Shown: positions 1 to 64,000 of the stretch, in pieces | Layout of the letters: the number at the start of each line of letters is the position of its first letter | Numbering within the stretch: position 1 is the first letter of the stretch | NCBI GenBank assembly: GCA_003452935.1 | Contig: DMMY01000016.1 | Span: 142,009-206,008 of the forward strand | DNA from: Elusimicrobiota bacterium | GTDB lineage: Bacteria > Elusimicrobiota > Elusimicrobia > UBA1565 > UBA9628 | Reading direction: 5' to 3' | Length of the DNA: 64,000 nucleotides | Notes under the pieces: model-generated | What the model was told of the DNA's origin: nothing | Seen by the model: only the letters and a program-made list of their open reading frames with translations | The model's database searches: none | Translations under genes and position numbers: made by a program

Positions 1-20
1 CCCTCAAGGGGGGCCTTCAG

Positions 21-45
21 GGTTCGGCGCCTTCGGCGCCGAACC
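21..45. other. Perfect GC-rich hairpin: 11-bp stem ggttcggcgcc/ggcgccgaacc with a 3-nt loop
   Basis: Read directly: 21-31 is the exact reverse complement of 35-45. No U-tract follows on either strand. Confidence 0.8.
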
Positions 46-48
46 GCG

Positions 49-79
<31 letters not shown>

Positions 80-99
80 GGCACGGCCCCCAACGGCGC

Positions 100-124
100 G
101 GGCGCCCCCCGCGGGGGGGCGCCC
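100..124. other. Second perfect GC hairpin: stem gggcgcccccc/ggggggcgccc with a 3-nt loop
   Basis: 100-110 is the reverse complement of 114-124. It lies 18 nt upstream of the first ATG of the permease ORF. Confidence 0.75.
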
Positions 125-141
125 GTGGCGCGGCATCTTCG

Positions 142-954
142 ATGCCGCGCGCGCTAACGGCCATGAAAAGATCGCGCGGCCTCCTTGCCTACTGCGCGGG
201 ACTCTACGGGTTCCTCTATCTGCCCCTGGCGGTCATGGTAGCCTTTTCCTTCAACGACGCGCGACGCAACGTGGCGTGGAAAGGGTTCACCCTCAAGTGG
301 TACGCAAGCCTGTTCCACAACGCGGAGCTCGCCGGCTCGGTGGCCACAACCCTGGAACTGGCCGTGGTCTCAAGCCTCATCGCGGCCATCATGGGGATGC
401 TCGCCAGTTACGCCATGACCCGCCACGCGCCCTTCCGCGGCCGGGGGCTTTACGGCGCGCTTTTAAACGCCCCCTTGATGATGCCCGAGATCGTCATGGG
501 CGTGGGCCTGCTCTCCTTCTTCTCCCGCGTGGGAGTGCCGCTCAATTTCTGGAGCCTGGCCTGCGCGCACGCGCTCATCGCCCTGCCCTACACCGTGGGC
601 TCGATCCGGGCGCGGCTGCTGTCCCTCAAGGAATCCAATCTCGAGGACGCGGCCATGGACCTGGGCGCGACCGAATGGCAGGCTTTTTGCCGCATCACCC
701 TGCCCCTGGCCCGGCCCGCCGTGCTTTCGGGGGCGCTGTTGGCCTTCACCGTGAGCTTCGAGGATTTCGTGACCAGCTTCTTCATCGCCGGCATCGGCAT
801 CGTGACCATGCCCATCAAGGTCTACTCCATGATGAAGTTCGGCGTCACCCCGGAAATCAACGCCCTGGCCTCCTGCCTGCTGGCCCTGACCGTGGCCTTC
901 CTGCTCGCGGACCGATTTCTCAAGCGCCGCTCTCGCCCGGCGCGCAGGGTCTAG
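142..954 (+). CDS. ABC transporter permease, spermidine/putrescine PotC-like
   Basis: Polytopic membrane protein with an EAA-loop region (LEDAAMDLGATEWQAFCRITLPLARPAVLSGALLAF). The MKRSRGLLAY start typical of PotC is at 163; a frame-2 stop at 155-157 would end an upstream gene 5 nt before it. Confidence 0.75.
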   Translation: MPRALTAMKRSRGLLAYCAGLYGFLYLPLAVMVAFSFNDARRNVAWKGFTLKWYASLFHNAELAGSVATTLELAVVSSLIAAIMGMLASYAMTRHAPFRGRGLYGALLNAPLMMPEIVMGVGLLSFFSRVGVPLNFWSLACAHALIALPYTVGSIRARLLSLKESNLEDAAMDLGATEWQAFCRITLPLARPAVLSGALLAFTVSFEDFVTSFFIAGIGIVTMPIKVYSMMKFGVTPEINALASCLLALTVAFLLADRFLKRRSRPARRV

Positions 955-1039
955 AAGTCCTTACTAGCCCAATGCGTAAAATACGTGAAAGCCTGACACC
1001 GAAGGCCTAGGCGGGCTGGGCCCTTGGGCCCTCGACGGG

Positions 1040-1068
1040 AAACTAGGGCCCTGGTACAATAAGTCATA
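1040..1068 (+). promoter_or_regulatory. Partial copy (R0) of the repeated GGGCCC/AT-box cassette, abutting the GTG start of the downstream gene
   Basis: tagggccctggtacaataagtcata aligns with tagggcccttgacaatatagtat at 59596-59619. A TACAAT box ends 8 nt before GTG 1069. Confidence 0.5.
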
Positions 1069-1857
1069 GTGTTTTTTACCAAGAGTCAGACGCTCATGGC
1101 CGGGGTCGCGGGGACCGTCCTGGCCCTCGCCCCCGGCCCTGCCCCGGCCCATCCCCGGGCCGGCGCCGGCATCATCGGCCAGGGAGCGCGGCCCATGTCG
1201 CGCAGCTCGGGCGCCCGGCCGGCGAATCTCAAGATCGCGCCCTCGCGCGGCAAGGCCCCTATGGCCAAGGCAGCCCCCTTGGTCGTCCCCGTTCCCAAGC
1301 CCACCCCGGCCTACAAGCACACCTTCAACGTCCTGCGCAACCGCCCCGAGATCACGGACCGCTACGACGATATCATCATCAAGCAGGCACGCCGGCGCGG
1401 CATCGACCCGCGCCTGGTCAAGGCCATCATCGCGGCCGAATCCGAATTCTCGAACTCGGCCCTCTCCCCGCGCGGGGCCCGAGGTCTCATGCAGATACTG
1501 CCCGAGACCGCCGAGGAATTCGGCGTGGCCCGCGCGAATCTCAACGATCCCAAGGCCAATATCCAGGCCGGAACCGCGTACCTGGCCAGGCTTTACCAGA
1601 CGGCGTGGAAACAGTACCGGCTCAAGGGCGTGGCCTACCGCAACGCGCCGCCTTGGGTCCTGCAGAGAATCGTGGCCTCGTACAATGCCGGGCCGCGGGC
1701 CCTGACCCGGGATCAATGGATGAGCCAGACGCGCAATTACGTCAGGAAGGTTCTGCTGTTCTACGGCTCCGACGTGTCTCTTTTCCGCCGACACCCGGCG
1801 CGCAGGGTCGGGTCCGGGCCGTCGCTGCCCCGTCCCGATCACGGCACGCTGCACTGA
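1069..1857 (+). CDS. Lytic transglycosylase (SLT domain) protein
   Basis: SLT catalytic motif AESEFSNSALSPRGARGLMQILPETA. GTG start. Low-complexity Pro/Ala-rich N-terminus, possibly a signal or linker. Confidence 0.7.
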   Translation: MFFTKSQTLMAGVAGTVLALAPGPAPAHPRAGAGIIGQGARPMSRSSGARPANLKIAPSRGKAPMAKAAPLVVPVPKPTPAYKHTFNVLRNRPEITDRYDDIIIKQARRRGIDPRLVKAIIAAESEFSNSALSPRGARGLMQILPETAEEFGVARANLNDPKANIQAGTAYLARLYQTAWKQYRLKGVAYRNAPPWVLQRIVASYNAGPRALTRDQWMSQTRNYVRKVLLFYGSDVSLFRRHPARRVGSGPSLPRPDHGTLH

Positions 1858-2206
1858 CGTCGCGCCGGATCTGCTCCACCAGCTCGCCCAAGGAATCGAA
1901 GCGCTTCTCGTCGCGGATCTTCTCCAGGAACCGGACCTCCAGTTCCCGGCCGTAAAGGTCGCCGTCGAAGCCCGGGATATGGACCTCCACCCAGACCGCG
2001 CCGCAGGGCCCCAGGGTGGGCCTCACGCCCACGTTGCAGACTCCCACCCGGGACTCATCGTCCCAGCAAGCCTTGACGCGGTAGACTCCCAGGGGGGGAA
2101 GCTTTCCTCGGGAAACGACCACGTTGGCCGTGGGAAAGCCCAGGCGCCGGCCCAGGCCCGTTCCCTGGACGACCTTGCCGCGCAAGAGGGGGAGAATCCG
2201 CTTCAC
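1742..2206 (-). CDS. Riboflavin kinase, monofunctional (RibF C-terminal-domain homolog without a FAD-synthetase domain)
   Basis: GRRLGFPTANV and EVHIPGFDGDLYG motifs of the riboflavin kinase domain. Only 154 aa. Its start overlaps the truB stop (ATGA); its 3' end overlaps the convergent transglycosylase ORF by ~115 nt. Confidence 0.75.
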   Translation of the reverse strand: MKRILPLLRGKVVQGTGLGRRLGFPTANVVVSRGKLPPLGVYRVKACWDDESRVGVCNVGVRPTLGPCGAVWVEVHIPGFDGDLYGRELEVRFLEKIRDEKRFDSLGELVEQIRRDVSAACRDRDGAATARTRPCAPGVGGKETRRSRRTAEPS

Positions 2207-2961
2207 AAAGGCAAGGAATCCGGCGCCATGGGCCGGTTGGCTTGGGCTAGGGTCTCTCCCAGGCGCATCAGGGAAGCCGTCATAAGCCTCTGCAGGGAGC
2301 CGGAATCCAGCTTCCTGGCCGCCTCCAGAGTGATCGCGTCCTCGATCCTGAAACCCGCGATCCTTTCACGGCGCAGGGTCAGGACCGTGGCCCCGCAGCC
2401 CAGCTTGCTGCCGGCGAGCTCGGCCAGGGAACGAACGTAGGTGCCGCTCGAGCAGGTGAGGCGATGCTCGAAATCCGGGCTCTGCAGGCCCAAGGCCTTC
2501 CAGGAGAAGACCGTGCAACTGCGCGGCTTGACCGGAACTTCCAGGCCGGCCCGGGCGTAGCGGTAGAGGGCCTTGCCCTTGTGCTTGACCGCGGAATAGG
2601 CGGGCGCGGGCATCTCCAAGGCGCCCACCATGGAGTCAAGACAGGCCTGAACCCGCGCCAGATCCAGGGAGGGGACTGTCTTGGTTTCCAGGACCGTGCC
2701 GGTGACATCTCCCGTGTCCGTGCGCACTCCCAGACGGATGCGGCCGGCGTAGACCTTGTCGAGGCCCTGCATCCGCGCCTGCAAACGCGTGCACGGGCCC
2801 ACCAGCAGGATCAAAAGCCCCGTGGCCAGGGGATCGAGGGTGCCGCAATGGCCGACCTTGGCGCCCTTGGGCAGCATGCGCCTGAAAGCCGCCACGGCAT
2901 CGTGGGAGGTCCAGCCCTCGGGCTTGTCGAAAAGAATCATCCCCGAGGCGGACGCGCGCAT
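2203..2961 (-). CDS. truB: tRNA pseudouridine(55) synthase TruB
   Basis: ILFDKPEGWTSHDAV ... GHCGTLDPLATGLLILLVG. Start trimmed to the ATG at 2961, which overlaps the rbfA stop (ATGA). Confidence 0.9.
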   Translation of the reverse strand: MRASASGMILFDKPEGWTSHDAVAAFRRMLPKGAKVGHCGTLDPLATGLLILLVGPCTRLQARMQGLDKVYAGRIRLGVRTDTGDVTGTVLETKTVPSLDLARVQACLDSMVGALEMPAPAYSAVKHKGKALYRYARAGLEVPVKPRSCTVFSWKALGLQSPDFEHRLTCSSGTYVRSLAELAGSKLGCGATVLTLRRERIAGFRIEDAITLEAARKLDSGSLQRLMTASLMRLGETLAQANRPMAPDSLPL

Positions 2962-3311
2962 CACGGCCGGCCCTCCTTCTCGATGTCGCCCAGGAGCTTG
3001 TCCACGCGGGAGGCACGGCGCGGAGTATCGTCGAAACGGAACACGATCTTGGGGATGAGCTTCAAGCTCAAGCGCTTGATGAGGAGATGGTGAATGAACG
3101 GCGCGCACCGGTCCAGGGCCCGGGACGTGCGTTTGCTCTCCTGCGTCGTGCCCAGGACCGAGTAATAGACGGTCAGGTTCTTGCGGTCCACGCTGAGCTC
3201 GAGGTCGGTCAGGGTGAGAAGCCCGGATATCCCGGGATCCTTCACCTCGCGCAGGGCCTTGGTGATCTCTACCCGGAAAAGCTCGCGCAAACGCTCGTTG
3301 CGGTCGAACAT
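2961..3311 (-). CDS. rbfA: Ribosome-binding factor A
   Basis: MFDRNERLRELFRVEITKALREVKDPGISGLLTLTDLELS. The ggagg RBS lies before the ATG at 3311. The ORF-track start at 3446 is an upstream extension. Confidence 0.85.
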   Translation of the reverse strand: MFDRNERLRELFRVEITKALREVKDPGISGLLTLTDLELSVDRKNLTVYYSVLGTTQESKRTSRALDRCAPFIHHLLIKRLSLKLIPKIVFRFDDTPRRASRVDKLLGDIEKEGRP

Positions 3312-3343
3312 GGGGCCTCCTGGGGCGAAGCGCGCCGCCCGTC

Positions 3344-5890
3344 CTAGCGGGAGCTGCTCAGGCGCCGGGTGCGGGTCTCCTTGGCGTAGAACTCCAGCTG
3401 ATCGCCTTTCTGGAAGTCCTTGAAATTCTCGAAGTCCATGCCGCATTCCAGGCCCTTCTCCACTTCCTTGACGTCGTCCTTGAAGCGCTTGAGCGTCGAC
3501 ACGCGGCCCTCATATGCCACGCCCTCGCCGCGCTTGATGCGCACCAGGCTGCCGCGCACGGCCTTGCCGTCGCGGATCATGCAGCCCGCGACCTTGCCGG
3601 ACTTCACGCTGAAAATCTCGCGAATCTCGCCCTTGCCCACGATGACCTCCACGATCTCGGGCTCCAGGAGCCCCTCCAGCGCCGCCTTGACGTCGGCGAT
3701 AAGGTCGTAGATGATCTCGTACTTGCGCACTTCCACGCCCTCGCGCGCCGCCACTTCCTCGGCGCGAGGATCGATCGCGGCATGAAACAGCATGGTCACG
3801 GCGTCGGAGGCCGAGGCCAAAAGGACGTCGGACTCGTTGGCGTTGCCCACCTCGCCGTGGATGATGCGCACGCGGCATTCGGAGGTGGAAAGTCCCTCAA
3901 GGGAGTCCTTGAGGGCCTGCAGGGAACCCTGCACGTCGGCCTTGAGCACGATCTTGAGTTCCTTGGCCGCGGCCACGTTGCCGGCGGAAAGCTGGCTCTT
4001 GAGGCCGACCAGGGTCATGTGCTTCTGGTGCGCCAGGGACTGCTCGCGGTGGATGAGGGCGCGCCGCTCCGCGATCTCCCGGGCTTGGCGCTCGTCCTTG
4101 ACCACGTTGAAGGTGTCGCCCGCTTGCGGGGTGTTGATGACCCCGAGTATCTCGACGGGGGTCGCGGGCCCCGCCGCGATGATGCGCTTGCCGGTGTCGT
4201 CGTGCAGGGCCTTGACCTTGCCGAAAGCAAGGCCGGCCACGAAGGCGTCGCCCGGCTTGATCGTCCCGGCCTGGATCAGGACGTTGGCGACCACGCCTTT
4301 CTTGGGATCGAGACTGGCCTCCAGGACCACGCCGTAGGCAGGCCGGTCAGGATTGGCCTTGAGGTCGAGCATCTCTGCCTGCAGGGCCAGCATCTCAAGC
4401 AGCGTGTCGATGTGCAGTCGCTTCTTGGCCGAGACGTCGACGAAGATGTTCTTGCCGCCCCATTCCTCGGGCTGGATGCCGCGGTTGGCCAGCTCCTGTC
4501 GGATCTTCTGGGGGTTGGCGCCGGGCAGGTCGACCTTGTTGACCGCCACCACGATGGGAACGTCGGCGGCTTTGGCGTGGTCCAAGGCCTCGACCGTCTG
4601 AGGCATGACCCCGTCCGTCGCGGAAACGACCACGACGACGATGTCGGTCACCTTGGCGCCGCGCGCGCGCATGGCGGTGAAAGCCTCGTGACCGGGGGTA
4701 TCGAGAAAAACGATGTCGCCCTTGGAGGTGCGCACCCGGTAGGCGCCGATGTGCTGGGTTATGCCTCCGGATTCGCCCTCGGCCACGCGCGTGGAGCGGA
4801 TGGCGTCCAAAAGCGTGGTCTTGCCGTGGTCCACGTGCCCCATGACCGTGACCACGGGGGCGCGGGGCTTGAGAGATTCCGGCTTCTCCTCCTCGACATG
4901 GGCCGTTATCTCGGATTCCTTGTAAAGGGGTTGAAAGTCCAGCTCATAGCCGAAATCCTGCGCGACGATGGAGGCGGACTCGGGCTCCAGGCGCTGGTTG
5001 ATGGTGGCGAATATGCCCAGGTTCATGAGCTTCTTGATGACGTCTGGGGAACGGACTTCCATCTTCTCGGATAGGTCGCGCACGGTCATCAAGGTCGAGA
5101 CCTGAAGCTTCTTCAAAGCCGGCTTGGCCGCGGACGGCGCGGAGGAACGGGGCTCGACCGGCTTGGCCGGAACGGGCTGAGGAGCGGCCGCGTGTTTGGG
5201 CGCCGGCCGGCCTGGTCCGGCGGGCCGATGAACGCCCGGCCTGGCCCCGGGAGCCGGGAACCGGGCTCCGGCCGGAGGCCGGGGCGCCGGCGGGCCCGTC
5301 CTGACCGACGGAGGAACGGGGCGCGGCGGAGCGGGAGGAACCGCCGGCTTGGCTGCCGGTGGTGTCGGAGATTGCACCGCGGGTTTGGCCACGCTGGGCG
5401 CGGCCGGCAAAACCGTCGGCGCGGCAGCCGCTGGTTTTGCCGCAGGCGCGGAAGACGGTTTGGCGACGGGCGCCGGAGCAGGAGCCGCCGCTTGCGGAGC
5501 GGGCAACGGCGAAGGCGCCGGCTTGACAACGTCCGCCGCGGGGGGCTCCGGCTTGGGCGGCTTGGGAAGAGACGCCCCGGCCGCCAATCGCGTCACGGTC
5601 GGTCCGGTGGAATGCAGAAGCTTTTTCTTTTTGAACAGATCGAACGCGGAGACGAGGTTCTGTGACGGGGGAGCGATGGAGCCCTCCTCTTGGACGGCGC
5701 GGGTTTCGGCCGCGGTCTGGAGGATGCCCTGAGCGCCATTCTTCTCGCCCTTCTTGTCATGAGACCCCTTGGAGGTCTTCTTGGGGGCAGCGGGTTTGGC
5801 GGCCTTCTTGGCGGTTTTCTCCGTCTTTTCCACCTTGTCTTTGGCCGGCTTTTCCGCTTTTTTCTTCTCCATAATGTTCAATGATAGCAT
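3344..5890 (-). CDS. infB: Translation initiation factor IF-2
   Basis: GTPase G-domain [20 protein letters not shown] and the IF-2 C-terminal domains. Long Pro/Ala/Lys-rich N-terminal region. Confidence 0.95.
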
Positions 5891-5933
5891 TTATGCAGCC
5901 GCTCCCCAAAACCGGCAAGTGCGCCGCGGCATC

Positions 5934-7217
5934 CTATCTCTGCTCCTGCGGGGCCTGCCCGCTCATGTATTTCTTTGCGCTGGCTATGATCTTAGCCGCA
6001 GTCTTCTCGCCGATACCCTCCAGAGACGTCAACGCCTCGGGATCAGCCTCGGCCAGACGGGCCGGGTCCGCGAATCCCGCCCGGGCGAGAATTTCGGCGG
6101 TCTTGGCGCCGACGCCCTCTAAAACCGAAAGCGCTTCAACGGAGACGGAACCGCGGTCGTCGCCGGAAGCGGCCCCGGCCTGCGCGGGCGCCTCGCAGCG
6201 GACCTCTATCTCCCAACCAGTCAGCCGGCAGGCCAGGCGCACGTTTTGCCCGTCCTTTCCGATGGCCAGAGAAAGCTGCTCCTGCGAAACGAGCGCCTCG
6301 GCGCGCTTGTTCTCCGCGTCAAGCACGCGTACGGAGGCGACCTTGGCCGGAGCCAAGGAGTTGGCCAAAAACTTCGGGATATCCTCGTCGAAGAGGATGA
6401 GATCAATGCGCTCCCCGGCCAGCTCGTTCATGATGCTGCGGATGCGCGAGCCGCGCAGGCCCACGCAGGAACCCACCGGGTCCACCTTGGGGTCGTTGGA
6501 ACGCACCAGAACCTTGGCCCGGAACCCCGGGTCGCGCGCGACCTCCAATATTTCCACGATCTTCTCCCCGATCTCGGGAACCTCGAGCTCGAAGAGCCGG
6601 CGCAAAAACAGCGGCGCCGCCCGGGAGATGACGACCTGAGGCCCGCGCTGGGCCTTGTCCACGCGCAGGATGACCGCGCGGACGTTGCCGCCCACGTTGT
6701 AGCGCTCGCGGCGGATCTGCTCGCGCACGGGCAGAATGGCTTCGGTCTTGCCGATATCCACGACGATGTTGCGCTCCAGGAAACGGTGCACCGAGCCGGT
6801 GACCACCTCGCCTTCCTTGGGCTTGAACTCATCATAAAGAGTGTCGCGCTCCACCTCGCGGATCTTCTGGGCCAGGACCTGTTTGGCGGTCTGGGCCGCG
6901 ATCCGGGCGAAGTCGGTAACGGGCGCGGGCAGGCGCACGTCCTCGCCGATCGCTGCGTCTTTCTTGTAGCGCCTGGCCTCGGCCAAGGATATCTCCAGCT
7001 CCGGATCGGCCACAGCCTCGGCGACCTTCTTGACCACGTTAGCCCGGAACTCGGCCGTGTCGGGATCGATGGAAGCCTCGATGACCGTGGTCTTGCCCAC
7101 GTGCTTGCGCAGGGAGCTGACCACCGCGCCCTCGATCATCTTGAGAATATCGTCCTTTTTTATTCCCTTCTCGCGCTCGAGCTGCTCGAGCGCCAACACC
7201 AATTCTGATTTAGCCAT
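5934..7217 (-). CDS. nusA: Transcription termination/antitermination factor NusA
   Basis: MAKSELVLALEQLEREKGI N-terminus; S1 and KH regions; C-terminal HhH segment. Confidence 0.95.
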   Translation of the reverse strand: MAKSELVLALEQLEREKGIKKDDILKMIEGAVVSSLRKHVGKTTVIEASIDPDTAEFRANVVKKVAEAVADPELEISLAEARRYKKDAAIGEDVRLPAPVTDFARIAAQTAKQVLAQKIREVERDTLYDEFKPKEGEVVTGSVHRFLERNIVVDIGKTEAILPVREQIRRERYNVGGNVRAVILRVDKAQRGPQVVISRAAPLFLRRLFELEVPEIGEKIVEILEVARDPGFRAKVLVRSNDPKVDPVGSCVGLRGSRIRSIMNELAGERIDLILFDEDIPKFLANSLAPAKVASVRVLDAENKRAEALVSQEQLSLAIGKDGQNVRLACRLTGWEIEVRCEAPAQAGAASGDDRGSVSVEALSVLEGVGAKTAEILARAGFADPARLAEADPEALTSLEGIGEKTAAKIIASAKKYMSGQAPQEQR

Positions 7218-7223
7218 GGCGTG

Positions 7224-7679
7224 TTACACCTCCGCCCTGCAATCCAGCCGCGCCTCGTCGACAAGATCGAGGGGAAACTCGAAGTCCTTGCCCTCGCACT
7301 GTAAAAGGACCTTGCCCTCCCGCCAGCCTCGCAACAGGCCCTTGAAATTGCGCCGGCCATTCTCCGCGACCTTAAGGCGGACTTGCACCGCCTTCCCAGC
7401 AAAGCGAATAAAATCCTTCTCTTTCTTGATAATCCGATCCAAACCCGGGGATGAAACCTCCAAGACGTAAGAACCCTGGACCGCGTCGGCCTCGTCGAGC
7501 AAGGCGCCGATGCGGTTGGAAAGGTGCTCGCAGTCGTCCAAGGTGATGCCGCCCTCCTTGTCCAGATAGAAGCGCAGGATCTGCCGGCCGCTTTCGCGAA
7601 AAAACTCCAGATCCACCAACTCCGCCGCCTCCTGCGTCAACAGCGGCGCCACCAGCTCTTCTATGCGGCCCGCGTCCAT
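7224..7679 (-). CDS. rimP: Ribosome maturation factor RimP
   Basis: LVAPLLTQEAAELVDLEF ... SSPGLDR motif. ATG at 7679 is preceded by the GGGGGAAG SD. Confidence 0.85.
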   Translation of the reverse strand: MDAGRIEELVAPLLTQEAAELVDLEFFRESGRQILRFYLDKEGGITLDDCEHLSNRIGALLDEADAVQGSYVLEVSSPGLDRIIKKEKDFIRFAGKAVQVRLKVAENGRRNFKGLLRGWREGKVLLQCEGKDFEFPLDLVDEARLDCRAEV

Positions 7680-7694
7680 GCTTCCCCCGTGAAT

Positions 7695-7724
7695 AAAAAA
7701 AGTGGCTTGACGGCAGCCACTTTT
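7695..7724 (-). terminator. Leader hairpin plus U-tract (intrinsic-terminator/attenuator-like) between the promoter and the rimP RBS
   Basis: On the transcript strand: aaaagtggc-ugccgucaa-gccacuuuuuuua. A GC stem flanked by an A-tract and a U7 tract, ending ~15 nt before the rimP ATG. Confidence 0.55.
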
Positions 7725-7743
7725 CATGGTTGATGCTGATAAA

Positions 7744-7773
7744 ATAATACTAAACTAGCCCGTCGTCTGTCAA
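7744..7773 (-). promoter_or_regulatory. Sigma70-like promoter of the rimP-nusA-infB operon (TTGACA-18-TATTAT)
   Basis: Minus-strand TTGACA at 7773-7768 and TATTAT at 7749-7744. Confidence 0.55.
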
Positions 7774-7784
7774 ATTCGCTGAGT

Positions 7785-7900
7785 GCCGGAGATCACCTTT
7801 TTTCAACTTGTTGGAATTATTTTTTGCACATCGCAAAAAATCATTAACACTCAACCTTATTTTTCAAAACAAGTTGAATAAGTCCAACAAGTTGATCTCC
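7785..7900. repeat. 116-bp AT-rich element bounded by 13-bp terminal inverted repeats (gTGCCGGAGATCA), with three CAACTTGTTG-type motifs inside
   Basis: 7786-7797 tgccggagatca is the reverse complement of 7888-7899 tgatctccggca. The interior is far more AT-rich than the flanks. ttcaacttgttgga occurs once forward and twice reversed. Confidence 0.6.
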
Positions 7901-7907
7901 GGCACCG

Positions 7908-8990
7908 CTAAGGGGCTTCGGCGCTCTGGGATTTGCGCGCGGCACGGCCGTCGCGCAGACGCAAGACGTCGCTGTAGGTGGCGAATATAAGCAGCAGGAC
8001 CAGGAGGACAATGCCCACGCTGTTGGCCTTGCTGAGAATATCGGGCGTAAGGCGCCGGCGCGAGATGCCTTCCCACACATACATCACCGCGTGGCCGCCG
8101 TCGAGCAGAGGCACGGGCAGGAGATTGAAGAAACCGATGGCCACCGAGATGATCCCGATGAGAAAGACCAGATCCTCCCAGCCCGAGTGCGCGGCCCGGC
8201 TGACCATCTGCACGATGCCCACGGGTCCGGCCAAGTCCGGCCGCTGGCGGCGGTATATCTTGGAAAGGATGGTCTTTAGCGTGAAGGCGGTCAGGGCATA
8301 GCATTGCCCCACGCCCTCGCCCATGGCGCCCAGCAAGCCCACGGGCTTATAGATGGATTGCGGCTGGATGCCGATCACGCCGAAGTTATGGGTTTCGTCG
8401 AGTTTGGGCGTGATCCTCACGACCTGTTCCACGCCCTCGCGGCTGTAAACGACCTTGATCTCCCGATTCGGACTTTTGTGGATGGCGTCCGAGAGCTGCT
8501 TCCAATCCGCCATGGCCGCGCCGTCCACTGACACGATCCGGTCGCCGATGCGCAGGCCGGCGCGGTCCGCCGGGTAGCCGACCATCATGTTGCCGATGAC
8601 CGCCTCGCTGCCCGGCTCGGGTATGCCCTTGATGTAGACGACCCCGGTGAAAAGGAAAAAAGCCAGGACATAGTTCATGGCCGGCCCGGCCAGGACAATG
8701 GCGAGCCGGCGGTGCCAGGCTTGGCCGAAGTACTCGTCGGGCTTGCCGCCGCAAGTGTCCAGCTCCTCGCCGGCGGGCTTGACGAACCCGCCCAAGGGCA
8801 GGGCGCAGAAGGAATAGCGGGTCCCGCCCCGCGTCACTCCGAAAAGCTCCGGGCCCATGCCGAAGGCGAACTTCTCCACGCGCACGCCGAGGCGGCGGCA
8901 CATGAGGAAGTGCCCCAGCTCATGCAGGAAAATAACCAAGCCGAAGGTGAGCACCACCGCGGCCGCGGACTGCAGGTAATAGATGTTCAT
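7908..8990 (-). CDS. rseP: RIP zinc metalloprotease RseP (site-2 protease, M50) with a PDZ domain
   Basis: HELGHFLMCRRLGV (HExxH) and LDGG motifs. Start trimmed to MNIYYLQ at 8990, overlapping the dxr stop (ATGA). Confidence 0.9.
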   Translation of the reverse strand: MNIYYLQSAAAVVLTFGLVIFLHELGHFLMCRRLGVRVEKFAFGMGPELFGVTRGGTRYSFCALPLGGFVKPAGEELDTCGGKPDEYFGQAWHRRLAIVLAGPAMNYVLAFFLFTGVVYIKGIPEPGSEAVIGNMMVGYPADRAGLRIGDRIVSVDGAAMADWKQLSDAIHKSPNREIKVVYSREGVEQVVRITPKLDETHNFGVIGIQPQSIYKPVGLLGAMGEGVGQCYALTAFTLKTILSKIYRRQRPDLAGPVGIVQMVSRAAHSGWEDLVFLIGIISVAIGFFNLLPVPLLDGGHAVMYVWEGISRRRLTPDILSKANSVGIVLLVLLLIFATYSDVLRLRDGRAARKSQSAEAP

Positions 8991-10162
8991 AGACGGACGC
9001 AGACCTCCTGGGCCTTGCGCCTCGCCCATTGATCGATTTCAACGACTTCCGAGAACCCGGGCAGGCGCCCGCTTCCCCGGAAAGCCTTCATGCCGCGCTC
9101 CACGACCCGCGCGATGTCCGTGAAACGGATGCGCCCCGCGACGAAAGCCTCGACCGCCACTTCGTCGGCGGCGTTGAGCACCGCGGGCATGCCGCCCCCG
9201 TCCCGGGCCGCCTGACGCGCCAGCGCCAGGCACGGGAAGCGCCGGAAATCCGGCTCGCGGAAGGTCAGTTCCCCGGCCTTGGCCAAGTCGAGCCGCTCGA
9301 CGACCCTGACGGCGCGCTCCGGATAAGTCAGGGCGTATTGGATGGGCAGGCGCATGTCCGGGGGGGACATCTGGGCCAGAACCGAGCCGTCCGAAAACTC
9401 CACGCAGGAATGCACGATGGATTGCGGGTGGATCACGATCTCGACTTGATCGCGCCCGAGGCCGAAGAGATTCATGATCTCGATGGACTCGAAGCCCTTG
9501 TTCATCAAGGTGGCGCTGTCGATGGTGATCTTGCGCCCCATCTTCCAGGTCGGATGGCGCAGGGCCTCGGCCACGGTGACGCGGTCCAGGCTGCCCTGGC
9601 GCCTGTAAAACGCCCCGCCCGACGCGGTCAAAAGGACGCGGCGCACGGCCTGGCCGAGCTGTCCATGCACGCACTGAAAAATCGCGGAAGGCTCCGAATC
9701 CACCGGTATGATGCGCGCTTCCCAGCGCCGGGCCTCGTTCATGAACTGGGCGCCGGCCATGACCATGGGCTCCTTGTTGGCCAGGGCCACGGTCTTTCCC
9801 GCGCGGATCGCGGCCAGAAGCGGGGCGAAGCCCACGCCGCCGACCAGGCTGGTCAGGACCACGTCCACGTCCGGATGCGAGGCCATCTCCACCAAGCCGT
9901 CGACCCCCGAGCCCAGCCGCCGCGCGCCGCAGCAGCGGCGCGCCAGCTTCTCTGCGCAGGCGTGGTCGAAAAGCGAGATCATGGCCGGCTTGTGCTTGCG
10001 GGCCTGCTTGAGAAGCAGGCCGCCGTTGGAATGGGCGGCCAGCCCCGCCACCTCAAAGGCTCCGGGCATGGCCTCGATGACGCTCAGGGCGCTCAATCCG
10101 ATCGAACCGGTCGAGCCCAGAATCGCGATTCTCTTGGGCCGGGAGGCGGGAGTCTTTTTCAT
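8987..10162 (-). CDS. dxr: 1-deoxy-D-xylulose 5-phosphate reductoisomerase
   Basis: IAILGSTGSIGLSALSVI NADPH-binding N-terminus; full Dxr length. Confidence 0.95.
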   Translation of the reverse strand: MKKTPASRPKRIAILGSTGSIGLSALSVIEAMPGAFEVAGLAAHSNGGLLLKQARKHKPAMISLFDHACAEKLARRCCGARRLGSGVDGLVEMASHPDVDVVLTSLVGGVGFAPLLAAIRAGKTVALANKEPMVMAGAQFMNEARRWEARIIPVDSEPSAIFQCVHGQLGQAVRRVLLTASGGAFYRRQGSLDRVTVAEALRHPTWKMGRKITIDSATLMNKGFESIEIMNLFGLGRDQVEIVIHPQSIVHSCVEFSDGSVLAQMSPPDMRLPIQYALTYPERAVRVVERLDLAKAGELTFREPDFRRFPCLALARQAARDGGGMPAVLNAADEVAVEAFVAGRIRFTDIARVVERGMKAFRGSGRLPGFSEVVEIDQWARRKAQEVCVRL

Positions 10163-10941
10163 TTCATCACCAGGAAATAGTAGGCGGCGGGCGCGGCCAG
10201 GATAAAGGAGTCGAAACGGTCCATCACTCCGCCGTGCCCGGGCAGAAGGTTGCCCGAATCCTTGAGCCCGACCGCGCGCTTGATCATGGACTCGGCCAAG
10301 TCCGATAGCTGGCCGCAGACGCCGATGATGACCCCCAGCGCGGCCGCGCCGCGCCAGCCCAAGGTCTCAAGACCCAGAAGCCGCGCCATGAGCACGACGC
10401 CGCCCACGGCGCAAAGCAGGCCGGCCGTCGCCCCTTCCCAGGTCTTCTTGGGGCTCAAGCCCTCGGCAAGCTTGCGCCGGCCCAAGGTCTTGCCCGCAGC
10501 GTAAGCCGCGCTGTCCATGAGCCATACGGCCGAAAAGAGGATGTAGGTCAGTTTTTCTCCGTCGGGCCGCAACTCCCGCACCAGGGCCAGGTGCGCGGGG
10601 AGCCAGCCCAGGAACAGGGCTCCGAAAAGCGTGAAGCTGAGCCGTTCCAAGGACCGCACGCGGCCGAACATCTCGCGCAGCACGATCGCGGCCACGGCCG
10701 CGGTCAAGATCGCCTCGCCGGGACCGGCCAGGGCCACGCTCATGGCCAGGGCCGCGCCGCACGCGAGCAAGACGACCCTCTGCACGGGCCGCCCGCCCGC
10801 GACCAGGGCTTGGCCGTACTCGAACACGCACAAGCCGCATACCGCGACGACGAAAGCCGCCCACGCCAGGCCTCCGCAGTGGATGAGCAGCAGCACCAGC
10901 GGGATGCCGAGGGCGGCCGTCATGAGCCGGGGCAAAAGCAT
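10159..10941 (-). CDS. cdsA: Phosphatidate cytidylyltransferase CdsA
   Basis: C-terminal GHGGVMDRFDSFILAAP signature. Start trimmed to MLLPRLMTAALGIP at 10941 (ATGA overlap with the uppS stop); the ORF-track N-extension is spurious. Confidence 0.85.
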   Translation of the reverse strand: MLLPRLMTAALGIPLVLLLIHCGGLAWAAFVVAVCGLCVFEYGQALVAGGRPVQRVVLLACGAALAMSVALAGPGEAILTAAVAAIVLREMFGRVRSLERLSFTLFGALFLGWLPAHLALVRELRPDGEKLTYILFSAVWLMDSAAYAAGKTLGRRKLAEGLSPKKTWEGATAGLLCAVGGVVLMARLLGLETLGWRGAAALGVIIGVCGQLSDLAESMIKRAVGLKDSGNLLPGHGGVMDRFDSFILAAPAAYYFLVMK

Positions 10942-11666
10942 CAGCGCCCTCCGAAGCGCCGGTCGCGGCGCTGAAATTCGGCCAGAGCCGCGTGCAGATC
11001 CGCGCGCTTGAAATCCGGCCAGAGCACGGGCGTCACGTAAAGCTCGGCATAGGCCACCTGCCAGAGCAGAAAATTCGAAAGCCGCATCTCGCCCGAGGTG
11101 CGGATCACCAAGTCGGGCTCGGGCAGGCCGGCCGTATAAAGAGCGCCCGAAAAATCCTCCTCGCCGATGGAACGCTTTCCCGAGGCCAGCAGGGCGTTGA
11201 CCGCGTCCAGTATCTCCTGGCGCGCCCCGTAATTGAGCGCGAGGTTGAGACACAGTCCCGTGTTGCCCTTGAGCCGTTCGATGGAGCGGGCCAGTTCCGC
11301 GCGCAGGGATTTGGGCAGGCCCTCAAGACGACCGATGGCGCTCAGGCGCACGTTGTTCTTGTCGAGCTCCAAGGTCTCGCGGCGCAGGGCGAAGGAGAGA
11401 AGACCCATCAAATCGCTCACCTCGTCCTGGGGCCGATTCCAGTTCTCCGTCGAAAAGGAGTAAAGCGTCAGCACCGGGATATTGAGCGCCGATGCGGCTT
11501 TGACCATCTCGCGCACCGTCTCGACTCCCGCCTTGTGGCCGGCCAGGCGCGGCAGGCCCTTGGCCTTGGCCCAACGGCCGTTGCCGTCCATGATGATGGC
11601 CACGTGGCGGGGCAAACGGCTCACATCCAAGCCTGGTACGGAAGAAGAGGCAGGAGAGGTTTTCAC
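10941..11666 (-). CDS. uppS: Undecaprenyl-diphosphate synthase (isoprenyl transferase) UppS
   Basis: HVAIIMDGNGRWAKAKGLPRLAGHKAG cis-prenyltransferase motif. Confidence 0.9.
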   Translation of the reverse strand: MKTSPASSSVPGLDVSRLPRHVAIIMDGNGRWAKAKGLPRLAGHKAGVETVREMVKAASALNIPVLTLYSFSTENWNRPQDEVSDLMGLLSFALRRETLELDKNNVRLSAIGRLEGLPKSLRAELARSIERLKGNTGLCLNLALNYGARQEILDAVNALLASGKRSIGEEDFSGALYTAGLPEPDLVIRTSGEMRLSNFLLWQVAYAELYVTPVLWPDFKRADLHAALAEFQRRDRRFGGR

Positions 11667-11763
11667 GAAGTTCCTTTATAAACGGATGCCGATAAAACAG
11701 AGCCGACGGCCTTCGGCCGTCGGTGGCGCGCGCTCCCTCGGAGCGCGCGCTCGCACAAAAACA

Positions 11764-12336
11764 TTAAACGGTGGTGATTTCCTTCTCTTTGCCGGCCACG
11801 GTCTCGTCGACAAAGCGAACGTACTGGTCGATGACCTTTTGGATCTTGGCCTCGAGGAGCTTGAGCTCGTCCTGGCTGATCTCCTTGCCCTTCTCCGCCT
11901 TCTTGACCTTCTCCAGGGCGTCATGGCGGTCCGTGCGCAGGCCCACCTTGGCTTCCTCGCCCATGCGCTTGACCACCTTGACGAGTTCCTTGCGCCGCTC
12001 CTCGTTCATGGCCGGCATGGACAGGCGGATCATCTTGCCGTCGTTGATGGGCTGGGCGCCCAGATCCGCCTTGGAAAGGGCCTTTTCCAAATCCTTGAGC
12101 ACCGAAGGGTCCCAGGGCCTGATTTCCAGGGTGCGCGCCTCGGGCACGGAGACCGCGGCCACCTGCTTGAGCGGCACCTGCTGGCCGTAATACTCCACCT
12201 TGACGTTCTCCAAGAGCATGGGATTGGCCCGTCCGGTGCGCAGGGCGGAGAAGTCCCGGCCCAAGCGGGTCAGGCGCTCCTTCATGCTCTCTTCCATTTT
12301 CACGACGACGGCGTTGACGGCTTCAGTGATCGGCAT
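11764..12336 (-). CDS. frr: Ribosome recycling factor
   Basis: MPITEAVNAVVVKMEESMKERLTRLGRDFSALRTGRANP. Start trimmed to the ATG at 12336. Confidence 0.9.
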   Translation of the reverse strand: MPITEAVNAVVVKMEESMKERLTRLGRDFSALRTGRANPMLLENVKVEYYGQQVPLKQVAAVSVPEARTLEIRPWDPSVLKDLEKALSKADLGAQPINDGKMIRLSMPAMNEERRKELVKVVKRMGEEAKVGLRTDRHDALEKVKKAEKGKEISQDELKLLEAKIQKVIDQYVRFVDETVAGKEKEITTV

Positions 12337-12338
12337 GA

Positions 12339-13052
12339 TTACTCCGTGATCCAGGTCCCGACTTTCTTTCCGCAAGCCGCCTTGGCGATATTGCCCTCGA
12401 CGGCCAGGGCGAACACCGCGATGGGCATGCGGTTCTCCAAACATAGGGTCAAGGCCGTGGCGTCCATGACGCGCAGACGGCGGCGGATGGCCTGCATGAA
12501 GGTCACCCGGGAAAGCTTCCTGGCCCGGGGATTGGTCTTGGGGTCGTCGCTGTAGACCCCGTCGACCTGCGTGGCCTTGAGCAGGACGTCGGCCTCTATC
12601 TCGACGGCGCGCAGGGCCGCGGCCGTATCCGTCGTGAAATAGGGATTGCCCGTGCCGCCCGCGAATATGACCACGCGCCGCTTCTCCAGGTGCCGGATGG
12701 CGCGGCGGCGGATGTAAGCCTCGGCGAGCTTGGCTATCTCGATGGCCGTCTGCACCCGCGTAGGCACGCCCTGATCCTCGAGCGCGTCCTGCAGGGCCAG
12801 GGCGTTGATGACGGTCGCGAGCATGCCCATGTAATCGGCCGTGACCCGGCCGATGGCTTGGCCGCGGTCCTTGGCCCCGCGCCAGATGTTGCCGCCTCCC
12901 ACCACGACCCCGATCTGGCTGCCGTGGGACCAGGCGCGCTTGATCTCGGTCGCGATGCGCACCAGGGAGGGGGAATCAATGCCGCGCTTGGCCCCGCCCC
13001 CCAGGGATTCCCCGGAAAGCTTGAGCAGGACGCGCCGAGCTTTGGCTGGCAT
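12339..13052 (-). CDS. pyrH: UMP kinase
   Basis: RVLLKLSGESLGG ... GVVVGGGNIWRG. Confidence 0.95.
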   Translation of the reverse strand: MPAKARRVLLKLSGESLGGGAKRGIDSPSLVRIATEIKRAWSHGSQIGVVVGGGNIWRGAKDRGQAIGRVTADYMGMLATVINALALQDALEDQGVPTRVQTAIEIAKLAEAYIRRRAIRHLEKRRVVIFAGGTGNPYFTTDTAAALRAVEIEADVLLKATQVDGVYSDDPKTNPRARKLSRVTFMQAIRRRLRVMDATALTLCLENRMPIAVFALAVEGNIAKAACGKKVGTWITE

Positions 13053-13894
13053 TATTCGCCGAGCGTGTAGCGGGCGAAGCGGACGACCTTGACCTCGCCG
13101 CCGGCCTTGGAGGAGGCTTCCTTAATAATGCTGGATACCGGAGTCTTGTTGTCGCGCACGCTCATTTGCTCGAGCAGGCAAAAGGCCTGGTAAAAAAGCT
13201 TATTAAGCTTGCCTTCCAGTATCTTGCCGATGGCGGCCTCGGGCTTGCCTTCCTTGCGCAAAATCTCGGTGTGGATCTCCCGCTCCTTGGCCACGTCCGC
13301 GGCCGGGACGTCCTCCCGGCGTAAATACTTGGGCGAAAAGCCCACGATCTGAAGCAGAAGCTCCTTGGCCAACTCGGCTACGGCCGGATGCTGGGACGCG
13401 GCCGCGCTGGAGGCCGAGAGCTCGATCAAAGCGCCCTTCTTGGCGCCCAGATGGATGTAGCCCGCGATAAGACCCTCGCCCGAAAGCTCGAAGCGGTCCA
13501 AACGGCGCAGTCCCATATTCTCGCCCATCTTGCCCTGGACCGGCTGGACCAGGGGCAGGCCGTCCTCTACCCGGCGCAACTCGCCGCCGGCGGCCTTGAC
13601 GGCCAGAGTCTCGGCCAGTTTCTTGAACTCGTCGGTGCGCGCCACGAAATCCGTCTCGCAGTTGAGCTCCACGATGGCTCCGGACTTGCCGCATACGTGG
13701 AAGGCGACCGCGCCTTCCTTGGTGGCCCGGGCCGAGCGCTTGGCAGCGTCGGCCAAGCCCTTCTTGCGCAGGGCGGTCAAGGCGTCGTCTAGCCTGCCGC
13801 CCGCTTCCTCGAGCGCTTTCTTGCAGTCCGTCATGCCCGCTCCCGTCTTCTCGCGCAGCTCCTTGATAAGTTGGCCCAGTTCCATTGTCGCCAT
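13052..13894 (-). CDS. tsf: Elongation factor Ts
   Basis: TGAGMTDCKKALEEAGGRLDDALTALRKKG UBA-like N-terminus and EF-Ts dimerisation domain. Confidence 0.9.
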   Translation of the reverse strand: MATMELGQLIKELREKTGAGMTDCKKALEEAGGRLDDALTALRKKGLADAAKRSARATKEGAVAFHVCGKSGAIVELNCETDFVARTDEFKKLAETLAVKAAGGELRRVEDGLPLVQPVQGKMGENMGLRRLDRFELSGEGLIAGYIHLGAKKGALIELSASSAAASQHPAVAELAKELLLQIVGFSPKYLRREDVPAADVAKEREIHTEILRKEGKPEAAIGKILEGKLNKLFYQAFCLLEQMSVRDNKTPVSSIIKEASSKAGGEVKVVRFARYTLGE

Positions 13895-13896
13895 GG

Positions 13897-14802
13897 CTAT
13901 TCGAGCTCCTCGGCCACTTCGGCCAGCACGCGAGTCTTGGCCCGGCCCTTGGGCTTGGCCTTGGGAGCGGCGCCCTCGGGGCGCATCTCCTTCTCCCAGG
14001 CGTCCATGGCGTCCTCCATGGGCTGCTCCTCGGCCGAGACGGCTGCGGCCTCCGCGGTCTCGCCGGCCAGCATCTGCTGCTCGGCCTCGGCCACGGTGGA
14101 GGCGCTCTGCGCCGCGGCGTATGCGGCGGCGCCCTCGGCCACGGCGTCGGCGATCAGGCCGCAGAAAAGCTTGATGGAACGCGCCGCGTCATCGTTGCCC
14201 GGCATGGGATGGTCGATCAAGTCCGGGTCGCAGTCCGTGTCGCAGACGGCCACGATCGGGATCTTGAGGCGCCGCGCCTCGGCCACGGCCAGTTCCTCCT
14301 CGACGGAGTCGACCACGAACATGATGTCGGGAAGCTTGGTCAGCAAGCGGATGCCGGTCAGGACCTTCTTAAGGCGCGCCATCTCCTTGCCTAGGCGCGC
14401 GGCGTCCTTCTTGGGCATGACGCCCAGGATGCCGTCGGCCTGCCACTTCTCTATTTCCTCCAGCCGCTTGATGGAACGGCGGATGGTCATGAAGTTGGTC
14501 AGGGTGCCGCCGAGCCACTTATCCGAGACATAGGCCGCGCCGCAGCGCTGCGCCTCGGCGCGCAGTATCTCCTGGGCCTGTTTCTTGGTGCCGACGAAAA
14601 GGAAGGACTTGCCCGCGGCCGCCTGGTCGCGAACCCAGGCGTAGACCTTCTTGATCTCCTTGACGGTCTTCTGCAGGTCGATGATGTGGATGGCGTTGCG
14701 CTCGCCGAATATGAACCGGCTCATCTTCGGGTTCCAGCGCCGGGTCTGATGGCCGAAGTGAACTCCGGCCTCCAACATGGCCTTCATGGATACATTGATC
14801 AT
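13897..14802 (-). CDS. rpsB: 30S ribosomal protein S2 with an extended acidic/Ala-rich C-terminal tail
   Basis: [27 protein letters not shown]. Roughly 60 extra C-terminal residues rich in A/E/K. Confidence 0.95.
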
Positions 14803-14942
14803 CCGCTGTGCTTATCCTCCGTGACTCCTGTGAATTGACTCCAAAATCCGGACAGTTAGTGATATTAGCAAATTCCCGGATATTTTGTCACGCCCATTTC
14901 CGGATCTTATATAGGAAATAACCGTTACCGAGGAAAACGGGC

Positions 14943-15875
14943 CTAGGCGCGGGCCCGGGCCGCCATGCAGGGCAGATGCGACGCCGCGTAGGCGCGCCAA
15001 GCCGGCTCAAAGCCGCGCATATGCTCCAGGCCCTGACGCGCGCCCAGCAGCGGCACGTCCACGCAGGAGCGGACCTTATCGGTCAGCAATATCGCTTCCT
15101 TGGGCCGGCGCGCCGGGGATTTGAAATCAGAGATCGACGCGGCCCTCACCAGTGACGCGTCGAGTCCGAAACAGCCGGCCGCCATGGCCGCCAGCTCATG
15201 ACGGCTCGCCGCGTCCGGACCCACCACGTGAAAAATCCCGCCCCGGTCCTTTTCGCTCAAAGCGACGGAGACCTCGGCGAGGTTCTCGGCGTAGGTGGCG
15301 GTGACCCGCGAGTCCGAGGCCGCCCGAACCTCAGCTCCGGCCCTGAGCCGTCCCAACACCTGCAACACGAAATTCTTGGGCTCCCATTGCCAGCCGAAAG
15401 CCGCAGCCGTGCGCAACACGAAGTTCCGTGAAGACGCGGCCAGGACCAGTTCCTCGGCCTCGGCTTTCTGCCGGCCGTACTCGTTGAGGGGGCAAACCGC
15501 GTCGTTTTCCTTATAAACGCCCTTGCGGCCGTCGAAGACATAATCCGAGGAGAAGAAGATCATCCGCGCGCCGATGTCTTGGCAGGCCCGGGCCACGTTG
15601 AAAGTCCCGGCCACGTTGACGCGCCGGGTCTCATCCGGATGAAGCTCGCAATAATCCACATGGGGATTGGCCGCGGGCACGGCCACGACTTCCGGGACCA
15701 GGCTCTCCAGGACGCGGCGCACCGCGCGCTCGTCTTGCATGTCGAGCCGGCTGAAATGCGGGCACGGATGGCAGTGGAACGTCGCGCCCACGACCCGGCG
15801 GCCGCGCCTGTCCCAGGCCCGCATGAGAGCGTTGCCCACCAAGCCCGTGCCGCCGATAACGAAAATTCCCGCCAT
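14943..15875 (-). CDS. NAD(P)-dependent sugar-nucleotide reductase, RmlD (dTDP-4-dehydrorhamnose reductase)-like
   Basis: GGTGLVGNAL Rossmann motif; FFSSDYVFDG ... YGRQKAEAE (the STDYVFDG / YxxxK signature of RmlD). Confidence 0.65.
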   Translation of the reverse strand: MAGIFVIGGTGLVGNALMRAWDRRGRRVVGATFHCHPCPHFSRLDMQDERAVRRVLESLVPEVVAVPAANPHVDYCELHPDETRRVNVAGTFNVARACQDIGARMIFFSSDYVFDGRKGVYKENDAVCPLNEYGRQKAEAEELVLAASSRNFVLRTAAAFGWQWEPKNFVLQVLGRLRAGAEVRAASDSRVTATYAENLAEVSVALSEKDRGGIFHVVGPDAASRHELAAMAAGCFGLDASLVRAASISDFKSPARRPKEAILLTDKVRSCVDVPLLGARQGLEHMRGFEPAWRAYAASHLPCMAARARA

Positions 15876-15912
15876 AGGGCAGGCATTATAACATATGTGC
15901 CTAAAATCCTAT

Positions 15913-15941
15913 TGACATGAATGTCGCATAGAAGTATATTC
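15913..15941 (+). promoter_or_regulatory. Sigma70-like promoter TTGACA-17-TATATT for the OM barrel/gmd genes
   Basis: TTGACA at 15913-15918, a 17-nt spacer, TATATT at 15936-15941. AGGAGA RBS at ~15963, ATG at 15975. Confidence 0.6.
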
Positions 15942-15974
15942 TCAAGGCAAATTTACTGTTCAAGGAGAATGCGA

Positions 15975-17231
15975 ATGAAGCGTCTCGCCTGTAATGTCGC
16001 AGCACTTGTCCTGGCCTTAGCAAGCCTGCCGGCCTTTGCCGAGTCCGACAAGCCCAACATCAAGCTCGGGCAATTGGCCCTGCATCCCTTCTATGGGATC
16101 GCGGCGACCTACGACGACAACATCTACCTCGTGCCGCGCAACATCGACAACCACGCGGTGCAGGGCGGCGGCATCCGCGGTTCCTGGATCATGACCAACC
16201 GGCTCGGCTTGGGAGCGGAACTCCCCGTAGGCGAGATGAACAAGTTCAAGGCCGACTACGAGGTCCGTTCCGACGTATACAAGACCCAGCCCTCGGCCAA
16301 CAACGCCATCTCCCAGAAGGCCAACGGCTCATACGACTTCAAGGGTTCCTGGCTCAAGGCCCGTATTTTCGACAGTTACATCAACACCCAGGACCCGGCC
16401 TTCAACCCCAACAACACCGCCGTGGCGGGCGAACTCGTGGCCCGCGAGCGGCGCTGGCAGAACACGGCCGGCGCCTCGGCCGAGTACTTCCTCGGCGAGA
16501 AGTTTTTCATCGGCGCCGACGGTTCGGACACGGTGCAGAAATACCTCAGCAAGGTCCTGAGCAAGAAGCTCAACCGCTCCGAAGTCGTCTTCGGATTCAA
16601 GACCGGATACAAGCTCGCGCCCAAGACCCGCCTCTACGTCGCGGGGCACCGCTCCATGACCCATTACAACGCGGGCGTCGCCGCGGACCACGTGGCCAAC
16701 AGTCGCGCCTGGCTCGCGGACGCGGGCGTCGAGGGCGAGTTGACCCCCAAGCTCAAGGGCCAGATCCAGGGCGGTTTCGTCTACCGGCAGCACGACCACG
16801 ACAACGCCTTCGCCCTGAGAAAATCCGTGGCGCGCACCTGGACCACCATGGTCAGCCTGGATTTCAAGCCCACGCAAAGCGACACGATCAAGCTCTCGGC
16901 TAACCGCGGCTTAGTCGACGCGATCACGGGCGGCAACTACTACACCACCACCGGCGGCACCCTGGACATCGCCCACACCTTAAACAAGGTGACCTTCGGC
17001 CTCAACGGCGGCGCGCAGAACGACAAATACTCCGAGGTGATCACGGCCGGCGGCTTGACCGCGCAGCGCCGCGACAACACCTACTCGGTCGGCGCCAAGC
17101 TCGACTATAAGATCCAGGAGTGGCTCATCGCCAGCGCCAACTACAAGCGCCTGGCCCGCTACTCGAACTTCAGCCGCGAGTACAACTACAAGGACAACCG
17201 CTCAACGGTCGAGCTCAAGCTCGCCTTCTGA
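15975..17231 (+). CDS. Outer-membrane beta-barrel protein, polysaccharide-locus associated
   Basis: Signal peptide MKRLACNVAALVLALASLPAFA, alternating beta-strand pattern, C-terminal ...VELKLAF. Start trimmed to the ATG at 15975 behind the RBS. Confidence 0.55.
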   Translation: MKRLACNVAALVLALASLPAFAESDKPNIKLGQLALHPFYGIAATYDDNIYLVPRNIDNHAVQGGGIRGSWIMTNRLGLGAELPVGEMNKFKADYEVRSDVYKTQPSANNAISQKANGSYDFKGSWLKARIFDSYINTQDPAFNPNNTAVAGELVARERRWQNTAGASAEYFLGEKFFIGADGSDTVQKYLSKVLSKKLNRSEVVFGFKTGYKLAPKTRLYVAGHRSMTHYNAGVAADHVANSRAWLADAGVEGELTPKLKGQIQGGFVYRQHDHDNAFALRKSVARTWTTMVSLDFKPTQSDTIKLSANRGLVDAITGGNYYTTTGGTLDIAHTLNKVTFGLNGGAQNDKYSEVITAGGLTAQRRDNTYSVGAKLDYKIQEWLIASANYKRLARYSNFSREYNYKDNRSTVELKLAF

Positions 17232-17243
17232 GCCGATTAGCCG

Positions 17244-18329
17244 GTGAAAACAGCCCTTATCACGGGGGTAACCGGCCAGGATGGCGCATACCTGGCCGAG
17301 TTCCTCCTTAATAAAGGATACGAGGTCCACGGCATCAAGCGTCGGACCTCGCTGTTCAACACCAACCGCATAGACCACCTCTTCCAGGACCCGCACGAGA
17401 AGAAGCCGCGCTTCATCCTGCACTACGGGGACATGACGGACGCGACCAGCCTCATCCACACCGTGGGCAAGATCCGGCCCGACGAGATATACAACCTCGC
17501 GGCCCAAAGCCACGTGCAGGTGAGCTTCGAGAAGCCCGAATACACGGCCAACGCCGACGGACTGGGCACCCTGCGCATGCTGGAAGCCGTCCGCATATTG
17601 AACCTCGAAAAAAAGACCCGCCTCTACCAGGCCTCCACCTCGGAGCTCTACGGCAACGTCGGCGGCGCGTCCCAGGATGAGAACACGCTGTTCAGGCCCC
17701 GGTCCCCATACGCCGCGGCCAAGCTCTACGCCTTCTGGATCACGGTCAATTACCGCGAGGCCTACGGCCTCTACGCGTGCAACGGCATCCTCTTCAACCA
17801 CGAGTCCCCGATCCGCGGCGAGACCTTCGTCACGCGCAAGATCACCCGCGGCCTGGCCCGCATCAAGCTGGGCCTGCAGGACACGCTGTTCCTGGGCAAC
17901 CTTGACTCCCGGCGCGACTGGGGCCACGCGCGCGACTACGTGGAGATGATGTGGCTCATGCTCCAGCAGCCAGAGCCCGACGACTACGTGGTGGCGACCG
18001 GCGAGCAGCACACGGTGCGGGAATTCGTCGACGCCGCGGCCCGGGAGCTTTCCATGTCCCTGCGCTGGACGGGCAAGGGCGTGGCCGAAAAAGCGTTCTG
18101 GGGCAAGCGCGCCACGCCCGTCGTGTCCGTGGATCCGCGCTACTTCAGGCCCACGGAAGTGGAAAGCCTCTGCGGCAACGCGGCCAAGGCGCGCAAGAAG
18201 CTCGGCTGGAAGCCGCGCACCACTTTTCTCGAGCTGGTCCAAGAGATGGCCCGCGAGGACCTCCTGCGCGCCAAGAAAGAGCTGCTTTTCACCAAGCACG
18301 GCTACCCGGCCCTGCGCCGGCACGAATAG
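17244..18329 (+). CDS. gmd: GDP-mannose 4,6-dehydratase
   Basis: [43 protein letters not shown], a canonical GMD N-terminus. GTG start. Confidence 0.9.
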
Positions 18330-18368
18330 CCCGGCGTTTGCAGTCAGGAAGACTACAACTTCCGGATA

Positions 18369-18397
18369 TTGACATTTTTCCGCTTAATACTTAATAA
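18369..18397 (+). promoter_or_regulatory. Sigma70-like promoter TTGACA-17-TAATAA upstream of wza
   Basis: TTGACA at 18369-18374 and TAATAA at 18392-18397. Confidence 0.5.
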
Positions 18398-18464
18398 ATA
18401 TCCTATTTATATTATCATGTATAAAAGAATACACCTTTTAACTGGAAATAGCCGGCCCGGCAAG

Positions 18465-18473
18465 TGATATAAT
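18465..18473 (+). promoter_or_regulatory. Extended -10 (TGaTATAAT) 9 nt upstream of the wza ATG, implying a near-leaderless transcript
   Basis: gtgatataat at 18464-18473; ATG at 18483; no SD in between. Confidence 0.45.
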
Positions 18474-18482
18474 CTTCTAGCT

Positions 18483-19151
18483 ATGAAACGAATTTTTCCG
18501 ACCTTCTGCGCCCTGGCACTGGGCCTGCAAGCCTGCGCCGGGATTAAACTGGGCTCTCCGAACTCGCCTGCGTCGCGCTCAACCTCCTCCCAGGAAAAGG
18601 CCGAGGAAGCCGCGCTGCAGTCCGTGCTGCAGAATCTCCAGACCAAAAAATCCGACTACAAGCTGGGCGGCGCGGACTTGATCGAGATCACGGTGTTCCA
18701 GCAGCCGGAGATGAGCCGCAGCCTGCGCGTGAGCCAAAACGGCACGATCACGTTTCCCTTGATCGGCACGGTGAAGGTAGGGGGGCTTTCGGTCGCCGAA
18801 GCCGAAGAAGCGCTCTCCACGAAACTCAAGGACTACGTCATCAGCCCGCAGATCACGATCTTCATCAAGGAATACGGCAACAAGAAGGTCTTCGTGCTGG
18901 GCGAGGTGACCAAGCCGGGCTCCTTCGAACTGCCCACCGAAGCCAAGCTGACCGTGCTGGAAGCGATTTCCTTAGCAGGAGGATTCACCGGCATCGCGGC
19001 ACCGGACCGCACCAAGGTGATCCGCAACATCGACGGCAAGAGCCAAAGCTTCAAGATCGTGGTCTCGGACATCACCTCGCGGGGGGAAAAGCACAAGGAC
19101 ATCCCCCTGGAGCCCAACGACGTGGTCTGGGTGCCGCAGAGCTTTTTCTAA
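18483..19151 (+). CDS. wza: Polysaccharide export outer-membrane lipoprotein, Wza-like (Poly_export + SLBB)
   Basis: Lipobox LGLQAC; FPLIGTVKVGGLSVAEAEEAL and GEVTKPG motifs of the polysaccharide export family. Confidence 0.8.
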   Translation: MKRIFPTFCALALGLQACAGIKLGSPNSPASRSTSSQEKAEEAALQSVLQNLQTKKSDYKLGGADLIEITVFQQPEMSRSLRVSQNGTITFPLIGTVKVGGLSVAEAEEALSTKLKDYVISPQITIFIKEYGNKKVFVLGEVTKPGSFELPTEAKLTVLEAISLAGGFTGIAAPDRTKVIRNIDGKSQSFKIVVSDITSRGEKHKDIPLEPNDVVWVPQSFF

Positions 19152-19212
19152 ATTTTCTCACCTCGATTTTCCCGCATGCCATATAAACCCCTAAGAGCAA
19201 ATTCGCCCGAAT

Positions 19213-19221
19213 TGCTATAAT
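19213..19221 (+). promoter_or_regulatory. Extended -10 box aattgcTATAAT at the left edge of the low-GC island
   Basis: TG at 19213-14 and TATAAT at 19216-21. An identical aattgctataat string recurs at 24560-24571. Confidence 0.4.
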
Positions 19222-19365
19222 TATTAAAATTTCGTTGTCGACTTTTAATTTAATAATCGACAGTGTTTTAATTTATCCGCGATTCAGCTCCTTGACTTTT
19301 GCCGGCAGGTTTTGCAACTCAGCATAGATTGATATCGAAAATTCATAGAGATAAATATCGATTAA

Positions 19366-20451
19366 ATGAAGCATTCAAGAATACAAAGAACGATCCCTGT
19401 CAATAAAGGGAACTATTCAATGGAAACCCCGGAGCGGGAGGCATTATTTGACCATTTTCGCGGCGAGGGCTGGGAAAAGGAATATTGCAATTACCGCCAA
19501 AATTGGGTTAGCTACCCCTCGAAGCAATTTATTTCCGATTACCCCTTACTGGTTGACATTGAGCTCTCCACTCGCTGCAATCTGCGCTGCCCGATGTGCT
19601 ACACGATAACCAATGAATTCAAAAAAAGGGTAAAGCCCCGCTTGATGGGATTTGGCCTTTTCACCAAAATTATCGATGAAATACGAGGAAAAGTTCCAGC
19701 GATTAGACTAAGTCTACGCGGAGAGCCCACCATTCATCCCAAATTCATCGCTTGCGTCGATTATGCCAAACGAAGCGGCATTCAAGAAGTATCAACTCTG
19801 ACCAACGGCAGCACACTTTCAACAGAATTTATTTTAAAGATGATGCAGGCCGGCATTGATTGGTTAACCATATCAGTGGATGGCCTGGATGGAACGTATG
19901 AGAGCATCCGTCGGCCTCTAAAATTCAGGGCCCTTCTACAAAAACTAAAAGATATCAAGAGAATTAAGGATAAAACAGGGGCTCACAAACCCGTCGTCAA
20001 GATTCAATCCATCTGGCCGGCAATCAAGCAGAATCCCGAGAACTTCTACAACACCCTTTCTCCGTATGTTGATCTGATCGCATTTAATCCATTGATTGAC
20101 TATCTCGGCAAGGACGAGGAAATAGTCTACGAAAACAACTTCATTTGCTGCCAATTATACCAACGTCTTGTCGTGGGCGCTAACGGAGGCGCGATGATGT
20201 GCTCCAACGACGAAGACGGGACTATCATCGTCGGAGATGCGGAGAAACAAAGCATTCATAGCATCTGGCACGGATCCGCATTGAACAAACTCCGGGCCGT
20301 CCATCGGAAAAAGAATGGTTTTCTTCAGATAGCGGTATGTCGCAAATGCTATCTTCCGCGCTTGACCGAAGAAAGCGAGACCGCTCAAATCAACGGCCGC
20401 GAATTCACGATCAAGAATTACGTCAACAGAAATCAAAGAATCGGTCAATAA
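19366..20451 (+). CDS. Radical SAM / SPASM-domain protein no. 1
   Basis: CNLRCPMCY (Cx3Cx2C) near the N-terminus, plus a C-terminal Cys cluster (FICCQLY...MMCSND...AVCRKCY) of SPASM/twitch type. The start could be the ATG at 19420. Confidence 0.8.
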   Translation: MKHSRIQRTIPVNKGNYSMETPEREALFDHFRGEGWEKEYCNYRQNWVSYPSKQFISDYPLLVDIELSTRCNLRCPMCYTITNEFKKRVKPRLMGFGLFTKIIDEIRGKVPAIRLSLRGEPTIHPKFIACVDYAKRSGIQEVSTLTNGSTLSTEFILKMMQAGIDWLTISVDGLDGTYESIRRPLKFRALLQKLKDIKRIKDKTGAHKPVVKIQSIWPAIKQNPENFYNTLSPYVDLIAFNPLIDYLGKDEEIVYENNFICCQLYQRLVVGANGGAMMCSNDEDGTIIVGDAEKQSIHSIWHGSALNKLRAVHRKKNGFLQIAVCRKCYLPRLTEESETAQINGREFTIKNYVNRNQRIGQ

Positions 20452-20469
20452 TTATTTAAAGGGAATGCC

Positions 20470-21495
20470 ATGAAACCGACCTTCAACTTTCCATCCTTAG
20501 GGCCCGCCTACATCATCGCAGAGATCGGCGGGAATTTTACAAATGCCCGAGAAGCGACAGCTCTCATTGACGCGGCCGCCGATTGCAATGTCAACGCCAT
20601 AAAACTTCAGACTTACAGAGCAGAAACCATCGCGAGCCGAAAAGCCATTTTCGACATGGAGAATACCGGCGTCACGTCTCAATTCGACTTATTCAAAAAA
20701 TACGAGATCGACAAGAAGCTGCATCATGACGTTTTTAATTACGCGGCCAGACGGGGATTGGATTATTTTTCAACCCCCTCGCACGAATCCGACGCGGACA
20801 TGCTTGAAGGACTGGGCGTGGCGGTCTACAAAATCGGGTCCGACGATGCGGTTAATCTCCCATTCTTGCGCTACGTCGCGCGCAAGGGCAAGCCCATGAT
20901 TCTCGCCACAGGAATGTGTACCATGGACGAAGTGCGCGATTCCGCGCGTGTTGTTCGTGAAGCCGGATGCCCCCGGCTCATTCTGCTTCATGCCATTACG
21001 AGTTATCCGACCCACGCTGAGCATGTCAACCTGGCCGCCATGCAGGCCATGATGCGTGAATTCCCGGACTTGGAGGTCGGTTATTCAGACCACACTCTCG
21101 GCATAACGGCATGCATTTGCGCCGCGGCCATGGGGGCGCGGGTTCTGGAAAAACATTTTACCTGCGATAAGCATGCCCCAGGACCGGATCACATGCTTTC
21201 CGCCGACCCCGCCCAAATGAAAGAGCTTGTGCAAAGGGTTCGCGAATTTGAACTCATGCGGGGAAATGGCATCAAGCAACCGGCGTTATCTGAAGAAAAA
21301 ACTCGCCTCAACAATCGCAAAAGCATAGTACTCATGCACGCGATCTCCAAAGGGGAAAGGCTGACGCCCTCCCACCTCGCCGTCAAACGCCCTGGGCACG
21401 GCATCGCTCCGCGGCACCTGCCCGAACTGCCTGGCCGATCCGTCAACAAGGACATGAAGAGAGACGACATCCTTTCCTGGGAGGACTTAGACTGA
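20470..21495 (+). CDS. N-acylneuraminate/pseudaminate synthase family (NeuB/PseI-like) with a C-terminal SAF domain
   Basis: YIIAEIGGNF ... AIKLQTY ... VAVYKIGSDD ... GKPMILATGM NeuB signature blocks. Confidence 0.85.
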   Translation: MKPTFNFPSLGPAYIIAEIGGNFTNAREATALIDAAADCNVNAIKLQTYRAETIASRKAIFDMENTGVTSQFDLFKKYEIDKKLHHDVFNYAARRGLDYFSTPSHESDADMLEGLGVAVYKIGSDDAVNLPFLRYVARKGKPMILATGMCTMDEVRDSARVVREAGCPRLILLHAITSYPTHAEHVNLAAMQAMMREFPDLEVGYSDHTLGITACICAAAMGARVLEKHFTCDKHAPGPDHMLSADPAQMKELVQRVREFELMRGNGIKQPALSEEKTRLNNRKSIVLMHAISKGERLTPSHLAVKRPGHGIAPRHLPELPGRSVNKDMKRDDILSWEDLD

Positions 21496-21521
21496 AAGTC
21501 GGGATCATCCTGCAGGCGCGC

Positions 21522-22202
21522 ATGGGGTCATCGCGTTTTCCCGGTAAAGTCCTGCGCTTAATCGGGAAGCGCAAGCTGCTGGAGCATGTTTTTTTTCGAT
21601 TGAGACATTCAAAAGTCGAAACAACCTTGATCGTCGCAACCCCAGACATTACGGCTGATGACCCCATTTCCGAGCTCTGTCGCCAACACGAAGTGGCATG
21701 CTTCCGCGGCAGCGAGCTCAATGTCCTCGACCGATATTATCGCTGCGCCTTACGGCACGCTTTTGACCACATAGTCCGCTTGACAGGAGACAATCCGTTC
21801 GTCGATATTGAAGAAATGGACCGTCTAATTAGGCTTCATTTGGAGACCGAGGCCGATTTCTCCTATTCCTTTCAGGTTTTGCCAATCGGCTGCGGAGCCG
21901 AGATATTTTCCTTCCCAGCCCTGGCAACAAGTTTCCAGGAGGGACACGCATCGCATCATTTGGAGCACGTAGACGAATACATATTCGACCATCTCGATCG
22001 CTTTCGCACCAGTGCGTTGATAGTTCCGGGGGACAAGCAGAAGCCAAAAGTGCGCCTGACCGTTGACACGCCGGAAGACTATGCCCGAGCATGTTTCATC
22101 GTCAAACACTCATCAAGCGAATATGTATCGACAGAGGAAGCGATAGCCCTGGCGGCGGATTTTGACCATATTACAAGGAAACCGTCAGGCGGGATCCTAT
22201 GA
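21522..22202 (+). CDS. Nonulosonic-acid cytidylyltransferase (PseF/NeuA/SpsF family). The N-terminus probably starts upstream at a non-ATG codon.
   Basis: MGSSRFPGKVL matches the GSSRLPGK motif. The in-frame upstream reading LKVGIILQARM supplies the conserved AIIQAR block, with CTG 21492 overlapping the neuB-like stop. Confidence 0.7.
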   Translation: MGSSRFPGKVLRLIGKRKLLEHVFFRLRHSKVETTLIVATPDITADDPISELCRQHEVACFRGSELNVLDRYYRCALRHAFDHIVRLTGDNPFVDIEEMDRLIRLHLETEADFSYSFQVLPIGCGAEIFSFPALATSFQEGHASHHLEHVDEYIFDHLDRFRTSALIVPGDKQKPKVRLTVDTPEDYARACFIVKHSSSEYVSTEEAIALAADFDHITRKPSGGIL

Positions 22203-23167
22203 CTTTCGCTATTTGCGCGGAATCTTCGCATCAACGAGGCATGGGGCATATTTTCCGCGCGATAAACTTTCACTCATATCTGAAGGCGAAAGGGGAAGCC
22301 TGCGTTATCTTAACCAACCCCCATGCGCCGGCTGAAGACGCGCTGCGCAAGAACAGCGTTCAATTCGACTTGATAGACCTTAACAACGAGCAAAGCCAAT
22401 GGGAACGCATCCTCATCTCCCGTCACAGAATCGATGTTTGGATTAACGACCGCCTAACTACCGGGAAAGCTCACGCCTTAAGGGTCAAAAACGCAGGCGC
22501 CAAACTAATCACGATGGATGATCACGGTCCCGGAGCAGATTTGAGCGATCTTCATGTGGCCAGCCTATCTTTCTCAGAATCAGAGCCACCACGAGGCCGC
22601 AGGGTGCTGCAAGGCATTGATTACCTGATCTTAAGTCCGCACATTATCGCGCGGCGCCGCCTCCGAAGGACTCTGGAACGGATCGTTATTTCCTTGGGAG
22701 GCAGCGATACATACGGCGTCACGGTCAAAGTCGCCATTCTCCTAAGAGAGCTGAACTATTCGGCCGTCATTCATCTCGGCCCCGCATTCGCCCACCACGA
22801 TGCGCTCGCGGCATTGCTCGGAGACAATCTCTCGGTAACGGAAAACATCCCATCGTTGGTTGATTTGTTTTCAGATTTCGATCTAGCCATCACAGGTGCC
22901 GGCGTGACCCCTTTCGAAGCCAACGCGGCGGGCTTGCCGGCACTAGTCATAGCCAACGAGCTCTTTGAAATACCCAACGGCAAGCTGCTGCATGCCGCAG
23001 GATCCGCTTTTTTTATGGGCCATCACAAAAACCTTTGCCGTCATCAAATGCAGGCAGGACTTTCCTACGCCGCCGCCCACCTCGAAGAAATGAGCCGACG
23101 AGGCATGGAACGATTTTCTCCTCAAACAGCTTTCGAGAGAATATTTAAAGAAATTAAGAATATATAA
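22199..23167 (+). CDS. PseG-like UDP-sugar hydrolase (GT28 C-terminal-like)
   Basis: N-terminal AICAESSHQRGMGHIFRAINF resembles PseG (R.DSSSQIG.GH). C-terminal ISLGGSD...ITGAGVTPFEANAAGLPALVI block. Confidence 0.55.
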   Translation: MTFAICAESSHQRGMGHIFRAINFHSYLKAKGEACVILTNPHAPAEDALRKNSVQFDLIDLNNEQSQWERILISRHRIDVWINDRLTTGKAHALRVKNAGAKLITMDDHGPGADLSDLHVASLSFSESEPPRGRRVLQGIDYLILSPHIIARRRLRRTLERIVISLGGSDTYGVTVKVAILLRELNYSAVIHLGPAFAHHDALAALLGDNLSVTENIPSLVDLFSDFDLAITGAGVTPFEANAAGLPALVIANELFEIPNGKLLHAAGSAFFMGHHKNLCRHQMQAGLSYAAAHLEEMSRRGMERFSPQTAFERIFKEIKNI

Positions 23168-23168
23168 T

Positions 23169-23855
23169 ATGACTGCCGTCATCCACCAACCAGATTTCTT
23201 GCCCTATCTCGGATTTTTCCATAGATTACTTCAGGCACATTTGTACGTAATCCTGGACCACGTTCAATTCGTATACGGCAGCAGAAGTTGGACCAGCAGG
23301 GATAAGATAAAGACTTCCCAAGGAGCAAAATGGCTGACCGTACCGATAAAAAAATGCGCGCAGGCGACGCCGATCGATCAAGTAATGCTTTCCAACACGG
23401 ACTGGCGCCAAACCCATCTTAACTTATTGTTCGAAAACTACCGCTCCACCCCATTCTTTGAGGAAATATTGCCCCATATAGAGGCTCTCTATCAGTTTCA
23501 GTGCGAACGCCTGGTAGATTTCAACCTTGCCTCAATCAATATGCTGAATCATCTTTTTGGCATCTCCATTCCATCCGCCCTCTCCAGCAGCCTGAAACCT
23601 GCGGGAAAAAGCAACGAGTTGCTCGTTGACATTCTTAAAAAAGTCAATGCGACCACATATCTTTCAGGAATCGGGGCGAAAGCTTACTTCGATCCCAAGC
23701 CGTTCGAAACCGCAGGCATACGCGTTATTTGGCAGAATTTCTCTCATCCAGTTTATCTACAATGCCACGGCCCCTTCATTGCGTCTCTGAGCAGTATCGA
23801 CCTGCTTTTTAATTGCGGCATAGCGAAATCACGCGAAATACTAAGGAGCTGCTAA
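23169..23855 (+). CDS. WbqC-like family protein (O-antigen-cluster associated, function unknown)
   Basis: MTAVIHQPDFLPYLGFF start typical of WbqC-family proteins. Confidence 0.55.
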   Translation: MTAVIHQPDFLPYLGFFHRLLQAHLYVILDHVQFVYGSRSWTSRDKIKTSQGAKWLTVPIKKCAQATPIDQVMLSNTDWRQTHLNLLFENYRSTPFFEEILPHIEALYQFQCERLVDFNLASINMLNHLFGISIPSALSSSLKPAGKSNELLVDILKKVNATTYLSGIGAKAYFDPKPFETAGIRVIWQNFSHPVYLQCHGPFIASLSSIDLLFNCGIAKSREILRSC

Positions 23856-24481
23856 TGAATATTCTCGCGATCGGCGCGCATTTTGACGATATAGAACTCG
23901 GATGCGGAGGAGCACTAGCAAAGCATGTTGCCCATGGCGATAACGTATACGCCTATGTCGCGACCCTTTCCGGTTTTGCCAACCAAAAAAATCAGGTTGT
24001 TCGAACCAACAAGATCGCGAAAGAGGAAGGAAAAAAGGCAATGGCTATTTTGGGGGCAACCCTGATTTGCGGAGACCACAAGACCTTAGCTGTCGAATTC
24101 AATGAGCGATTAAATACGCAAATCTTGAGCATCACCGAGGATCAAGCTATAGGTTTGGTCTACACACATTGGATCGGCGACATTCATCATGACCACCAAG
24201 CCGTGGCGCGGGCGTCGCTACACTCCTGCCGCCACGTTCCACGCATGCTGATGTATCGCAGTAATTGGTACCACTCCACCATGGAATTTCAAGGAAATTT
24301 TTACGTTGACATAACCGATCATATCGACACAAAATTTAATGCCGTCCGGGCGCACTCTTCCGAACTAAAACGAATCGGAAACAGATGGATCACTTTTTTT
24401 CAAAATGAGGCGGAAAACGCCGGGCAACGCATTTCGGTCAAGCACGCGGAGGTCTTCGAGCTTGTGAAATGGCTTGAATAA
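23855..24481 (+). CDS. PIG-L/LmbE family N-acetyl-sugar deacetylase
   Basis: ILAIGAHFDDIELGCGG (AHPDD-type motif) and HxDH segment. AGGAG RBS before the ATG at 23855. Confidence 0.75.
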   Translation: MNILAIGAHFDDIELGCGGALAKHVAHGDNVYAYVATLSGFANQKNQVVRTNKIAKEEGKKAMAILGATLICGDHKTLAVEFNERLNTQILSITEDQAIGLVYTHWIGDIHHDHQAVARASLHSCRHVPRMLMYRSNWYHSTMEFQGNFYVDITDHIDTKFNAVRAHSSELKRIGNRWITFFQNEAENAGQRISVKHAEVFELVKWLE

Positions 24482-24562
24482 AGCGCCGACCTCTGGTAAA
24501 ACCTGCCAACAAGGCCCAGCTTTTCAATGCATCGGATTACGCATCATATTCCTAATGGCAAT

Positions 24563-24571
24563 TGCTATAAT
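24563..24571 (+). promoter_or_regulatory. Extended -10 box aattgcTATAAT upstream of wzc
   Basis: TG at 24563-64 and TATAAT at 24566-71 in a 230-bp AT-rich spacer. Confidence 0.4.
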
Positions 24572-24711
24572 AATGAACACGATAACATCTTTATTCAGAT
24601 AGAGTGGCAAACGCAGATTTAACAATTCACAGTATTACGGCCTGAAAAAAAGAGAAACAAATAACGGGCGAGAGCCCTTGATTTCCAGACTCATTTGACT
24701 GAAGAGCCCCC

Positions 24712-26454
24712 ATGAACCCCACGCCCGATTCCGAAACCGAACTTGATTTGACTCATTACATGGATATCATCCTGCGCCGCCGATGGATCGTCCTCTCGGC
24801 GCTCTCCATCGTTTTTATCTCAACGATGCTCGTGACTTTCACCACCAAACCAATCTACCAGGCCAGTTCCTTGCTTGTCATCGAAAAGGAACGCAGTTCC
24901 AGCAATGCGGTCTACACCAACGGCGCCCTCATTGAAAGCAGCAATGACGACTATTACCAAACCCAATACAAACTGCTCCAAAGCAAATCCTTAACGCAAA
25001 AGGTTTTTGACGATCTGCACTTATCCAATGCCGCCGATTTCGCGGACCCTCGCGGCATAGAGAAGTTCCGCAACGCCCTGACCATTTCCCCGGTCCTGCG
25101 CAGCCGTTTGGTCTATGTCCGGGTGCAGTCCCACAATCCACATCTCGCCGCCAAAGCCGCCAATGCCCTCAGTGAAACCTTCGTCGATCAAAATCTCTCC
25201 AATCAACTTTTCATCTCCAAGGAAGTCTTGCAGGCCCTACAAGTCAATGAAGACTCCCCAAAAGCCCGGCAGATGTACGAAGCCCTGCCCGCCGTCGTCA
25301 GCAACCCGCTCATCCAAACCCTTAAAGGCGAACACGCCAAGCTCGAGGCGCAATGCGCGGAAATGTCACAAAAATTCACGGCCAAATACCCAGCCATGAT
25401 CGCTTTGCGATCCAACCTGAACGCGCTCAAGGGGCAAATTCAAGCTGAAACAGACAAAGTCGTGCAGAGCCTGAAGACCGAACTGTCCGGCCAGTTGCGC
25501 GGGAATAATGTTCGCATCGTTGATTCTGCCACTGTTCCGGAGTCTCCGATCAAGCCAACAAAACGGACGAACGCTTTGCTCGGGCTTATCGGCGGCCTAG
25601 GCCTGGGCTTGGCCCTGGCATTCCTGGTGGAAATGATCGATCAAAGCGTTCGAACCCAGGAAGATATAGAGGAAAAGCTCGGCCAGCCCTTCCTTGGCAT
25701 AATTCCTCAATCCATTATCCGGAACAACACAATCATTGAGGCGATGCTGGCCAAAGAACTTTCTCTTACCAGCGAGGCCTTCCGCAACATGCGAACCATG
25801 GTGGATTTCGCCGGCATTGGCGGAAAAGCAAAGACCGTCCTGCTGACATCGACGGTCCAGGGAGAGGGAAAGACTTATATAGCTTCCAACTTAGCCGTGG
25901 CCTGGGCCCAGATAGGAGAAAGCGTTTTGCTCATTGACGGAGACCTTCGCCGCCCAAAAATCCACAAAGCCTTCCATCTCTCGGCCGAAAAAGGTCTCAG
26001 CGATTTCTTGGTCTCAGGCCGCCACACCGAAGACGTGGCAAACCTAGTCCAACAATGCGTGGTTCCCGGCTTATCTCTCCTGCCCTGCGGCCAACGCCCC
26101 CCCAATCCATCAGAACTGCTCAACACTCCCCGCTTGGGCGCGATGATCGCCTGGGCGCAGGAACATTACGACAGAGTCGTCGTCGACAGCACACCCATGT
26201 TTCCCATCAACGACACATTGCTTTGGGGCCGCCATATCCCCTCCAGCATCTTCGTCGTTCGCTACGGCGAGACCCGCACCCCGCTTATTCGCAGCGCCTG
26301 TCAAAAACTCATCACCAGCAGCATCAAGCCACTCGGCGTCGCTATCAACGCGGCAAAAGCCGGCGGGCTATCCTACGCATCCTACGGCTACTACTATCAA
26401 CAATACTATCAGCAATACCACCAGGAATCGGAGCTCAGCAAAAAGTCCACATGA
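24712..26454 (+). CDS. wzc: Polysaccharide co-polymerase / tyrosine autokinase (Wzc/BY-kinase family)
   Basis: N-terminal Wzz region with TM; Walker A QGEGKTYIASNLA; DGDLRRP; C-terminal Tyr cluster YASYGYYYQQYYQQY. Confidence 0.85.
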   Translation: MNPTPDSETELDLTHYMDIILRRRWIVLSALSIVFISTMLVTFTTKPIYQASSLLVIEKERSSSNAVYTNGALIESSNDDYYQTQYKLLQSKSLTQKVFDDLHLSNAADFADPRGIEKFRNALTISPVLRSRLVYVRVQSHNPHLAAKAANALSETFVDQNLSNQLFISKEVLQALQVNEDSPKARQMYEALPAVVSNPLIQTLKGEHAKLEAQCAEMSQKFTAKYPAMIALRSNLNALKGQIQAETDKVVQSLKTELSGQLRGNNVRIVDSATVPESPIKPTKRTNALLGLIGGLGLGLALAFLVEMIDQSVRTQEDIEEKLGQPFLGIIPQSIIRNNTIIEAMLAKELSLTSEAFRNMRTMVDFAGIGGKAKTVLLTSTVQGEGKTYIASNLAVAWAQIGESVLLIDGDLRRPKIHKAFHLSAEKGLSDFLVSGRHTEDVANLVQQCVVPGLSLLPCGQRPPNPSELLNTPRLGAMIAWAQEHYDRVVVDSTPMFPINDTLLWGRHIPSSIFVVRYGETRTPLIRSACQKLITSSIKPLGVAINAAKAGGLSYASYGYYYQQYYQQYHQESELSKKST

Positions 26455-28181
26455 CGTTTCGCCTTCCGGCGCCAATCCTCGAAAGCCTCTTCCTTTTTGC
26501 CGTAATTGTCGGGCCATTATTCTTCGGCGCCGTTGAACCGTGGTCATTTGCCGTTCTATGCCTCGCGATTAACACAACGGTATTTTTTTGCGCATTACGC
26601 GGCCTGCCGAATCTTGAGCAGCCTATCTACCGGACGTTGCTCCCTGGCATCGCGGCCTTACTTTTCATAGGCGTGATTCAACGCTTCAATCCCCGCTCGA
26701 TCCTCGAGCCTGCCTCTTGGCTGCCCGCAAGCACAAGTCCTAATGCCACCGGTCGCGCTTTATGGCTATGGTCGACCTACGCAGCCGCTCTCTGGTGCGC
26801 GCCCCAGGTTTTCAATGGGCTGGCCGCCGTGAAACGACTCCTGGCTACGATATTCGCCCTAGGCTGCACGCTCGCTGTCGTCGGAATCATTCAAAAGGCC
26901 CAATATCCAGAAATGTATGATAACTTAATCTACGGATTACGCCGAGCCCCATTTCCTCTCCAACCCTTCGGACCTTATTACAATAAGGATCACGCTGCTT
27001 CCCTGCTGATCATGACCATATTCTGCGGGGTCGGCTTGCTGTGGAACCAAGCCAGCGTTATGCAAGAACGCCCCAAGCAACACGATTTATTCAGCATCGC
27101 AGCCATCCAAACCATGATCATTTTTGGCATTGGGATCAGCCTTCTCGGCCTCCTCCATACCCGTTCAAGAGGCGCACTGGCCGCCCTTTTAATAACAGGG
27201 CTCGCTCTTGGCATACACTCCTTTTGGGGGAGAATTTATCGAACCTTTTTATTCATTCCAGCCTTGGCCCTTGTTCTATTCGCTATAACGACAAGCCCCA
27301 TCGCCGACAAATTCTCAGGTTCGCTGATCAAGACAGCAATTGCCGAACGAACCATGTTCTATCGCTCAGGAATGCTCATCGTCAGCGATTTCCCATTAAT
27401 GGGCACAGGCCTAGGCACTCTCCAACAGGCCTACTATCCATATCAGCCGAGAGAAGTACGGGGAATAATGGAGCACATCCACTGCGACTGGCTGGAGCTC
27501 TTAATCCAGGCTGGACTTGCAGGTTTTACTGCATACATATTGGGCTTTGCACTCTTCTTGCGCTCCTGCATAAAATCTCCGCCTCATATCGCTAAGCGAG
27601 AAAACCCGGGGCTTGCCCAAGGAGTTGGCGGCGGCGCCATTGCCTTCGCAATTCACGGATGCATTGATTTCGGGTTCCAGACTCCGGCCAATGCATTGAT
27701 CTTTTTCCTTCTTCTCGCGGCATTAGGCATCTTGTCTAGCCGCAACGAGGACTCCCAGAAGCCTCGCCTGCCCCTTTTCTCGAGAATTCCACAAATCGCC
27801 ATCGCCGCCGCGGCCCTCACCCTAGTCCTTTTCTCCGTTCCGCCGGCCGTTGCATCCTGGCACTACTTAAACCGAAAAGCGGATTCTCCGGAATCCTGCG
27901 CAAAACGTCTCTCCCTAGCTATTGAGCTGGACGCCCAGCCAAAATATCATTATGAACTTGCGCGACACCTCGCATCTTCGATGCCTCAACAAATAGACGG
28001 GCGCATCCAAATACTCCGTCAAGCCCTTGCGCATGCCAATTCGGCCTTACTGCTCGATCCCGCAAGCCCGAACCTCCGCAGGCTTCAAGATGACATCCTT
28101 TGGCGCTTAGGCCGCTTGGCGGACGGGAAAGACCTCCGCAATCAAGACGATCGTTTAGAGGGCGGCAATGGCGAATACTAG
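26450..28181 (+). CDS. O-antigen ligase/polymerase-family membrane protein (Wzy_C domain) with a C-terminal TPR-like tail
   Basis: Many TM helices. LLHTRSRGALAAL loop typical of the Wzy_C/WaaL family. ATG at 26450 overlaps the wzc stop (ATGA). Confidence 0.6.
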
Positions 28182-29106
28182 CCGGCCGCTCGTAACAGTC
28201 GTCATCAATGCCTATAATGGCGCGCGCTATCTGCGGGAAGCAATCAATTCCGTTTATGCTCAAACTATGCAAGACTTCGAGATCGTACTCTTCGATGACG
28301 CATCAACTGATGAAACCCCGAAGATTGCCGGAGAATTCGACTCAAGATTGAGATATGCCCGTTGCGACCACAATATTCCTCTTGGAGAAGCCCGCAACAG
28401 GGCCCTCGAAATATCGCTTGGAAAATACGTGAGCTTTCTAGATCAGGATGACCTCTTCCTGCCGAATAAGCTATCGCTTCAGGTCGCGGCTTTTCAAGGC
28501 GACATAGCTTTGGTATTCAGCAATTCCATCCGGTTCTGGGAGGAAACCGGCAAGGAAGCCATACACTACACGTCTCGACCTATGGATGGGAATGCCTTCA
28601 GGGCCCTATTGCGCTGGTATTATCTGACCATCAATACTGTGACCATTCGCAAGGATGCCTTGCCCGATGACCGGAACTGGTGGTTTCCTCCAACATTTAG
28701 GATGTGCGAGGAAACCGACCTGTTTTTGAGACTGGCATACCAGCATCCCATAGCATATGTAGACGAGCCCTTAGCCAAGTACCGAATCCACGGCTCAAAT
28801 TTTTCACTTTGCCATCGCGAATATCTCATATCTGAGCAAAACGCCATTCTTGAGAGGCTTCACGGATTAATCCCAGGATTCGCATCCCGCTACGCGGATG
28901 AGGTCGCGGTGTTTAGGGCTGAAATTAAGAGAACCGAAGCGCAGATACATTGGAAGAAGGGGCATTGCCGCAAGGCTTGGAAAAACTACCTTGAAGGATT
29001 ACGCCTCAACCCGCGGCCGGTATACCTGGCGGAAATGTTCTTAAGCGCCATTTTCCCTTACGAGGTCCTGCCGGCGATACGCGAATTCATCGGGAAACCC
29101 ATTTGA
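28168..29106 (+). CDS. Glycosyltransferase family 2
   Basis: VTVVINAYNGARYL ... FDDASTD ... FLDQDD (DXD) motifs. Confidence 0.8.
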   Translation: MANTSRPLVTVVINAYNGARYLREAINSVYAQTMQDFEIVLFDDASTDETPKIAGEFDSRLRYARCDHNIPLGEARNRALEISLGKYVSFLDQDDLFLPNKLSLQVAAFQGDIALVFSNSIRFWEETGKEAIHYTSRPMDGNAFRALLRWYYLTINTVTIRKDALPDDRNWWFPPTFRMCEETDLFLRLAYQHPIAYVDEPLAKYRIHGSNFSLCHREYLISEQNAILERLHGLIPGFASRYADEVAVFRAEIKRTEAQIHWKKGHCRKAWKNYLEGLRLNPRPVYLAEMFLSAIFPYEVLPAIREFIGKPI

Positions 29107-29175
29107 CACGGAACATTTGATGCATCTCTCCGCTTCTCGCCGTGAGCCTCATCAGACTTTCAGACAACTCGGGAA

Positions 29176-30978
29176 TTGGAAAGAAAACAATTGGGTCGGT
29201 TCCTAATTACCACAGCCCTGGAAGAAGCCTGGCGCGATGATGTGCCGGTTTTATTCCTCGGGGAGTGGTGTCTATCCTACTCCCGCAAGGATCGATGGTC
29301 AAAAATCGATGCGGAAATATTGCCTTATCACTGGGATGACCGGGCCAAGTTATATGCCGATTATAAAAACCTCCTGGCTTTCCATGAGCGCTTATTGGCC
29401 AATTTGGCCGGACAGCTCAACGAGATTCACGGCGTCGACCACAGTCTTCGCTACTGGCGCATATTGATCGGCCCGTGGTTGGGGGATTTCATCCACATAC
29501 TATTTGATCGCTGGACATCCATTCACCAAGCCATTGCTCAGCATGTGCTGTCCGGAACTCTTATTCTAACCGGCAAAGAAGAAACCTTGATTCCCAATGA
29601 CATGGCCGACTTCAGCCGCCTCTTGATCCGAGATGAATGGAATCATCACCTCTACGCCGCCATTCTACAGCGCTTTACGACGGTTCCCTGCAGCAAAAGG
29701 GCACGGCAAGACATTGCAAGTTGGACTCCACATGCCGTTCCAAACACATCCTGGAAACAACTTGTCAAGCGCACAATGGCCGACTGGTATGTCCGAGGAG
29801 CACGGTTGCTGGCTAGTGACCAAGACGCATTCCTTCTAGCCACCTACTTGCCCTTTCGCGACGAGATGAGAATGCATCGACGTTTGGGGCAATTGCCGCA
29901 ACCCTGGCGTTCGACATCTCCGGCAAAAGCCTCCGTTGACGAACACCGACGGCAATGGGTTGTCGCAGGAAACAGTCTCTCGCCATTCGAGACATGCGCG
30001 CGCGCCCTAATCCCATCTCAAATACCGGCGATATATCTAGAAGGCTACAGCCAACTGGTTATGCAGACGACTGTTTTACCTTGGCCTAAAAAACCCAAGC
30101 TAATCTGGACCAGCAATGCCTTGACTTCCGACGATGTTTTTAAAGCCTGGGCAGCGGACAAAATTGAAAAAGGGTCCCCGTTGGTGGTCGGGCAGCATGG
30201 CGGTCATTACGGCATAGGCCGTTGGTCGTTCCTTGAAGATCATGAAATAGCCATCAGCGACCGCTACCTCAGCTGGGGCTGGGCAGAGCCGGGCCATCCC
30301 AAAATAAAACCAGTCGGACAATTGAAGGCAAAACGGCCATTAGGCATTCGACATGCGGAAAAACCGGTCGCATTGCTGGTCACGTCCAACCACCCACGAC
30401 AAAGCTATCGGAATCACAGTTCAATGATCTCGCGCCAGTGGAGCGATTATTTTAAGGATCAGAGAATATTCGTCGCGCAATTACCCGCGGAGATTAAAGA
30501 GGCGTTGATTGTGCGCCTATATTGCCATGATTACGGCCGCGACCAAGCGGCGCAATGGCATGATCACTTCCCGGCCCTGCGCCTTGACGCCGGCCATTCC
30601 AACATCATTAGGTTGATTGCCCAATGCCGCCTTTATATCTCCACATATAATTCCACGACTTTCCTGGAATCGTTCACCATGAATATACCTACGATCATTT
30701 TTTGGAACCCAAATCATTGGGAACTGCGCGATTCCGCCATCCCTTATTTCGAAGAGCTCAAGCGCGTCGGCATCTTTCACGAAAGCCCGGCATCCGCCGC
30801 ACGTCACGTGACCGACATATGGGATCATGTCGATGAGTGGTGGTCCTCCGCATCCGTCCAGCGGACTCTCAAGCAATTCAAGGCGCGTTACTGCGATCTG
30901 CCCAATAATCTATTGGAACGAATTGAGCACGCATTGCGGGAAGTCATGCCCATTTCAGAAAAAACCGACTCATGTTAA
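29176..30978 (+). CDS. Large uncharacterised protein, probable GT-B-fold transferase of unassigned family (hyp-A)
   Basis: No recognised family. The C-terminal region (IIRLIAQCRLYISTYNSTTFLESFTMNIPTIIFW) resembles the donor-binding tail of GT-B enzymes. Shows weak similarity to the 33777 ORF. Confidence 0.3.
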   Translation: MERKQLGRFLITTALEEAWRDDVPVLFLGEWCLSYSRKDRWSKIDAEILPYHWDDRAKLYADYKNLLAFHERLLANLAGQLNEIHGVDHSLRYWRILIGPWLGDFIHILFDRWTSIHQAIAQHVLSGTLILTGKEETLIPNDMADFSRLLIRDEWNHHLYAAILQRFTTVPCSKRARQDIASWTPHAVPNTSWKQLVKRTMADWYVRGARLLASDQDAFLLATYLPFRDEMRMHRRLGQLPQPWRSTSPAKASVDEHRRQWVVAGNSLSPFETCARALIPSQIPAIYLEGYSQLVMQTTVLPWPKKPKLIWTSNALTSDDVFKAWAADKIEKGSPLVVGQHGGHYGIGRWSFLEDHEIAISDRYLSWGWAEPGHPKIKPVGQLKAKRPLGIRHAEKPVALLVTSNHPRQSYRNHSSMISRQWSDYFKDQRIFVAQLPAEIKEALIVRLYCHDYGRDQAAQWHDHFPALRLDAGHSNIIRLIAQCRLYISTYNSTTFLESFTMNIPTIIFWNPNHWELRDSAIPYFEELKRVGIFHESPASAARHVTDIWDHVDEWWSSASVQRTLKQFKARYCDLPNNLLERIEHALREVMPISEKTDSC

Positions 30979-32537
30979 TGTCCTCCATTCGCTGGCGCTT
31001 TGCCTTCACCATTGGAAGCAACCTAATACGCGGTTCGATCAGCTTTATAACCGGAATACTGTTGGCCCGCTACCTAGGCCCGGCCTCGTATGGCAACATG
31101 GCTTTTCTGCTGGGCACTTTTCTGGGCATTCGGCAATTATTGGATATGGGAAGTTCATCGGCGTTCTTCACATTTTTGTCGCAAAAACCACGATCCAGAC
31201 GGTTCGTCATGTCATATTTTGCCTGGCTGGCCGCGCAATTCCTCATCACATTAGGGGTTATCGGGTTACTATTCCCATCCCGATGGATTGCTACTATCTG
31301 GCATGGAGAGCAGCGCGGATTGGTTCTTCTGGCATTTACCGCCGCCTTCATGCAAAACAGCATATGGCCGGTTATCCAGCAGGCGGGAGAATCCCAGCGG
31401 CAAACCGTTTGGGTACAGGGCATTAGCACGGTTGTCGCGGGAGTTCATCTCTCAGTAGTTATTTTGCTCAGGAAGTTTGGGATTCTGCAGCTCTACGCCA
31501 TTTTCGCCGCCATTTCTCTAGAATATTTTCTGGCCGCTGTTGTTGCGCAGAAGTGGCACAATTACGCCAAGGAGGAAACCAGCGGTTCGCCCCACATAAC
31601 ATCGGAGCCGTTATTCGGGAAATACCTAAATTATTGCTCGCCCCTAATACTCTACTCATGCATCGGTTTCGCCTACAATTTCGCCGACCGCTGGCTTCTC
31701 CAAAAATACGGCGGGGACGTTGAACAGGCCTATTACGCAGTCGGCTCCCAATTTTCCGCCATCGCGCTCATCGCCACATCTTCCATCCTCCGCATTTTTT
31801 GGAAGGAGATTGCCGAGGCGCACCACCTTGCAGACCACGCGCGCACAAAAACGCTTTACCAGAAGGTTTCCCGGCACTTATTCTTTGGCGGTGCGATGAT
31901 CGCCGGATTTTTCATGCCCTGGGCCGAAGATTTGCTGCGCCTGGTTCTCGGCGCATCATATGTCGGTGGAACAACGACCATGGCAATTATGTTTCTCTAC
32001 CCAGTCCACCAATCCATGGGGCAAATTGTCAGCACCATGCTTTTCGCGACAGAACGGGTTTCATTGCAGGTCACAACCGGCATCATCTTCATGATCGCAA
32101 GCATGGGAGCGACTTATCTTGTGCTCGCGCCTGGGAATGCAGTCATACCGGGCCTGGGACTGGCTTCAATGGGCTTGGCCATCAAGATGATTATGCTGCA
32201 GCTTATACAAGTCAATGTCCTTGCATACATGATCGCCCGCATCTGGAAATGGCCATTTGACTGGGTCCATCAACCCGCAAGCCTGCTGGGATGCCTGGGT
32301 TCGGGATGGATAGCCCATGCCGCGGCCATGCGCATGGACATCGGCGCAACTTCACTGCCCGGGCTCATGGGATTGGGAGGGGGCATATACCTGCTGATGA
32401 TGGCGACTTTTGTCTGCGCTATGCCGTGGCTGGCTGGGCTGACTCGGGATGATTTGATTTCCAACGTAACGAATATTTGGGGAAAAGCAGGATGCCGCTG
32501 GAAAATGGGATGGTCCAATACCCCAGACAGCAAGTGA
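30972..32537 (+). CDS. wzx: Wzx-like oligosaccharide flippase (MOP superfamily)
   Basis: Polytopic protein; N-terminal SNLIRGSISFITGILLARYLGPASYG typical of the polysaccharide-biosynthesis (PST) family. Confidence 0.7.
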   Translation: MLMSSIRWRFAFTIGSNLIRGSISFITGILLARYLGPASYGNMAFLLGTFLGIRQLLDMGSSSAFFTFLSQKPRSRRFVMSYFAWLAAQFLITLGVIGLLFPSRWIATIWHGEQRGLVLLAFTAAFMQNSIWPVIQQAGESQRQTVWVQGISTVVAGVHLSVVILLRKFGILQLYAIFAAISLEYFLAAVVAQKWHNYAKEETSGSPHITSEPLFGKYLNYCSPLILYSCIGFAYNFADRWLLQKYGGDVEQAYYAVGSQFSAIALIATSSILRIFWKEIAEAHHLADHARTKTLYQKVSRHLFFGGAMIAGFFMPWAEDLLRLVLGASYVGGTTTMAIMFLYPVHQSMGQIVSTMLFATERVSLQVTTGIIFMIASMGATYLVLAPGNAVIPGLGLASMGLAIKMIMLQLIQVNVLAYMIARIWKWPFDWVHQPASLLGCLGSGWIAHAAAMRMDIGATSLPGLMGLGGGIYLLMMATFVCAMPWLAGLTRDDLISNVTNIWGKAGCRWKMGWSNTPDSK

Positions 32538-32587
32538 TCAGGGGAAAATGAAGATTCGACCACGGCATTAAAATTGATATATAATTC

Positions 32588-33748
32588 TTGCAGCAATTAC
32601 CCCGCAATATTGTCCGATTCAAAAATTATGGCCACGCGCAGATGGGAAATATAACAACCTTTCTTCCGGATCATTTCAAGAACCTCATAAGACCTTATTA
32701 TTATTGGCTGAAGCGGCATGTGCGCAAATCTTTTAAATCCAGCATAGTCGCCCTGCCGTCTCACCTGAACATGGCATTTACGATGAAATGCCAAGCTGCC
32801 TGCCCGCACTGCTACTTCTTACAGGAAAACACAGCTACCTTCAAACGCCCTGAATTATTAACTCAAAAATTCCTGACCAACATGCTGGGGTCGCCGTTTT
32901 GCAAAAATATAAGGACCATGACGTGCGGCGGGGGAGAAGCCCTTCTGCATCCAGACATTCTCTCACTGGTTAAAATTCCCTACCAATTCGGCATCACGCA
33001 AATTCAGATCGTCTCCAATGGCATCACCCTGCAGGACAAGGATATCGTACAGAGGATAATTGCCAATAAAAGTTTCAACACTTTGCAGGTTTCCCTCGAC
33101 GCCGCGAATGCCGATGATTTCATGCTTAAGAAAGGCATCACGAAATGCGATTTCAATAGCATATTGAAGAATATAGCCGCGATCACGGCCTCATATGAAA
33201 AAGGGGGACATTTTTCCACAGGGCTGAGCTTCGTGATCAACGCGCGCAATATCAGGGACCTGTCCCAAATGATAAAATTGGCGGAGGAGCTAAATGTCGA
33301 TTATTGTCATTTCGCCACTCAACAAGTTACCAGGGACGACAACTCCTCAACCATCGGACAAACGGTCGAAAAGGAACAACCAGAATACGATAATGTTCTT
33401 CGACAAACCAGCTACCAAGTAGACATCAACATCCAACCGCCACTTCAGTCCAATTTCCTTCACTACTTCTGCGCATCCCTGGCACATCATCTATCATTAA
33501 GCCCTGAAGGACGGCTTGCTCCGTGCTGCCACATCCCTTGGGACAAGAAATACGGGATGTTCGATTCATGCCGCGAAAACCCGATAAACAATCCGGCAGC
33601 GGTCAATTTACGAGACATGTTCATCGCCGCCAAAAAAGAGGGCAACCCCGTGCTGCTGCCCCAAGAATGCAAAAAATGCCCGCGCCGGCTCAAGGGATAT
33701 TTCCATTTTTCACGACATCGCCGGAAATGGCAATTTATCCCATATTAG
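32588..33748 (+). CDS. Radical SAM / SPASM-domain protein no. 2
   Basis: CQAACPHCY (Cx3Cx2C) plus a C-terminal Cys-rich region (CCHIPWD...DSCREN...ECKKCPRR). Confidence 0.75.
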   Translation: MQQLPRNIVRFKNYGHAQMGNITTFLPDHFKNLIRPYYYWLKRHVRKSFKSSIVALPSHLNMAFTMKCQAACPHCYFLQENTATFKRPELLTQKFLTNMLGSPFCKNIRTMTCGGGEALLHPDILSLVKIPYQFGITQIQIVSNGITLQDKDIVQRIIANKSFNTLQVSLDAANADDFMLKKGITKCDFNSILKNIAAITASYEKGGHFSTGLSFVINARNIRDLSQMIKLAEELNVDYCHFATQQVTRDDNSSTIGQTVEKEQPEYDNVLRQTSYQVDINIQPPLQSNFLHYFCASLAHHLSLSPEGRLAPCCHIPWDKKYGMFDSCRENPINNPAAVNLRDMFIAAKKEGNPVLLPQECKKCPRRLKGYFHFSRHRRKWQFIPY

Positions 33749-33776
33749 CGCCAACTATATTTATATTGTTTGAGGA

Positions 33777-35768
33777 TTGAGTACGCGAGCCCCTCCCCAA
33801 GCAGACAGCGACATCCGCGCTTCTAATTTGCCGCCAGACGCATTGAGTTGTCCATTGACAAAGAATCCGACGGGCATTTCCATCACCGTTTGGGATTCGG
33901 CTGTCGAGCCAGCCGAATGCGAAGGACTTATTTATACATGGAATGGCTACGCGGAGAATGCTCACGTCCATTCCTTATTCCGGCAGGTCGACATCCATGG
34001 CGAACGATTGCGGCGAAAATACTTAACCTGGATACACGATTTTGGCGAGAGCAGATTCTCAAATAAACGCATCATTGATCACCTAGCGATTGAAGATGGA
34101 TTAAGTTACTGGTGGTTGACCCTCCTGTCCGAGCAGAGCCAGTATAAATCGCCTAGAATCAAAGATGCCATTCGCCTTTTGGCCTTGGATGAAATCGTCA
34201 ACGAGCTCAAGCCAGTCAAAGTCAAGCTGGTTAGCCCAGACTCAAGCTTGAGCGAATCACTCCAGGGCTTATGCCTCAAATTGGACATTGCCTATACATG
34301 GGAACGAATTGCGGACCAGCACCCGCGCTCCTTAAACCTTAAAGCCGCCTGCCATGCATTACCGCAATCAATTAGGGCGCTCGCAACCCTTATTCGCTAC
34401 CTGCATATTCGATGGCCGCTAAGGCGGGCAGACAAGCACAACTGGTTCAGCGGCGACAAGGCTTTATTTTTTTGCGCATTTTTCGTCTATATGGACCCTC
34501 AAAATGCCCAAGCAGGACATTTTCATTCCCATTATTGGGAAGGATTGCATGCCCTGCTGGAGAGACTGAACCTCAACGGAAACTGGCTTCAGCTTTACAA
34601 ATCAGCCGAAGGAGGGCCGTGCCCCCAGACTGCAATTGATTGGGTCAATCGCTTCAACCGGCAACGCCAGAAAGAGGGGTTTCATGCCTTCCTTGACGCT
34701 TTTTTATCTTGGCGCATTGTATTACGCGTCTTGAGAGGTTGGCTCAATCTCATTGTCATCTCGCGGCGTCTTCGAAAACTCAAAGACGCATTCACGCCAA
34801 GAGGCACGCATCTCTCCTTGTGGCCCATTATGAAGGCGGATTGGTACGCCTCACTGCGCGGCCCTGACGCTATCAGCAACCTGCTCTGGGTTGAACTTTT
34901 CGATGCCGCCCTGCGAAACATGCCCCATCAAAAAAGAGGGATATATACCTGCGAGAATCAGGCCTGGGAACGCGCTTTGGCGCATGCTTGGCGCAAGCAC
35001 GGCCATGGCCAATTAATCGCCGCCGCGCATTGCACCATTCGTTTTTGGGATCTACGTTACTTCAGCCACCCTCGCACAATTACTTCAAAGAGGGAACCCT
35101 ACCCCAAACCAAATCCAGATATCGTGGCTGTCAACGGCAAGGCCGCGTTAGACGTCTGCCTCAATGCGAATTTTTCAAAAGATACGCTCGTTGAAAGCGA
35201 AGCCCTGCGTTACGGCTACCTGACGAATCTAACGAGAACATACCCATCCCAGGTAAAGAACGGCGGGCCCCTCAAAGTCCTCATCCTGGGCGATTATCTC
35301 CGTTCAGGAACATCGAAAACGTTGCGGCTGCTTGAAGCTGCAGTTCCACTCATAGCCATCCCTATCACTTTCACGATGAAACCGCACCCTAACTGCCTAG
35401 TAAAATCAACGGATTACCCATGCCTCAAATTGAAGATAGTCATGGACCCCTTGAAGGACATTCTGCGCGACTTCGACATTGCCTATTCCAGCAACATGAC
35501 CGCAGCGGCGACAGACGCCTATCTTGCGGGGCTGGGGGTGGTGGTGATGCTCGATGATAAGGAACTTAACTCCAGTCCATTGCGCGGCCAACCCGGAGTG
35601 CAATTTATCGACACGCCAGATAGGCTTGCCAAGTCGCTCATGACGTTTTCCCCCGCTGAATCTCCACGTCCTGATTCAAGCCTCTTCTATTTTCTAGATC
35701 AACGCTTGCCCCGATGGGAGAAACTGTTGCTCGCACCAAGCCCGCAAGAACCGCGAGACACCAATTGA
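33777..35768 (+). CDS. Large uncharacterised protein, possible GT-B-fold transferase (hyp-B)
   Basis: No recognised family. C-terminal DIAYSSNMTAAATDAYLAGLGVVVM is GT-B-like. Start uncertain. Confidence 0.3.
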   Translation: MSTRAPPQADSDIRASNLPPDALSCPLTKNPTGISITVWDSAVEPAECEGLIYTWNGYAENAHVHSLFRQVDIHGERLRRKYLTWIHDFGESRFSNKRIIDHLAIEDGLSYWWLTLLSEQSQYKSPRIKDAIRLLALDEIVNELKPVKVKLVSPDSSLSESLQGLCLKLDIAYTWERIADQHPRSLNLKAACHALPQSIRALATLIRYLHIRWPLRRADKHNWFSGDKALFFCAFFVYMDPQNAQAGHFHSHYWEGLHALLERLNLNGNWLQLYKSAEGGPCPQTAIDWVNRFNRQRQKEGFHAFLDAFLSWRIVLRVLRGWLNLIVISRRLRKLKDAFTPRGTHLSLWPIMKADWYASLRGPDAISNLLWVELFDAALRNMPHQKRGIYTCENQAWERALAHAWRKHGHGQLIAAAHCTIRFWDLRYFSHPRTITSKREPYPKPNPDIVAVNGKAALDVCLNANFSKDTLVESEALRYGYLTNLTRTYPSQVKNGGPLKVLILGDYLRSGTSKTLRLLEAAVPLIAIPITFTMKPHPNCLVKSTDYPCLKLKIVMDPLKDILRDFDIAYSSNMTAAATDAYLAGLGVVVMLDDKELNSSPLRGQPGVQFIDTPDRLAKSLMTFSPAESPRPDSSLFYFLDQRLPRWEKLLLAPSPQEPRDTN

Positions 35769-35877
35769 GCTGCCCTTAAAACCAATCCAGGTAATTTGAC
35801 AGGATGGAACATCGTCAGACGGACAATATGTTTCGCAAAACAAGTTATTTGAGGATTAAAAAAGACATCTAGCCGCC

Positions 35878-38505
35878 ATGCCAGAACGCCCTCATGTTTC
35901 GATATGCATAGTGGCCACTCTGTGCGTGATCTGGAGCGCTGGCAGCCAAGCGGTCGCTCAGACTTCTGACGACTTCATCCAGGTAAAAAATCCGTTCTCC
36001 TTGCGCCTGGACAAAGTGCCGGCCCAGAGAATTCCCATTGGAGCTCCGGATGATTACAAGCCGAATATCGCTATTCTTCCAAGCGGGGAACTGCTGCTGG
36101 TCGCCTTCCACCGCTACACGACGGGCGCTGTATTTTACGAAGAACAGCTCCTGTTCCGGTCAATCGACCACGGCATCACTTGGTCAGGACCACAAGCGCT
36201 CGGCTTGTTAGGACGAGAGCCTTACCTGACGGCGCTTTCTGACGGCACCCTGTTCATCACCGTACATTTGTTGGAGGGAGACTTGCGCAACCCAGACACC
36301 TACACACATAGTTACATCCATCGGTCTATAGACAACGGTCAGACATGGACGACATTGCGCATCGGCCCAGAGGGTTTCCCGGAAAAAGCCGTCACCCATA
36401 CCAGCCGGCAGGTGCTTGAGCTTCCTGATGGGACCTTATTGCTCGGAGTAGATGCCGTAGGCGGCCAAGCTTATCTCTGGCGTTCCAACGACCGGGGCGC
36501 GACCTGGGACCGTTCCCAGCTTGTGGATAATGATGGCTTTCATAATACCGCTTCCTATTTCGGCGAGGCGCATCTCTGGCGAGCAAAATCCGGCAAGCTT
36601 TTCAATATTGTCCGCGTCAACAGCGCGGTATATCCGATTCCCGGCCGCGATCCGCCGGAAGCCGCCTGGGACCATGCCAATCATTTGATCGTTTATGAAT
36701 CGACCGATACAGGCCGAACCTTTCGCAAGCTTATAGATTTAGGCGATTATGGGGAAATGTACCCTTCTCTCCTGCGGCTCACCAGAGACCGGTTGTTGCT
36801 GACTTTCACAGTCCGGGCAGAGAAGATTCCTTTAGGCGTCCAAGCAGTGCTCGGTTCCGAGACCGAGGACGGATTTGTGTTTGATTTTTCGCGCGACCGA
36901 TTCGTTCTCGAAGAAAAAACTCCTCCAGATCAAGACAGCGGCGGAGGATTCGGCCCGAGCCTTCGGGCGGGCGACGGCAAGATTGTGACGGCATATTCCT
37001 ACCGAGGGGCGGATGGCTTGTCCCATGTCGAGGTCGTCCGCTGGCCATTGGCGGAGGACGACTCCGATGTCCCGCTTCCTCCATCTAACCTTTCCGCAAG
37101 CTCGGAAGATGCTGGCCACATCAGATTGCATTGGCAAATCTCTCCATCTACGGGGATCACGCACTACAACATCTATCGGGACACCGGCGCCGGGACGGTC
37201 GATTACTCCATGAGAATCGCCAGCGTTCCCGCCTCGGTCTGTGATTTTTCGACAGGCCCATTTACCCTATCGGAGTCTTACAGATTCGCCATTCGGGCCG
37301 CGGGGCCGTTCGGCGAAGAAGTCAACACAAGCGTCGCGGCCTCGGCAACCGCACAATCTCATCCCTCGGCCATCACGGCCGCAATCAAAACGCCGGCGGC
37401 GGGCAAGAGAATCTGGGGCAATCGGGTCACTATTATCGCGGAACCGGCAGCCGGCCAAGCTGCAAAACTGAAACAAATCCTATTCCAATATCGAGCTTCA
37501 ACCGGATCAGTCTGGTCGCATATCACGCCCCCCGACTCGACCTATCCCAATCCAAGGATGACAGCTCCCTATATCACGCAGTGGGATGTTACCTCACTGA
37601 GCACTGGAAATTACGAATTGCGGGCACTCGCCAGCAGTTTTGATGGCGAAACGGATGAGGCACCCGCGACCGTGACGATCGCGGTTGATTCCTTAGATTT
37701 CGACATCAATGAACGCCTAATAGCCGGAGGGCCGTTGGTGAAAGAGCAAAAAATTAACAATTTCATCTCCAACACGGTCCAAGCCGCCTCTGCAGGCTCG
37801 CCGCTATTCTCCCAGGTCGACATCCCTCCCGGAGCCCTGGATGGTTCGACCGTAACGATAACAATCACGAACACACCAGCAACCGTGCCTGCGACACCCA
37901 GGGGAACTGAAAGCATCGGCGCTTTCGCCGAAGTGGCGCTTTCGAATGCACAAAGCAATCTTTCCATGGGCAAGACTGCTGTCGTCTCTCTAGGTTTTCC
38001 TGATGACAACGGCGATGGGATCGTTGACGGGACCATGGTCAGGACGGATCGCCTCGCCATGTTCTCGGCGCCGACCGCGGCCGGTCCCTGGCAAAGGGAT
38101 GTAGCGACCACGATCGATACAGCAAATAAGATGGCGAGAGGCGTCACCTCGCATTTCAGCTTCTTCGGCCTGTTCGCTACGGCATCAACAAGCCTGGACT
38201 CTGTCCGGGTTTATCCAGTGCCCTTCGTACCGAACAACAGTTTAAGCGACGATGGGGTTCCATACTCCGCCGGCAACGTCAATTCCGGGATAGTTTTCGA
38301 TAACCTTACGGATTCGGCCATAATTGAGATTTATACGGTGACGGGACAACTCGTGGCCCGGCTGAACTCAAGCCATACCAACGGCAGGCTTCAGTGGGAT
38401 ATTAAAAACGATAGGGAAACGGATGTCGCTTCCGGCGGCTATATCGCGCTCATCAGCAATGGGGGAGATCCGCCCATAGCCAGGAAGCTGCTGATCATCA
38501 AATGA
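35878..38505 (+). CDS. Secreted BNR/Asp-box sialidase-like glycosidase with an FN3 domain and a T9SS C-terminal sorting domain
   Basis: Signal peptide; RIP motif (AQRIPIG); four Asp-boxes (SIDHGITW, SIDNGQTW, SNDRGATW, STDTGRTF); FN3-like LHWQISPSTGITHYNIYR; C-terminal ~80 aa ending ...GGYIALISNGGDPPIARKLLIIK, typical of type-A T9SS CTDs. Confidence 0.7.
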   Translation: MPERPHVSICIVATLCVIWSAGSQAVAQTSDDFIQVKNPFSLRLDKVPAQRIPIGAPDDYKPNIAILPSGELLLVAFHRYTTGAVFYEEQLLFRSIDHGITWSGPQALGLLGREPYLTALSDGTLFITVHLLEGDLRNPDTYTHSYIHRSIDNGQTWTTLRIGPEGFPEKAVTHTSRQVLELPDGTLLLGVDAVGGQAYLWRSNDRGATWDRSQLVDNDGFHNTASYFGEAHLWRAKSGKLFNIVRVNSAVYPIPGRDPPEAAWDHANHLIVYESTDTGRTFRKLIDLGDYGEMYPSLLRLTRDRLLLTFTVRAEKIPLGVQAVLGSETEDGFVFDFSRDRFVLEEKTPPDQDSGGGFGPSLRAGDGKIVTAYSYRGADGLSHVEVVRWPLAEDDSDVPLPPSNLSASSEDAGHIRLHWQISPSTGITHYNIYRDTGAGTVDYSMRIASVPASVCDFSTGPFTLSESYRFAIRAAGPFGEEVNTSVAASATAQSHPSAITAAIKTPAAGKRIWGNRVTIIAEPAAGQAAKLKQILFQYRASTGSVWSHITPPDSTYPNPRMTAPYITQWDVTSLSTGNYELRALASSFDGETDEAPATVTIAVDSLDFDINERLIAGGPLVKEQKINNFISNTVQAASAGSPLFSQVDIPPGALDGSTVTITITNTPATVPATPRGTESIGAFAEVALSNAQSNLSMGKTAVVSLGFPDDNGDGIVDGTMVRTDRLAMFSAPTAAGPWQRDVATTIDTANKMARGVTSHFSFFGLFATASTSLDSVRVYPVPFVPNNSLSDDGVPYSAGNVNSGIVFDNLTDSAIIEIYTVTGQLVARLNSSHTNGRLQWDIKNDRETDVASGGYIALISNGGDPPIARKLLIIK

Positions 38506-39425
38506 GGACACGAGCGCACAAGCTTTGCTGGATTATGGCAATGTTCGTTCTCCTCGCAAACCGCGCGAATGCGGGGGGGGCGAACCCATTCAATTTCCTT
38601 TTCCTCGATGCCGGAGCCCGCTCCGCAGGCCTGGCAGGGGCGTACACCGCCCTGGCCAAGGATTCCGTTGCTCTGCATTACAACCCAGCAGGACTGGCAT
38701 GGACCGAAGACCATGAGGCCACGTTTATGCACAATCAGTATTTCGAGAGGATAACGCAGGAATATGCGGCCTATGCGTCTCCCTGGGGTTTTGGCGGCAT
38801 ACTCAACCATCTTAGCTTTGGAAACGCAACGCAAACGACGTATTCCAACGCCGACGGCGCGGGCATGGGCAGTCAAGGCATGAGTGATCTGGCGGTATCC
38901 TTGGGATATGGCCGGATTTTGGCGAAAGGCTTAGGGCTTGGGGCGGGGCTCAAATACATCAGAGAATCGATAGCCGGCTATTCCGCGCAGGGCCATGCCG
39001 TCGATATCGGCGTCCTGTATGATGCGGACGTATTCATGAATGGCGTGACCGTGGGCGTCGCGATTAAAAACATGGGGCCGGACATCAAGTTCCAGGGAAC
39101 CGAAGAGAAACTGCCGCTGAATTTACAAGGCGGGGCATCCTATCGTTTCAATATCGGCGACCTAAAAAACACGATGGTCGCTGACATAAGCAGGGAGCGC
39201 AACGAGCCCGCCATCTTCGCCTCGGGTTTAGAGAGCGTGATTTTAAAGTCCTTCCCTATTCGTTTGGGTTATTCGACAAGGAATCAAGCAGGACTGGGCG
39301 TCACAGCCGGCATGGGATATAGGCATAAAATTTTTGGCGTAGATTACGCTTTCGCGCCTTATGGAAACTTGGGAAGCGTCCATCGGATCAGTCTGACAAT
39401 TAAATGGGGCCAAAACAAATACTAA
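38502..39425 (+). CDS. T9SS-associated outer-membrane beta-barrel (PorV/PorP/SprF/PorQ-like)
   Basis: Signal peptide; GARSAGLAGAYTALAKDSVALHYNPAGLA matches the conserved N-terminal motif of the PorV/PorP family. Its ATG overlaps the sialidase stop (ATGA). Confidence 0.5.
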   Translation: MRTRAHKLCWIMAMFVLLANRANAGGANPFNFLFLDAGARSAGLAGAYTALAKDSVALHYNPAGLAWTEDHEATFMHNQYFERITQEYAAYASPWGFGGILNHLSFGNATQTTYSNADGAGMGSQGMSDLAVSLGYGRILAKGLGLGAGLKYIRESIAGYSAQGHAVDIGVLYDADVFMNGVTVGVAIKNMGPDIKFQGTEEKLPLNLQGGASYRFNIGDLKNTMVADISRERNEPAIFASGLESVILKSFPIRLGYSTRNQAGLGVTAGMGYRHKIFGVDYAFAPYGNLGSVHRISLTIKWGQNKY

Positions 39426-39586
39426 TATGGAGGTTGAGTGTGTGGCATCCTCCATCCACTACGACAAACTGCTACAATTTCAGCTGCGAGTCCAGCAATA
39501 TCCAATCATGCAGTGAACCTTTCCATATATAAAGTCCGCGGCATGTTATTGCGCGCAATCGGGATTTAATTGGACTCATCATACCC

Positions 39587-41071
39587 ATGACCATACGCGC
39601 TCTTTCGGCATTATTTTTCTTGCTATATGGAATTCTCATGCCCATGACGGCAAGCGATTTCATCGCGGGAAATCTGGTCGCCTCCCTCGCCATGATAGCA
39701 TCATCGTTTGTCCTTGCTGCACTTCTATGGTCCGGCCGTGCGCTCTTGCTCAATATTCTTATTGCCTTTTATGTATTCAGGGTCTACATGACACGCCCCT
39801 ACATCAATCTCTTTCTTCCAAAACTCAGGGGGGGACAATACGCCTACATCTGCTCTTTAAACTCCTACTACAACCCTTCTGATTCATCAGTGGTCTACCT
39901 AAGTCTGCTATCTCTGCTGTCGGCCTGGTTAATCGGACTTTATATCGCAAAACCAAAGCCTGTCGTCATGGGTTCCCCGCCTTGGATTTTCCGTCAAATC
40001 GATGAGATCGTCACATCCGCAAGCTGGCCATTCTGGACGGCATGGATATTGCTGACAATTTTAAATTACAAATCCCCTTCGGACACCTGGCAGGGCATCG
40101 CAACCGGAGAGAGTTCTACGCTTTTCGCCTTTGGACTCTTCTCTATGGCGACAATAAATGTCGTCTGTCTATACGTGCTTCTGCTTTCTCGCCAAACCCG
40201 AGCCAAGCCCGCGTCGATCATGTTAATTGCTCCCATATTGATTTCCTCTGTTTTCCGCAGTGCGGGAGGAAGCCGTAGCGCCATATTTTTTGCCGCCATT
40301 TTTGCCGCAACTTATTGGCTGTTTCTCAACCTGAACAAACGCGTCAGCCGTGGCGACCTAGCAAAAACAATCTTTATAGCTCTTCTTTTTCCGGTTATAC
40401 TTTTTGCCGGGCTTTTCGCCCAATACCTCAGGCCTTTTCTGAGATCAGGCACAACCAATGAAGCCATATGGACAATGAGCGTAGAAGGATTGGATATTTT
40501 CAATCCCGACAATCCGATAATCAACTCACTTTATTTCGGCCTTACCGAACTGGCGCATAGATTGAGCAGCCTAAAAGCTCAATTCCTAATACTCAATGAC
40601 CACTTCATCCATCCCCCATGGGCAAGCTACAACCCGCTGCAGGCGTTCATGCGGATCATCAATGATCTTCTCCCGGGAGACATCTTCCCGAATATGCTGA
40701 CGATCAATCAGCTTTTTGATTACATATATTCCGATAGCCATGTAATCTACAACAGCGAATCTTGGAGCATCCAGGGGACGCTTTATCTTTACTGCGGCCT
40801 TTGGCTGTCCCCTATTGTCGTATTCTTCATGTCATACCTAATTAGAAGGAACTATCAAAAACTCCAAACCCTCGCCACAGCCTCTCCATCCTTTGCGGCT
40901 TTCTTTATTTTGCTCTTTAACGATATTCTCGAAAATGGCACGATCGAACGCATCGTTCCTGTTGATATCGTTCGACCGATGGCAGGATTCGTAGCATTCA
41001 TATTCTTGGTCAAAATCTTCCAGGCCTTGTATCCTCAAAGAAAAAAGTCGCCGCTGTCGATGACTCATTAA
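39587..41071 (+). CDS. Polytopic membrane protein, putative Wzy-type repeat-unit polymerase
   Basis: About 11-12 hydrophobic helices with a large periplasmic loop; no soluble domains; sits among GT genes. Confidence 0.4.
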   Translation: MTIRALSALFFLLYGILMPMTASDFIAGNLVASLAMIASSFVLAALLWSGRALLLNILIAFYVFRVYMTRPYINLFLPKLRGGQYAYICSLNSYYNPSDSSVVYLSLLSLLSAWLIGLYIAKPKPVVMGSPPWIFRQIDEIVTSASWPFWTAWILLTILNYKSPSDTWQGIATGESSTLFAFGLFSMATINVVCLYVLLLSRQTRAKPASIMLIAPILISSVFRSAGGSRSAIFFAAIFAATYWLFLNLNKRVSRGDLAKTIFIALLFPVILFAGLFAQYLRPFLRSGTTNEAIWTMSVEGLDIFNPDNPIINSLYFGLTELAHRLSSLKAQFLILNDHFIHPPWASYNPLQAFMRIINDLLPGDIFPNMLTINQLFDYIYSDSHVIYNSESWSIQGTLYLYCGLWLSPIVVFFMSYLIRRNYQKLQTLATASPSFAAFFILLFNDILENGTIERIVPVDIVRPMAGFVAFIFLVKIFQALYPQRKKSPLSMTH

Positions 41072-41075
41072 TGAT

Positions 41076-42323
41076 ATGGAAGACGCTTCAATCAAGTTCG
41101 CCGCCTTAAGAAGGTCCCGGCTTCCGATCAAATTGGCCTTTTACGAACCCTATCCGATGGGCCTGGGCGGCAACTATCTCACCCAGCGCCTGATCCTGGA
41201 GCGGCTCAATCGCGCACGTTTTTTACCCATCGTGCTAGCTCCCAGGGAGGGGGCGGCGCTTGATCGATTTCGGACAATGGGGGTACAATGCATTGTGATA
41301 CCTCCGCCCGAAACCCTCAATCGCTATGGCGGCGCAGCTCTGAGAGTTGGGGCGTTCGAAAAGTTAAAAGCCGCCGCAGATCTGGTTAAATACAACCTTC
41401 GGTTGGCCAAATTCCTGCACGAGCGGAATATCGATGTCGTCTACGCCAATTGCGTACGCGCCCAACTGAGCATAGGCCTCGCCGCCCGGCTCGCACGGGT
41501 GCCAAGTCTTCTCTATATCAAAGGGGAATTGGCGAATCCGTTTATAGATCGCCTCTGTTTTTTAATGGCCTCAAGACTCCTGTTTTTCTGCGCTCAAAAT
41601 CGCGATGACCGATACCCTTTTTTCGTGCGCTGGTTTCGGCGCAAGATCGGCATCCTAAAAATCGGACTGGATCCAGCCTTGATAGCGGGAGCTCAAGGGC
41701 ATGATTCCACTGCTCTTCGCGAGGAACTCGATATCAGGCCTGACCGCATTAATACGGCGGTGTTGGCGCAACTCTACAGACCCAAGGGACAGCATCTTGT
41801 CATTGAAGCTCTCTCTAGGCTGGTAGCCGAATTCCCCCAGGTACGCCTGTATCTTTTAGGAGATCATGTCCTCGAAGAATACCGCAATTACAAGACAGAA
41901 CTCGAAGCCCTGATCGAGCGGCATGGTCTTACCCGGCATGTCCTCTTCACCGGATGGCGCAAGGACGCGCTGGAGATCGCCAACCTAATGGACATCGTCA
42001 TTCATCCTTCCTTGGCGGAAGGATTCGGCCGCGCCATCCTGGAATCGTTGGCCTTGGGCAAGCCCGTTATCGCGTCGGCTGTTGGCGGAGCAAGGGAAGC
42101 CATCCGTGATGGGCAAAACGGTTTCCTGGTGAAAGCCGGCGATGTCGATGCTATCACACTGCGATGGCGCGAGCTACTATCTAATGAGAGACTTCGGCAA
42201 AGGCTAGGACAGGAAGCCAAAAACACTGTATTTTCCGAATACTTGATAGACGACAAAGTGGCTCGCCTCGCTGACATATGGGCTGAGATGGCCTCGGGAC
42301 GAAAAAAAGAATGTGTGGCATAG
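41076..42323 (+). CDS. Glycosyltransferase family 1 (GT4-like)
   Basis: C-terminal EGFGRAILESLALGKPVIASAVGGAREAIRDGQNGFLV signature. Confidence 0.8.
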   Translation: MEDASIKFAALRRSRLPIKLAFYEPYPMGLGGNYLTQRLILERLNRARFLPIVLAPREGAALDRFRTMGVQCIVIPPPETLNRYGGAALRVGAFEKLKAAADLVKYNLRLAKFLHERNIDVVYANCVRAQLSIGLAARLARVPSLLYIKGELANPFIDRLCFLMASRLLFFCAQNRDDRYPFFVRWFRRKIGILKIGLDPALIAGAQGHDSTALREELDIRPDRINTAVLAQLYRPKGQHLVIEALSRLVAEFPQVRLYLLGDHVLEEYRNYKTELEALIERHGLTRHVLFTGWRKDALEIANLMDIVIHPSLAEGFGRAILESLALGKPVIASAVGGAREAIRDGQNGFLVKAGDVDAITLRWRELLSNERLRQRLGQEAKNTVFSEYLIDDKVARLADIWAEMASGRKKECVA

Positions 42324-44242
42324 CAGGGGAGTTAAGTTTCGACGCCCCGGTCAGCGCCCAAGCGCTGCGGTGCATGACCACGGCAATCACCCATCGCGGG
42401 CCTGATGATGAGGGGTTGTATTGCGAGGGACGAATAGGCCTCGGTCACCGGCGGCTATCGATCATCGACATCTCATCTGCCGGACACCAGCCTATGTGGA
42501 CGGAAGATCGCTCCCTCGCCATCATCTTCAATGGGGAAGTCTATAACTACCGCGAAATTCGCCCAGACCTCGAAAAAAACGGCTACCACTTCCGCAGCAA
42601 CTCAGACACTGAAGTTGTCCTTAACGCCATTCACTGTTGGGGGCTGGAGAAAGCGCTCAAGCGCTTCATCGGCATGTTCGCCTTCGCCGTGTGGGACTCT
42701 CGAGACCGGACACTTTGGCTGGCACGGGATCGGGTGGGGATAAAACCGCTTTATTACCACATATCCAGGCAACGCTTTTTATTCGGCTCAGAACTCAAGG
42801 CCCTTTATGCTCACCCGTTCTTCCAACGCGACCTTTTGCCAAAAGGCTTGGCCCAGTATTTCTGTTTCGGTTATACCCTAGGTGGAACCACGGTCTACAA
42901 AGACACCTACAAACTGCCCGCAGGGCACTATCTGCGCGTTGCTCAGGGCGGCCAGATTTCATTGACACGCTTCTGGAGCCTCGACCACATTGAAAGAGGA
43001 TCATTCCGCGGCACGTTTGAAGAAGCCTCGGAACAGCTGACCGCTTTATGCGACAGCGCTTTCGCATACCGGTTGGTGTCGGATGTGCCGGTGGGAGTAT
43101 TTCTCTCCGGGGGCATCGACTCCGCCTTTTTAGCGGTATTTTTAAAAAAACGCTTGGGCGTCGATCTGGAGCACATCTCCATCGGCTTCAACGATCCTGC
43201 TTACGATGAAACCTCAAAGGCCGTCACGGTGGCGCAGGATATCGGCCTGCGTCACGCGACAAAGACTCTCGACGCGCGCGAATCCCAAGACGCCCTGCAC
43301 CGCTTCGTTGAAATATGGGATGAGCCTTTTGGCGACACTTCAGGGATACCTATGCACATCCTCTGCGGCCTGGCGCGACAGAAAGTCAAGGTGGCCCTCT
43401 CCGCCGACGGAGGCGACGAGCTGTTCTGCGGCTATGAGAGCTATCCGGCTTACGATGCCCGCTACCGTTGCCTGCAACGATTCCCTCTGCCATTACGCAG
43501 GGCGGCCGCCGAGGTCCTGCGCCTCTTGCCCTACCGCACGCTGATTTCAACAGGACTTCGCGGCCAGACTGATTCTTGCTGGAATCCTCAAGCTATCGCC
43601 CGTTACGAAAAAGCGATAGAACTATTGCAGACGACAGGGGCGGAAGATGCAACCCGGGTCATAAACGAAAAGGGCTGGACCGCGGGGGCCGTCGCGAAGC
43701 TCCTAGGCCTCAGCCATTGCGACGCAATTTCAGGAACCGTCTTCGAAGAATCATTCAAGGACAGAGGACGCGGAGCTTTCATTGACCACATGATGCGCAC
43801 GGATCTGGCCGCTTTTCTAGGCGAGGACATTCTGACAAAGGTGGATCGCGCCTCGATGGCCGCATCCCTTGAGTGCCGGGATCCCTTCCTTGACCATCGA
43901 TTGATCGAGTTCTCTTTTTCTCTCCCGCTCAACTATCTCTATGATCACGGAGAACACAAACGCATCCTCAAGAAAATAATTCGTCCCTGGATCTCTCCGT
44001 CGGTTCTTAACGCCCCGAAAAGAGGCTTCTCCATCCCCCTTTACAATTGGATGAGAGGCCCCTGGAAGCCGCTAGTCGACGAATATCTTTCTCCAAGCAA
44101 GATTCGCCGCATTGGAGTATTGAATGATCGAGCGGTCAAGCGGGAATTGGACGACTTCTACCAATATCGGGGCTGCCGCGCCGAAAAAATCATGCTGCTG
44201 CTTAATTTTCAAATGTGGGCGGAACGATGGCTGCGATCCTGA
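42311..44242 (+). CDS. Asparagine synthetase B-like glutamine amidotransferase (PseA/WbpS-type) no. 1
   Basis: N-terminal MCGIAG nucleophile; SGGIDSAF PP-loop. Confidence 0.85.
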   Translation: MCGIAGELSFDAPVSAQALRCMTTAITHRGPDDEGLYCEGRIGLGHRRLSIIDISSAGHQPMWTEDRSLAIIFNGEVYNYREIRPDLEKNGYHFRSNSDTEVVLNAIHCWGLEKALKRFIGMFAFAVWDSRDRTLWLARDRVGIKPLYYHISRQRFLFGSELKALYAHPFFQRDLLPKGLAQYFCFGYTLGGTTVYKDTYKLPAGHYLRVAQGGQISLTRFWSLDHIERGSFRGTFEEASEQLTALCDSAFAYRLVSDVPVGVFLSGGIDSAFLAVFLKKRLGVDLEHISIGFNDPAYDETSKAVTVAQDIGLRHATKTLDARESQDALHRFVEIWDEPFGDTSGIPMHILCGLARQKVKVALSADGGDELFCGYESYPAYDARYRCLQRFPLPLRRAAAEVLRLLPYRTLISTGLRGQTDSCWNPQAIARYEKAIELLQTTGAEDATRVINEKGWTAGAVAKLLGLSHCDAISGTVFEESFKDRGRGAFIDHMMRTDLAAFLGEDILTKVDRASMAASLECRDPFLDHRLIEFSFSLPLNYLYDHGEHKRILKKIIRPWISPSVLNAPKRGFSIPLYNWMRGPWKPLVDEYLSPSKIRRIGVLNDRAVKRELDDFYQYRGCRAEKIMLLLNFQMWAERWLRS

Positions 44243-45348
44243 TTTCATCCTCAAACAACGAGCTTCTATCTAACGCGCAGATCCATCGTTTGCTCGGACT
44301 CCAGGTGGCAAAAGACATCTTGGGCGCCACCGAGGATTCCAGTCCCGCGGAGGTCGGCCCCCTCTCCAACAACTATTATTCCTTCACTTTCTCGGTCAAA
44401 GCCAGAACTCACTCTGGATCGGACGATGTATTCATCAAGATCCCCAAGGCCGATATGCGCGGCATGGTTCCCAGGATACTCCCGCTGACCTTGGAAGACC
44501 GTAGGATGGCGCAAGAGGAGGAGTCCAGCCTCAGATTATTGGCCCAAAAATGGAACGCCAAAGAACAGGAAGTGCTCTGGGTCAACCTTCGCGGGACAGT
44601 CCCCGAATATAACGCCCTCGTCACCGATCGCATCTTCGCGGATGAGGCATTGCCGGCATTCCGACGGTTCGACATTCTCCGGAGATTAGGGTTTCAAGAA
44701 TATGCTCAGCGCCTGCAACGTCAGATGGCTCGCATGGGTGCGGCTTTGGGGCGCTTTCACCAAGCCAATCGCAGACCGCTTATTTTCCGATTGAATGAGG
44801 CTTTGCCAAAACTGGGATTCTACTGTCAGGACATTGCCGCCAGAAGCGGAAGCGCCTGGCCGCTTGAAATTTTACGGATACTGGATTCCATGGCAGACTT
44901 GGAGCTATCCGGGATTGAAGTCCCGACTCTCAAAGGAATTGATATCCGCAACATGTTGATTGGCAAACAGGATAGAATATATTTATTGGACCCCGGAAAA
45001 ACCAAGCCGACTCATCGAGAAGCCGACCTTGCCCGATTCATAATGACTTATCGCATTCTATATTGGGGGAGCTTGAAGTTGCTCCTATTGCGAGAGCCCG
45101 ATCCCAGGGGAGAGTCCGCTTTTCTTAAAGCCTACTACGCCAACAGCAGTCCTCCCAACCCAAGGATGCTTGACCTATTCTTGCTCAAAGAACTGCTCAA
45201 GCATTGGCAAACCGCACTGGTTTCGTTGCAGCGGCTGAATTGGTCGGCGGCGCGAAAACGATTGGCCGCATGGATATATGTCCATCCTTTTTACACGCGC
45301 CAAATTGCGGCGCAACTCGAAGTCATTTCGAACCATCATATGCCATGA
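44215..45348 (+). CDS. Hypothetical protein with a kinase-like (APH/WaaP-type) catalytic loop
   Basis: GIDIRNMLIGKQDRIYLLDPGKT resembles the DxxxxN ... D catalytic/DFG loops of phosphotransferases; otherwise unassigned. Confidence 0.3.
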   Translation: MGGTMAAILISSSNNELLSNAQIHRLLGLQVAKDILGATEDSSPAEVGPLSNNYYSFTFSVKARTHSGSDDVFIKIPKADMRGMVPRILPLTLEDRRMAQEEESSLRLLAQKWNAKEQEVLWVNLRGTVPEYNALVTDRIFADEALPAFRRFDILRRLGFQEYAQRLQRQMARMGAALGRFHQANRRPLIFRLNEALPKLGFYCQDIAARSGSAWPLEILRILDSMADLELSGIEVPTLKGIDIRNMLIGKQDRIYLLDPGKTKPTHREADLARFIMTYRILYWGSLKLLLLREPDPRGESAFLKAYYANSSPPNPRMLDLFLLKELLKHWQTALVSLQRLNWSAARKRLAAWIYVHPFYTRQIAAQLEVISNHHMP

Positions 45349-46019
45349 TAGATTATGAAAATGGCACATTGAATGCCTACCGCACCACAGCCAGGGCAGC
45401 GGAATACAAAAGGTACCACACCAAGGGATGGACGTGGGGCCGATTAGTTACATGCATCGAACAGCGGGCCATCGCTCGGGAATTAGGGCGCTATCAATGG
45501 TCGGCATCGGACCAGTTGCTGGATATTCCTTGCGGAACGGGCATAATGGGCAGAATACTCCATCGATTTCCTTTCAAGATCGTGGCGAGCGATATTTCAC
45601 CCGAGATGATGGCCATGGCGCGAGCGGAGTATCCCCCAGACAGGTTGCTCGCCTGCGTTCAGGCCGACATCACAAATACGCCCTTTCCGCGCGGGTCGTT
45701 CGCTTGCGTCGTCGCCTTAGGCTTTCTCCATCGAGTGCCAATTCCCATCAAGCGCGCTGCCTTGCGCGAAATCGCCGCCTTATCGAATAGGCTTGTCATC
45801 GTGTCCTGCAGCGTAGACACTCCCCTGCAACGCCTCAAGCACGTCCTTCTGCGCCGTCTCAAACGCGGCCATATTGCGGCGCCATGCCCCATGCCGTTCA
45901 AGGACATCCTCTCAGAATGCCTGTCTCATGGATTGAGGCTGAACCGAGCCTTTATGGTGATCCCGATGCTATCGTCTCACGCGGTCTTTATTTTAGAAAA
46001 GGTCGATTTACATGATTAA
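45345..46019 (+). CDS. Class I SAM-dependent methyltransferase
   Basis: LLDIPCGTGIMG motif I. ATG at 45345 overlaps the upstream stop (ATGA). Confidence 0.7.
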   Translation: MIDYENGTLNAYRTTARAAEYKRYHTKGWTWGRLVTCIEQRAIARELGRYQWSASDQLLDIPCGTGIMGRILHRFPFKIVASDISPEMMAMARAEYPPDRLLACVQADITNTPFPRGSFACVVALGFLHRVPIPIKRAALREIAALSNRLVIVSCSVDTPLQRLKHVLLRRLKRGHIAAPCPMPFKDILSECLSHGLRLNRAFMVIPMLSSHAVFILEKVDLHD

Positions 46020-46031
46020 CACCCGACTAGC

Positions 46032-47954
46032 ATGTGCGGAATAGCCGGGCTTTTTTCTCGCGCGCCGCGCCGGCACGAGCCCCTCTTATCGAGCGCCTCA
46101 GCCATGGTGCGCGCAATCCGTCATCGCGGGCCCGACGGCGAGGGAATTTGGACCGACCCTCGGGGGCATACGGCATTGGGCCACGCCCGACTGGCCATCA
46201 TTGATGTGACAGAAACCGGCAAGCAACCCATGATCTCCCGAGACGGGAATTTCGTCCTGACCCTAAATGGCGAGATTTACAATTACGTTGAACTGCGCCG
46301 CGAGCTTCTCCAGGCAGGATTAAAGCTTCGCGGAACGTCCGATACCGAGGTACTGCTCGAAGCCATGGCTCATTGGGGCATCGAAAGCACACTGGCGCGC
46401 TCACGCGGCATGTTCGCCATGGCAGTTTGGGATATCGAAAGACAATGCCTTTGGCTCGCGCGCGATCGCGTCGGCAAAAAGCCCCTTTACTTCTACGATC
46501 ACGCCGACACCTTTATGTTCGCATCAGAAATCAAAGGCTTGCTGGCCGCGCCAGACGTCCAGGTCACTATTTCACAGCAATCACTCTCTGATTATCTATC
46601 GCTCGGATTCATCCTGGGCTCCGACACAATCTATCGCGAAATATCGGAAGTGCGGCCCGGCACGCTGATAAAAGTCGGGATAGGACTCCAAACTCGACAA
46701 GAGAGCGTCTATTGGCGGTTTCCTGCCCAAACAGCCCGCATCCTAGCGCCGGAGGAAATACAGGAAGAAACGGAAAAACGGCTCAGCGATGCCGTTCGCC
46801 TAAGATTACGCGCGGATGTGCCCGTCGGCGTATTCCTGTCCGGGGGCATAGACAGCGGCCTGATCACCGCCTTCGCCGCGACACAGTCCAGAGAGCCGAT
46901 CCATTCCTTCACTGTCGCGTTCAGCACTTCCACCTTTGACGAATCCAGGCTCGCGCGTTTGGTCGCCCAACGCTACGCGACCATCCATCATGAAATTTAC
47001 CTTAACCCCGACCTTGAGGAACTGCTCCCCAAGGTGGTGCGAACCTATGACGAACCTTTCGCGGATCCGTCAGCCTTGCCTACTTACGCTATTTCTGGCG
47101 AGGCGGCAAAGCGCGTCAAGGTCGTTCTCAACGGCGAAGGCGCCGATGAATTATTCGGTGGCTACAGGCGCGTTTTCGCGATGCGCTGGCTCGCAAAAAT
47201 CGACCATCTCCTGCGCAAATTTCCGCCCAACACTCTAAGATCGATTGCGGACGCCTTGCCGCGGCCGAGGGGGTTCCGCAGCGCATATTCATTCCTGCAC
47301 CGCTTCGCCAGGGCGGCGCAAGCCGATTCCGCGACCCGTTATCTTTTATGGTCTTCGGATGGTTTCGATCATGACGAGAAACAGCGACTCGGCCTGATCG
47401 GCGCGAAAGACTCTACTCGTCCCACGGCGCAAGCCTTAAGAGATTGCCTCGCTTCCTACAAGACCTTGCCGGCATTATCCGAATTCATGGCGTTCGATTT
47501 TCTCGTTGGAATGGCCGATTGCCTTCTCCCCAAGATAGATATGGCCACCATGGCGCATGGCTTGGAGGGGAGATCCCCTTTCCTGGACCAGGAAGTCGTT
47601 GAATGGGCGGCTGGAATCGACAAATCAGCGCTTCTCGCCGGCTGGAAAACCAAACCGGTTCTACGCGCCATTGCAAGTCGCCATTTGCCGTCCGCAGTGA
47701 CGCGCGCGCCGAAGCGGGGGTTTGAGATTCCCCTGGTACAGTGGATGAAACACGATCTGCACGCCATGGCGCATGATATCTGCGCGTCGCGAGACAGCAT
47801 CCTATTCGACCTATTCGATCGTCGAGAGGTGCTGGCCGTTCTAAATCGTCAAGTTCTCATGGATGATGAGCGCTGGGCCAAGCGCATGTGGACGCTCCTA
47901 ATGCTCGCTTACTGGGGGAGGTGCGCTCATGAAGATCGCTTGCATTGCGCCTGA
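46032..47954 (+). CDS. Asparagine synthetase B-like glutamine amidotransferase no. 2
   Basis: MCGIAGLFS; SGGIDSGL PP-loop. Confidence 0.85.
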   Translation: MCGIAGLFSRAPRRHEPLLSSASAMVRAIRHRGPDGEGIWTDPRGHTALGHARLAIIDVTETGKQPMISRDGNFVLTLNGEIYNYVELRRELLQAGLKLRGTSDTEVLLEAMAHWGIESTLARSRGMFAMAVWDIERQCLWLARDRVGKKPLYFYDHADTFMFASEIKGLLAAPDVQVTISQQSLSDYLSLGFILGSDTIYREISEVRPGTLIKVGIGLQTRQESVYWRFPAQTARILAPEEIQEETEKRLSDAVRLRLRADVPVGVFLSGGIDSGLITAFAATQSREPIHSFTVAFSTSTFDESRLARLVAQRYATIHHEIYLNPDLEELLPKVVRTYDEPFADPSALPTYAISGEAAKRVKVVLNGEGADELFGGYRRVFAMRWLAKIDHLLRKFPPNTLRSIADALPRPRGFRSAYSFLHRFARAAQADSATRYLLWSSDGFDHDEKQRLGLIGAKDSTRPTAQALRDCLASYKTLPALSEFMAFDFLVGMADCLLPKIDMATMAHGLEGRSPFLDQEVVEWAAGIDKSALLAGWKTKPVLRAIASRHLPSAVTRAPKRGFEIPLVQWMKHDLHAMAHDICASRDSILFDLFDRREVLAVLNRQVLMDDERWAKRMWTLLMLAYWGRCAHEDRLHCA

Positions 47955-49140
47955 CGATCTATCCACGCTCCTTTTCTGCAAAACGCTTTCACGCCTGCTT
48001 GCCCGGCATGCAGACGTGAAATTGGTCACCATCGGCGGACCGGTGCAAGGACTTCCCGTTGATATGTATAGCGATGAAATTCGCAGGGATGTGATCTCCA
48101 CCCATCTAAAAATCCCCATGCAGCGATTCATATCCCCGGTTCGGGATTTGGTTTATCTATTCCGACTCTGGCAAATGATAAGACGAGAAAAGTGTTCGGC
48201 TGTCGTGACGTTTACGACGAAGCCCAACATTTACGGCCAATTTGCCGCCTTTCTAGCCGGTGTGCCCCTGAAGGTCATGGCTGTGCGCGGGCTAGGTCGA
48301 ACCTTCAATGCGGACGCCACGGGCAACGAGCGCCTGCTGCGCTGGTTGATGACCATGCTCTACAAATTCGCCTGTCGAACGGCGACGAAAGTTTGGTTCA
48401 CGAATCACGGAGATCTCGTCGATTTCACCTCAACCGGCATATGCCTTGCGGAAAAGACCTTTCTCACCAAAAATGCTATCGACCTCACGGATTACTGCAG
48501 CGCCCGCATTAGCCCGGAACGATTGCGATCGCTTCGCCATGAAATGGGAATGAGGCCTATGGACCAAGCGGTGATTATGGTTGCCCGATTAATCGAAGAA
48601 AAGGGCGTCCGGGAATTCGCACAGGCAGCCTCGGCCTTGCGCGAGCGCGCCCCAAGGCTGCGATTCCTGCTTGTAGCCCCCGAAGAACCCCATAACCCAT
48701 CTACGGTGCCCGTCGCGTTCATTCGCGAGATGGAATCCCGGGCCAATCTTACATGGCTGGGATTTCGCAAGGACGTCCGAGAATTATACGCCCTTGCAGA
48801 TATTGCGGTCCTGCCCTCCTACTACAAAGAAGGAGGATACCCTCGCGCCCTTCTCGAAGCTATGGCGTATGGCAAACCCGTCATAGCCGCTGACACGCCG
48901 GAGTGTCGTGGCCCGGTGGAAACTGGGCGCAACGGCTATCTGGTCCCGCCGCGAGATGGGGAGGCTCTAGCCCGCGCTATTGAAAAGATCACGGCGGATC
49001 CGGAATTATTACTCAGCATGGGGCGCGAATCCTTGCAGCGAATGCGCCAGGAATTCGATGATCAAATCGTCTTCAACAAGCTTATAAACGATGTGCTATT
49101 GCCGTGCAGCGCCACGGCGGGAGATTCCTCCGCCCCCTAG
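47929..49140 (+). CDS. Glycosyltransferase family 1 (GT4-like)
   Basis: EGGYPRALLEAMAYGKPVIAADTPECRGPVETGRNGYLV. Confidence 0.8.
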   Translation: MKIACIAPDDLSTLLFCKTLSRLLARHADVKLVTIGGPVQGLPVDMYSDEIRRDVISTHLKIPMQRFISPVRDLVYLFRLWQMIRREKCSAVVTFTTKPNIYGQFAAFLAGVPLKVMAVRGLGRTFNADATGNERLLRWLMTMLYKFACRTATKVWFTNHGDLVDFTSTGICLAEKTFLTKNAIDLTDYCSARISPERLRSLRHEMGMRPMDQAVIMVARLIEEKGVREFAQAASALRERAPRLRFLLVAPEEPHNPSTVPVAFIREMESRANLTWLGFRKDVRELYALADIAVLPSYYKEGGYPRALLEAMAYGKPVIAADTPECRGPVETGRNGYLVPPRDGEALARAIEKITADPELLLSMGRESLQRMRQEFDDQIVFNKLINDVLLPCSATAGDSSAP

Positions 49141-49221
49141 GCCCCAAAGCCTCGAAATTTTCACATTGGCCACGGCCCCTCAATATTGCACAATATCCAG
49201 AAACGGATTTGAGAAAATCCA

Positions 49222-49828
49222 AATGAAAAGAGCTTTAGACTTGGCCTTAGCCTGTTCCGGCCTCCTGTTCTGCGCACCTATCATGCTCGCCATCACGCTA
49301 GTCCAAAAACTAAGCTCCCCAGGCCCTTTGCTCTATCGCGGGAGCCGGGTGGGAAAAAATGGCCGCAGATTCAGCATCCTCAAGTTCCGAACCATGGTCG
49401 TCAACGCTGAAAAAATTGGCGGGTCCTCAACCTCCGATAGCGATCCCCGGATCACCTCAATGGGCAGGTTTCTGCGGCGATGGAAGCTGGATGAATTGCC
49501 CCAACTTTGGAACGTGATCACCGGGGACATGAGCCTTGTCGGCCCCCGCCCGCAGGTCGAACACGATGTTGCCCAGTACTCGGAGGATGAGAAAAAAATT
49601 CTTACGGTTCGCCCGGGAATCACAGACTGGTCTTCGATCAAGTTCCGCAATGAAGGAGCAATTTTGGCGAAATATCCGGATCCGGATCAAGCCTACATCG
49701 AGCAAATTCGTCCGGAGAAAATTCGTCTGCAGATGCTCTATATCCGCGAGATGTCCTTTTTGGGCGATTTAGAAATACTCTGGGCGACCATCGTCGCATT
49801 ATTCGGAGCAGAGGTCAAACTGCCATGA
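49222..49828 (+). CDS. Initiating sugar-phosphate transferase (PglC/WbaP C-terminal-domain type, 'bacterial sugar transferase')
   Basis: MKRALDLALACSGLLFCAPIMLAI TM helix, then LYRGSRVGKNGRRFSILKFRTM ... GDMSLVGPRP. Start trimmed to the ATG at 49222. Confidence 0.8.
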
Positions 49829-50559
49829 AACCCTTAAAAACCAAAGCCGAAGAGCTGGCGGGGCCGCAAATCGCCAAATTATTCGAGATCTCTTGCGATC
49901 CACTCCAGGTCAAGCTGGAAAACGCCCCAAAGTACTTCAGGCGCAAGACCATGACCCGATTGCTGGCCCTCTATGAGATTTTCAAGCAAATCTTAGATGT
50001 TAAGGGATCCATTATAGAATGCGGGATTCATAGAGGTTTCGGCCTCATGAGTTGGGCCCAATTCAGCGCCGTTTTGGAACCCGCGAACCTCACTCGCCGA
50101 ATCTACGGATTCGACAGCTTCGAAGGTTTCACCCAAGTCCATCAGCATGATAAGAACACCCGCCTAAATCCCAAAAGAGGGGGGCTAAGAGCCGATTGCC
50201 ACCAGGAACTAACTCAACTCATCAAGGTTTACGATTCCGACCGCTTCCTTGGGCATGTGGACAAGGTTCACATGATCAAAGGCGACGCGACGAAAACGAT
50301 TCCCGATTTTCTATCAAAAAACAGGCATCTTATGGTCAGCCTTCTATTTCTGGACTTCGATTTATATGAGCCAACCAAAGTAGCCATTCAACAATTCTTG
50401 CCACGCATGCCGAAAGGCGCTGTCCTGGCCTTTGATGAACTCGACAACCCCATCTGGCCCGGCGAGACGCAGGCTGCCCTAGAAGCAATAGGTCTCAGCC
50501 AGCTCAAAATCCGCAGGTTGCCGTGGGATCCCTACATAGGTTATGCCCTCCTTGACTAA
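49825..50559 (+). CDS. TylF/MycF-family O-methyltransferase (class I SAM MTase)
   Basis: GIHRGFGLM...GDATKTIPDFL...LLFLDFDLYEPT blocks characteristic of macrocin-O-MTase-like sugar methyltransferases. Confidence 0.6.
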   Translation: MKPLKTKAEELAGPQIAKLFEISCDPLQVKLENAPKYFRRKTMTRLLALYEIFKQILDVKGSIIECGIHRGFGLMSWAQFSAVLEPANLTRRIYGFDSFEGFTQVHQHDKNTRLNPKRGGLRADCHQELTQLIKVYDSDRFLGHVDKVHMIKGDATKTIPDFLSKNRHLMVSLLFLDFDLYEPTKVAIQQFLPRMPKGAVLAFDELDNPIWPGETQAALEAIGLSQLKIRRLPWDPYIGYALLD

Positions 50560-51388
50560 CGCATTGAATCCCACTGTCGCGAGTTGTCAGGTCTTTGCCA
50601 AGAACCTCAGACTAACCGCCCTGCGTATGGTTCATGCGGCCAAAAGCGCTCATGCCGGGGGCTCTCTTTCAATAGCAGACCTCTTGGCAGCCCTCTATGG
50701 AGGCGTTCTTCGCGTCGATTCAAAACGACCAGACAGCCCGGATCGCGACCGATTCATTTTAAGCAAAGGGCACGCCTGCGCAGCGTTTTATGCCGCGCTT
50801 GCATTCCGCGGTTTTTTCCCCATGGAATGGCTTGATACCTTTTATCAGAATGGAGGACGCTTGGCCGGCCATGCCACCCACTCGGGCGTCCCAGGGGTAG
50901 AGTTCTCCACCGGATCGCTCGGCCACGGCCTATCGGTAGCGACCGGGATGGCCCTAACGGGCAAACGCGACGGCGCCCCCTGGAGGGTATTCGCCCTTCT
51001 TTCGGATGGGGAATGCGACGAAGGTTCAACCTGGGAGCCGGCCCTCTTCGCCCCGCATCACCGGCTAGACAACCTGGTCGCGATCATCGATTACAACAAG
51101 ATTCAAAGCCTAGGACACACGAAGGAAGTGCTCGACCTCGATCCTTTCGCCGAGAAATGGCGGGCATTCGGATGGGCGGTCCAAGAGATTGACGGCCACG
51201 ACATGAGCAAAATCATCGCCGCCCTCACAACGATTCCTTTTACGCAAGGGAAACCGTCCTGTCTGATCGCCCATACGGTCAAAGGCAAAGGTGTCAGTTT
51301 CATGGAAGACAAGCTCCTCTGGCACTACCGCAACCCATCGACCGAGGAATACCAGGCAGCCATAATCGAGATTGAAAAAATGCCATGA
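50543..51388 (+). CDS. Transketolase, N-terminal (ThDP pyrophosphate-binding) subunit
   Basis: GHAGGSLSIADLLAAL ... LSKGHA ... GSLGHGLSVATGMAL ... SDGECDEG. Confidence 0.85.
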   Translation: MPSLTNALNPTVASCQVFAKNLRLTALRMVHAAKSAHAGGSLSIADLLAALYGGVLRVDSKRPDSPDRDRFILSKGHACAAFYAALAFRGFFPMEWLDTFYQNGGRLAGHATHSGVPGVEFSTGSLGHGLSVATGMALTGKRDGAPWRVFALLSDGECDEGSTWEPALFAPHHRLDNLVAIIDYNKIQSLGHTKEVLDLDPFAEKWRAFGWAVQEIDGHDMSKIIAALTTIPFTQGKPSCLIAHTVKGKGVSFMEDKLLWHYRNPSTEEYQAAIIEIEKMP

Positions 51389-52317
51389 GAACAGCATTTT
51401 TCAAGACGCTCGAAGAATTGGCGGCTAAAGAACCAAGAATAAACCTCATCACCGGCGACCTCGGCTTCACCGTCGTTGAACCTTACGCGGAGCGCTTTCC
51501 GCTGCAATTCCTCAACGCAGGAGTAGCCGAGCAAAACATGACGGGACTGGCGGTGGGGATGGCTCTGTCAGGCAAGATCGTCTTCACTTATTCGATAGCC
51601 AATTTCCCTACCCTGCGATGCATCGAGCAGATTCGCAACGACGCCTGCTATCACAAGGCGAATGTGAAGGTCACATGCGTGGGAGGCGGGCTCGCCTATG
51701 GGGCGCTGGGCAGTTCCCATCAAGCCACCGAGGACATCGCTATCATGCGCTCGCTTCCAGGCATGACCGTCGTCGCTCCGGGCGACCCCGTCGAAGCGGA
51801 ACAAGCCACCCGCGCCATCGCGGCGTTCGATGGCCCCTGCTATCTGCGTCTCGGCAAAGCCGGAGAACCTCCCGTCCACCGCGACCCCATCGATTTTAAA
51901 CTTGGGAAAGCCATTCGGGTTCGCGACGGCAAGGACATCACGATCATATCGACAGGAGGCATGCTTCACCCATGCTTTGAGGCAGCCAGCCAACTGGAGC
52001 AAGCCGGTTTGTCCGCGCGGCTTCTCAGCATGCACACAATCAAGCCTATCGATGTCCAGTCGGTCCTATCCGCCGCGCAAGAGACTTCAGCGATCCTGAC
52101 GGTTGAAGAGCACTCGGTGATCGGCGGGCTGGGCAGCGCGGTGGCCGAAATTCTCGCGCAGCAAAGTTCCCGCCGGATAGAATTCCGAATCATGGGACTG
52201 CCCGACCAGTTCTGCCGGACCGTAGGCAGCCAGGACTACCTCAGGCAAGCCTTCAAGCTGTCGCCAGAAGCCATCAAACTCGCAGCCACCGAACTGATTC
52301 GAAGAACCGATGAATAA
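51385..52317 (+). CDS. Transketolase, C-terminal (pyrimidine-binding) subunit
   Basis: LNAGVAEQNMTGLAVGMALSGKIVF ... GALGSSHQATEDIAIMRSLPGMTVVAPGDPVE. Confidence 0.85.
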   Translation: MRTAFFKTLEELAAKEPRINLITGDLGFTVVEPYAERFPLQFLNAGVAEQNMTGLAVGMALSGKIVFTYSIANFPTLRCIEQIRNDACYHKANVKVTCVGGGLAYGALGSSHQATEDIAIMRSLPGMTVVAPGDPVEAEQATRAIAAFDGPCYLRLGKAGEPPVHRDPIDFKLGKAIRVRDGKDITIISTGGMLHPCFEAASQLEQAGLSARLLSMHTIKPIDVQSVLSAAQETSAILTVEEHSVIGGLGSAVAEILAQQSSRRIEFRIMGLPDQFCRTVGSQDYLRQAFKLSPEAIKLAATELIRRTDE

Positions 52318-53449
52318 TATCCCGCGCCGCCTTGACGCATACCGAGTACCTTTCGTCAAACCAAAGGAGCACTACCTGAGGCTGAAGCCAGAAATCGACG
52401 GCGCCTTTATAGGGTGCCTCAAAAACGGCGATCTCATCCACCGCCAGCAGCTTCTCGATTTTGAAAAGCACTTGTCCGCCTATGTTGGGACAAAATACGC
52501 CATCGGCCTAGCCAGCGGCTACCACGCGCTGCTTTTCGGACTTATGGCCGCCAAAGTCGGCCCGGGAGACGAAGTTATTACCGTGGCGCATACATTTGCC
52601 GCGTCGGTCTCGGCCATCGTGCACACCGGCGCCAAGCCTGTATTAATCGACGTCCAGGACGATTTCAACATGGACGTCACCCAACTCAAGACCGCGTTGA
52701 GCAACCGCACGAAAGCTATCATGCCGGTTCATCTCAACGGCAGGCTTTGCGATATGGACCAAGTGATGGACTTCGCCGACAAGCACCGCCTGGCAGTCAT
52801 CGAAGACGCCTGCCAGGCTTTGGGCGCAACACATGGAGGCACCATGGCGGGAGCCTTCGCCACGGGGTGCTTCAGTTTCTATCCCTTCAAATCCCTTGGC
52901 GGTTTCGGCGACGGAGGCGCCTTAACCACGAACGACCCGGATGTCGCACGCTTTGCCACCCTGATGCGCTACAATGGAGAGGACCGGGCGACGGGAGATT
53001 TCTTCTATCACGGACACACCGCGTTGCTCGACAACGTCCAAGCCGCCGTGCTTGACGTAAAGCTGCGGCATTTTCCAGCATGGCTCGAGCATCGCCGCGA
53101 GATAGCCGCCATCTACAGCAAGGGCCTTGCCGGCATCCCCGGCCTTAGCACCCCCCGCATCGACGGCGGCAAAAATCGCGACGCATGTCAGAACTACGTT
53201 ATCCGAACCGTCCAGAGAGACTCCTTGCGCGCGCATCTGACTGCAGCGGGAATCGAGACCCTTGTCAGTTGGCCAAAACCACTGTGGGAACACGCAGGGC
53301 TCAGTCTCGGGAAACCGAATCTTCCAAAAACCAAGGCCATCTGCCAAGAAGTTTTATCATTGCCGCTATGCGCCGAAACCACCCACGAAGAAACGCAGTT
53401 CGTCATAGACAGCATCCGGAGCTTTACAAGCCAATGCCCCTCGCCTTAA
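52310..53449 (+). CDS. DegT/DnrJ/EryC1/StrS-family PLP-dependent sugar aminotransferase (PseC-like)
   Basis: AIMPVHLNGRLCDMDQVMDFADKHRLAVIEDACQALGA ... FSFYPFKSLGGFGDGGAL. Confidence 0.85.
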   Translation: MNNIPRRLDAYRVPFVKPKEHYLRLKPEIDGAFIGCLKNGDLIHRQQLLDFEKHLSAYVGTKYAIGLASGYHALLFGLMAAKVGPGDEVITVAHTFAASVSAIVHTGAKPVLIDVQDDFNMDVTQLKTALSNRTKAIMPVHLNGRLCDMDQVMDFADKHRLAVIEDACQALGATHGGTMAGAFATGCFSFYPFKSLGGFGDGGALTTNDPDVARFATLMRYNGEDRATGDFFYHGHTALLDNVQAAVLDVKLRHFPAWLEHRREIAAIYSKGLAGIPGLSTPRIDGGKNRDACQNYVIRTVQRDSLRAHLTAAGIETLVSWPKPLWEHAGLSLGKPNLPKTKAICQEVLSLPLCAETTHEETQFVIDSIRSFTSQCPSP

Positions 53450-54591
53450 GCCGGCGTTGCGACCGATCCGTTCAATCGGAAATACGCGCCATGTCGGTGG
53501 AATGCGAGCAATTAGCCGGATTAAACCTCGCCCAAGGGGTGTGCGACACGCCCATCCCAACGCCCGTTTGTCTGGGCGCGCAAAGAGCAGTTGGCGATGG
53601 GATCAACAGCTATACTCGTTTCGACGGGCTCATCGAACTACGCTGCGCCATCGCTCAAAAATTGCGTCGTTACAACGCGATCTCGGCAGACCCGGAATCC
53701 GGCATCGTCGTCAGCTGCGGATCAACCGGTTCTTTTTATGCGGCCTGTTTGGCTCTCCTTAATCCCGGCGATGAAGTCCTCCTTTTTGAGCCGTTTTACG
53801 GCTATCACCTCAATACCCTGCTCGCAGTCGAGGCCGTGCCTGCCTTTATCCGCATGCAAGCGCCGGGATGGACCTTCGCCAAGGCGGACATCGAGAAAGC
53901 GATCACGCGCAAGACGCGAGCCATCGTGGTCAACACTCCAAGCAATCCATCGGGAAAAGTATATACTCGGCAAGAACTCCAGTGGATCGCGGATGTGGCG
54001 GAAAAACACGATCTCTTTGTGCTTACTGACGAAATCTACGAATATATTCTTTATGAAAACCGCAAGCACCTAAGCCCGGCATGCCTGCCCGGCATGGCGG
54101 AACGCACCATCACGATCTCCGGATTCTCGAAGACTTTCAGCATCACGGGCTGGAGAATCGGCTACAGCGCGTGCCACGCAAAATGGGCGCAAATGATCGG
54201 ATATATGAGCGACCTGATCTACGTCTGCGCCCCGGCCCCTCTGCAGGCCGGCGTGGCGCGTGGACTCGCTGAGCTCGGGGATGACTACTACGATAGCCTC
54301 CGCAAAGACTTCGAGCGCAAGCGATCGGTGATTTGCGCGGCGCTCGACAAGGCAGGATTGACTCCCTGCACGCCACAAGGCGCATACTATGTCCTCGCAG
54401 ATATCAACCGTTTGCCCGGGAAGACCGGCAAGGAACGGGCGATGCATCTCTTGCGGTCTATCGGCGTGGCATGCGTTCCGGGAGAGGCTTTCTTTCACAA
54501 TGGCCAAGATGGCGCGGGCATGGGACGCTTCTGCTTCGCCAAGACCGATGAAGAACTTGAGGATGCGTGCAGACGGCTAGCGCGATTATGA
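53426..54591 (+). CDS. Class I/II PLP-dependent aminotransferase (AspAT-like fold)
   Basis: VVNTPSNPSGKV ... SGFSKTFSITGWRIGY lysine-motif region. Start trimmed to MPLALSRRC (ATG ~53426), overlapping the DegT 3' end. Confidence 0.7.
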
Positions 54592-55355
54592 ACGATCACG
54601 ATTTTTCGACGGTTACGGAAATTCCCGGGAATAAAGCATCCCTCGAGCAGTTGTCCATGATCCACACGCGATATCGATTGGCATATGATTTTTGCGCCGA
54701 CAAGGACGTGCTCGAAGCGGCTTGCGGCCCAGGGCGAGCGTTGGGTTATCTGGCGCAAAAAGCGCGATCCGTCGTCGGAGGAGACCTTTCCCAGAACCTG
54801 GTCGATCTCGCCAACCGCCACTATGGAGGGAGAATTTCAGTTGTACGAATGGACGTCCAGGCAATGCCTTGGGCCGACCACAGTTTTGACGTAGTGATTC
54901 TCTACGAGGCCCTCTATTACCTGCCTGACGTAGACCGCTTCATAGCTGAAGCTCGTCGGATTTTGCGACCGGAAGGCGTACTTCTGCTGTGCACGCCAAA
55001 CTGTGAGTGGGAGGGATTTAATCCCAGTCCTTTCAGCCGTAAATATTTTTCAGCCTCAGAATTGCGCCTCTGGCTCGAAAAAGCAGGCTTTACCGTTCAG
55101 ATCAAGGCATGCTTTAAAGTCTCCCATGACACCTTAAAGCAAAAAGCAGTTTCTGCAGCACGCAAAGCCGCAGTGACGCTGGGACTTATTCCTAAAACGA
55201 TGAAAGGCAAGACGTTCCTCAAACGGCTTTTTTACGGGCAACTCTCCGAACTCGGACCAGAGATAGATACGACGGCGCCCGCCAAGGTGCCGGTGTCCGT
55301 GGAGCCCAGGCATCTCCCGAACTACAAGGTTCTCTATGCCATCGCCAAGCGATAA
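54588..55355 (+). CDS. Class I SAM-dependent methyltransferase (Methyltransf_11-like)
   Basis: LEAACGPGRALGYLA motif I. ATGA overlap with the upstream stop. Confidence 0.7.
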   Translation: MNDHDFSTVTEIPGNKASLEQLSMIHTRYRLAYDFCADKDVLEAACGPGRALGYLAQKARSVVGGDLSQNLVDLANRHYGGRISVVRMDVQAMPWADHSFDVVILYEALYYLPDVDRFIAEARRILRPEGVLLLCTPNCEWEGFNPSPFSRKYFSASELRLWLEKAGFTVQIKACFKVSHDTLKQKAVSAARKAAVTLGLIPKTMKGKTFLKRLFYGQLSELGPEIDTTAPAKVPVSVEPRHLPNYKVLYAIAKR

Positions 55356-56505
55356 CCTTGGTCCTGCCTTTCTTGTCATCCTGACCGCGTCTATGGCTTG
55401 CGCAGGGACGCCCCGAGGGCCAAAAGCGGCCTTGACACGATTCCCCATCGGAATTTACGGAGGAAATGACCCAAAGCATCTGGCACGGCTCAAGAGCGAT
55501 GGTTTCGACTCATTTCATTGCAGTTGGAAGGATTTTGACCGTCTAGCGGCCATGGCAAAAGAAGCCAAGCACCAAGGAATGCGGATGATCATTTCCCCAG
55601 ATGAAATCCGTCGAAAAGCATCCTCTCATATCCAGGAGTGGCCGGTTGATGCCTGGTACCTATTCGACGAACCAGATGTCCATCGGTTATCAAGCGCCAC
55701 TCTCCAAGGGATCTCCGAGCAAACCCGCTCGTGGGATCCAGAACGGCCACAGACATTCGTCATCGGGCAGGGATCTCCCACGAACGTCTACGGCCGGATC
55801 GGGGATATATTGATGATGGACTGGTATCCCGTTCCACACAGAGCGCCAGATTCCGTAGCGGATCAGATCGACCTCCTCATGAAGACGCTTCCAAAAGGGA
55901 AACCTTTCTGGATGGTAATCCAGGCATACGATTGGGCCGATGAGATAAAGGATCCAACCAAGATCAAGGGCCTGCGATTCCCGAACCGCCATGAAATCCG
56001 CTTCATGAGTTATATCGCCGTCATGCATGGGGCCCGGGGGCTTTTTTATTGCACTTTACTCAAGAAAGGAAAGACCCTTTTCGAATATCCGGAACTCTGG
56101 CAGGAAGTTTCCGTTGTCACTCGAGAAATAAGGGATATGCGTCCCGTCTTCGAACGAGGCAAGCGGGTACGGCTGCCATTCCCGCCAAACCCGGATGGCG
56201 TAGAGGCAAAGGCGTGGCGTTATAAGAACCGCGACCATGTCATCATCCTCAATCGCAAAGCCACCGTCTATCAGAAGGTTCCCGAGGAACTTTTCAATGG
56301 GCTATGGCAGCCGATCCACTGCGCAAAAAACAATTGTCGAGAGGCCCTCTCATCGTTTTATGGCGCTTGGTATCTGAGGCCCTATCACGTAATGGTTTTC
56401 AAGAGCCGGCTGAATTGGTTTCGGGGACTATCGCGGGGTTTGCCAATAGCGACCTCCTGTGACCAAGACGACACTCTAACCCGCAGTAGGCATTTGGTAA
56501 AATAA
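55336..56505 (+). CDS. Lipoprotein, putative TIM-barrel glycoside-hydrolase-like polysaccharide-processing protein (paralog 1, island GC)
   Basis: Lipobox LTASMAC. Shares FPIG, AWYLxDEPDV, GDILMxDWYPVPH, EIRFMxY and LPFPPNPDG..AKAWRY blocks with the ORF at 58377-59486. Confidence 0.35.
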   Translation: MPSPSDNLGPAFLVILTASMACAGTPRGPKAALTRFPIGIYGGNDPKHLARLKSDGFDSFHCSWKDFDRLAAMAKEAKHQGMRMIISPDEIRRKASSHIQEWPVDAWYLFDEPDVHRLSSATLQGISEQTRSWDPERPQTFVIGQGSPTNVYGRIGDILMMDWYPVPHRAPDSVADQIDLLMKTLPKGKPFWMVIQAYDWADEIKDPTKIKGLRFPNRHEIRFMSYIAVMHGARGLFYCTLLKKGKTLFEYPELWQEVSVVTREIRDMRPVFERGKRVRLPFPPNPDGVEAKAWRYKNRDHVIILNRKATVYQKVPEELFNGLWQPIHCAKNNCREALSSFYGAWYLRPYHVMVFKSRLNWFRGLSRGLPIATSCDQDDTLTRSRHLVK

Positions 56506-56514
56506 TTATTCTTA

Positions 56515-58431
56515 ATGCCAAAAATATTTTTTTCATATAAACGCCTCCTTATCATAGGCGCGGATGCGATGGCTTTTACGGTTTCTTACGCCCTAGCCTT
56601 TTTCCTGCGCTTTGATCTCCATATCCCTCTGAACCAACTAGCCAACTTTCTCGTCACCGTCTGGCTCGTGGTCGGCATCCGGCTGCTGACCTTCCTCTAC
56701 CTCGGCGCCTACGAAGGCGTCTGGCGCTACGCCAGCATCGCGGACCTCTCCACCCTCCTAAAAGCCATGGCCGCGAGCCAGGTCGTCATCACCGCCGCGG
56801 TCCTGTTCCTCCAGCACGCCAATTTTCCGCGCTCCACGCTCCTCATCGACGCCGCCTTGGCCCTCATCTTCGTCGGCCTCACCCGCTTCGGAATCCGCAT
56901 GACCCGCCAATGGCGCCAGCAAGGCCACCCACAGGACCTTCCCCGGCTGATCATCTTCGGCGCCGGGGATTTGGGGGAGACCATCGTGCGCGACATGCAA
57001 AGGCGCAAGCGCCCCACGCACAAAATCGTGGGCTTCGCCGACGACGATCACGCCAAATGGCGCATGCGCATCCACAACGTGCCCATCTTGGGAGGCCGCA
57101 AGGAACTGCCCAAGCTCATCGAGAAGCACGGCGTCGACGAGGTCGTAGTCGCGGTCAACCACTCGCGCGGACCCCTGATCCAGGACTTGATCGAGCTCTG
57201 CCGCAAGGAGCCGGGCCGCAAGGTCGAATTCAAGACCGTGCCCACCATCGAGGAGACCCTGCGCAGCGACCATACCCATCAAAAAGGCTTTCGCAGAATC
57301 GAGCTCTCGGACCTCTTGCGCCGCAAGCCCGTCGCCACCGACCTGGGAGCGGTCAAGAACCTCATCGCGGGCAAGACGGTCCTGGTCACGGGCGCGGGCG
57401 GGAGCATCGGCTCCGAGCTCTCGCGCCAGATATTGCGCTTCAAGCCATCCAAGCTGATCCTCCTGGAGAAGCACAACACGGCCCTTTTCTACATCGACCG
57501 GGAGCTCTGCGCGGTCAAGAACGGGACCTGCCTCGTGCCCGCGGCGGGAGACATCACGGACCCCGACCTCCTGGACAATCTCTTCGACGCGCACAAGCCC
57601 CAGCTCGTGTTCCACGCGGCCGCGCACAAGCACGTCTCGCTCATGGAGGCCAATCCCCAGGAGGCGGTCAAGAACAACACCATAGGCACCCATCTCCTGG
57701 CCGAGAAAGCGGCGCGCTACCACGCGGAACGCTTCCTGTTCATCTCCACGGACAAGGCGGTGCGGCCCACCAGCGTCATGGGCGTCTCCAAGCGCATGGC
57801 CGAGATGGTGATCCGGGCCCTGGCCCCGGCCGCAGAGACCAAGTTCCTGTCCGTGCGCTTCGGCAATGTCCTGGGCAGTTCCGGCAGCGCCGTCAACATC
57901 TTCAAGGAGCAGATCGCCCATGGCGGGCCGGTGACCGTGACGCATCCGGAGGTCACGCGCTACTTCATGACCACCCAGGAGGCGGTCGAGCTGATCCTTC
58001 AGGCCTGCTCCATGGGCAGCGGGGGGGAGATTTTCGTCTTGAACATGGGAGAGCCCGTAAAGGTGGCGGACGTCGCCCGCAACCTCATCCTCTTGTCGGG
58101 CCTGGAGCCGGACAAGGACATCAATATCGTCTACACGGGCCTGCGGCCGGGCGAGAAAATGTACGAGGAGCTTTTCCGGAGCAACGACGTGCGCCAGGAC
58201 ACGGGCCACCCGGACATATTCGCGGCCCTGCCCGAGGAGGCGGACCTCGCCATCCTGCGCAACCATATCGAGAGCCTGCGCGCGCTTTGCAGCCAGGCCG
58301 ACCCGGCGCCCCTGTTGCGCAAAATCCAGCAGCTCGTGCCCGCCTACACGCCTTCTGCCGTGCACGCGGCCCAACCATGCCCTTGCGACCAGCCATCAGC
58401 TATAGCCCCTGTCTCAGACTTGGCCTCCTAG
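56515..58431 (+). CDS. Membrane-anchored UDP-GlcNAc 4,6-dehydratase (WbpM/PglF/CapD family)
   Basis: N-terminal TM helices; KTVLVTGAGGSIGSEL Rossmann motif; full CapD-type architecture. Only the first ~100 nt are AT-rich; the rest is high GC. Confidence 0.85.
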   Translation: MPKIFFSYKRLLIIGADAMAFTVSYALAFFLRFDLHIPLNQLANFLVTVWLVVGIRLLTFLYLGAYEGVWRYASIADLSTLLKAMAASQVVITAAVLFLQHANFPRSTLLIDAALALIFVGLTRFGIRMTRQWRQQGHPQDLPRLIIFGAGDLGETIVRDMQRRKRPTHKIVGFADDDHAKWRMRIHNVPILGGRKELPKLIEKHGVDEVVVAVNHSRGPLIQDLIELCRKEPGRKVEFKTVPTIEETLRSDHTHQKGFRRIELSDLLRRKPVATDLGAVKNLIAGKTVLVTGAGGSIGSELSRQILRFKPSKLILLEKHNTALFYIDRELCAVKNGTCLVPAAGDITDPDLLDNLFDAHKPQLVFHAAAHKHVSLMEANPQEAVKNNTIGTHLLAEKAARYHAERFLFISTDKAVRPTSVMGVSKRMAEMVIRALAPAAETKFLSVRFGNVLGSSGSAVNIFKEQIAHGGPVTVTHPEVTRYFMTTQEAVELILQACSMGSGGEIFVLNMGEPVKVADVARNLILLSGLEPDKDINIVYTGLRPGEKMYEELFRSNDVRQDTGHPDIFAALPEEADLAILRNHIESLRALCSQADPAPLLRKIQQLVPAYTPSAVHAAQPCPCDQPSAIAPVSDLAS

Positions 58432-59486
58432 CGGCCTGCCTGCTGGGACTAAGCGCCTGCCAAGGGGGGGGGGCCTATTTCCCAATCGGATTATTCAACA
58501 CGGGAAATCCCAAGGACCTCCGGTCCATTAAAAAGGCCGGATTTAACGCGGTCCAGACTTACTCCCGCGACCCGGCGCAGCTCAAGGCCCTGGCCAAGGC
58601 CGCCGATAAAGCCGGCGTCAAGCTCCTGGCCCATCCCCAGGAGCTCTCGGCCTCGACCGTGCCCGTGCGCGGCTGGCCCATGGCGGCTTGGTATCTCGTC
58701 GACGAGCCCGACGTCAACGGCATGAGTCCGAGCGAGCTCTGCTACCTCGCCGGCAAGGTCAAGGCCTGGGCGCCCCGGATACCGGGCGCTTTCGTGGTCG
58801 GCGCCGGGGCCAAGGCCCGGGACTACGCGGCCTGCGGCGACATCCTCATGGTCGACTGGTACCCCGTGCCCCACATGCCCCTTGAATCCGCGGGAGAGAA
58901 CGTGCGCCTCACCGTCGAGGCCGCGGGCGACAAGCCGGTCTGGGCCGTGCTCCAGGCCATGAACTGGAAAGACTACGCCCAGCGCGATCCCAAAAAGCCG
59001 CGCGTCGGCAGATTCCCGACATACGGCGAGATACGCTTCATGACCTATCACTCCATCATCGCCGGGGCCAAGGGCGTATGGTACTTCTCATACGCCAAGC
59101 CCGGCGGCGCGACCCTGGCGCAAAGCCCGGAGGAATGGCTCGCCGTCACCGCCATGGCCAAGGAACTCGCCGCGCTTCGCCCCATCTTCGAGGGGGGAAC
59201 TCCCGCCTATCTTCCCTTCCCGCCCAACCCGGACGGCCCCCTGGCCAAGGCCTGGCGCTATCACGGCCGCGACTACGTCATCATCGCCAACCCCAAGCCC
59301 AAGGCCATGCAGCTCGTGCCCGAGGCGTTGCTCGCGATGCATTGGCGGCCGCTTTTCGAGACCAGGCGCTACCAGAAGGAGCTCTTGAAGAAGGTCGGGG
59401 AAGGCTTTTATCTGCCGCCCTACCGCGTCCTGGTCTTCGAAAGCCGCCTCTCCTGGCGCTCTTCCCGCCCCAAGACCTGGCCTTAA
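58377..59486 (+). CDS. Lipoprotein paralog 2 of the 55336 protein (host-like GC)
   Basis: Lipobox LLGLSAC. Same conserved blocks as paralog 1. Lies inside a long artefactual ORF (56910..59486); the real start is the ATG at 58377. Confidence 0.35.
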   Translation: MPLRPAISYSPCLRLGLLAACLLGLSACQGGGAYFPIGLFNTGNPKDLRSIKKAGFNAVQTYSRDPAQLKALAKAADKAGVKLLAHPQELSASTVPVRGWPMAAWYLVDEPDVNGMSPSELCYLAGKVKAWAPRIPGAFVVGAGAKARDYAACGDILMVDWYPVPHMPLESAGENVRLTVEAAGDKPVWAVLQAMNWKDYAQRDPKKPRVGRFPTYGEIRFMTYHSIIAGAKGVWYFSYAKPGGATLAQSPEEWLAVTAMAKELAALRPIFEGGTPAYLPFPPNPDGPLAKAWRYHGRDYVIIANPKPKAMQLVPEALLAMHWRPLFETRRYQKELLKKVGEGFYLPPYRVLVFESRLSWRSSRPKTWP

Positions 59487-59546
59487 GGCCTTTCGCCGCG
59501 ACAGGAGATGCGGCCGAAGCGGCCGCAACCTTCACGACAACGGCGC

Positions 59547-59619
59547 GGAACCTTTTTGAGGGTTCGATCGTATACCTCCTAGGCTGATCCGGGCCATAGG
59601 GCCCTTGACAATATAGTAT
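59547..59619 (+). promoter_or_regulatory. Repeat cassette R1 (ggaacctttttgagg...GGGCC-ata-GGGCCC-TTGACAATATAGTAT) abutting the ATG at 59620
   Basis: Aligns over ~70 nt with 62354-62435. A GACAAT box ends 7 nt before the ATG, a leaderless geometry. Confidence 0.5.
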
Positions 59620-59955
59620 ATGCAATCTAATATATATGTTAGTAGCGGCCATATTAAAGCCAAGCCGCTCATCAGGTACAAACTGACGGATGAAGAGGGA
59701 AATTTAACGCAAATAGCGGCGTGGAGGGTTCCGGCAGATGCGAAGCATCCGGAAGGGGTGCGATACAGAATGGCTTTTGTCCCAAGGGGGCATTCGCGCC
59801 CCGTCGTCCTCTACGATAACCATCATCCAAAAGGACACCACAAACACATAGGCGCGCAAGAAAGCCCCTATCTGTTTTTCGACGCGCGCCGGTTGGTGCT
59901 GGATTTCAACCGGGACATCCAGCTCTGGAAGCAAGCCAGGGGGTGGCCGCAATGA
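59620..59955 (+). CDS. Small protein with an HHPKGHHKH motif, putative TumE-like (DUF6516-type) toxin component
   Basis: 111 aa; YDNHHPKGHHKHIG histidine-rich motif; its 3' end overlaps the next gene (ATGA). Confidence 0.35.
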   Translation: MQSNIYVSSGHIKAKPLIRYKLTDEEGNLTQIAAWRVPADAKHPEGVRYRMAFVPRGHSRPVVLYDNHHPKGHHKHIGAQESPYLFFDARRLVLDFNRDIQLWKQARGWPQ

Positions 59956-60323
59956 AGGTCGTTACCTTTGAAATCAAGGACGCGGCAACGGCCATGGCTC
60001 AGTTCCAAGAGGCGTTCGAAGCCGCCCACGGCCGAAAACCCTTCAAGCCGAAGTCCGGGGTCTATTTCACGAGCCTCGCAGCGGTGAGGAATTTCCTCAC
60101 TCCGAAACGGCTGGCCCTGCTTCGCCTCATCCGCGCGAAAAAGCCCCACAGCATCTACCACCTAGCCCAATTAACGGGCCGGAGCTTTTCCAGCGTCCTC
60201 AAGGACGTGGACATGCTTGCCAAACATGGCCTCGTGAGATTATCAAGGGACAAGGCCTCGGCGCGGCGCGCCGTGCATCCGTGCGTCGGCTACAGCGCCA
60301 TCCAGGTTTGGATCAACGTTTAA
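59952..60323 (+). CDS. Winged-HTH DNA-binding protein, putative antitoxin partner
   Basis: LTPKRLALLRLIRAKKPHSIYHLAQLTGRSFSSVLKDVDMLAKHGLV HTH; tightly coupled to the upstream small ORF. Confidence 0.45.
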   Translation: MKVVTFEIKDAATAMAQFQEAFEAAHGRKPFKPKSGVYFTSLAAVRNFLTPKRLALLRLIRAKKPHSIYHLAQLTGRSFSSVLKDVDMLAKHGLVRLSRDKASARRAVHPCVGYSAIQVWINV

Positions 60324-60332
60324 ACCGGGCCT

Positions 60333-62252
60333 TCAGGAGGCCGCGGCCGGCTCCGGGGGCGGGGCGAGGCTGCGCCGGAAAGCGTCCATGCCGGGCATGC
60401 GGCCGAGGAAGTCGCGGAGCATTTGCCAGGGGTCCTTGGAGGCTCCAGGCTCAAGGACCTTCCTGCGGTACTCCATGCCGACCTTGGGGTTGAGGATTCC
60501 CTCGGCCAAAAACCTCGAGAGAACATCGACGGAGCGCACGTAAGCCCATGGATAGCCGTAGTAGCCTGCCTCGTAGCCCGATACGATATGATCAAAGTCC
60601 CCTATAACGGCTTTTGGGAAGTACCCGACCCACTCCGCGAAGACGCGGGCTGCGGCCTGGCCGACGTCCAGGGGGGACTCCAGGGTGTGGAAAGCCAGAT
60701 CCATGGCCGCAAGGGCCGAATGATACATCAGGTAATCGGCCGAGGCGGCGGACTGGGCGGCGAGCTGCTCTCGCAGGAGCTCCGGCGGCAGTTTTCGCGA
60801 CGGATCCTGGTCGTGGCCCGAGATGCGGGCGACGATCTCAGGCCGCCAAACCGCGTTTCCCCATAGCATGGACGGGATTTCCCTGAAGTCGACGGGGACC
60901 GACCACGAGTCATACCGGCTGTAGCGCGTCCTGGAGAGCAGTCCGTGCATGAGATGCCCGAATTCATGGAAAATCCTTTCCACTTCCTCGGGGCCGAGCC
61001 ACACGTTCGGATCCACGGAGCTTTTCTTGAATTTGGCGACCACGAGATTGATCGGATTTTGGTAGCCCCCGGCGCCGGAGGCATGGCCCTTGCGCAGGGC
61101 GTCGGCCCAGCCGTCTCCGACTTTCCCCGGACGATCGAAGAGGTCGAGGTAGAAGCTCCCTATCGCGCGGCCCGTGGCCGCGTCCGAGACCTCGAAGAAC
61201 CTCACGTCCGGATGCCAGGCCTGGGCCGGCAGTTCCTTGAAGTCGATCCCCAGGATCTCATGGAATATCTCGAAGGTCCCCTTCAGCACGGTGGCCACGG
61301 GAAAGTAGGGGCGCAGCCTCTGGTAAACGCTTTGGCCGTTTTGGGGAGCCTGGGCCCGCGCGCGGCCGGGCGATTGCAGTTCCGTCTTGAGCTCCGACAG
61401 GAAGGCTGCCGCATTTTCCGGAGTGCGCGCCATGTTCCGCGCGAGCCGGTATTGGGCGAAGTTCTTATAGCCCAGGATGCGGCTTTGTTCCTGGCGCAGC
61501 GCCAGTATCTCGCGCAGGATCGGCGGATTTATTTCCTCGGGCCGGCTCGGGCGCCCGGGCTGAGGCTGCCGCCCGGCCGGCGAATTGCCGGCGCGCGCCA
61601 GCAGCGCGCTTCCTACCGGCGCCTGGCTTTCCTCGAACTTGGAGATGTTGTCGACGAAAGCCTGGCTCAGTTCCGAGAGGCGATCATTGATGGCCTTTAG
61701 GTTGACGCGCTGTTCGATGGGCAGACCCATGCCCCGGGCCCTGTAATCCCGCAAAACGTCTTCCAGGAGCTTCTTGTTCTCCCCGCGCAGACGATCCTCG
61801 GCTTGCGCGGCCCGCAGGACCGCTTGGTAGATATCCTCGCGATAATTCAAGTCATCGAAGTGCCGCGCCGACCGGCGTTCAAGGGCTTTAGCCGCCCGCC
61901 TGACGCGAGGGTCCGGCGAGACGTCCTTCATCATGATCCAGGGAAGCACCGCGTCGTTGTAGCTCTCATGGGCCCGCTCCAGGGCCCGGACCGTGTTCTT
62001 GAAGTTCCGCTCGGCCGCCGGGACGACCAAGACCGCGTCGACGGCGGCGTTGTGACGCCGCTCGACTTCCTTATATCCGTTAATCATCCGCGCGTGGGTG
62101 AAGGAAAAATCCAGACCCGGACCCAAGGCGGACGCGCCCGCGGCGGCGGAAACGTTTCCGGCCGGAGTCCGGCCGCGGAGGGCGATCGCCTGGCCGCGGG
62201 CCGCGGCCGGCAGCAGGAACGCAGCCGAGGCCGCGATGAGTCCGAGGTTCAT
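60333..62252 (-). CDS. Secreted M3-family zinc metallopeptidase (oligopeptidase A / peptidyl-dipeptidase Dcp-like)
   Basis: Signal peptide; HEFGHLMH HExxH motif with downstream Glu; length and layout typical of M3. Confidence 0.85.
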   Translation of the reverse strand: MNLGLIAASAAFLLPAAARGQAIALRGRTPAGNVSAAAGASALGPGLDFSFTHARMINGYKEVERRHNAAVDAVLVVPAAERNFKNTVRALERAHESYNDAVLPWIMMKDVSPDPRVRRAAKALERRSARHFDDLNYREDIYQAVLRAAQAEDRLRGENKKLLEDVLRDYRARGMGLPIEQRVNLKAINDRLSELSQAFVDNISKFEESQAPVGSALLARAGNSPAGRQPQPGRPSRPEEINPPILREILALRQEQSRILGYKNFAQYRLARNMARTPENAAAFLSELKTELQSPGRARAQAPQNGQSVYQRLRPYFPVATVLKGTFEIFHEILGIDFKELPAQAWHPDVRFFEVSDAATGRAIGSFYLDLFDRPGKVGDGWADALRKGHASGAGGYQNPINLVVAKFKKSSVDPNVWLGPEEVERIFHEFGHLMHGLLSRTRYSRYDSWSVPVDFREIPSMLWGNAVWRPEIVARISGHDQDPSRKLPPELLREQLAAQSAASADYLMYHSALAAMDLAFHTLESPLDVGQAAARVFAEWVGYFPKAVIGDFDHIVSGYEAGYYGYPWAYVRSVDVLSRFLAEGILNPKVGMEYRRKVLEPGASKDPWQMLRDFLGRMPGMDAFRRSLAPPPEPAAAS

Positions 62253-62353
62253 GCGCCTATAGTCTAAGCGAATAAGCGGCTTTCGCGTATGGGGCCCAAG
62301 GCCCGCAATTCAGGCGACAAAAGACCCAGCGATTTCCTGGGCCCGGAATGCGG

Positions 62354-62435
62354 GCGAGGACTGGAACTTTTTTGAGGGGTCGCTCGTATATCCTTCAGGG
62401 AACCGGCCCAAAGGGCCCTTGTTAAAACATCAAAT
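62354..62435 (+). promoter_or_regulatory. Repeat cassette R2 (ggaacttttttgagg...GGCCC-aaa-GGGCCC-TTGTTAAAAC...) abutting the ATG at 62436
   Basis: Direct repeat of R1 about 2.8 kb away; GGGCCC palindromes at 62298-62311 and 62323-62330. Confidence 0.5.
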
Positions 62436-62804
62436 ATGATGTATCATGGCCGGGTAGGGCGATACGAACTGATCTTCTATGAAGATGCCCGCGGCATATG
62501 CCAAGTCCGAGATTATCTGCGCGCCCAGAGCAAAAAGGTCCGGGGCCATGCCGGCTGGTTATTGCAGCGGCTCGAGGAAGACGGCCCGAATCTGATCCGG
62601 CCGTCAGCAGCCTGCCTGGGCGACGGGATATATGAGCTTCGGATCATCGCGGAGAGGCGCCAACATCGGATTCTATACTTCTTTGATCGCGAGTTTATCG
62701 TGGCTACGAACGCTTTTCTCAAGAAGTCGGACCGAGTGCCCGACGCGGAAATAGAAAAAGCCAAGAAGACGCGCGCGGCGTGGAGAGGCCACCGAGGAAA
62801 ATGA
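62436..62804 (+). CDS. higB: HigB-like (Gp49/DUF891, RelE/ParE superfamily) toxin
   Basis: LEEDGPNLIRP...GDGIYELRII...HRILYFFDREFIVATNAFLKKSDRVPDAEIEKA, the canonical Gp49-like toxin pattern. Confidence 0.7.
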   Translation: MMYHGRVGRYELIFYEDARGICQVRDYLRAQSKKVRGHAGWLLQRLEEDGPNLIRPSAACLGDGIYELRIIAERRQHRILYFFDREFIVATNAFLKKSDRVPDAEIEKAKKTRAAWRGHRGK

Positions 62805-62805
62805 C

Positions 62806-63126
62806 ATGAGCACGAAAAAGAGACGGCACGTTCGCCTTAAGGATTTTTTACGGGAAGAATTGAAGGATCCGGCAATCCGAAGGTTTTATCACGAAGCCCG
62901 CGCCGAATGGCTCGCCGCCCAAGCGGTCATGAAGGCAAGGGCAGCGGCTCATTTGACGCAGGCTCAGTTGGCCCGCAGGATTCACACCAGCCAGCAGGCC
63001 ATCTCACGCATCGAGGCGGGGGAGCAAAACACCACCGTCGAAATTCTCCAGAAAATCGGCCGCGCCCTGGGCATGGAGCTGCGCATCGCTTACAAACCCA
63101 GAAGCCTGCGTCTTAAACACGCCTGA
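62806..63126 (+). CDS. higA: XRE-family HTH antitoxin (HigA-like)
   Basis: AAAHLTQAQLARRIHTSQQAISRIEAGEQNTTVEILQKIGRALGMEL XRE HTH; toxin-first order as in higBA. Confidence 0.7.
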   Translation: MSTKKRRHVRLKDFLREELKDPAIRRFYHEARAEWLAAQAVMKARAAAHLTQAQLARRIHTSQQAISRIEAGEQNTTVEILQKIGRALGMELRIAYKPRSLRLKHA

Positions 63127-64000
63127 AGGCGTACGGTAGGGCCGCTTGGCTCAGGGAGCGGGCGGCGGAGAAATCCGGCGCCGGGCGGCTGGGAAGCAGC
63201 CATCTCGAGCGCTCGAGGATGAGCGGGCTGCCCTCGCGGCCCAGCCAGAGCCGTCCTCCCCGCTTGGCGAAAGCCGAGATGAGCGGGCCGCCCTCGAGTT
63301 CGGGCAGGCCGTAGACCGCCGACACCGCCAGGGCCGAGTCCTTGTCGTGGCGGATAAGGCGCCTGGAATTGGCGTCAGCGGTCCAGAACTCATCGCCCGA
63401 GACGTCCATGCCGACCACGGAGGCGGGAGCGAGATACGTCTCCTGGACCGAAAGCGAGTCGTCGAGCGCGTGCCGGGAGATGCGCCCCGTCCCGTAATAG
63501 GCCGCGTAAAGGCCGCGGCCGTCGCTGGCCAAGGCGCAAACGCCTTGGTAGGGCAGGGGCCAGGACTTCTCCACGGAAAGCCCCGCGTCCATGCGCCGCC
63601 TCTGGACTTCGTTTTTTCCCGCGTCCGCCAGATACAGGAAGCCTCCGGCCAAGGCCAGCCCCGTGACGCGCAGACCCGCCAGATCGTACCTTCGCTCCTC
63701 GATCAAGCCGCCGTCCCTGAGCCTGAGACGGTAGACGGCCTGGTCGGATGAATCCGCCACCCAGAGAACGTCGCCCTGCCAGGCCATGGCCCGGGGATGG
63801 GAGAAGGTCATGGAGTGGTCCTGGCCGGGGGCGGGAAACGGCCTCCAGACCAGGACCGCGAGCAATGCGGCCAGACCAAGGCCGAGCCAAAGGCCCAGGC
63901 GGCGACCCGCCGGGGCCGGCTCGGGCCGGAGCGGCGCGTCCGCCTCCGGCGATTGGAGGACGACCGGCGCCTGCGACGACCGCTGCTCCTTGGCCGCGGC
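63113..64000 (-). CDS. Membrane-anchored beta-propeller-like protein (5' end beyond the window)
   Basis: The frame stays open to the window end and encodes a TM helix (LGLWLGLGLAALLAVLVW) upstream of the listed Met. Repeated WxADxx/YxADxG blades. Confidence 0.35.
   Translation of the reverse strand, partial: AAAKEQRSSQAPVVLQSPEADAPLRPEPAPAGRRLGLWLGLGLAALLAVLVWRPFPAPGQDHSMTFSHPRAMAWQGDVLWVADSSDQAVYRLRLRDGGLIEERRYDLAGLRVTGLALAGGFLYLADAGKNEVQRRRMDAGLSVEKSWPLPYQGVCALASDGRGLYAAYYGTGRISRHALDDSLSVQETYLAPASVVGMDVSGDEFWTADANSRRLIRHDKDSALAVSAVYGLPELEGGPLISAFAKRGGRLWLGREGSPLILERSRWLLPSRPAPDFSAARSLSQAALPYAFRRV

What the first reader, a model, noticed from the sequence alone, without database searches (positions are those of the whole stretch)
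29176..35768. Two ~600-660-aa unknown proteins with GT-B-like C-termini are candidates for the missing nonulosonate transferase(s)
No member of a recognisable sialyl/Kdo-transferase family is evident, yet the locus makes a CMP-nonulosonate. hyp-A and hyp-B are large and flank the flippase/rSAM, and both end in GT-B-style donor-binding segments. They may be tandem-module transferases of the KpsC or TagF type, or novel.
Basis: inference. Interest (0 to 1): 0.6.

Follow-up and report, generated by a model that had tools for sequence, protein, structure and literature searches.

The report
Two orphan GT-B transferases beside sialic-acid-like genes
Two large genes in a surface-sugar gene cluster of an uncultured Elusimicrobia bacterium belong to two widespread, named but never-tested protein families that are predicted to fold like glycosyltransferases and are the best candidates for attaching a sialic-acid-like sugar to the cell surface, though no experiment has shown this.

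Summary
Both ORFs are real: hyp-A at 29176-30978 (600 aa) and hyp-B at 33777-35768 (663 aa). They are not unknown families. hyp-A is a full-length member of NCBIfam TIGR04331 ("LIC12162 family transferase"), and GenBank already calls it "transferase". hyp-B belongs to TIGR04326 ("surface carbohydrate biosynthesis protein"). Neither family has a Pfam hit here, a solved structure or a published assay.

- **hyp-A:** a NeuB-family gene lies within 10 kb in 32 of 38 fully flanked homologous loci. Many family members weakly match the Tannerella Pse/Leg-transferase family.
- **hyp-B:** it carries an invariant K-x-H-P motif, as in KpsC, KpsS and NeuS. A CTP_transf_3 cytidylyltransferase is the immediate upstream gene in 26 of 68 loci.

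The most likely reading is two dedicated transferases that use CMP-activated ulosonic acids (confidence about 0.5). The main rivals are a NeuC/PseG-like hydrolase role and use of a different donor. These are new members of known, uncharacterised families, of moderate interest.

The parts
29176..30978 (+). hyp-A: 600-aa soluble GT-B-fold protein, member of TIGR04331 (LIC12162 family transferase). Candidate nonulosonate transferase.
30193..30204 (+). hyp-A motif Q340-H341-G342-G343, (near-)invariant across the family. Candidate active-site loop in the N-terminal half.
   Evidence: Conservation in 79 sequences down to 32 % identity and in A4. A catalytic role is inference only.
30625..30705 (+). 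hyp-A C-domain beta4-helix-beta5 segment (aa 484-510, RLYISTYNSTTFLESFTMNIPTIIFW). It holds conserved R485, N492, T494, L497, E498, P505 and W510, and is the presumed nucleotide-binding segment.
   Evidence: Secondary structure and conservation. Overlaps the region (aa 472-514) that weakly matches NF046086 (BFO_1060 Pse/Leg-transferase family) in 33/50 family members. Aligns with the KpsC N-module segment [21 protein letters not shown].
30972..32537 (+). Wzx-type flippase (Polysacc_synt). Its start overlaps the hyp-A stop by 7 nt.
   Evidence: PF01943 E 3.8e-11. Multiple TM-like segments. A Wzx gene is the gene immediately downstream of hyp-A in 12/77 homologous loci.
32588..33748 (+). Radical SAM protein of unknown role, lying between the flippase and hyp-B.
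   Evidence: PF04055 E 1.3e-11. A distant relative of the rSAM/SPASM cluster c27.
33777..35768 (+). hyp-B: 663-aa (probably about 637-aa) soluble GT-B-fold protein, member of TIGR04326. Candidate transferase using a CMP-activated sugar acid.
35379..35390 (+). hyp-B K535-P-H537-P538 motif, directly after the second strand of the C-terminal Rossmann domain.
   Evidence: K535, H537 and P538 are invariant. The strand spans 530-535. The same K-x-H-P occurs in E. coli K1 KpsC (VKVHPD, YKPHPD), KpsS (IKHHPM) and NeuS (IKPHPK). hhalign places HP on HP. HP is the CMP-binding motif of Kdo transferases (PMC12887879).
20470..21495 (+). NeuB-family nonulosonate synthase. The NulO type is undetermined.
   Evidence: PF03102 E 3e-81. 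It falls below the equivalog cut-offs for both NeuB (336.7 vs 399.65) and PseI (270.5 vs 340.25).
21522..22202 (+). CTP_transf_3 cytidylyltransferase (CMP-sugar-acid synthetase), the only one in the window.
   Evidence: PF02348 E 1.9e-25. It is closer to the 'a' type found next to hyp-B elsewhere (E 1.8e-15 versus 2.4e-6 for the 'b' type).
22199..23167 (+). PseG-like nucleotide-sugar hydrolase candidate. If real, it already covers the GT-B-fold hydrolase step of the pathway.
   Evidence: TIGR03590 E 1.4e-19, 70.8 bits, below the cut-off of 153.55.
28168..29106 (+). GT2 glycosyltransferase immediately upstream of hyp-A.
   Evidence: PF00535 E 2.2e-27.

Best explanation
hyp-A and hyp-B are two unrelated, soluble, single-module GT-B glycosyltransferases. 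Each carries about 300 extra residues as insertions or an added N-terminal domain. They act on the cytoplasmic face during Wzx/Wzy-dependent assembly of an undecaprenyl-linked repeat unit.

Each is the dedicated transferase for a CMP-activated ulosonic acid. hyp-A (TIGR04331) would transfer the NeuB-derived nonulosonate made by the genes at 19.4-24.5 kb. hyp-B (TIGR04326) would use its K-x-H-P motif to hold the CMP phosphate. In most genomes it would transfer a second CMP-activated keto-acid sugar made by an adjacent module (HpcH aldolase, CTP_transf_3, GFO_IDH, SIS, 2-hydroxyacid dehydrogenase). That module is missing from this window, so here hyp-B would have to draw on the single CMP-nonulosonate pool, giving a second NulO residue or linkage.

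- **Computed here (predictions and statistics, not experiments):** family membership, the predicted GT-B fold, the conserved motifs and the gene-neighbourhood statistics.
- **Inferred:** transferase activity, the CMP-sugar donor, the acceptor, and an inverting, sialyltransferase-like mechanism (because the QXXXD nucleophile motif is absent).

For: **hyp-A context.**
- A NeuB-family gene lies within 10 kb in 54/80 loci and in 32/38 loci with at least 9 kb on both sides. It is on the same strand in 52/54 and usually upstream.
- Any CTP_transf_3 gene is present in 48/80 loci.
- hyp-A is the last gene of a cassette conserved from Leptospira to Methanoregula and Bifidobacterium.
- It directly follows complete Leg-type gene sets that already include a NeuC/LegG-like epimerase (L022, L056).
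- Wzx is its most frequent identifiable downstream neighbour, and the two genes overlap in this window.

**hyp-A similarity.** 33/50 family members weakly match NF046086 (best E 5.4e-4). That family contains BFO_1060, a protein identical to TFUB4_00887, and deleting TFUB4_00887 removes the Leg derivative from the Tannerella O-glycan.

**hyp-B.**
- K535-x-H537-P538 is invariant and positioned as in KpsC, KpsS and NeuS.
- The best local profile alignments to KpsC-C, KpsC-N, KpsS and NeuS all cover the C-domain (P 0.006-0.035), while NeuC gives none.
- A CTP_transf_3 gene is immediately upstream in 26/68 loci and present in 50/80 loci.
- hyp-B co-occurs with genuine NeuC-like genes in L100 and L159.

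**Module logic.** Each biosynthetic module in the conserved supercluster ends in one large GT-B gene, as the adjacent deoxyhexose module ends in a GT2.

**Independent report.** In Herbaspirillum AU14040 both families directly follow neuABC (PMC6679464).
Against: - No member of either family has been assayed or deleted in the literature that was searchable.
- hyp-A lacks an HP motif. An Arg (R447) sits at that position instead.
- hyp-B's top structural neighbours are NeuC, UDP-GlcNAc 2-epimerases, LpxB and MurG, not sialyl- or Kdo-transferases.
- All profile alignments to KpsC, KpsS and NeuS are statistically weak (probability below 6 %).
- NeuB is within 10 kb of hyp-B in only 4/80 loci.
- The window has one NulO synthase and one cytidylyltransferase but two candidate transferases.
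- There is a direct precedent for failure. [quoted passage not shown]
- Model coordinates could not be inspected, so no nucleotide pocket was examined directly.
Confidence: 0.5

Rival explanations
1. One or both proteins, hyp-B especially, are not transferases. They would be GT-B-fold nucleotide-sugar hydrolases or hydrolysing 2-epimerases (functional analogues of NeuC, LegG or PseG) that release the free hexose condensed by NeuB or by the HpcH-type aldolase.
For: - NeuC itself carries an HP after the equivalent strand (VVFHPET).
- Canonical NeuC-like genes occur in only 5 of 160 related loci.
- An NTP_transferase gene is the most common gene directly downstream of hyp-B (14/66). A pyruvate aldolase in module 2 would need a free sugar.
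Against: - The window already has a PseG-like gene next to NeuB.
- hyp-A and hyp-B coexist with genuine NeuC-like genes in L022, L056, L076, L100 and L159.
- Both follow a complete neuABC set in Herbaspirillum.
- L. interrogans encodes LegG in its NulO cluster, which includes the genes at the start of the hyp-A locus L038 (PMC3438082).
- Many cassettes use a kinase plus a NeuB fusion that appears to correspond to the NeuB-phosphatase fusion described in L. interrogans. By inference, such a route needs no hydrolase.
- There is no sequence signal to Epimerase_2 or NeuC.
- The proteins are 1.6-2 times the size of NeuC or PseG.
- Under this reading the window would hold three hydrolases for one synthase.
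Confidence: 0.15
2. They are genuine GT-B transferases but for another donor: an NDP-hexose, or a CDP-activated alcohol phosphate as in TagB/TagF. They would add the residue next to the nonulosonate, or a phospho-substituent. The true NulO transferase would then be something else, for example one of the GT4 or GT2 enzymes or an unannotated ORF.
For: - hyp-A lacks the HP motif.
- The SpsB precedent applies here too.
- The window holds one CMP-sugar pathway but two candidates.
- Three ORFs in the island remain unassigned.
Against: - NeuB linkage for hyp-A is 84 % in fully flanked loci, and cytidylyltransferase adjacency for hyp-B is 38 % at position -1. Both are far tighter than expected for a generic backbone GT.
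- No CDP-glycerol or CDP-ribitol synthesis genes were found in the island.
- The unassigned ORFs look like a polytopic membrane protein and two soluble proteins that match no Pfam or NCBIfam family, including no glycosyltransferase family.
- GT2 and GT4 enzymes are not known to use CMP-sugars (established knowledge).
Confidence: 0.2
3. The ORFs are spurious or decayed genes.
For: Both use TTG starts with uncertain 5' ends.
Against: - Both give full-length matches to curated HMMs.
- Homologues number in the hundreds to thousands and have conserved length. For hyp-B, 3822 cluster representatives match at E<=1e-3.
- The structure models are confident.
Confidence: 0.01

Closest known systems
NCBIfam TIGR04331 (LIC12162 family transferase) and TIGR04326 (surface carbohydrate biosynthesis protein), defined on Leptospira interrogans O-antigen genes
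   Same: The window proteins are full-length members well above the curated cut-offs. Leptospira locus L038 has the same pairing: NeuB, aminotransferase, cytidylyltransferase, rSAM/SPASM ... LIC12162-type ... TIGR04326-type.
   Different: Nothing structural differs. The window locus is a reduced version that lacks the HpcH-aldolase / second-cytidylyltransferase module found between the two genes in Leptospira and many other taxa. The families have names but no demonstrated function.
Tannerella forsythia Tanf_01245 / TFUB4_00887 (BFO_1060 family, NF046086): genetically supported Pse- and Leg-derivative transferases, TagB-like GT-B
   Same: They are encoded immediately downstream of CMP-NulO biosynthesis genes, are GT-B/TagB-like and are soluble. 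hyp-A family members recurrently match the C-domain segment of this HMM (33/50, best E 5.4e-4).
   Different: They are 442-445 aa against 600 aa. hyp-A scores 15.5 bits against a cut-off of 200, so it is not a member. The Tannerella enzymes carry an HP motif that hyp-A lacks.
KpsC (GT107), KpsS, WbbB (GT99), KpsS1 (GT118), KrkA (GT140): retaining Kdo/Pse transferases using CMP-sugars
   Different: There is no QXXXD nucleophile motif (hyp-B has LGDY at that site), no Capsule_synth Pfam signal and no tandem duplication. The overall fold is closer to canonical GT-B than to the modified GT-B of these families. An inverting rather than double-displacement mechanism is therefore more likely (inference).
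Bacterial GT-B sialyltransferases (GT38 NeuS, GT52, GT80)
   Same: They use a CMP-nonulosonate donor and have an HP motif in the same context (NeuS IKPHPK versus hyp-B MKPHPN).
NeuC / UDP-GlcNAc 2-epimerases and PseG (non-transferase GT-B enzymes of NulO pathways)
   Different: No sequence or profile similarity was found. hyp-B is about 250 aa longer. It co-occurs with genuine NeuC-like or PseG-like genes.

Membership tests
NCBIfam TIGR04331 (LIC12162 family transferase): hyp-A | Full-length HMM match above the curated cut-off (225 bits) | tested here: met
   512.6 bits, E 1.5e-153, aa 10-584 on profile positions 1-582 of 585.
NCBIfam TIGR04326 (surface carbohydrate biosynthesis protein): hyp-B | Full-length HMM match above the curated cut-off (250 bits) | tested here: met
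   496.6 bits, E 8.8e-149, aa 52-651 on profile positions 1-600 of 602.
GT-B fold superfamily (both proteins) | Two Rossmann-like domains with an interdomain cleft, and structural neighbours that are GT-B enzymes | tested here: met
Glycosyltransferase activity (any GT family) | Transfer of a glycosyl group from an activated donor to an acceptor | not testable with these tools
   No assay or mutant was found for either family. The GT-B fold also houses epimerases and hydrolases.
GT99/GT107/GT118/GT140 retaining ulosonic-acid transferases | [quoted passage not shown] | tested here: inconclusive
   hyp-B: K535-P-H537-P538 is invariant and aligned on the HP of KpsC and NeuS, so the feature is met. 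hyp-A: no HP, with R447 at that position, so it is not met.
GT99/GT107/GT118/GT140 retaining ulosonic-acid transferases | QXXXD motif (carboxylate-binding Gln plus nucleophilic Asp) | tested here: not met
   Where KpsC has GQVEDD, hyp-B has LGDYLRS with no conserved Gln. No conserved QXXXD was found in the C-domain of hyp-A. Motif definition taken from PMC12887879.
KpsC-type dual-module transferase | Two homologous GT modules in tandem | tested here: not met
Pfam Capsule_synth / Glyphos_transf (TagB/TagF) / Glyco_transf_52 / other GT Pfam families | HMM match | tested here: not met
   No Pfam hit at E<=0.01 for the window proteins. No recurrent hit at E<=5 in 50 members of each family. Homologues of hyp-A carry PF27859, a model newer than the local Pfam copy.
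BFO_1060 family (NF046086; Tannerella Pse/Leg transferases): hyp-A | HMM match above the cut-off (200 bits) | tested here: not met
   15.5 bits, E 0.007, aa 472-514 only. The hit recurs in 33/50 family members. It is similarity, not membership.
GT38/GT52/GT80 bacterial sialyltransferases | D/E-D/E-G motif together with the HP motif, and family HMM similarity | tested here: inconclusive
NeuC / UDP-GlcNAc 2-epimerase (Epimerase_2) | Family HMM or profile similarity and about 370-390 aa length | tested here: not met
   No Pfam hit. hhalign against E. coli NeuC gives P 0.57. The length is 663 aa. Only the fold is similar.
Maf / FlmG flagellin NulO transferases | MAF_flag10 domain, or TPR plus GT-B architecture, in a flagellar context | tested here: not met
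   No such Pfam hits. The locus is a Wzx/Wzy/Wzc polysaccharide locus.

The most novel reading that the evidence does not exclude
TIGR04331 and TIGR04326 would be two previously unclassified glycosyltransferase families for CMP-activated ulosonic acids, spread across bacteria and archaea. TIGR04326 (hyp-B) would be the cognate transferase of a second, NeuB-independent keto-acid sugar. That sugar would be built by the conserved module of HpcH/HpaI aldolase, CTP_transf_3, GFO_IDH, SIS and 2-hydroxyacid dehydrogenase that precedes hyp-B in Leptospira, Chlorobium, Burkholderiales and many MAGs. This would amount to an undescribed CMP-sugar pathway together with its transferase.
Probability: 0.3. 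Interest if true: 0.7.

Novelty: new member of a known kind. Interest (0 to 1): 0.45.

Why it matters
Many bacteria and archaea display nonulosonic acids such as pseudaminic, legionaminic and neuraminic acid. [quoted passage not shown]

The two families found here are large. hyp-B alone has 3822 cluster representatives at E<=1e-3 in 1.84 billion. They occur in pathogens such as Leptospira interrogans, where the NulO transferase has not been assigned. If either family is shown to transfer a CMP-NulO, it would found a new GT family. It would also provide a genomic marker for NulO-decorated surfaces and a new biocatalyst for making non-mammalian sialosides.

For this particular window, the result is an ordinary member of those families in an environmental Elusimicrobia MAG.

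Tried and rejected
- **PDB sequence searches.** Profiles of both families, including more diverse alignments (A1-A4), found only noise: a VHH antibody, a Fab and PUF3.
- **Weak Pfam hits.** Scanning 50 members of each family at E<=5 gave no recurrent family.
- **Weak NCBIfam hits for hyp-B.** None were found.
- **Homology between hyp-A and hyp-B.** Probability was 0.85 % with the close alignments and 10.7 % with the diverse ones. For the C-domains alone it was 34 %, E 4e-4, which shows a shared fold but no family relationship.
- **Tandem-module idea.** Rejected.
- **AlphaFold-database fold searches.** The library was not available.
- **NeuB linkage of hyp-B.** It was weak, at 4/80 loci, largely because NeuB lies more than 10 kb upstream, beyond hyp-A. 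The unbiased neighbour clustering pointed instead to cytidylyltransferases.
- **Other large proteins near hyp-A.** A 598-aa cluster found nearby turned out to be an ABC exporter, not a third GT-B family.
- **Literature.** Only one paper mentions either family, and it is descriptive. The Leptospira NulO paper does not discuss transferases.
- **Model coordinates.** They are not exposed, so pocket geometry and the structural equivalence of motifs could not be checked directly.


Full report
**1. The locus**

The window contains a low-GC island (about 0.50-0.55 against 0.63-0.66 in the flanks) from about 18 to 58 kb. Essentially all of its genes are on the + strand. Pfam and NCBIfam scans show a Wzx/Wzy-type surface-polysaccharide locus. 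Its genes are:

| Coordinates (start, or start-end) | Gene |
|---|---|
| 18483 | polysaccharide export protein |
| 19366 | radical SAM/SPASM |
| 20470-21495 | NeuB-family synthase |
| 21522-22202 | CTP_transf_3 cytidylyltransferase |
| 22199 | PseG-like protein |
| 23169, 23813 | WbqC, PIG-L deacetylase |
| 24712 | Wzc-like kinase |
| about 26454-28181 | Wzy_C membrane protein |
| 28168 | GT2 |
| 29176-30978 | hyp-A |
| 30972-32537 | Wzx |
| 32588-33748 | radical SAM |
| 33777-35768 | hyp-B |
| 35878 | secreted BNR protein |
| 38502 | PorV-like protein |
| 39587 | polytopic membrane protein |
| 41076, 47929 | two GT4 |
| 42311, 46032 | two AsnB-type amidotransferases |
| 45204, 49825, 54567 | methyltransferases |
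| 49091 | initiating phosphoglycosyltransferase |
| 50543, 51385 | split transketolase |
| 52310 | PseC-like aminotransferase |
| 56515 | PseB/CapD-like dehydratase |

hyp-B is 100 % identical to a GenBank protein of an Elusimicrobia MAG.

**2.

No classical sialyl-, Kdo- or Maf-type transferase is detectable in the island. phmmer with E. coli K1 KpsC, KpsS, NeuS, NeuE and NeuC finds nothing in any window ORF.

The proteins are not, however, unknown families. hyp-A is a full-length TIGR04331 "LIC12162 family transferase" (512.6 bits, cut-off 225). hyp-B is a full-length TIGR04326 "surface carbohydrate biosynthesis protein" (496.6 bits, cut-off 250). Homologues of hyp-A also carry a recent Pfam model, PF27859, which is absent from the local copy. 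GenBank already calls hyp-A "transferase".

**3. Fold**

With 50-sequence alignments, AlphaFold2 gives confident models: hyp-A pLDDT 84.3, pTM 0.86, and hyp-B pLDDT 87.9, pTM 0.88.

- **hyp-B, Foldseek.** It ranks NeuC, the GNE epimerase domain, MurG and many 2-epimerases first.

Aligned lengths of 250-310 residues mean that both Rossmann domains are present. The remaining roughly 300 residues are insertions: a long helical hairpin at aa 56-122 in hyp-A, and an extra N-terminal alpha/beta region at aa 35-220 in hyp-B.

**4. Relationship to each other and to tandem-module enzymes**

Profile-profile comparison finds no significant similarity between the two families. The exception is a weak match of the C-terminal Rossmann domains (34 % probability, E 4e-4). 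N-half against C-half comparisons are negative for both. The KpsC-like tandem-module idea is therefore rejected.

**5. Motifs**

I built alignments of 77-79 sequences reaching down to 32-38 % identity.

- **hyp-A** keeps LFLGEWC (27-32), Q340-H341-G342-G343, W367-G368-W369 and R447. It also keeps a C-domain segment, R485...N492-x-T494...L497-E498...P505. It has no HP motif.
- **hyp-B** keeps E393-N-Q-x-W397-E398, H410, H418 and E475-x-x-R478. In the C-domain it keeps K535-x-H537-P538 directly after strand 530-535, then T575, D580 and N598-x-S-P-L-R603.

E. coli K1 enzymes fetched for comparison show the same K-x-H-P: KpsC VKVHPD and YKPHPD, KpsS IKHHPM and NeuS IKPHPK. The best local hhalign alignments of the hyp-B profile to KpsC-C (P 0.006), KpsC-N (0.018), KpsS (0.028) and NeuS (0.035) all fall in the C-domain. 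The KpsC and NeuS alignments place HP on HP. NeuC gives nothing.

These values are individually insignificant but concordant. HP is described as the CMP-binding motif of Kdo transferases (PMC12887879) and of sialyltransferases (PMC5420450). The QXXXD nucleophile motif of the retaining Kdo/Pse transferases is absent: hyp-B has LGDY where KpsC has GQVEDD.

For hyp-A, 33 of 50 family members weakly match NF046086 (best E 5.4e-4) over aa 472-514. That family is named after BFO_1060, which is identical to TFUB4_00887. Deleting TFUB4_00887 removes the legionaminic-acid derivative from the Tannerella O-glycan.

**6. Genomic context**

*hyp-A.* Eighty species-representative genome loci were retrieved. 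They span Leptospira, Chlorobium, Nitrospina, Legionellaceae, Bifidobacterium, cyanobacteria and the archaea Methanoregula and Methanocalculus.
- A NeuB-family gene lies within 10 kb in 54/80 loci, and in 32/38 loci with at least 9 kb on both sides.
- It is on the same strand in 52/54 and usually upstream.

*hyp-B.* Eighty metagenome loci were retrieved. NeuB is within 10 kb in only 4/80.

*Unbiased neighbour clustering.* All 2084 neighbouring ORFs were clustered.
- A CTP_transf_3 cytidylyltransferase is the gene immediately upstream of hyp-B in 26/68 loci.
- One is present in 50/80 hyp-B loci and in 48/80 hyp-A loci.

*A recurrent supercluster.* The same layout appears in L. interrogans (L038), Chlorobium (L024), Burkholderiales (L039) and many MAGs:
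- **Module 1:** NTP_transferase, CBS-GHMP kinase, a roughly 631-aa NeuB protein, SIS, CTP_transf_3(b), aminotransferase, glyoxalase, methyltransferase, AP_endonuc_2, SDR, SDR, then **hyp-A**.
- **Module 2:** FkbM methyltransferase, HpcH/HpaI aldolase, CTP_transf_3(a), methyltransferase, GFO_IDH, SIS, 2-hydroxyacid dehydrogenase, then **hyp-B**.
- **Module 3:** a deoxyhexose module that ends in a GT2.

Each module thus ends in its own large transferase-like gene.

*hyp-B-like genes in hyp-A loci.* hyp-B or a distant hyp-B-like protein occurs in 19/80 hyp-A loci.

*The window is a reduced version.* It has none of the module-2 biosynthetic genes and only one cytidylyltransferase. That enzyme is closer to the type found next to hyp-B.

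*An independent report.* In Herbaspirillum seropedicae AU14040, both families follow neuABC directly, and the authors suggested a role in Neu5Ac transfer (PMC6679464).

**7. Weighing transferase against hydrolase or epimerase**

The GT-B fold also houses NeuC, LegG and PseG, which are steps of these same pathways. hyp-B's nearest solved structures are exactly those enzymes, and NeuC-like genes are rare in the related loci (5/160).

Several observations argue against a hydrolase role:
- The window already has a PseG-like gene beside NeuB.
- hyp-A follows complete Leg-type sets that include a NeuC-like gene in L022 and L056. A NeuC-like gene is also present in the hyp-A locus L076, and hyp-B coexists with NeuC-like genes in L100 and L159.
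- The L. interrogans NulO cluster, which includes the genes at the start of the hyp-A locus L038, encodes LegG (PMC3438082).
- Many cassettes pair a kinase with a roughly 631-aa NeuB protein. This appears to match the NeuB-phosphatase fusion reported in L. interrogans, a route that by inference needs no hydrolase.
- There is no profile similarity to NeuC.
- hyp-A is coupled to Wzx.

I therefore favour transferases. This is inference, and a cautionary precedent exists. B. subtilis SpsB is TagB-like, carries HP and DEG motifs and sits next to the CMP-Leg genes, yet it is not needed for Leg transfer (PMC7439481).

**8. Verdict**

Both proteins are predicted GT-B enzymes tied to CMP-ulosonic-acid genes. 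They are single-module, unrelated to each other, and members of named but uncharacterised families.

The best mechanism is as follows. hyp-A transfers the NeuB-derived CMP-nonulosonate to the lipid-linked repeat unit before Wzx flipping. hyp-B transfers a CMP-activated acid sugar through a K-x-H-P site, which in this window would have to be the same CMP-NulO.

| Claim | Confidence |
|---|---|
| hyp-A is a nonulosonate transferase | about 0.6 |
| hyp-B is a CMP-sugar-acid transferase | about 0.45 |
| Joint model | about 0.5 |

Novelty is "new member of a known kind". Interest is moderate, because the families are large, occur in pathogens, and would found new GT families if validated.

Noticed in passing
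window 35878-38505 (+) and 38502-39425 (+): Directly after hyp-B lies an 875-aa secreted protein. It has an N-terminal BNR_2 (sialidase-like) domain and a C-terminal region matching the T9SS sorting end of PorZ. A PorV/UPF0164-like outer-membrane protein follows, overlapping it by 4 nt. A sialidase-like exported protein inside a nonulosonate glycan locus is unusual, and it is not found next to hyp-B in 80 other loci.
   Followed up: partly
window 19366-20451 (+) and 32588-33748 (+); L038:5661-6638; L024: The locus has two radical SAM genes, and the first also has a SPASM domain. The one adjacent to NeuB belongs to a cluster that recurs in NulO cassettes of Leptospira and Chlorobium (56 % identity in L024). 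This suggests an unknown radical modification of the nonulosonate or its substituents.
   Followed up: partly
related loci, e.g. L038:13500-21020, L083, L084, L007, L159: A conserved module precedes hyp-B across phyla: FkbM methyltransferase, HpcH/HpaI aldolase, CTP_transf_3, methyltransferase, GFO_IDH oxidoreductase, SIS, 2-hydroxyacid dehydrogenase. It looks like a NeuB-independent route to a second CMP-activated keto-acid sugar, and its product is unknown. It is absent from the window.
   Followed up: partly
related loci, e.g. L006, L007, L014, L029, L032: A conserved cassette upstream of hyp-A pairs an NTP_transferase and a CBS-GHMP kinase with a roughly 631-aa NeuB protein. It resembles the NeuB-phosphatase fusion reported in L. 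interrogans. The cassette is present in bacteria and in Methanoregula (L044), which points to horizontal spread.
   Followed up: partly
window 18000-58000: This is a low-GC island (0.49-0.57 against 0.63-0.66 in the flanks) that holds the whole polysaccharide locus, consistent with horizontal acquisition.
   Followed up: no
window 26055-28181 (+): The mechanical 708-aa ORF overlaps the 3' end of the Wzc-like gene (24712-26454) and is over-extended. The Wzy_C / O-antigen-ligase-like membrane protein probably starts near 26454.
   Followed up: partly
window 39587-41071, 44215-45348, 55336-56505 (+): Three island ORFs have no Pfam or NCBIfam match. One is a polytopic membrane protein with about 9 TM-like segments, possibly a second Wzy-type polymerase. 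The other two are a 377-aa and a 389-aa protein without TM-like segments, of unknown function.
   Followed up: partly
window 42311-44242 and 46032-47954 (+): There are two AsnB-type glutamine amidotransferases in the locus. AsnB homologues also recur downstream of hyp-B (cluster present in 17/80 hyp-B loci), which hints at amidated uronic or ulosonic acids in these glycans.
   Followed up: no
window 50543-52317 (+): A split transketolase (N-terminal and pyrimidine/C-terminal subunits) is embedded in the polysaccharide locus next to a TylF-like methyltransferase. It may supply a two-carbon unit for a sugar side chain.
   Followed up: no

Follow-up and report, generated by a model that had tools for sequence, protein, structure and literature searches.

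YerE-like enzymes are the sole known source of branching in LPS (PMC12247030). As a functional class, sugar-branching ThDP enzymes that accept ketones take in YerE-like enzymes, alpha-KADH2 E1 pairs and proposed transketolases (TKs). Like YerE and YerE-like ThDP lyases, which branch CDP-3,6-dideoxy-4-keto-glucose during the synthesis of O-antigens with yersiniose or erwiniose, the split TK described here lies in a surface-glycan locus and is proposed to carry out ThDP-dependent C-C coupling to an NDP-6-deoxy-4-keto sugar at its C4 ketone. However, the two enzymes belong to unrelated superfamilies (a TK fold here, a decarboxylase/AHAS-like fold in YerE), and the pair would likely use a ketol such as hydroxypyruvate rather than pyruvate as donor and would have a UDP-HexNAc derivative as acceptor.

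The reaction type has been proposed before for split TKs and never demonstrated for the enzyme family. [quoted passage not shown] Our pair, compared with the miharamycin and amipurimycin TKs by description only, resembles them in the proposed hydroxyacetyl transfer; they are found in Streptomyces secondary-metabolite clusters, whereas it is found in a glycan locus of the Wzx/Wzy type and belongs to a clade present in many phyla. By gene order and annotation, the locus can also be likened to the wps-2 EPS cluster of Actinoplanes missouriensis, a Wzx/Wzy cluster in which AMIS_56700-56730 run in the order SAM methyltransferase, TK-N, TK-C, DegT, and to which the authors gave domain annotations only, with no function assigned (PMC13390465).

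A split transketolase with an altered pocket

In the window (the whole 64,000-nucleotide stretch of DNA analysed), the original prediction had placed a split transketolase at 50543-52317, and we found there two ORFs whose Pfam domains are those of the N and C subunits:

50543..51388, + strand: transketolase-family alpha subunit TK-N (ThDP diphosphate-binding PP domain), 281 aa; Pfam Transketolase_N 2.7e-45
51385..52317, + strand: transketolase-family beta subunit TK-C (Pyr and C-terminal domain; non-canonical acceptor pocket), 310 aa; Pfam Transket_pyr 1.8e-30, Transketolase_C 6.2e-29

The ORFs overlap by 4 bp on the same strand, and all three TK domains (PP, Pyr and C-terminal; Pfam) are present, divided between them. 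The closest solved structure is 6YAK/6YAJ, the split TK of Carboxydothermus hydrogenoformans (TK-N, 268 bits to 6YAK chain A and 49% identity; TK-C, 224 bits and 43% identity), by analogy with which the window TK would likely be an alpha2beta2 heterotetramer. Although the two-subunit architecture, catalytic histidines and cofactor Glu are common to both, in the window pair His416 is replaced by Gly, Glu423-Asp424 by Ala-Leu and Arg474 by Lys, and the pair is encoded in a glycan operon and not in a central-metabolism context.

Both halves summed score ~490 bits on the NCBIfam model NF004559 'transketolase' (cut-off 488), so that by profile the window enzyme is still near genuine TKs; the database name of the protein is 'transketolase'. 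TK-N scores 155 bits on Transketolase_N versus 27 on DXP_synthase_N (Pfam), and the DXS model TIGR00204 gives 33 bits for TK-N and 150 bits for TK-C against a cut-off of 466 (NCBIfam). Scores reach at most 76 bits on 2-oxoacid dehydrogenase E1 models (TK-C on the PDH E1-beta model; NCBIfam) and only 21 bits on the NCBIfam phosphoketolase model. Among Pfam and NCBIfam models, the pair matched TK-family domains only, with no match to the TPP_enzyme_N/M/C domains of the AHAS/PDC-type fold.

Of 191 family members, 190-191 retain the catalytic, donor-binding histidines His37, His77, His110 and His261 of TK-N, which correspond to H37, H77, H110 and H258 of human TK. The ThDP/metal motif GDG-X(25-30)-N reads SDGE...DYN in TK-N, with Ser in place of the first Gly of GDG, and its Asp is invariant in 191 relatives. 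Similarly, window TK-C and 39/39 relatives keep the cofactor-activating Glu (E366, human TK numbering) and have His at position 428 (the yeast H481 position). Structural work on TKs has established that one of the four TK-N histidines, His103 in yeast, makes contact with the ketol donor at its C1 hydroxyl.

Substrate phosphate is bound in human TK by R318, S345, H416 and R474, and D424 (yeast D477) forms a hydrogen bond to the acceptor C2-OH or donor C4-OH. Of the four phosphate ligands, window TK-C keeps R318 alone: S345 is replaced by Thr, at a position variable among relatives (S/T/G), H416 by Gly, as in 39/39 relatives, and R474 by Lys, as in 28/39 (K/R across relatives). In addition, E423 is Ala (Ala or Ser among relatives), D424 is Leu, as in 38/39 relatives, and the pocket motif VGGGLAYGALGSSHQ replaces the canonical THAGLTVGEDGASHQ. 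Judged by these residues, the pair has lost what binds ordinary sugar phosphates and is very probably not an ordinary pentose-phosphate enzyme. An ordinary TK, either housekeeping or supplying precursors such as sedoheptulose-7-P or pentose phosphates while riding in the island, would explain the best profile matches to 'transketolase' equivalog models, the database label and the sequence identity shared with a split TK of known biochemical activity; nonetheless, with near-uniform loss of H416 and D424 among relatives and two further variable ligands, we regard it as very improbable.

The lost phosphate ligands also speak against ketose-phosphate donors, and they thereby favour C-branching of an NDP-4-keto sugar with pyruvate or another 2-oxo acid, decarboxylated as by DXS, E1 or YerE, which would leave an acetyl/1-hydroxyethyl or longer branch. 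The TK-C scores on the DXS and PDH E1-beta models, a VGGG motif that in our reading looks like an E1-beta-type loop, the presence in the operon of a class-I aminotransferase that would supply the 2-oxo acid, and the ability of the YerE-like ErwE to take functionalised 2-oxo acids (PMC12247030) could be explained in the same way. However, TK-N fits Transketolase_N and not DXP_synthase_N, and with the four TK histidines kept, including the one contacting the donor C1 hydroxyl, a donor without a hydroxymethyl group is hard to explain. We therefore consider a 2-oxo-acid donor of this kind unlikely.

AptA/AptB of the D-apiose catabolic cluster (gene names from PMC13001218, which follows Carter et al. 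2018; ECSF_RS02710/02715 in E. coli SE15) is likewise a split TK with Leu for Asp424 and with His416 lost, and the AptAB clade is the sister of the glycan clade in an NJ tree. The window subunits are, however, no more than 43% (A) and 35% (B) identical to those of E. coli, the two form separate clades in that tree, and AptA/AptB has a catabolic context that includes an FGGY kinase and an ABC transporter, whereas we found no kinase or transporter gene in the window operon. The AptAB members of Agrobacterium and Croceibacterium keep Arg318, Ser345, Glu423 and Arg474, which fits a phosphorylated substrate. The AptAB donor reportedly has a tertiary carbinol, with a ketone (DHAP) released; if that reaction holds, AptAB would be the only assayed relative handling a ketone. 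D424->Leu was ruled out as a mark of glycan loci only, because the catabolic AptAB clade has the same change; being common to both clades, it is read here as a mark of ketone/tertiary-carbinol handling and not of glycan function.

The glycan island and the window operon

The glycan island that had been predicted around the pair is real, being marked by a GC drop at ~18-58 kb of the window (0.49-0.58 versus 0.61-0.66 in the flanks) and by its polysaccharide gene content, with profile searches detecting Wza/Wzc/Wzy/Wzx, glycosyltransferases, NeuB, a CMP-transferase, AsnB-like, methyltransferase and radical-SAM genes. No second TK-like ORF was found within the 64-kb window. The AsnB-like amidotransferase genes lie upstream in the window and also occur in several related loci; enzymes of this type could join amines to uronic acids. 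The TK genes belong to a tightly packed operon, given below in gene order, and are translationally coupled to genes for sugar-nucleotide enzymes. In a promoter and terminator scan, the 46-60.5 kb region was not enriched for either element: promoter-like sites numbered 11 where 6.2 +/- 3.2 were expected, and terminator-like sites fell short of expectation. The scan marks no operon boundaries. Besides the pair, which follows the first methyltransferase, the operon genes up to the dehydratase, and the one after it, are:

49220..49828 (start approximate; ORF opens at 49091), + strand: small PglC-like phosphoglycosyl transferase; Pfam Bac_transf 3.2e-59
49825..50559, + strand: TylF/CalS11-like SAM-dependent O-methyltransferase, predicted to act at the sugar-nucleotide level; Pfam TylF 1.1e-10, Methyltransf_24
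52310..53449, + strand: DegT/DnrJ/EryC1-type sugar-nucleotide aminotransferase; Pfam 6.7e-94
53434..54591, + strand: class I (Asp/aromatic/kynurenine-type) amino-acid:2-oxoacid aminotransferase, 385 aa; Pfam Aminotran_1_2 2.9e-59; PDB 1dju/1gd9 217 bits
54567..55355, + strand: Methyltransf_11-type SAM methyltransferase; Pfam 6.7e-23
55336..56505, + strand: GH-like-fold protein, Elusimicrobia-specific, 389 aa; AF2 model, Foldseek
56515..58431, + strand: PglF/WbpM/CapD-like membrane-anchored UDP-GlcNAc 4,6-dehydratase; Pfam Polysacc_synt_2 6e-108, CoA_binding_3; NCBIfam PseB 158 bits
58440..59486, + strand: paralog of the GH-like protein, directly 3' of the dehydratase gene; phmmer 3.4e-83 versus 55336-56505, no Pfam match

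The PglC-like transferase matches NCBIfam EPS_sugtrans (225 bits) in its C-terminal half only, and the best solved relative of the O-methyltransferase is CalS11, a TDP-rhamnose 3'-O-methyltransferase (155 bits, 3.7e-44). The ATG of the class-I aminotransferase at 53434 gives a 16-nt overlap with the DegT stop and agrees with its 385-aa homologs. As in the Campylobacter jejuni PglF-PglE-PglD-PglC system (di-N-acetylbacillosamine), one operon combines a PglF-like dehydratase with an aminotransferase of the DegT family and a small PglC-like transferase. Unlike that system, the window operon has the TK pair and two methyltransferases inserted and is without PglD, and its DegT protein is nearer to the C3-aminotransferases DesV, QdtB and WbpE than to PseC, the closest solved relatives being 7b0d, DesV (2oga), QdtB and WbpE (207-281 bits), with PseC at 91 bits and PglE absent among the matches.

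No acetyltransferase gene was found between 47.9 and 59.5 kb, and the TK genes fill the slot of the missing PglD. The pair might accordingly stand in for PglD, placing an acyl group from acetyl-ThDP (by phosphoketolase-like dehydration) or glycolyl-ThDP on the 4-amino group of a UDP-4-amino-4,6-dideoxy-HexNAc made by DegT. Five related loci in which the TK pair stands behind E1alpha-E1beta-E2(lipoyl) tie it to a lipoyl-E2 acyltransferase and hint at another use of the ThDP intermediate; this linkage is reminiscent of how glycolyl units are transferred in the biosynthesis of quinocarcin and naphthyridinomycin. However, the pair is also present in loci without any aminotransferase, glycolyl transfer requires an oxidant and none is encoded in the window, and phosphoketolase-specific features were not found, in keeping with the score on that model, so that replacement of PglD is quite improbable.

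The 389-aa protein was considered as the missing acyltransferase and ruled out on its GH-like barrel model and hydrophobic N-terminus. It has no Pfam or NCBIfam match and 193 homologs, all named ones being from Elusimicrobiota. Its AF2 model (pLDDT 91) combines a (beta/alpha)8 barrel with a beta-sandwich, and Foldseek matches are to GH13, GH30 and GH5 (E down to 3e-12, TM ~0.5); based on this model, it is probably an extracytoplasmic glycan-processing enzyme outside nucleotide-sugar chemistry. In one related locus (L006), GH-like copies flank PglF on both sides, as they do in the window.

A cassette conserved across phyla

The pocket signature (H416->Gly, D424->Leu) was carried by 120/120 closest homologs and by almost all of the 150 top-ranking cluster representatives, the canonical THxG..GEDG motif appearing only at the foot of the latter list. 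Members of the signature clade are present in at least 572 species-level genomes, spread over many phyla, and the cassette recurs in >15 phyla, most carrier species being uncultured. The full-text literature searched assigns no function to this TK clade.

In related loci, with ORFs predicted by a conservation-weighted caller, TK-N was at position -1 to TK-C in 75/83 loci. The most conserved partner of the pair is the DegT homolog, which lies immediately 3' of TK-C in 36 loci; among 65 untruncated loci, DegT was within two genes of the pair in 39, an NAD(P) oxidoreductase took its place in 15 more, and neither an aminotransferase nor a reductase was beside the pair in 11. The 54/65 loci with one or the other usually also have NDP-sugar 4,6-dehydratase pathway genes. 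The DegT or oxidoreductase of these loci may process the new branch ketone, in the manner of a YerF-type reductase, or just as well the C4 ketone of the sugar ring. A homolog of the PglC-like transferase stands one to three genes 5' of the pair in 38 related loci, TylF/CalS11-like methyltransferases occur in 26 (mostly immediately 5' of TK-N), a Methyltransf_11 cluster in 28, and PglF-like dehydratases in 21 (usually two to four genes 3' of TK-C). NTP-transferase/4,6-dehydratase and TylC3-like C-methyltransferase genes also recur. The pair is thus encoded with enzymes for NDP-4-keto-6-deoxy sugars, namely the PglF-like dehydratase in the window and rfbF/rfbG/rfbH or an NTP-transferase with a 4,6-dehydratase in related loci.

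Plasmid-borne clade members occur within CDP-sugar operons in two cultured bacteria. The order on Methylovirgula pHY1 is rfbF-rfbG-SDR-rfbH-TKN-TKC, in which we take rfbF-rfbG-rfbH to be the CDP-3,6-dideoxy-4-keto-hexose route feeding YerE; rfbF/G/H with an SDR could also simply yield an ordinary 3,6-dideoxyhexose. In Paenibacillus, the order is rfbF-rfbG-C-MT-[SDR::TK-N fusion]-TKC-TylF MT, with TK-N fused to an NDP-sugar SDR. Both carry the pocket signature, and the Methylovirgula pair, following rfbF-rfbG-rfbH, has roughly the place of YerE (PMC12247030). Because the cassette is conserved across phyla, the pocket is altered, members occur in plasmid-borne CDP-sugar operons and an SDR::TK-N fusion exists, the pair is best seen as a glycan-pathway enzyme, as originally predicted. 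Translational coupling to sugar-nucleotide genes, recurrence of the same cassette and the plasmid-borne members likewise count against an ordinary TK, as does the lack of heptose or Kdo pathway genes beside the pair.

The aminotransferases invite another explanation, in which the TK leaves the nucleotide sugar alone and builds with them a small amino-polyol or amino-acid-like substituent, by extending an aldehyde with a C2 unit and transaminating the product, for later placement on the glycan. AziC5/C6 in azinomycin biosynthesis carry out such a C2 extension ahead of transamination. Two aminotransferases lie directly 3' of the TK genes, one of the amino-acid/2-oxoacid and not the sugar class, and AsnB-like amidotransferases lie upstream in the window and several related loci. 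In addition, PglF, DegT and PglC alone suffice to make and load a 4-amino-4,6-dideoxy-HexNAc of the AATGal or bacillosamine type, so that adjacency of DegT is no proof of its action on the TK product. Nonetheless, such a route is fairly unlikely: the related loci show no conserved ligase, ATP-grasp or acyltransferase gene alongside the pair, CDP-sugar operons exist that have the pair and no aminotransferase at all, TK-N can be fused to an NDP-sugar SDR, and most loci lack the class-I aminotransferase, which was found in 16 (12 at position +2), about a quarter of full loci.

Proposed branching of a keto sugar nucleotide

Of the chemistries considered, C2 ketol transfer to a keto sugar nucleotide fits best, and the window pair probably adds a two-carbon branch to such an acceptor. 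The original prediction had treated this transfer in polysaccharide loci as an association already made; the chemistry stands as the best fit, but as an established role it does not, since the literature offers proposals only (PMC12247030). For the window, we infer an acceptor, donor, step order and product as follows. The PglF-like dehydratase would convert UDP-GlcNAc to UDP-2-acetamido-2,6-dideoxy-hexos-4-ulose, while dihydroxyethyl-ThDP would form on the TK from a ketol donor, likeliest hydroxypyruvate and alternatively a ketose phosphate. Hydroxypyruvate may come from serine via the co-encoded class-I aminotransferase, an idea weakened by the scarcity of that gene among full loci. The TK would add the dihydroxyethyl unit to the C4 carbonyl, giving a tertiary alcohol with a 4-C-hydroxyacetyl branch, whose ketone would be aminated by the DegT aminotransferase or, in sister loci, reduced by an oxidoreductase of the SDR, AKR or GFO type. 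Methylation of the sugar by the CalS11-like and Methyltransf_11 enzymes would follow, and the PglC-like transferase would load it, as sugar-1-phosphate, onto undecaprenyl phosphate, so that it would begin the repeat unit. That the pair places a hydroxyacetyl group on C4 of UDP-4-keto-6-deoxy-HexNAc, with amination of the new ketone and methylation of the sugar to follow, is in our judgement somewhat likelier right than wrong. Points against it are the nearness of the pair to genuine TKs by profile, the 11/65 loci with neither an aminotransferase nor a reductase beside it, the five loci with E1alpha-E1beta-E2(lipoyl), and the ability of PglF, DegT and PglC to make a 4-amino sugar, or of rfbF/G/H with an SDR to make an ordinary 3,6-dideoxyhexose, by themselves.

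More broadly, the clade may be a widespread family of ketone-accepting TKs, a TK-fold counterpart of YerE that puts a hydroxyacetyl branch on NDP-4-keto-6-deoxy sugars, with a UDP-HexNAc substrate in the window and, after amination and methylation, a 4-C-(1-amino-2-hydroxyethyl)-type initiating sugar of a surface glycan as product; we put this possibility a little short of even. Many environmental phyla would then be predicted to begin their surface glycans, at the reducing end, with C-branched amino sugars. With at least 572 species in >15 phyla, mostly uncultured, this would be a class of branched sugars unseen by glycan chemists, and the literature searched yielded no glycan structure with such a branch from carrier organisms. 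Ketone-accepting ThDP enzymes that make chiral tertiary alcohols are wanted biocatalysts, for which the clade would supply hundreds of TK candidates and offer three cultured organisms, namely Actinoplanes missouriensis with the pair AMIS_56710/20, Methylovirgula sp. HY1 and Paenibacillus cellulosilyticus. Its signature (His416->Gly, Asp424->Leu) would tell members from housekeeping TKs, which annotation pipelines label identically, and would correct their mis-annotation, such genes being counted as pentose-phosphate enzymes in metabolic reconstructions of MAGs.

The original prediction had also grouped three methyltransferases and two radical-SAM enzymes with the TK as decorating one sugar. 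This grouping can be kept in part: the third methyltransferase (45204-46019) and both radical-SAM genes lie outside the conserved cassette, whereas TylF/CalS11-like and Methyltransf_11 genes recur beside the pair.

A split transketolase inside the glycan island

Between ~18 kb and ~58 kb of the window, GC content is 0.49–0.58, against 0.61–0.66 in the flanks, and this stretch encodes Wza, Wzc, Wzy, Wzx, GT2 and GT4 enzymes, NeuB and a CMP-transferase, together with two radical-SAM enzymes, AsnB-like amidotransferases and several methyltransferases. By GC and by polysaccharide gene content the glycan island is real, and the original prediction that a split transketolase (TK) lies within it is borne out. 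The GC steps at the two ends of the island are sharp (0.63 to 0.52 near 18 kb; 0.55–0.60 to 0.63 near 58–60 kb) and consistent with horizontal acquisition.

The N-terminal (TK-N) and C-terminal (TK-C) subunit genes predicted at 50543–52317 coincide exactly with two same-strand ORFs that overlap by 4 bp, and no further TK-like ORF was found in the 64-kb window. From ~49.2 to 59.5 kb every gene lies on the + strand, and neighbouring genes overlap or are separated by gaps of <10 nt:

49220–49828, + strand: PglC-like small phosphoglycosyl transferase
49825–50559, + strand: TylF-type O-methyltransferase; best solved relative CalS11 (TDP-rhamnose 3'-O-methyltransferase)
50543–51388, + strand: TK-N, 281 aa; Pfam Transketolase_N 2.7e-45
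51385–52317, + strand: TK-C, 310 aa; Pfam Transket_pyr 1.8e-30 and Transketolase_C 6.2e-29
52310–53449, + strand: DegT-family aminotransferase, directly after TK-C
53434–54591, + strand: class-I aminotransferase, 385 aa (true start the ATG at 53434), next after the DegT gene
54567–55355, + strand: Methyltransf_11 enzyme
55336–56505, + strand: 389-aa protein without any family match, with a glycoside hydrolase (GH)-like model
56515–58431, + strand: PglF/WbpM-like UDP-GlcNAc 4,6-dehydratase
~58440–59486, + strand: paralog of the 389-aa protein

Carboxydothermus hydrogenoformans provides the nearest solved structure for the pair, a split-gene transketolase (6YAK/6YAJ; 268 bits and 49% identity for TK-N, 224 bits and 43% for TK-C). 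A 100%-identical protein on record at NCBI derives from an Elusimicrobia MAG. Scores of the two halves against the NCBIfam transketolase model NF004559 (282 and 207 bits) sum to about its 488-bit cut-off, so profile-based annotation will label these genes "transketolase". The adjoining DegT gene, the one member of its family found in the window, scores 207–254 bits against the C3-aminotransferases DesV, QdtB and WbpE versus 91 bits against PseC, and is therefore something other than a plain ortholog of PglE; such sequence likeness to C3-aminotransferases would not in itself prove an exocyclic site of action.

Substrate pocket and relatives of known function

Pocket residues were read off an alignment with human TK, whose numbering is used here, and 6YAK. 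All four ketol-donor histidines (H37, H77, H110 and H258) are present in TK-N and conserved in 190–191 of 191 relatives, and TK-C retains the cofactor glutamate (E366) and a histidine at position 428. Other pocket positions have changed: in the window protein His416 is replaced by Gly (39/39 TK-C relatives), Glu423-Asp424 by Ala-Leu (Leu at 424 in 38/39) and Arg474 by Lys (28/39); position 345 (Ser in human TK) is variable, and Arg318 is the sole survivor of the four phosphate ligands. The TK-C motif reads VGGGLAYGALGSSHQ, corresponding to THAGLTVGEDGASHQ in 6YAK. This signature was present in 120/120 closest homologs. Among the 150 best representatives of clusters at 50% identity nearly all share it, and motifs of the canonical type stand solely at the bottom of that list. 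Judged from these alignments, the window TK is a non-canonical enzyme that has lost the residues defining ordinary substrate binding.

Relatives of known function include AptA and AptB, the split TK of the D-apiose catabolic cluster in E. coli (43% and 35% identity to the window proteins). FGGY kinase and sugar transporter genes also neighbour plasmid-borne relatives of ~41% identity in Rhizobiaceae and Croceibacterium. In a neighbour-joining tree with 6YAJ as root, the AptAB clade is the sister group of the glycan clade, and the two share Asp424→Leu. According to work attributed to Carter et al. in 2018, AptAB reportedly cleaves apulose-4-phosphate, in which C3 is a tertiary carbinol, so that a ketone (DHAP) is released. 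If so, loss of Asp424 is a mark of ketone and tertiary-alcohol handling by TKs, and this would fit a keto-sugar acceptor for the window TK. AptB proteins differ from one another at the phosphate-ligand positions: 318/345/416/474 read V/A/N/G in E. coli SE15 (L089 6230–7988), where the N-terminal part of the alignment is uncertain, and R/S/S/R in the Agrobacterium and Croceibacterium proteins (L087/L088).

Distribution, gene neighbourhoods and cultured carriers

When one genome was scanned for each GTDB species, at least 572 genomes encoded a relative, with the best 80 loci spanning Elusimicrobiota, Acidobacteriota, Chloroflexota, Planctomycetota, Desulfobacterota, Nitrospirota, Dormibacterota, Verrucomicrobiota, Parcubacteria and others. 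The two genes adjoin in nearly every locus: among 83 loci with TK-C called, 75 have TK-N at position −1. Metagenomic relatives with 79–84% identity repeat the window cassette (PglC, TylF-type methyltransferase, TK-N, TK-C, DegT, class-I aminotransferase, then Methyltransf_11 or a GFO-type oxidoreductase). The radical-SAM genes and a third methyltransferase fall outside this conserved cassette, and the earlier proposal that they act on the same sugar was wrong.

Three architectures were distinguished among genome loci. Type A resembles the window (PglC, TK-N, TK-C, DegT and PglF, variably with the TylF-type methyltransferase, class-I aminotransferase and Methyltransf_11). Type B comprises an NTP-transferase, 4,6-dehydratase-type SDRs and a TylC3-like C-methyltransferase or sulfotransferase/kinase, followed by SDR, TK-N, TK-C and GT2. 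Type C, found in five Acidobacteria loci, runs E1alpha, E1beta, E2(lipoyl), TK-N, TK-C, adh_short. Among 65 loci not truncated beside the pair, DegT lay within two genes of it in 39, an NAD(P) oxidoreductase without DegT in 15, and neither in 11. The direct succession in type C loci (L011, L014, L018, L021 and L057), with the pair between E2 and an adh_short reductase and, in L018, NDP-sugar genes also nearby, hints that the ThDP intermediate has another use there or that two C-branching systems are neighbours.

Cultured bacteria also carry the pair. In Methylovirgula sp. HY1 it lies on plasmid pHY1, where it follows rfbF, rfbG, an SDR gene and rfbH, annotated (rfb genes) as glucose-1-P cytidylyltransferase, CDP-glucose 4,6-dehydratase and 3-dehydrase. 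This rfb set is the route to CDP-3,6-dideoxy-4-keto-hexose, the acceptor of the branching enzyme YerE in yersiniose synthesis; the pHY1 split TK stands roughly at YerE's place of action. A Paenibacillus cellulosilyticus plasmid encodes rfbF, rfbG, a TylC3-like C-methyltransferase and an SDR::Transketolase_N fusion, then TK-C, a TylF/MycF/NovP O-methyltransferase and a glycosyltransferase. The fusion is annotated only as "SDR family NAD(P)-dependent oxidoreductase":

L086 (Paenibacillus plasmid locus, NZ_CP054609.1) 7097–9004: SDR::Transketolase_N fusion, 635 aa; NAD-dependent epimerase/dehydratase of NDP-sugar type

TK-C has the non-canonical motif in both organisms. The SDR fusion and the recurrence of TylF-type methyltransferases with TK in UDP- and CDP-sugar pathways tie the TK to nucleotide-sugar chemistry. 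In the wps-2 EPS cluster of Actinoplanes missouriensis, methyltransferase, TK-N, TK-C and DegT genes (AMIS_56700–56730) have no assigned function (PMC13390465).

Proposed sugar branching and other genes of the island

The pair is very probably a dedicated glycan-pathway enzyme, best filed as ThDP-dependent sugar branching, with the enzyme belonging to a transketolase clade that is distinct, widespread and uncharacterised. With a ketol donor, the TK would form dihydroxyethyl-ThDP; as it retains the histidines around the donor and lacks the phosphate and C4-OH ligands, hydroxypyruvate would be the favoured donor, which the class-I aminotransferase could supply from serine. From the acceptor onward, we infer that the PglF-like dehydratase would convert UDP-GlcNAc to UDP-4-keto-6-deoxy-HexNAc, and that the TK would add the C2 unit to the C4 carbonyl, giving a 4-C-hydroxyacetyl tertiary alcohol. 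DegT would then aminate the side-chain ketone, a step for which type B and C loci would use reductases instead, before O-methylation, possibly N-methylation, and transfer of the sugar to undecaprenyl phosphate by the PglC-like transferase. We lean slightly towards this specific hydroxyacetyl transfer to C4.

According to a 2025 review of tertiary-alcohol-forming ThDP enzymes (PMC12247030), the enzymes known to branch sugars in LPS are YerE-like members of the decarboxylase superfamily. For miharamycin and amipurimycin, split-gene TKs were only a proposal that had never been assayed; an in silico search added 13 putative split TKs, all from Streptomyces, and a ketone-accepting TK has yet to yield a structure (PMC12247030). 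The original prediction points the right way, in that the pair is a glycan-cluster TK and two-carbon ketol transfer onto a sugar nucleotide is likely; its presentation as established was an overstatement. We found no description of the clade, its signature or its breadth in the open-access literature.

Elsewhere in the island, the stretch at its start (18483–24481) encodes Wza, a radical-SAM/SPASM enzyme, a NeuB-like synthase, a CMP-sugar cytidylyltransferase, a 322-aa protein without family match, WbqC and a PIG-L deacetylase, and is a partial nonulosonic-acid-type module without its own aminotransferase. Mid-locus genes (33777–41071) encode 663-aa and 494-aa proteins without family match, an 875-aa BNR/sialidase-like repeat protein and a PorV/UPF0164-like outer-membrane protein, and could be an accessory set for glycan processing or export. 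AsnB-like glutamine amidotransferases at 42311–44242 and 46032–47954 bracket a 377-aa protein (no family match) and a methyltransferase; several Acidobacteria and Desulfobacterota loci likewise have AsnB homologs upstream of their TK cassette (L007, L008, L015, L022, L036, L039 and L081).

The paralogs at 55336–56505 and 58440–59486 (phmmer 3.4e-83) flank the PglF-like dehydratase gene. Their family of ~193 members, of which all named ones are Elusimicrobiota/Endomicrobia and all are annotated "hypothetical", had no match in Pfam and NCBIfam searches. An AF2 model of the 389-aa protein (pLDDT 91) comprises a (beta/alpha)8 barrel and a beta-sandwich resembling GH13, GH30 and GH5 hydrolases (Foldseek E down to 3e-12, TM ~0.5, 8–14% identity), and invariant residues include WY..DEP (107–113), D157, DWYP (162–165) and H168. 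The proteins may form a glycoside-hydrolase family that is so far undescribed and tied to EPS loci.

Follow-up and report, generated by a model that had tools for sequence, protein, structure and literature searches.

Why should a polysaccharide locus hold two related lipoprotein-like genes, one on either side of a wbpM-like gene and each with its own base composition? The 64,000-nucleotide stretch of Elusimicrobiota DNA analysed here (the window) presents this arrangement in the gene order A – wbpM – B, all on the + strand:

55336..56505, + strand: copy A, island-borne member of a GH42-like family (ORF of 389 aa, 41% identity to B)
56515..58431, + strand: homologue of the membrane-anchored UDP-HexNAc 4,6-dehydratases WbpM/PglF (Pfam Polysacc_synt_2, 6e-108, and CoA_binding_3)
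58377..59486, + strand: copy B, resident member of host composition, 369 aa, overlapping the wbpM stop by 55 nt

Two paralogues around wbpM

The proteins encoded by A and B were aligned by BLASTP with composition-based statistics, which gave 41% identical and 60% positive positions across 328 aa, with 4 gaps (E 2e-85). Since this match spans the whole mature protein, it is no effect of low-complexity segments, and the sequence blocks singled out by the initial annotation in these two ~370-aa proteins (FPIG, AWYLxDEPDV, GDILMxDWYPVPH and LPFPPNPDG..AKAWRY) are indeed found in both, where they correspond to invariant or near-invariant columns of the family. Judged by their sequences, A and B are anciently diverged paralogues, and dS between them is about 3.2, a saturated value at which the dN/dS ratio is uninformative. 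At 80% conservation only three positions separate the A clade from the B clade, one of them on β8 (Phe237 in A, Trp235 in B); so small a number does not allow different specificities of the two clades to be read from clade-specific residues.

Both proteins had been described as lipoproteins, which is clear for B and weaker for A. The lipobox was searched for as [LVI][ASTVI][GAS]C, by eye and by regular expression, and 117 of the 180 full-length relatives have a motif resembling it. The frame of B is open from 56910 to 59486, with the real start at 58377 (MPLRP...), and its leader, MPLRPAISYSPCLRLGLLAACLLGLSAC, combines a basic n-region, a hydrophobic core and the lipobox LSAC, as in substrates of SPase II. 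As for A, the gene calls of public assemblies begin at Met20 (55393), which yields a protein of 370 aa without a signal peptide. From the upstream start, the n-region MPSPSDNLGP is uncharged to acidic, with no positive charge, and the box reads SMAC; Cys22 falls in the column of the lipobox Cys in the relatives, and those of the A clade have the MPSPS start in common with A but carry canonical lipoboxes.

55336..55401, + strand: putative, atypical signal peptide of A ending at Cys22 (SMAC), from N-terminal comparison with A-clade relatives
58377..58460, + strand: lipoprotein signal peptide of B with lipobox LSAC and Cys28, from its sequence and the Cys aligned across the family

A low-GC cassette and its junction inside wbpM

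The two copies differ sharply in composition, as had been noted: A has a GC content of 0.527 and a GC3 of 0.58, against 0.656 and 0.84 for B. Copy A ends a long block of genes of similar composition, delimited as follows:

18483..19151, + strand: short Wza/OPX gene of host composition, forming the left flank (Pfam Poly_export and SLBB; GC3 0.83)
about 19200..56650, + strand: lower-GC, glycan-specific cassette of ~37.4 kb with 31 same-strand genes (from composition and Pfam content)
49091..55355, + strand: module travelling with A-clade genes (from Pfam and synteny with loci L025, at 51-69% identity, L024, L027 and L004)
56640..56664, no strand: right compositional junction of the cassette (maximum-likelihood change point, LLR ~100, 2-lnL support interval)

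The cassette encodes a nonulosonic-acid module, Wzc, Wzy, Wzx, glycosyltransferases, AsnB-like amidotransferases, methyltransferases, a phosphoglycosyl transferase (PGT), a split transketolase, two aminotransferases and copy A. Within it, the module that accompanies A comprises a Bac_transf PGT, a TylF-like methyltransferase, the split transketolase, a DegT aminotransferase, a class I/II aminotransferase and a methyltransferase, and this gene cassette of A recurs in other Elusimicrobia. Low GC3 is uniform over the 31 genes. The left boundary is abrupt, with a GC3 of 0.83 in wza versus 0.53 in the next gene, and the right one falls inside the 5' end of wbpM, close to the 56.5 kb at which a recombination junction had been proposed. 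Indeed, wbpM (which public gene calls start at 56569) has an overall GC3 of 0.86 but is chimeric in composition, with 0.52 over the first 50 codons and 0.8-0.96 thereafter. Its product is uneven in the same way, residues 1-45 being 33% identical to the orthologue in locus L012 and the rest 56-68%.

A step of this kind could in principle come from an assembly or binning error that joined two organisms inside wbpM, as the organism is of metagenome type and mis-joins can occur in conserved genes. We nevertheless give this explanation practically no weight and rejected it: five independent assemblies agree at 99.9-100% identity, and in four separate ones, from different samples, the 16.7-18.6 kb spanning the junction are 99.99-100% identical, so that the GC step is no assembly chimera. 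The fifth is a 3.3 kb contig of 99.9% identity that takes in no more than B and the 3' end of wbpM.

Low GC proves that the composition of the cassette is foreign, but identifies neither donor nor date. Surface-polysaccharide clusters are commonly below their genomes in GC, and A and B might accordingly both be long resident, the low GC between 19 and 56.6 kb being specific to the locus and due to relaxed or diversifying selection rather than to recent transfer. This would agree with the failure to find tRNA genes within the 64-kb window, a repeat boundary, or an integrase among the island genes scanned, as well as with locus L004 of another genome, where two family copies stand in one locus of uniform high GC. 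It accounts poorly for a GC3 that steps within ~25 nt inside one gene and is uniform over 31 genes, and for the unusual divergence of WbpM residues 1-45 from the nearest orthologue. Furthermore, the same cassette as found in L004 has host-like GC3, so these genes are not low in GC by nature, and we regard long residence of both copies as improbable.

The best reading is an ordinary locus swap, in which the glycan cassette was replaced and A was imported beside the resident B; the earlier proposal that the island brought its own copy of an enzyme already present at the locus is thus supported, with A closing the low-GC3 block and B of host composition. The segment from wza to wbpM (~19.2-56.65 kb) would match in composition a lower-GC Elusimicrobia donor with the order ...aminotransferase-methyltransferase-A-wbpM, the recipient would have had ...wbpM-B, and a right-hand crossover some 130-150 nt inside wbpM would have left A-wbpM(chimeric)-B. 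Serotype switches, in which O-antigen or capsule loci are replaced by recombination in conserved flanks (galF-gnd in E. coli, dexB-aliA in pneumococci), offer a close parallel. As in those loci, a lower-GC, glycan-specific block lies between conserved flanks (wza on one side, wbpM-B on the other) with neither integrase nor tRNA gene, and the crossover lies inside a flank gene. Unlike them, the present locus belongs to an uncultured groundwater lineage of Elusimicrobia from which one allele was recovered: no alternative cassette was found between the same flanks, the five assemblies representing a single allele, and polymorphism would have to be presumed. Such an evolutionary event is textbook, and its interest would lie chiefly in coming from a phylum that has hardly been studied; more is to be gained from the protein family to which A and B belong.

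Predicted fold and active site

Neither Pfam nor NCBIfam returned a family model for A or B, the only Pfam line being AP_endonuc_2 at E 0.12. The GH42 catalytic domain (PF02449) matched neither copy at E<=1 and was touched weakly by one distant relative, P0326. Likewise, neither B nor the family profile found a real match among the sequences of the PDB, the sole useful fragment being a 27-residue match to the GH42 entry 9ta3. The fold is confidently predicted as a GH42/GH164-like (β/α)8 barrel followed by a C-terminal β domain: A and B each consist of one barrel and one β domain of roughly 70 residues, the AF2 model of A shows both (pLDDT 89.7), and the predicted barrel fits the clan GH-A fold. 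The TIM barrel previously suggested is thus seen in the model, and the hydrolase part of that suggestion remains a prediction. The residues discussed below are:

55666..55674, + strand: invariant Asp111-Glu112-Pro113 of A after β4, with the proposed acid/base Glu (invariant columns; model strand 104-111)
55921..55923, + strand: invariant Gln196 of A at the end of β7, where clan GH-A has its nucleophile Glu
58701..58709, + strand: invariant Asp109-Glu110-Pro111 of B after β4
58854..58874, + strand: invariant DWYPVPH of B at β6, aligning with the GH42 motif D-x-Y-P-x-P
58953..58955, + strand: invariant Gln193 of B, last residue of β7 (the nucleophile Glu of GH42 falls opposite Leu192 or Gln193)

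Similarity to GH42 is seen only between profiles (HHalign probability 93-96%). At β7, HHalign sets the GH42 residues E319 and Q320 opposite Leu192 and Gln193, and an alternative register, favoured by strand periodicity and by the end of the strand in the model, places Gln193 at the position of the GH42 Glu. Neither register supplies a carboxylate, and both the GH42 nucleophile motif (M-E-Q/S) and the Glu/Glu pair of clan GH-A are absent. The β7 nucleophile Glu is missing in 239 of 242 close members and in 94 of the 97 distant members aligned; the position is an invariant Leu/Val-Gln, in distant relatives too, and this replacement excludes the classical retaining mechanism. At β4, Asp-Glu-Pro is invariant, with Asp where the Asn-Glu motif of GH42 has Asn. 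The HHalign alignment with GH42 is not significant there and pairs the wrong segment; strand position and alignment by eye point to Glu110 as the putative GH42-type acid/base. Many polar residues where the barrel strands end on the C-terminal side are invariant, the set comprising D109, E110, D155, D160, Y162, H166, Q193 and E218, and A retains all invariant family residues.

Comparison with characterized barrels underlines how far the family has departed from them. GH42 β-galactosidases and α-L-arabinopyranosidases (1kwk, 3tts, 5xb7) have ~650-700 aa, against ~340 aa in the mature A/B proteins, and their three-domain architecture is not that of the 369- and 389-aa copies, in which the trimerisation and C-terminal GH42 domains are absent. 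To the changes of Asn-Glu to Asp-Glu and of the nucleophile Glu to Leu/Val-Gln is added one of setting, GH42 enzymes being cytoplasmic and catabolic whereas the A/B family would consist of exported lipoproteins and belongs to biosynthetic loci. The GH164 β-mannosidase Bs164 (6t5o), of 658 aa, has extra domains and canonical Glu/Glu catalysis, and shows no sequence-level match to A or B. A mechanistic analogy, and only that, is offered by the TIM-barrel N-acetylhexosaminidases with substrate-assisted catalysis (GH20, GH18, GH84, GH85, GH123, GH185), which have an acidic pair on a barrel strand and no enzymic nucleophile; in GH20 the pair is D-E (PMC10570127). These hexosaminidases belong to another clan, with no homology to A/B detected, and an oxazoline-type mechanism for A/B would be a hypothesis drawn from residue pattern and context. 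If the family is catalytic, the 2-acetamido group of the substrate may be used, which would fit HexNAc-type sugars made via WbpM; the genomic link of A/B to HexNAc-type pathways (WbpM and WecA-like PGT fusions) fits 2-acetamido substrates. Alternatively, another invariant carboxylate, for instance Asp160 or Glu218, may take the role of the nucleophile.

A non-catalytic role is also possible. The members would then be GH42-derived pseudo-enzymes that bind the nascent glycan as a periplasmic lectin, a chaperone or an export scaffold, consistent with the loss of the β7 Glu, in either register, from nearly all close and distant members and with the lack of any characterised member among those found. 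So many polar residues kept invariant at barrel strand ends over deep divergence are typical of active sites, and the extra CBM9-type binding modules borne by distant relatives suggest that the barrel is the catalytic part. We therefore hold the pseudo-enzyme reading to be unlikely.

The family and its proposed role

The family appears to be largely confined to Elusimicrobiota. Its named members are all "hypothetical" proteins of Elusimicrobiota MAGs, including the named relatives of A (from Elusimicrobia), which matches P0085 exactly and its nearest relatives at 59-65% identity, and our literature search found no paper on these lipoproteins. A wider superfamily of ~6,000 clusters surrounds it. 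The genes lie within, and are co-oriented with, sets of genes for polysaccharide biosynthesis and export: among 80 species-level loci, 31 have the family gene directly downstream of a priming phosphoglycosyl transferase (Bac_transf), and in other loci it adjoins wbpM or stands near Wza/Wzc.

This setting recalls PslG, which trims or clears misdirected polymer in the Psl pathway of Pseudomonas. Together with the fold, it makes it reasonably probable that A and B are PslG-like periplasmic polysaccharide-processing enzymes, one of them imported with the replaced glycan cassette. The resemblance would be one of function: PslG (GH39, Pseudomonas aeruginosa, PDB 4zn2) has no detectable sequence relationship to A or B, and its two catalytic Glu residues are in place and its anchor is an N-terminal TM segment, where the A/B family has a lipobox and lacks the β7 nucleophile. 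Presumably lipid-anchored at the N-terminus and facing the periplasm, A and B would be accessory proteins of Wzx/Wzy and Wza/Wzc-type loci, most likely acting as endoglycosidases specific for a repeat unit. Such an enzyme would have to match its glycan, and particularly the linkage at whichever sugar the priming transferase installs, which would explain both why the gene usually follows a priming phosphoglycosyl transferase or wbpM directly and why a swapped-in cassette carries its own copy.

The same adjacency could reflect action on the lipid-linked reducing end, where the enzyme would cleave glycans or dead-end intermediates from undecaprenyl-pyrophosphate and serve polymer release or carrier recycling. 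This would explain why the gene is so tightly linked to priming transferases, whichever of the two structural classes they belong to, since besides the 31 Bac_transf neighbours, WecA-type PGTs occur fused to the family domain, either before or after it, and the domain is predicted on the periplasmic side; a membrane-proximal lipid anchor and an active site without the usual nucleophile would also suit such a role. Context is the sole basis of this proposal, the fusions are singletons, PGT adjacency is equally expected of an enzyme specific for the Wzy-made linkage, and the CBM9-bearing relatives resemble ordinary secreted glycanases, so that we consider it a rather slim prospect. Unlikely as well is a broader proposal, in which the family and its superfamily would together form an undescribed, nucleophile-less GH family of GH42-like ancestry, partner of the priming transferase and acting at the reducing-end HexNAc. 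After the change from Asn-Glu to Asp-Glu it would employ neighbouring-group participation of the 2-acetamido group or another non-canonical mechanism, and in Wzx/Wzy pathways would either cut the Wzy-made linkage or detach the completed glycan from the lipid that carries it. To our knowledge, the enzyme that releases the finished glycan from the carrier is still unknown for capsule-type systems, and activity at the lipid-linked reducing end would bear on the release of Wzy-dependent polymers.

Returning to the PslG-like reading, it is plausible that A and B represent a new GH-like family: phylum-wide, without a Pfam or NCBIfam model, of predicted glycosidase fold, with Asp-Glu after β4 but no β7 nucleophile, and consistently beside the priming transferase. 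Should these proteins prove active, they would stand for a new CAZy-type family and provide a marker gene for Elusimicrobiota polysaccharide loci as well as a candidate tool enzyme for their glycans. The nearest relatives of B, as those of wbpM, are only ~66% identical, and with one PGT for two copies, B may be a functionless leftover or have a role independent of the glycan. Regarding the fusions, all three (P0210, P0045 and P0226) are singletons on single contigs; P0045 and P0226 look topologically sound, while P0210, which joins Bac_transf to the family domain, still has a complete lipoprotein signal along with an internal Met and is probably a read-through of adjacent genes.

Genes A, wbpM and B at the edge of a low-GC island

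The 55.3-59.5 kb interval of the window holds three co-oriented genes, two of which encode the lipoprotein-like proteins A and B:

55336-56505, + strand, ORF A, 389 aa
56515-58431, + strand, wbpM/PglF-type Polysacc_synt_2 / CoA_binding_3 gene (Pfam E 6e-108)
58377-59486 (frame end), + strand, ORF B, 369 aa (MPLRP...)

The start of B was set by homology and public gene calls, and its 55-nt overlap with the wbpM stop suggests translational coupling. The B frame is open from 56910, about 1.47 kb upstream through wbpM, and the mechanical ORF of 858 aa (56910-59486) is a high-GC artefact. The initial annotation had described A and B as paralogues of contrasting GC, and both points are borne out: BLASTP aligns the two proteins over 328 aa at 41% identity and 60% positives, with four gaps and E 2e-85. 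The alignment extends from the first barrel strand as far as the C-terminus and so is not confined to low-complexity segments. GC and GC3 are 0.527 and 0.58 in A vs 0.656 and 0.84 in B. B is intact, keeps all invariant residues, follows the codon usage of the host and carries a canonical lipobox; the lipobox of A is degenerate, and its MPSPS start is common to relatives with good signals.

Taken gene by gene, GC3 is 0.83-0.90 in the left flank (an unnamed ORF at 15921-17231, gmd and wza), and wbpM and B on the right fall within the same range, while all 31 same-strand genes of 19366-56505 lie at 0.53-0.68. This lower-GC, glycan-specific island contains, in groups:

19366-24481, lowest-GC sub-block (GC 0.45-0.54), which looks like a nonulosonic-acid module: radical SAM/SPASM, NeuB, cytidylyltransferase, an unknown gene, WbqC, PIG-L
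Wzc, Wzy, a GT2 and Wzx
35878-38505, 875-aa protein with a BNR_2 (sialidase-like) domain
38502-39425, PorV/UPF0164-like beta-barrel
42311-44242 and 46032-47954, two AsnB-like glutamine amidotransferases, with GT4 glycosyltransferases and methyltransferases also in the island
49091-49828, priming phosphoglycosyl transferase (PGT), the sole one of the window
50543-52317, split transketolase pair; then DegT, a class I/II aminotransferase, a methyltransferase and, last, A

A likelihood change-point on third positions sets the right boundary at 56640-56664 (LLR about 100), that is at codons about 42-50 of wbpM; the junction announced near 56.5 kb is refined to a place inside wbpM, at about 56.65 kb. 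WbpM residues 1-45 share 33% identity with the closest orthologue (locus L012) and the remainder 56-68%, which is only suggestive of a crossover at this boundary since protein N-termini generally diverge faster. The left boundary falls in the spacer between wza and the radical-SAM gene, at about 19.15-19.37 kb. The window yielded no tRNA, and the island genes scanned no integrase. An assembly artefact is rejected, since the junction region recurs at 99.99-100% identity in four independent assemblies made from different samples; in a fifth assembly, a 3.3 kb contig at 99.9% covers only the wbpM 3' end and B, downstream of the junction.

The lowest-GC sub-block lies between wza and wzc, two genes that stand side by side in most related loci. 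The BNR_2 protein, in a biosynthetic cluster also making a NeuB-type sugar, may be a second polymer-processing enzyme. The two amidotransferases, with the split transketolase pair beside DegT and the class I/II aminotransferase, suggest that the repeat unit contains an unusual amino-sugar, amidated or branched. The Wza/OPX protein (18483-19151; Poly_export and SLBB) appears to lack the pore-forming C-terminal part, as it has only 222 aa; this short OPX, the PorV/UPF0164-like beta-barrel of the island and, in relatives, a BBP2_2 beta-barrel beside the family gene resemble a proposed composite OPX/beta-barrel export system (PMC9601211). Outside the island, GC dips to 0.557 at 7001-8000, around an ORF at 7224-7727, in surroundings of 0.64-0.68.

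An unannotated family with a glycosidase-like barrel

A and B match no Pfam-A or NCBIfam model and no PDB sequence. In a word-indexed homologue search, B gave >300 relatives and A gave 194, each of them unnamed or a "hypothetical protein", the named ones coming without exception from Elusimicrobia/Elusimicrobiota MAGs. A pattern scan covering a single genome for each GTDB species gave 381 loci, the best 80 of which are nearly all from Elusimicrobiota, among them Elusimicrobiaceae, Endomicrobiaceae and groundwater lineages. In an exhaustive profile search, the number of 50%-identity clusters rises from 306 (E<=1e-30) to 3184 (E<=1e-10) and 6169 (E<=1e-3), which indicates at the profile level that the close family is the core of a far bigger unannotated superfamily, some members of which carry CBM9-like or other additional domains. 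Conserved residues (B numbering) are F35-P36, G55, W105-Y106-x-x-D109-E110-P111, D155, D160-W161-Y162-P163-V164-P165-H166, W189, Q193, W197, R212-F213-P214, E218, R220, G233 and E263, the majority of them also kept in the distant set.

Confident AlphaFold2 models built with family alignments (pLDDT 94.2 and pTM 0.90 for B; 89.7 and 0.88 for A) show a beta/alpha barrel of eight strands, spanning residues about 37-237 in B, followed by a C-terminal beta domain at about 289-356.

Scores in the fold comparison
GH164 beta-mannosidase 6t5o: 24.0
GH42 enzymes 3tts, 5xb7, 1kwk: 23.4-21.5
GH5/DUF4038 protein: 21.1
GH140: 20.1
GH35: about 20
PslG, 4zn2: 16.8

Foldseek matched the A model only with TIM-barrel-plus-beta-domain glycosidases (GH13, GH30, GH5, GH27, GH164; TM about 0.5). 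HHalign of the family profile with a small GH42 alignment (three annotated plasmid genes, E 1e-96 to 6e-222 against PDB GH42 entries) gave 93-96% probability and E down to 1e-9 from beta6 to alpha8, with D-[IV]-x-x-x-D-x-Y-P-x-P and an "R..[SY]..A..GA.G..[YF]F" segment in common. Together, models and profiles uphold the earlier description as TIM-barrel hydrolase-like as far as the fold is concerned, and by profile similarity GH42 is the nearest homologous family.

The canonical nucleophile is absent. In the GH42 alignment, the M-E-Q motif supplies the nucleophile: its Glu, which is E319 of the Deinococcus protein, stands opposite Leu192 in HHalign, and Q320 opposite Gln193; strand periodicity favours another beta7 register, with W189, V191 and Q193 as conserved face and Gln193, the final beta7 residue in both models, at the GH42 Glu position. 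In neither register is there a carboxylate at this position, and the Gln is kept in 239/242 close and 94/97 aligned distant sequences. At beta4, the family has W-Y-L-x-D-E-P vs W-H-[IV]-N-N-E-Y in GH42. The acid/base of clan GH-A enzymes sits directly after strand 4, as does the family Glu in the models, and the two would be equivalent by position and by eye only, HHalign being non-significant at beta4.

Three readings are considered. Neighbouring-group catalysis with a 2-acetamido substrate is attractive because TIM-barrel hexosaminidases such as GH20 work with neighbouring Asp and Glu residues and without a nucleophile from the enzyme (PMC10570127), because the locus produces HexNAc-derived sugars via WbpM, and because two fusions link the domain with WecA-like HexNAc-1-P transferases. 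Alternatively, the second carboxylate may be relocated, for example to Asp160 or the family-specific Glu218, or the family may be a non-catalytic binding protein.

Genomic context, origin of the two copies and proposed role

Neighbours of the best 80 of the 381 loci were found by tblastn with the annotated window proteins:

Bac_transf PGT directly upstream, same strand, <=400 nt: 31/80 loci
wbpM directly upstream: 3/80 loci
PGT <=10 kb away: 42/80 loci
Wza/Wzc <=10 kb away: 17-18/80 loci

L042, which represents the Wza/Wzc group, has around its family gene Wzc, Wza, a Wzy_C protein, an LMW phosphotyrosine phosphatase and, adjoining that gene, a BBP2_2 beta-barrel (7844-9013). In the fusion proteins P0045 (WecA-like Glycos_transf_4 then family domain) and P0226 (the reverse order), the family domain lies after or before the terminal TM helix and is predicted to face the periplasm. 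A third, P0210 (Bac_transf and family domain), is probably a read-through, because it still has an internal Met together with a complete lipoprotein leader; all three are singletons. From this context, the fusions and the lipoboxes (117/180 relatives, loose pattern), the family is a regular part of Elusimicrobiota Wzx/Wzy and Wza/Wzc polysaccharide loci, closely tied to the priming step.

In a neighbour-joining tree of 199 full-length members, A and B belong to separate deep clades (75 and 68 leaves); other genomes contain relatives of either one at about 65% identity, and dS between A and B is saturated (about 3.2). These sequence comparisons indicate that the duplication is ancient and that A did not arise recently from B. 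A-clade genes keep the same company elsewhere: aminotransferase-methyltransferase-A-like-wbpM in L004/L001, with a B-like gene 4 kb upstream and host-like GC3 throughout, and rearranged versions in L024 and L027. L025, from an Elusimicrobiota MAG, reads PGT-transketolase-transketolase-DegT-(gap)-aminotransferase-methyltransferase-A-like (61%), with another family gene in tandem behind the A-like one, wbpM next and a partial third copy downstream of it. The three family genes lie within 8938-14404, so that copy-number expansion around wbpM recurs. B-type genes stand at cluster ends, after wbpM in L012 and after a PGT in L006 and many others. In the simplest history, a recipient arranged as wza-(old cassette)-wbpM-B would have recombined with a lower-GC Elusimicrobia donor carrying aminotransferase-methyltransferase-A-wbpM, the right crossover inside wbpM giving the present A-wbpM-B; as an evolutionary event, such a cassette swap is ordinary. 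The initial interpretation, an island bringing its own copy of an enzyme-like gene already at the locus, is supported, with A in the island and B resident, and is refined by a junction inside wbpM and a "hydrolase" devoid of the canonical nucleophile.

PslG, the product of a gene in a Wzx/Wzy operon, is an endoglycosidase of clan GH-A that is tethered to the membrane in the periplasm. It cleaves the polymer between its repeat units; normal biosynthesis requires it, and it is believed to remove polymer that has gone astray (PMC13434223). By analogy, we propose that the family would supply each glycan's matching processing enzyme, which would explain its conserved place beside the priming transferase, a cassette with its own copy and the two copies together after the swap; B would then be either an undecayed leftover or serve another polymer. 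Since it is unannotated and mechanistically odd, the family may reasonably be put forward as a candidate new family of glycoside-hydrolase-like proteins.

Just right of B lie small toxin-antitoxin-like TumE/HVO_A0114 and Gp49-HigB-like/HTH_3 pairs (59620-60323 and 62436-63126), and a similar small pair separates the B-like and A-like genes of L004 (11223-11862); such pairs seem to mark the variable edges of family loci.
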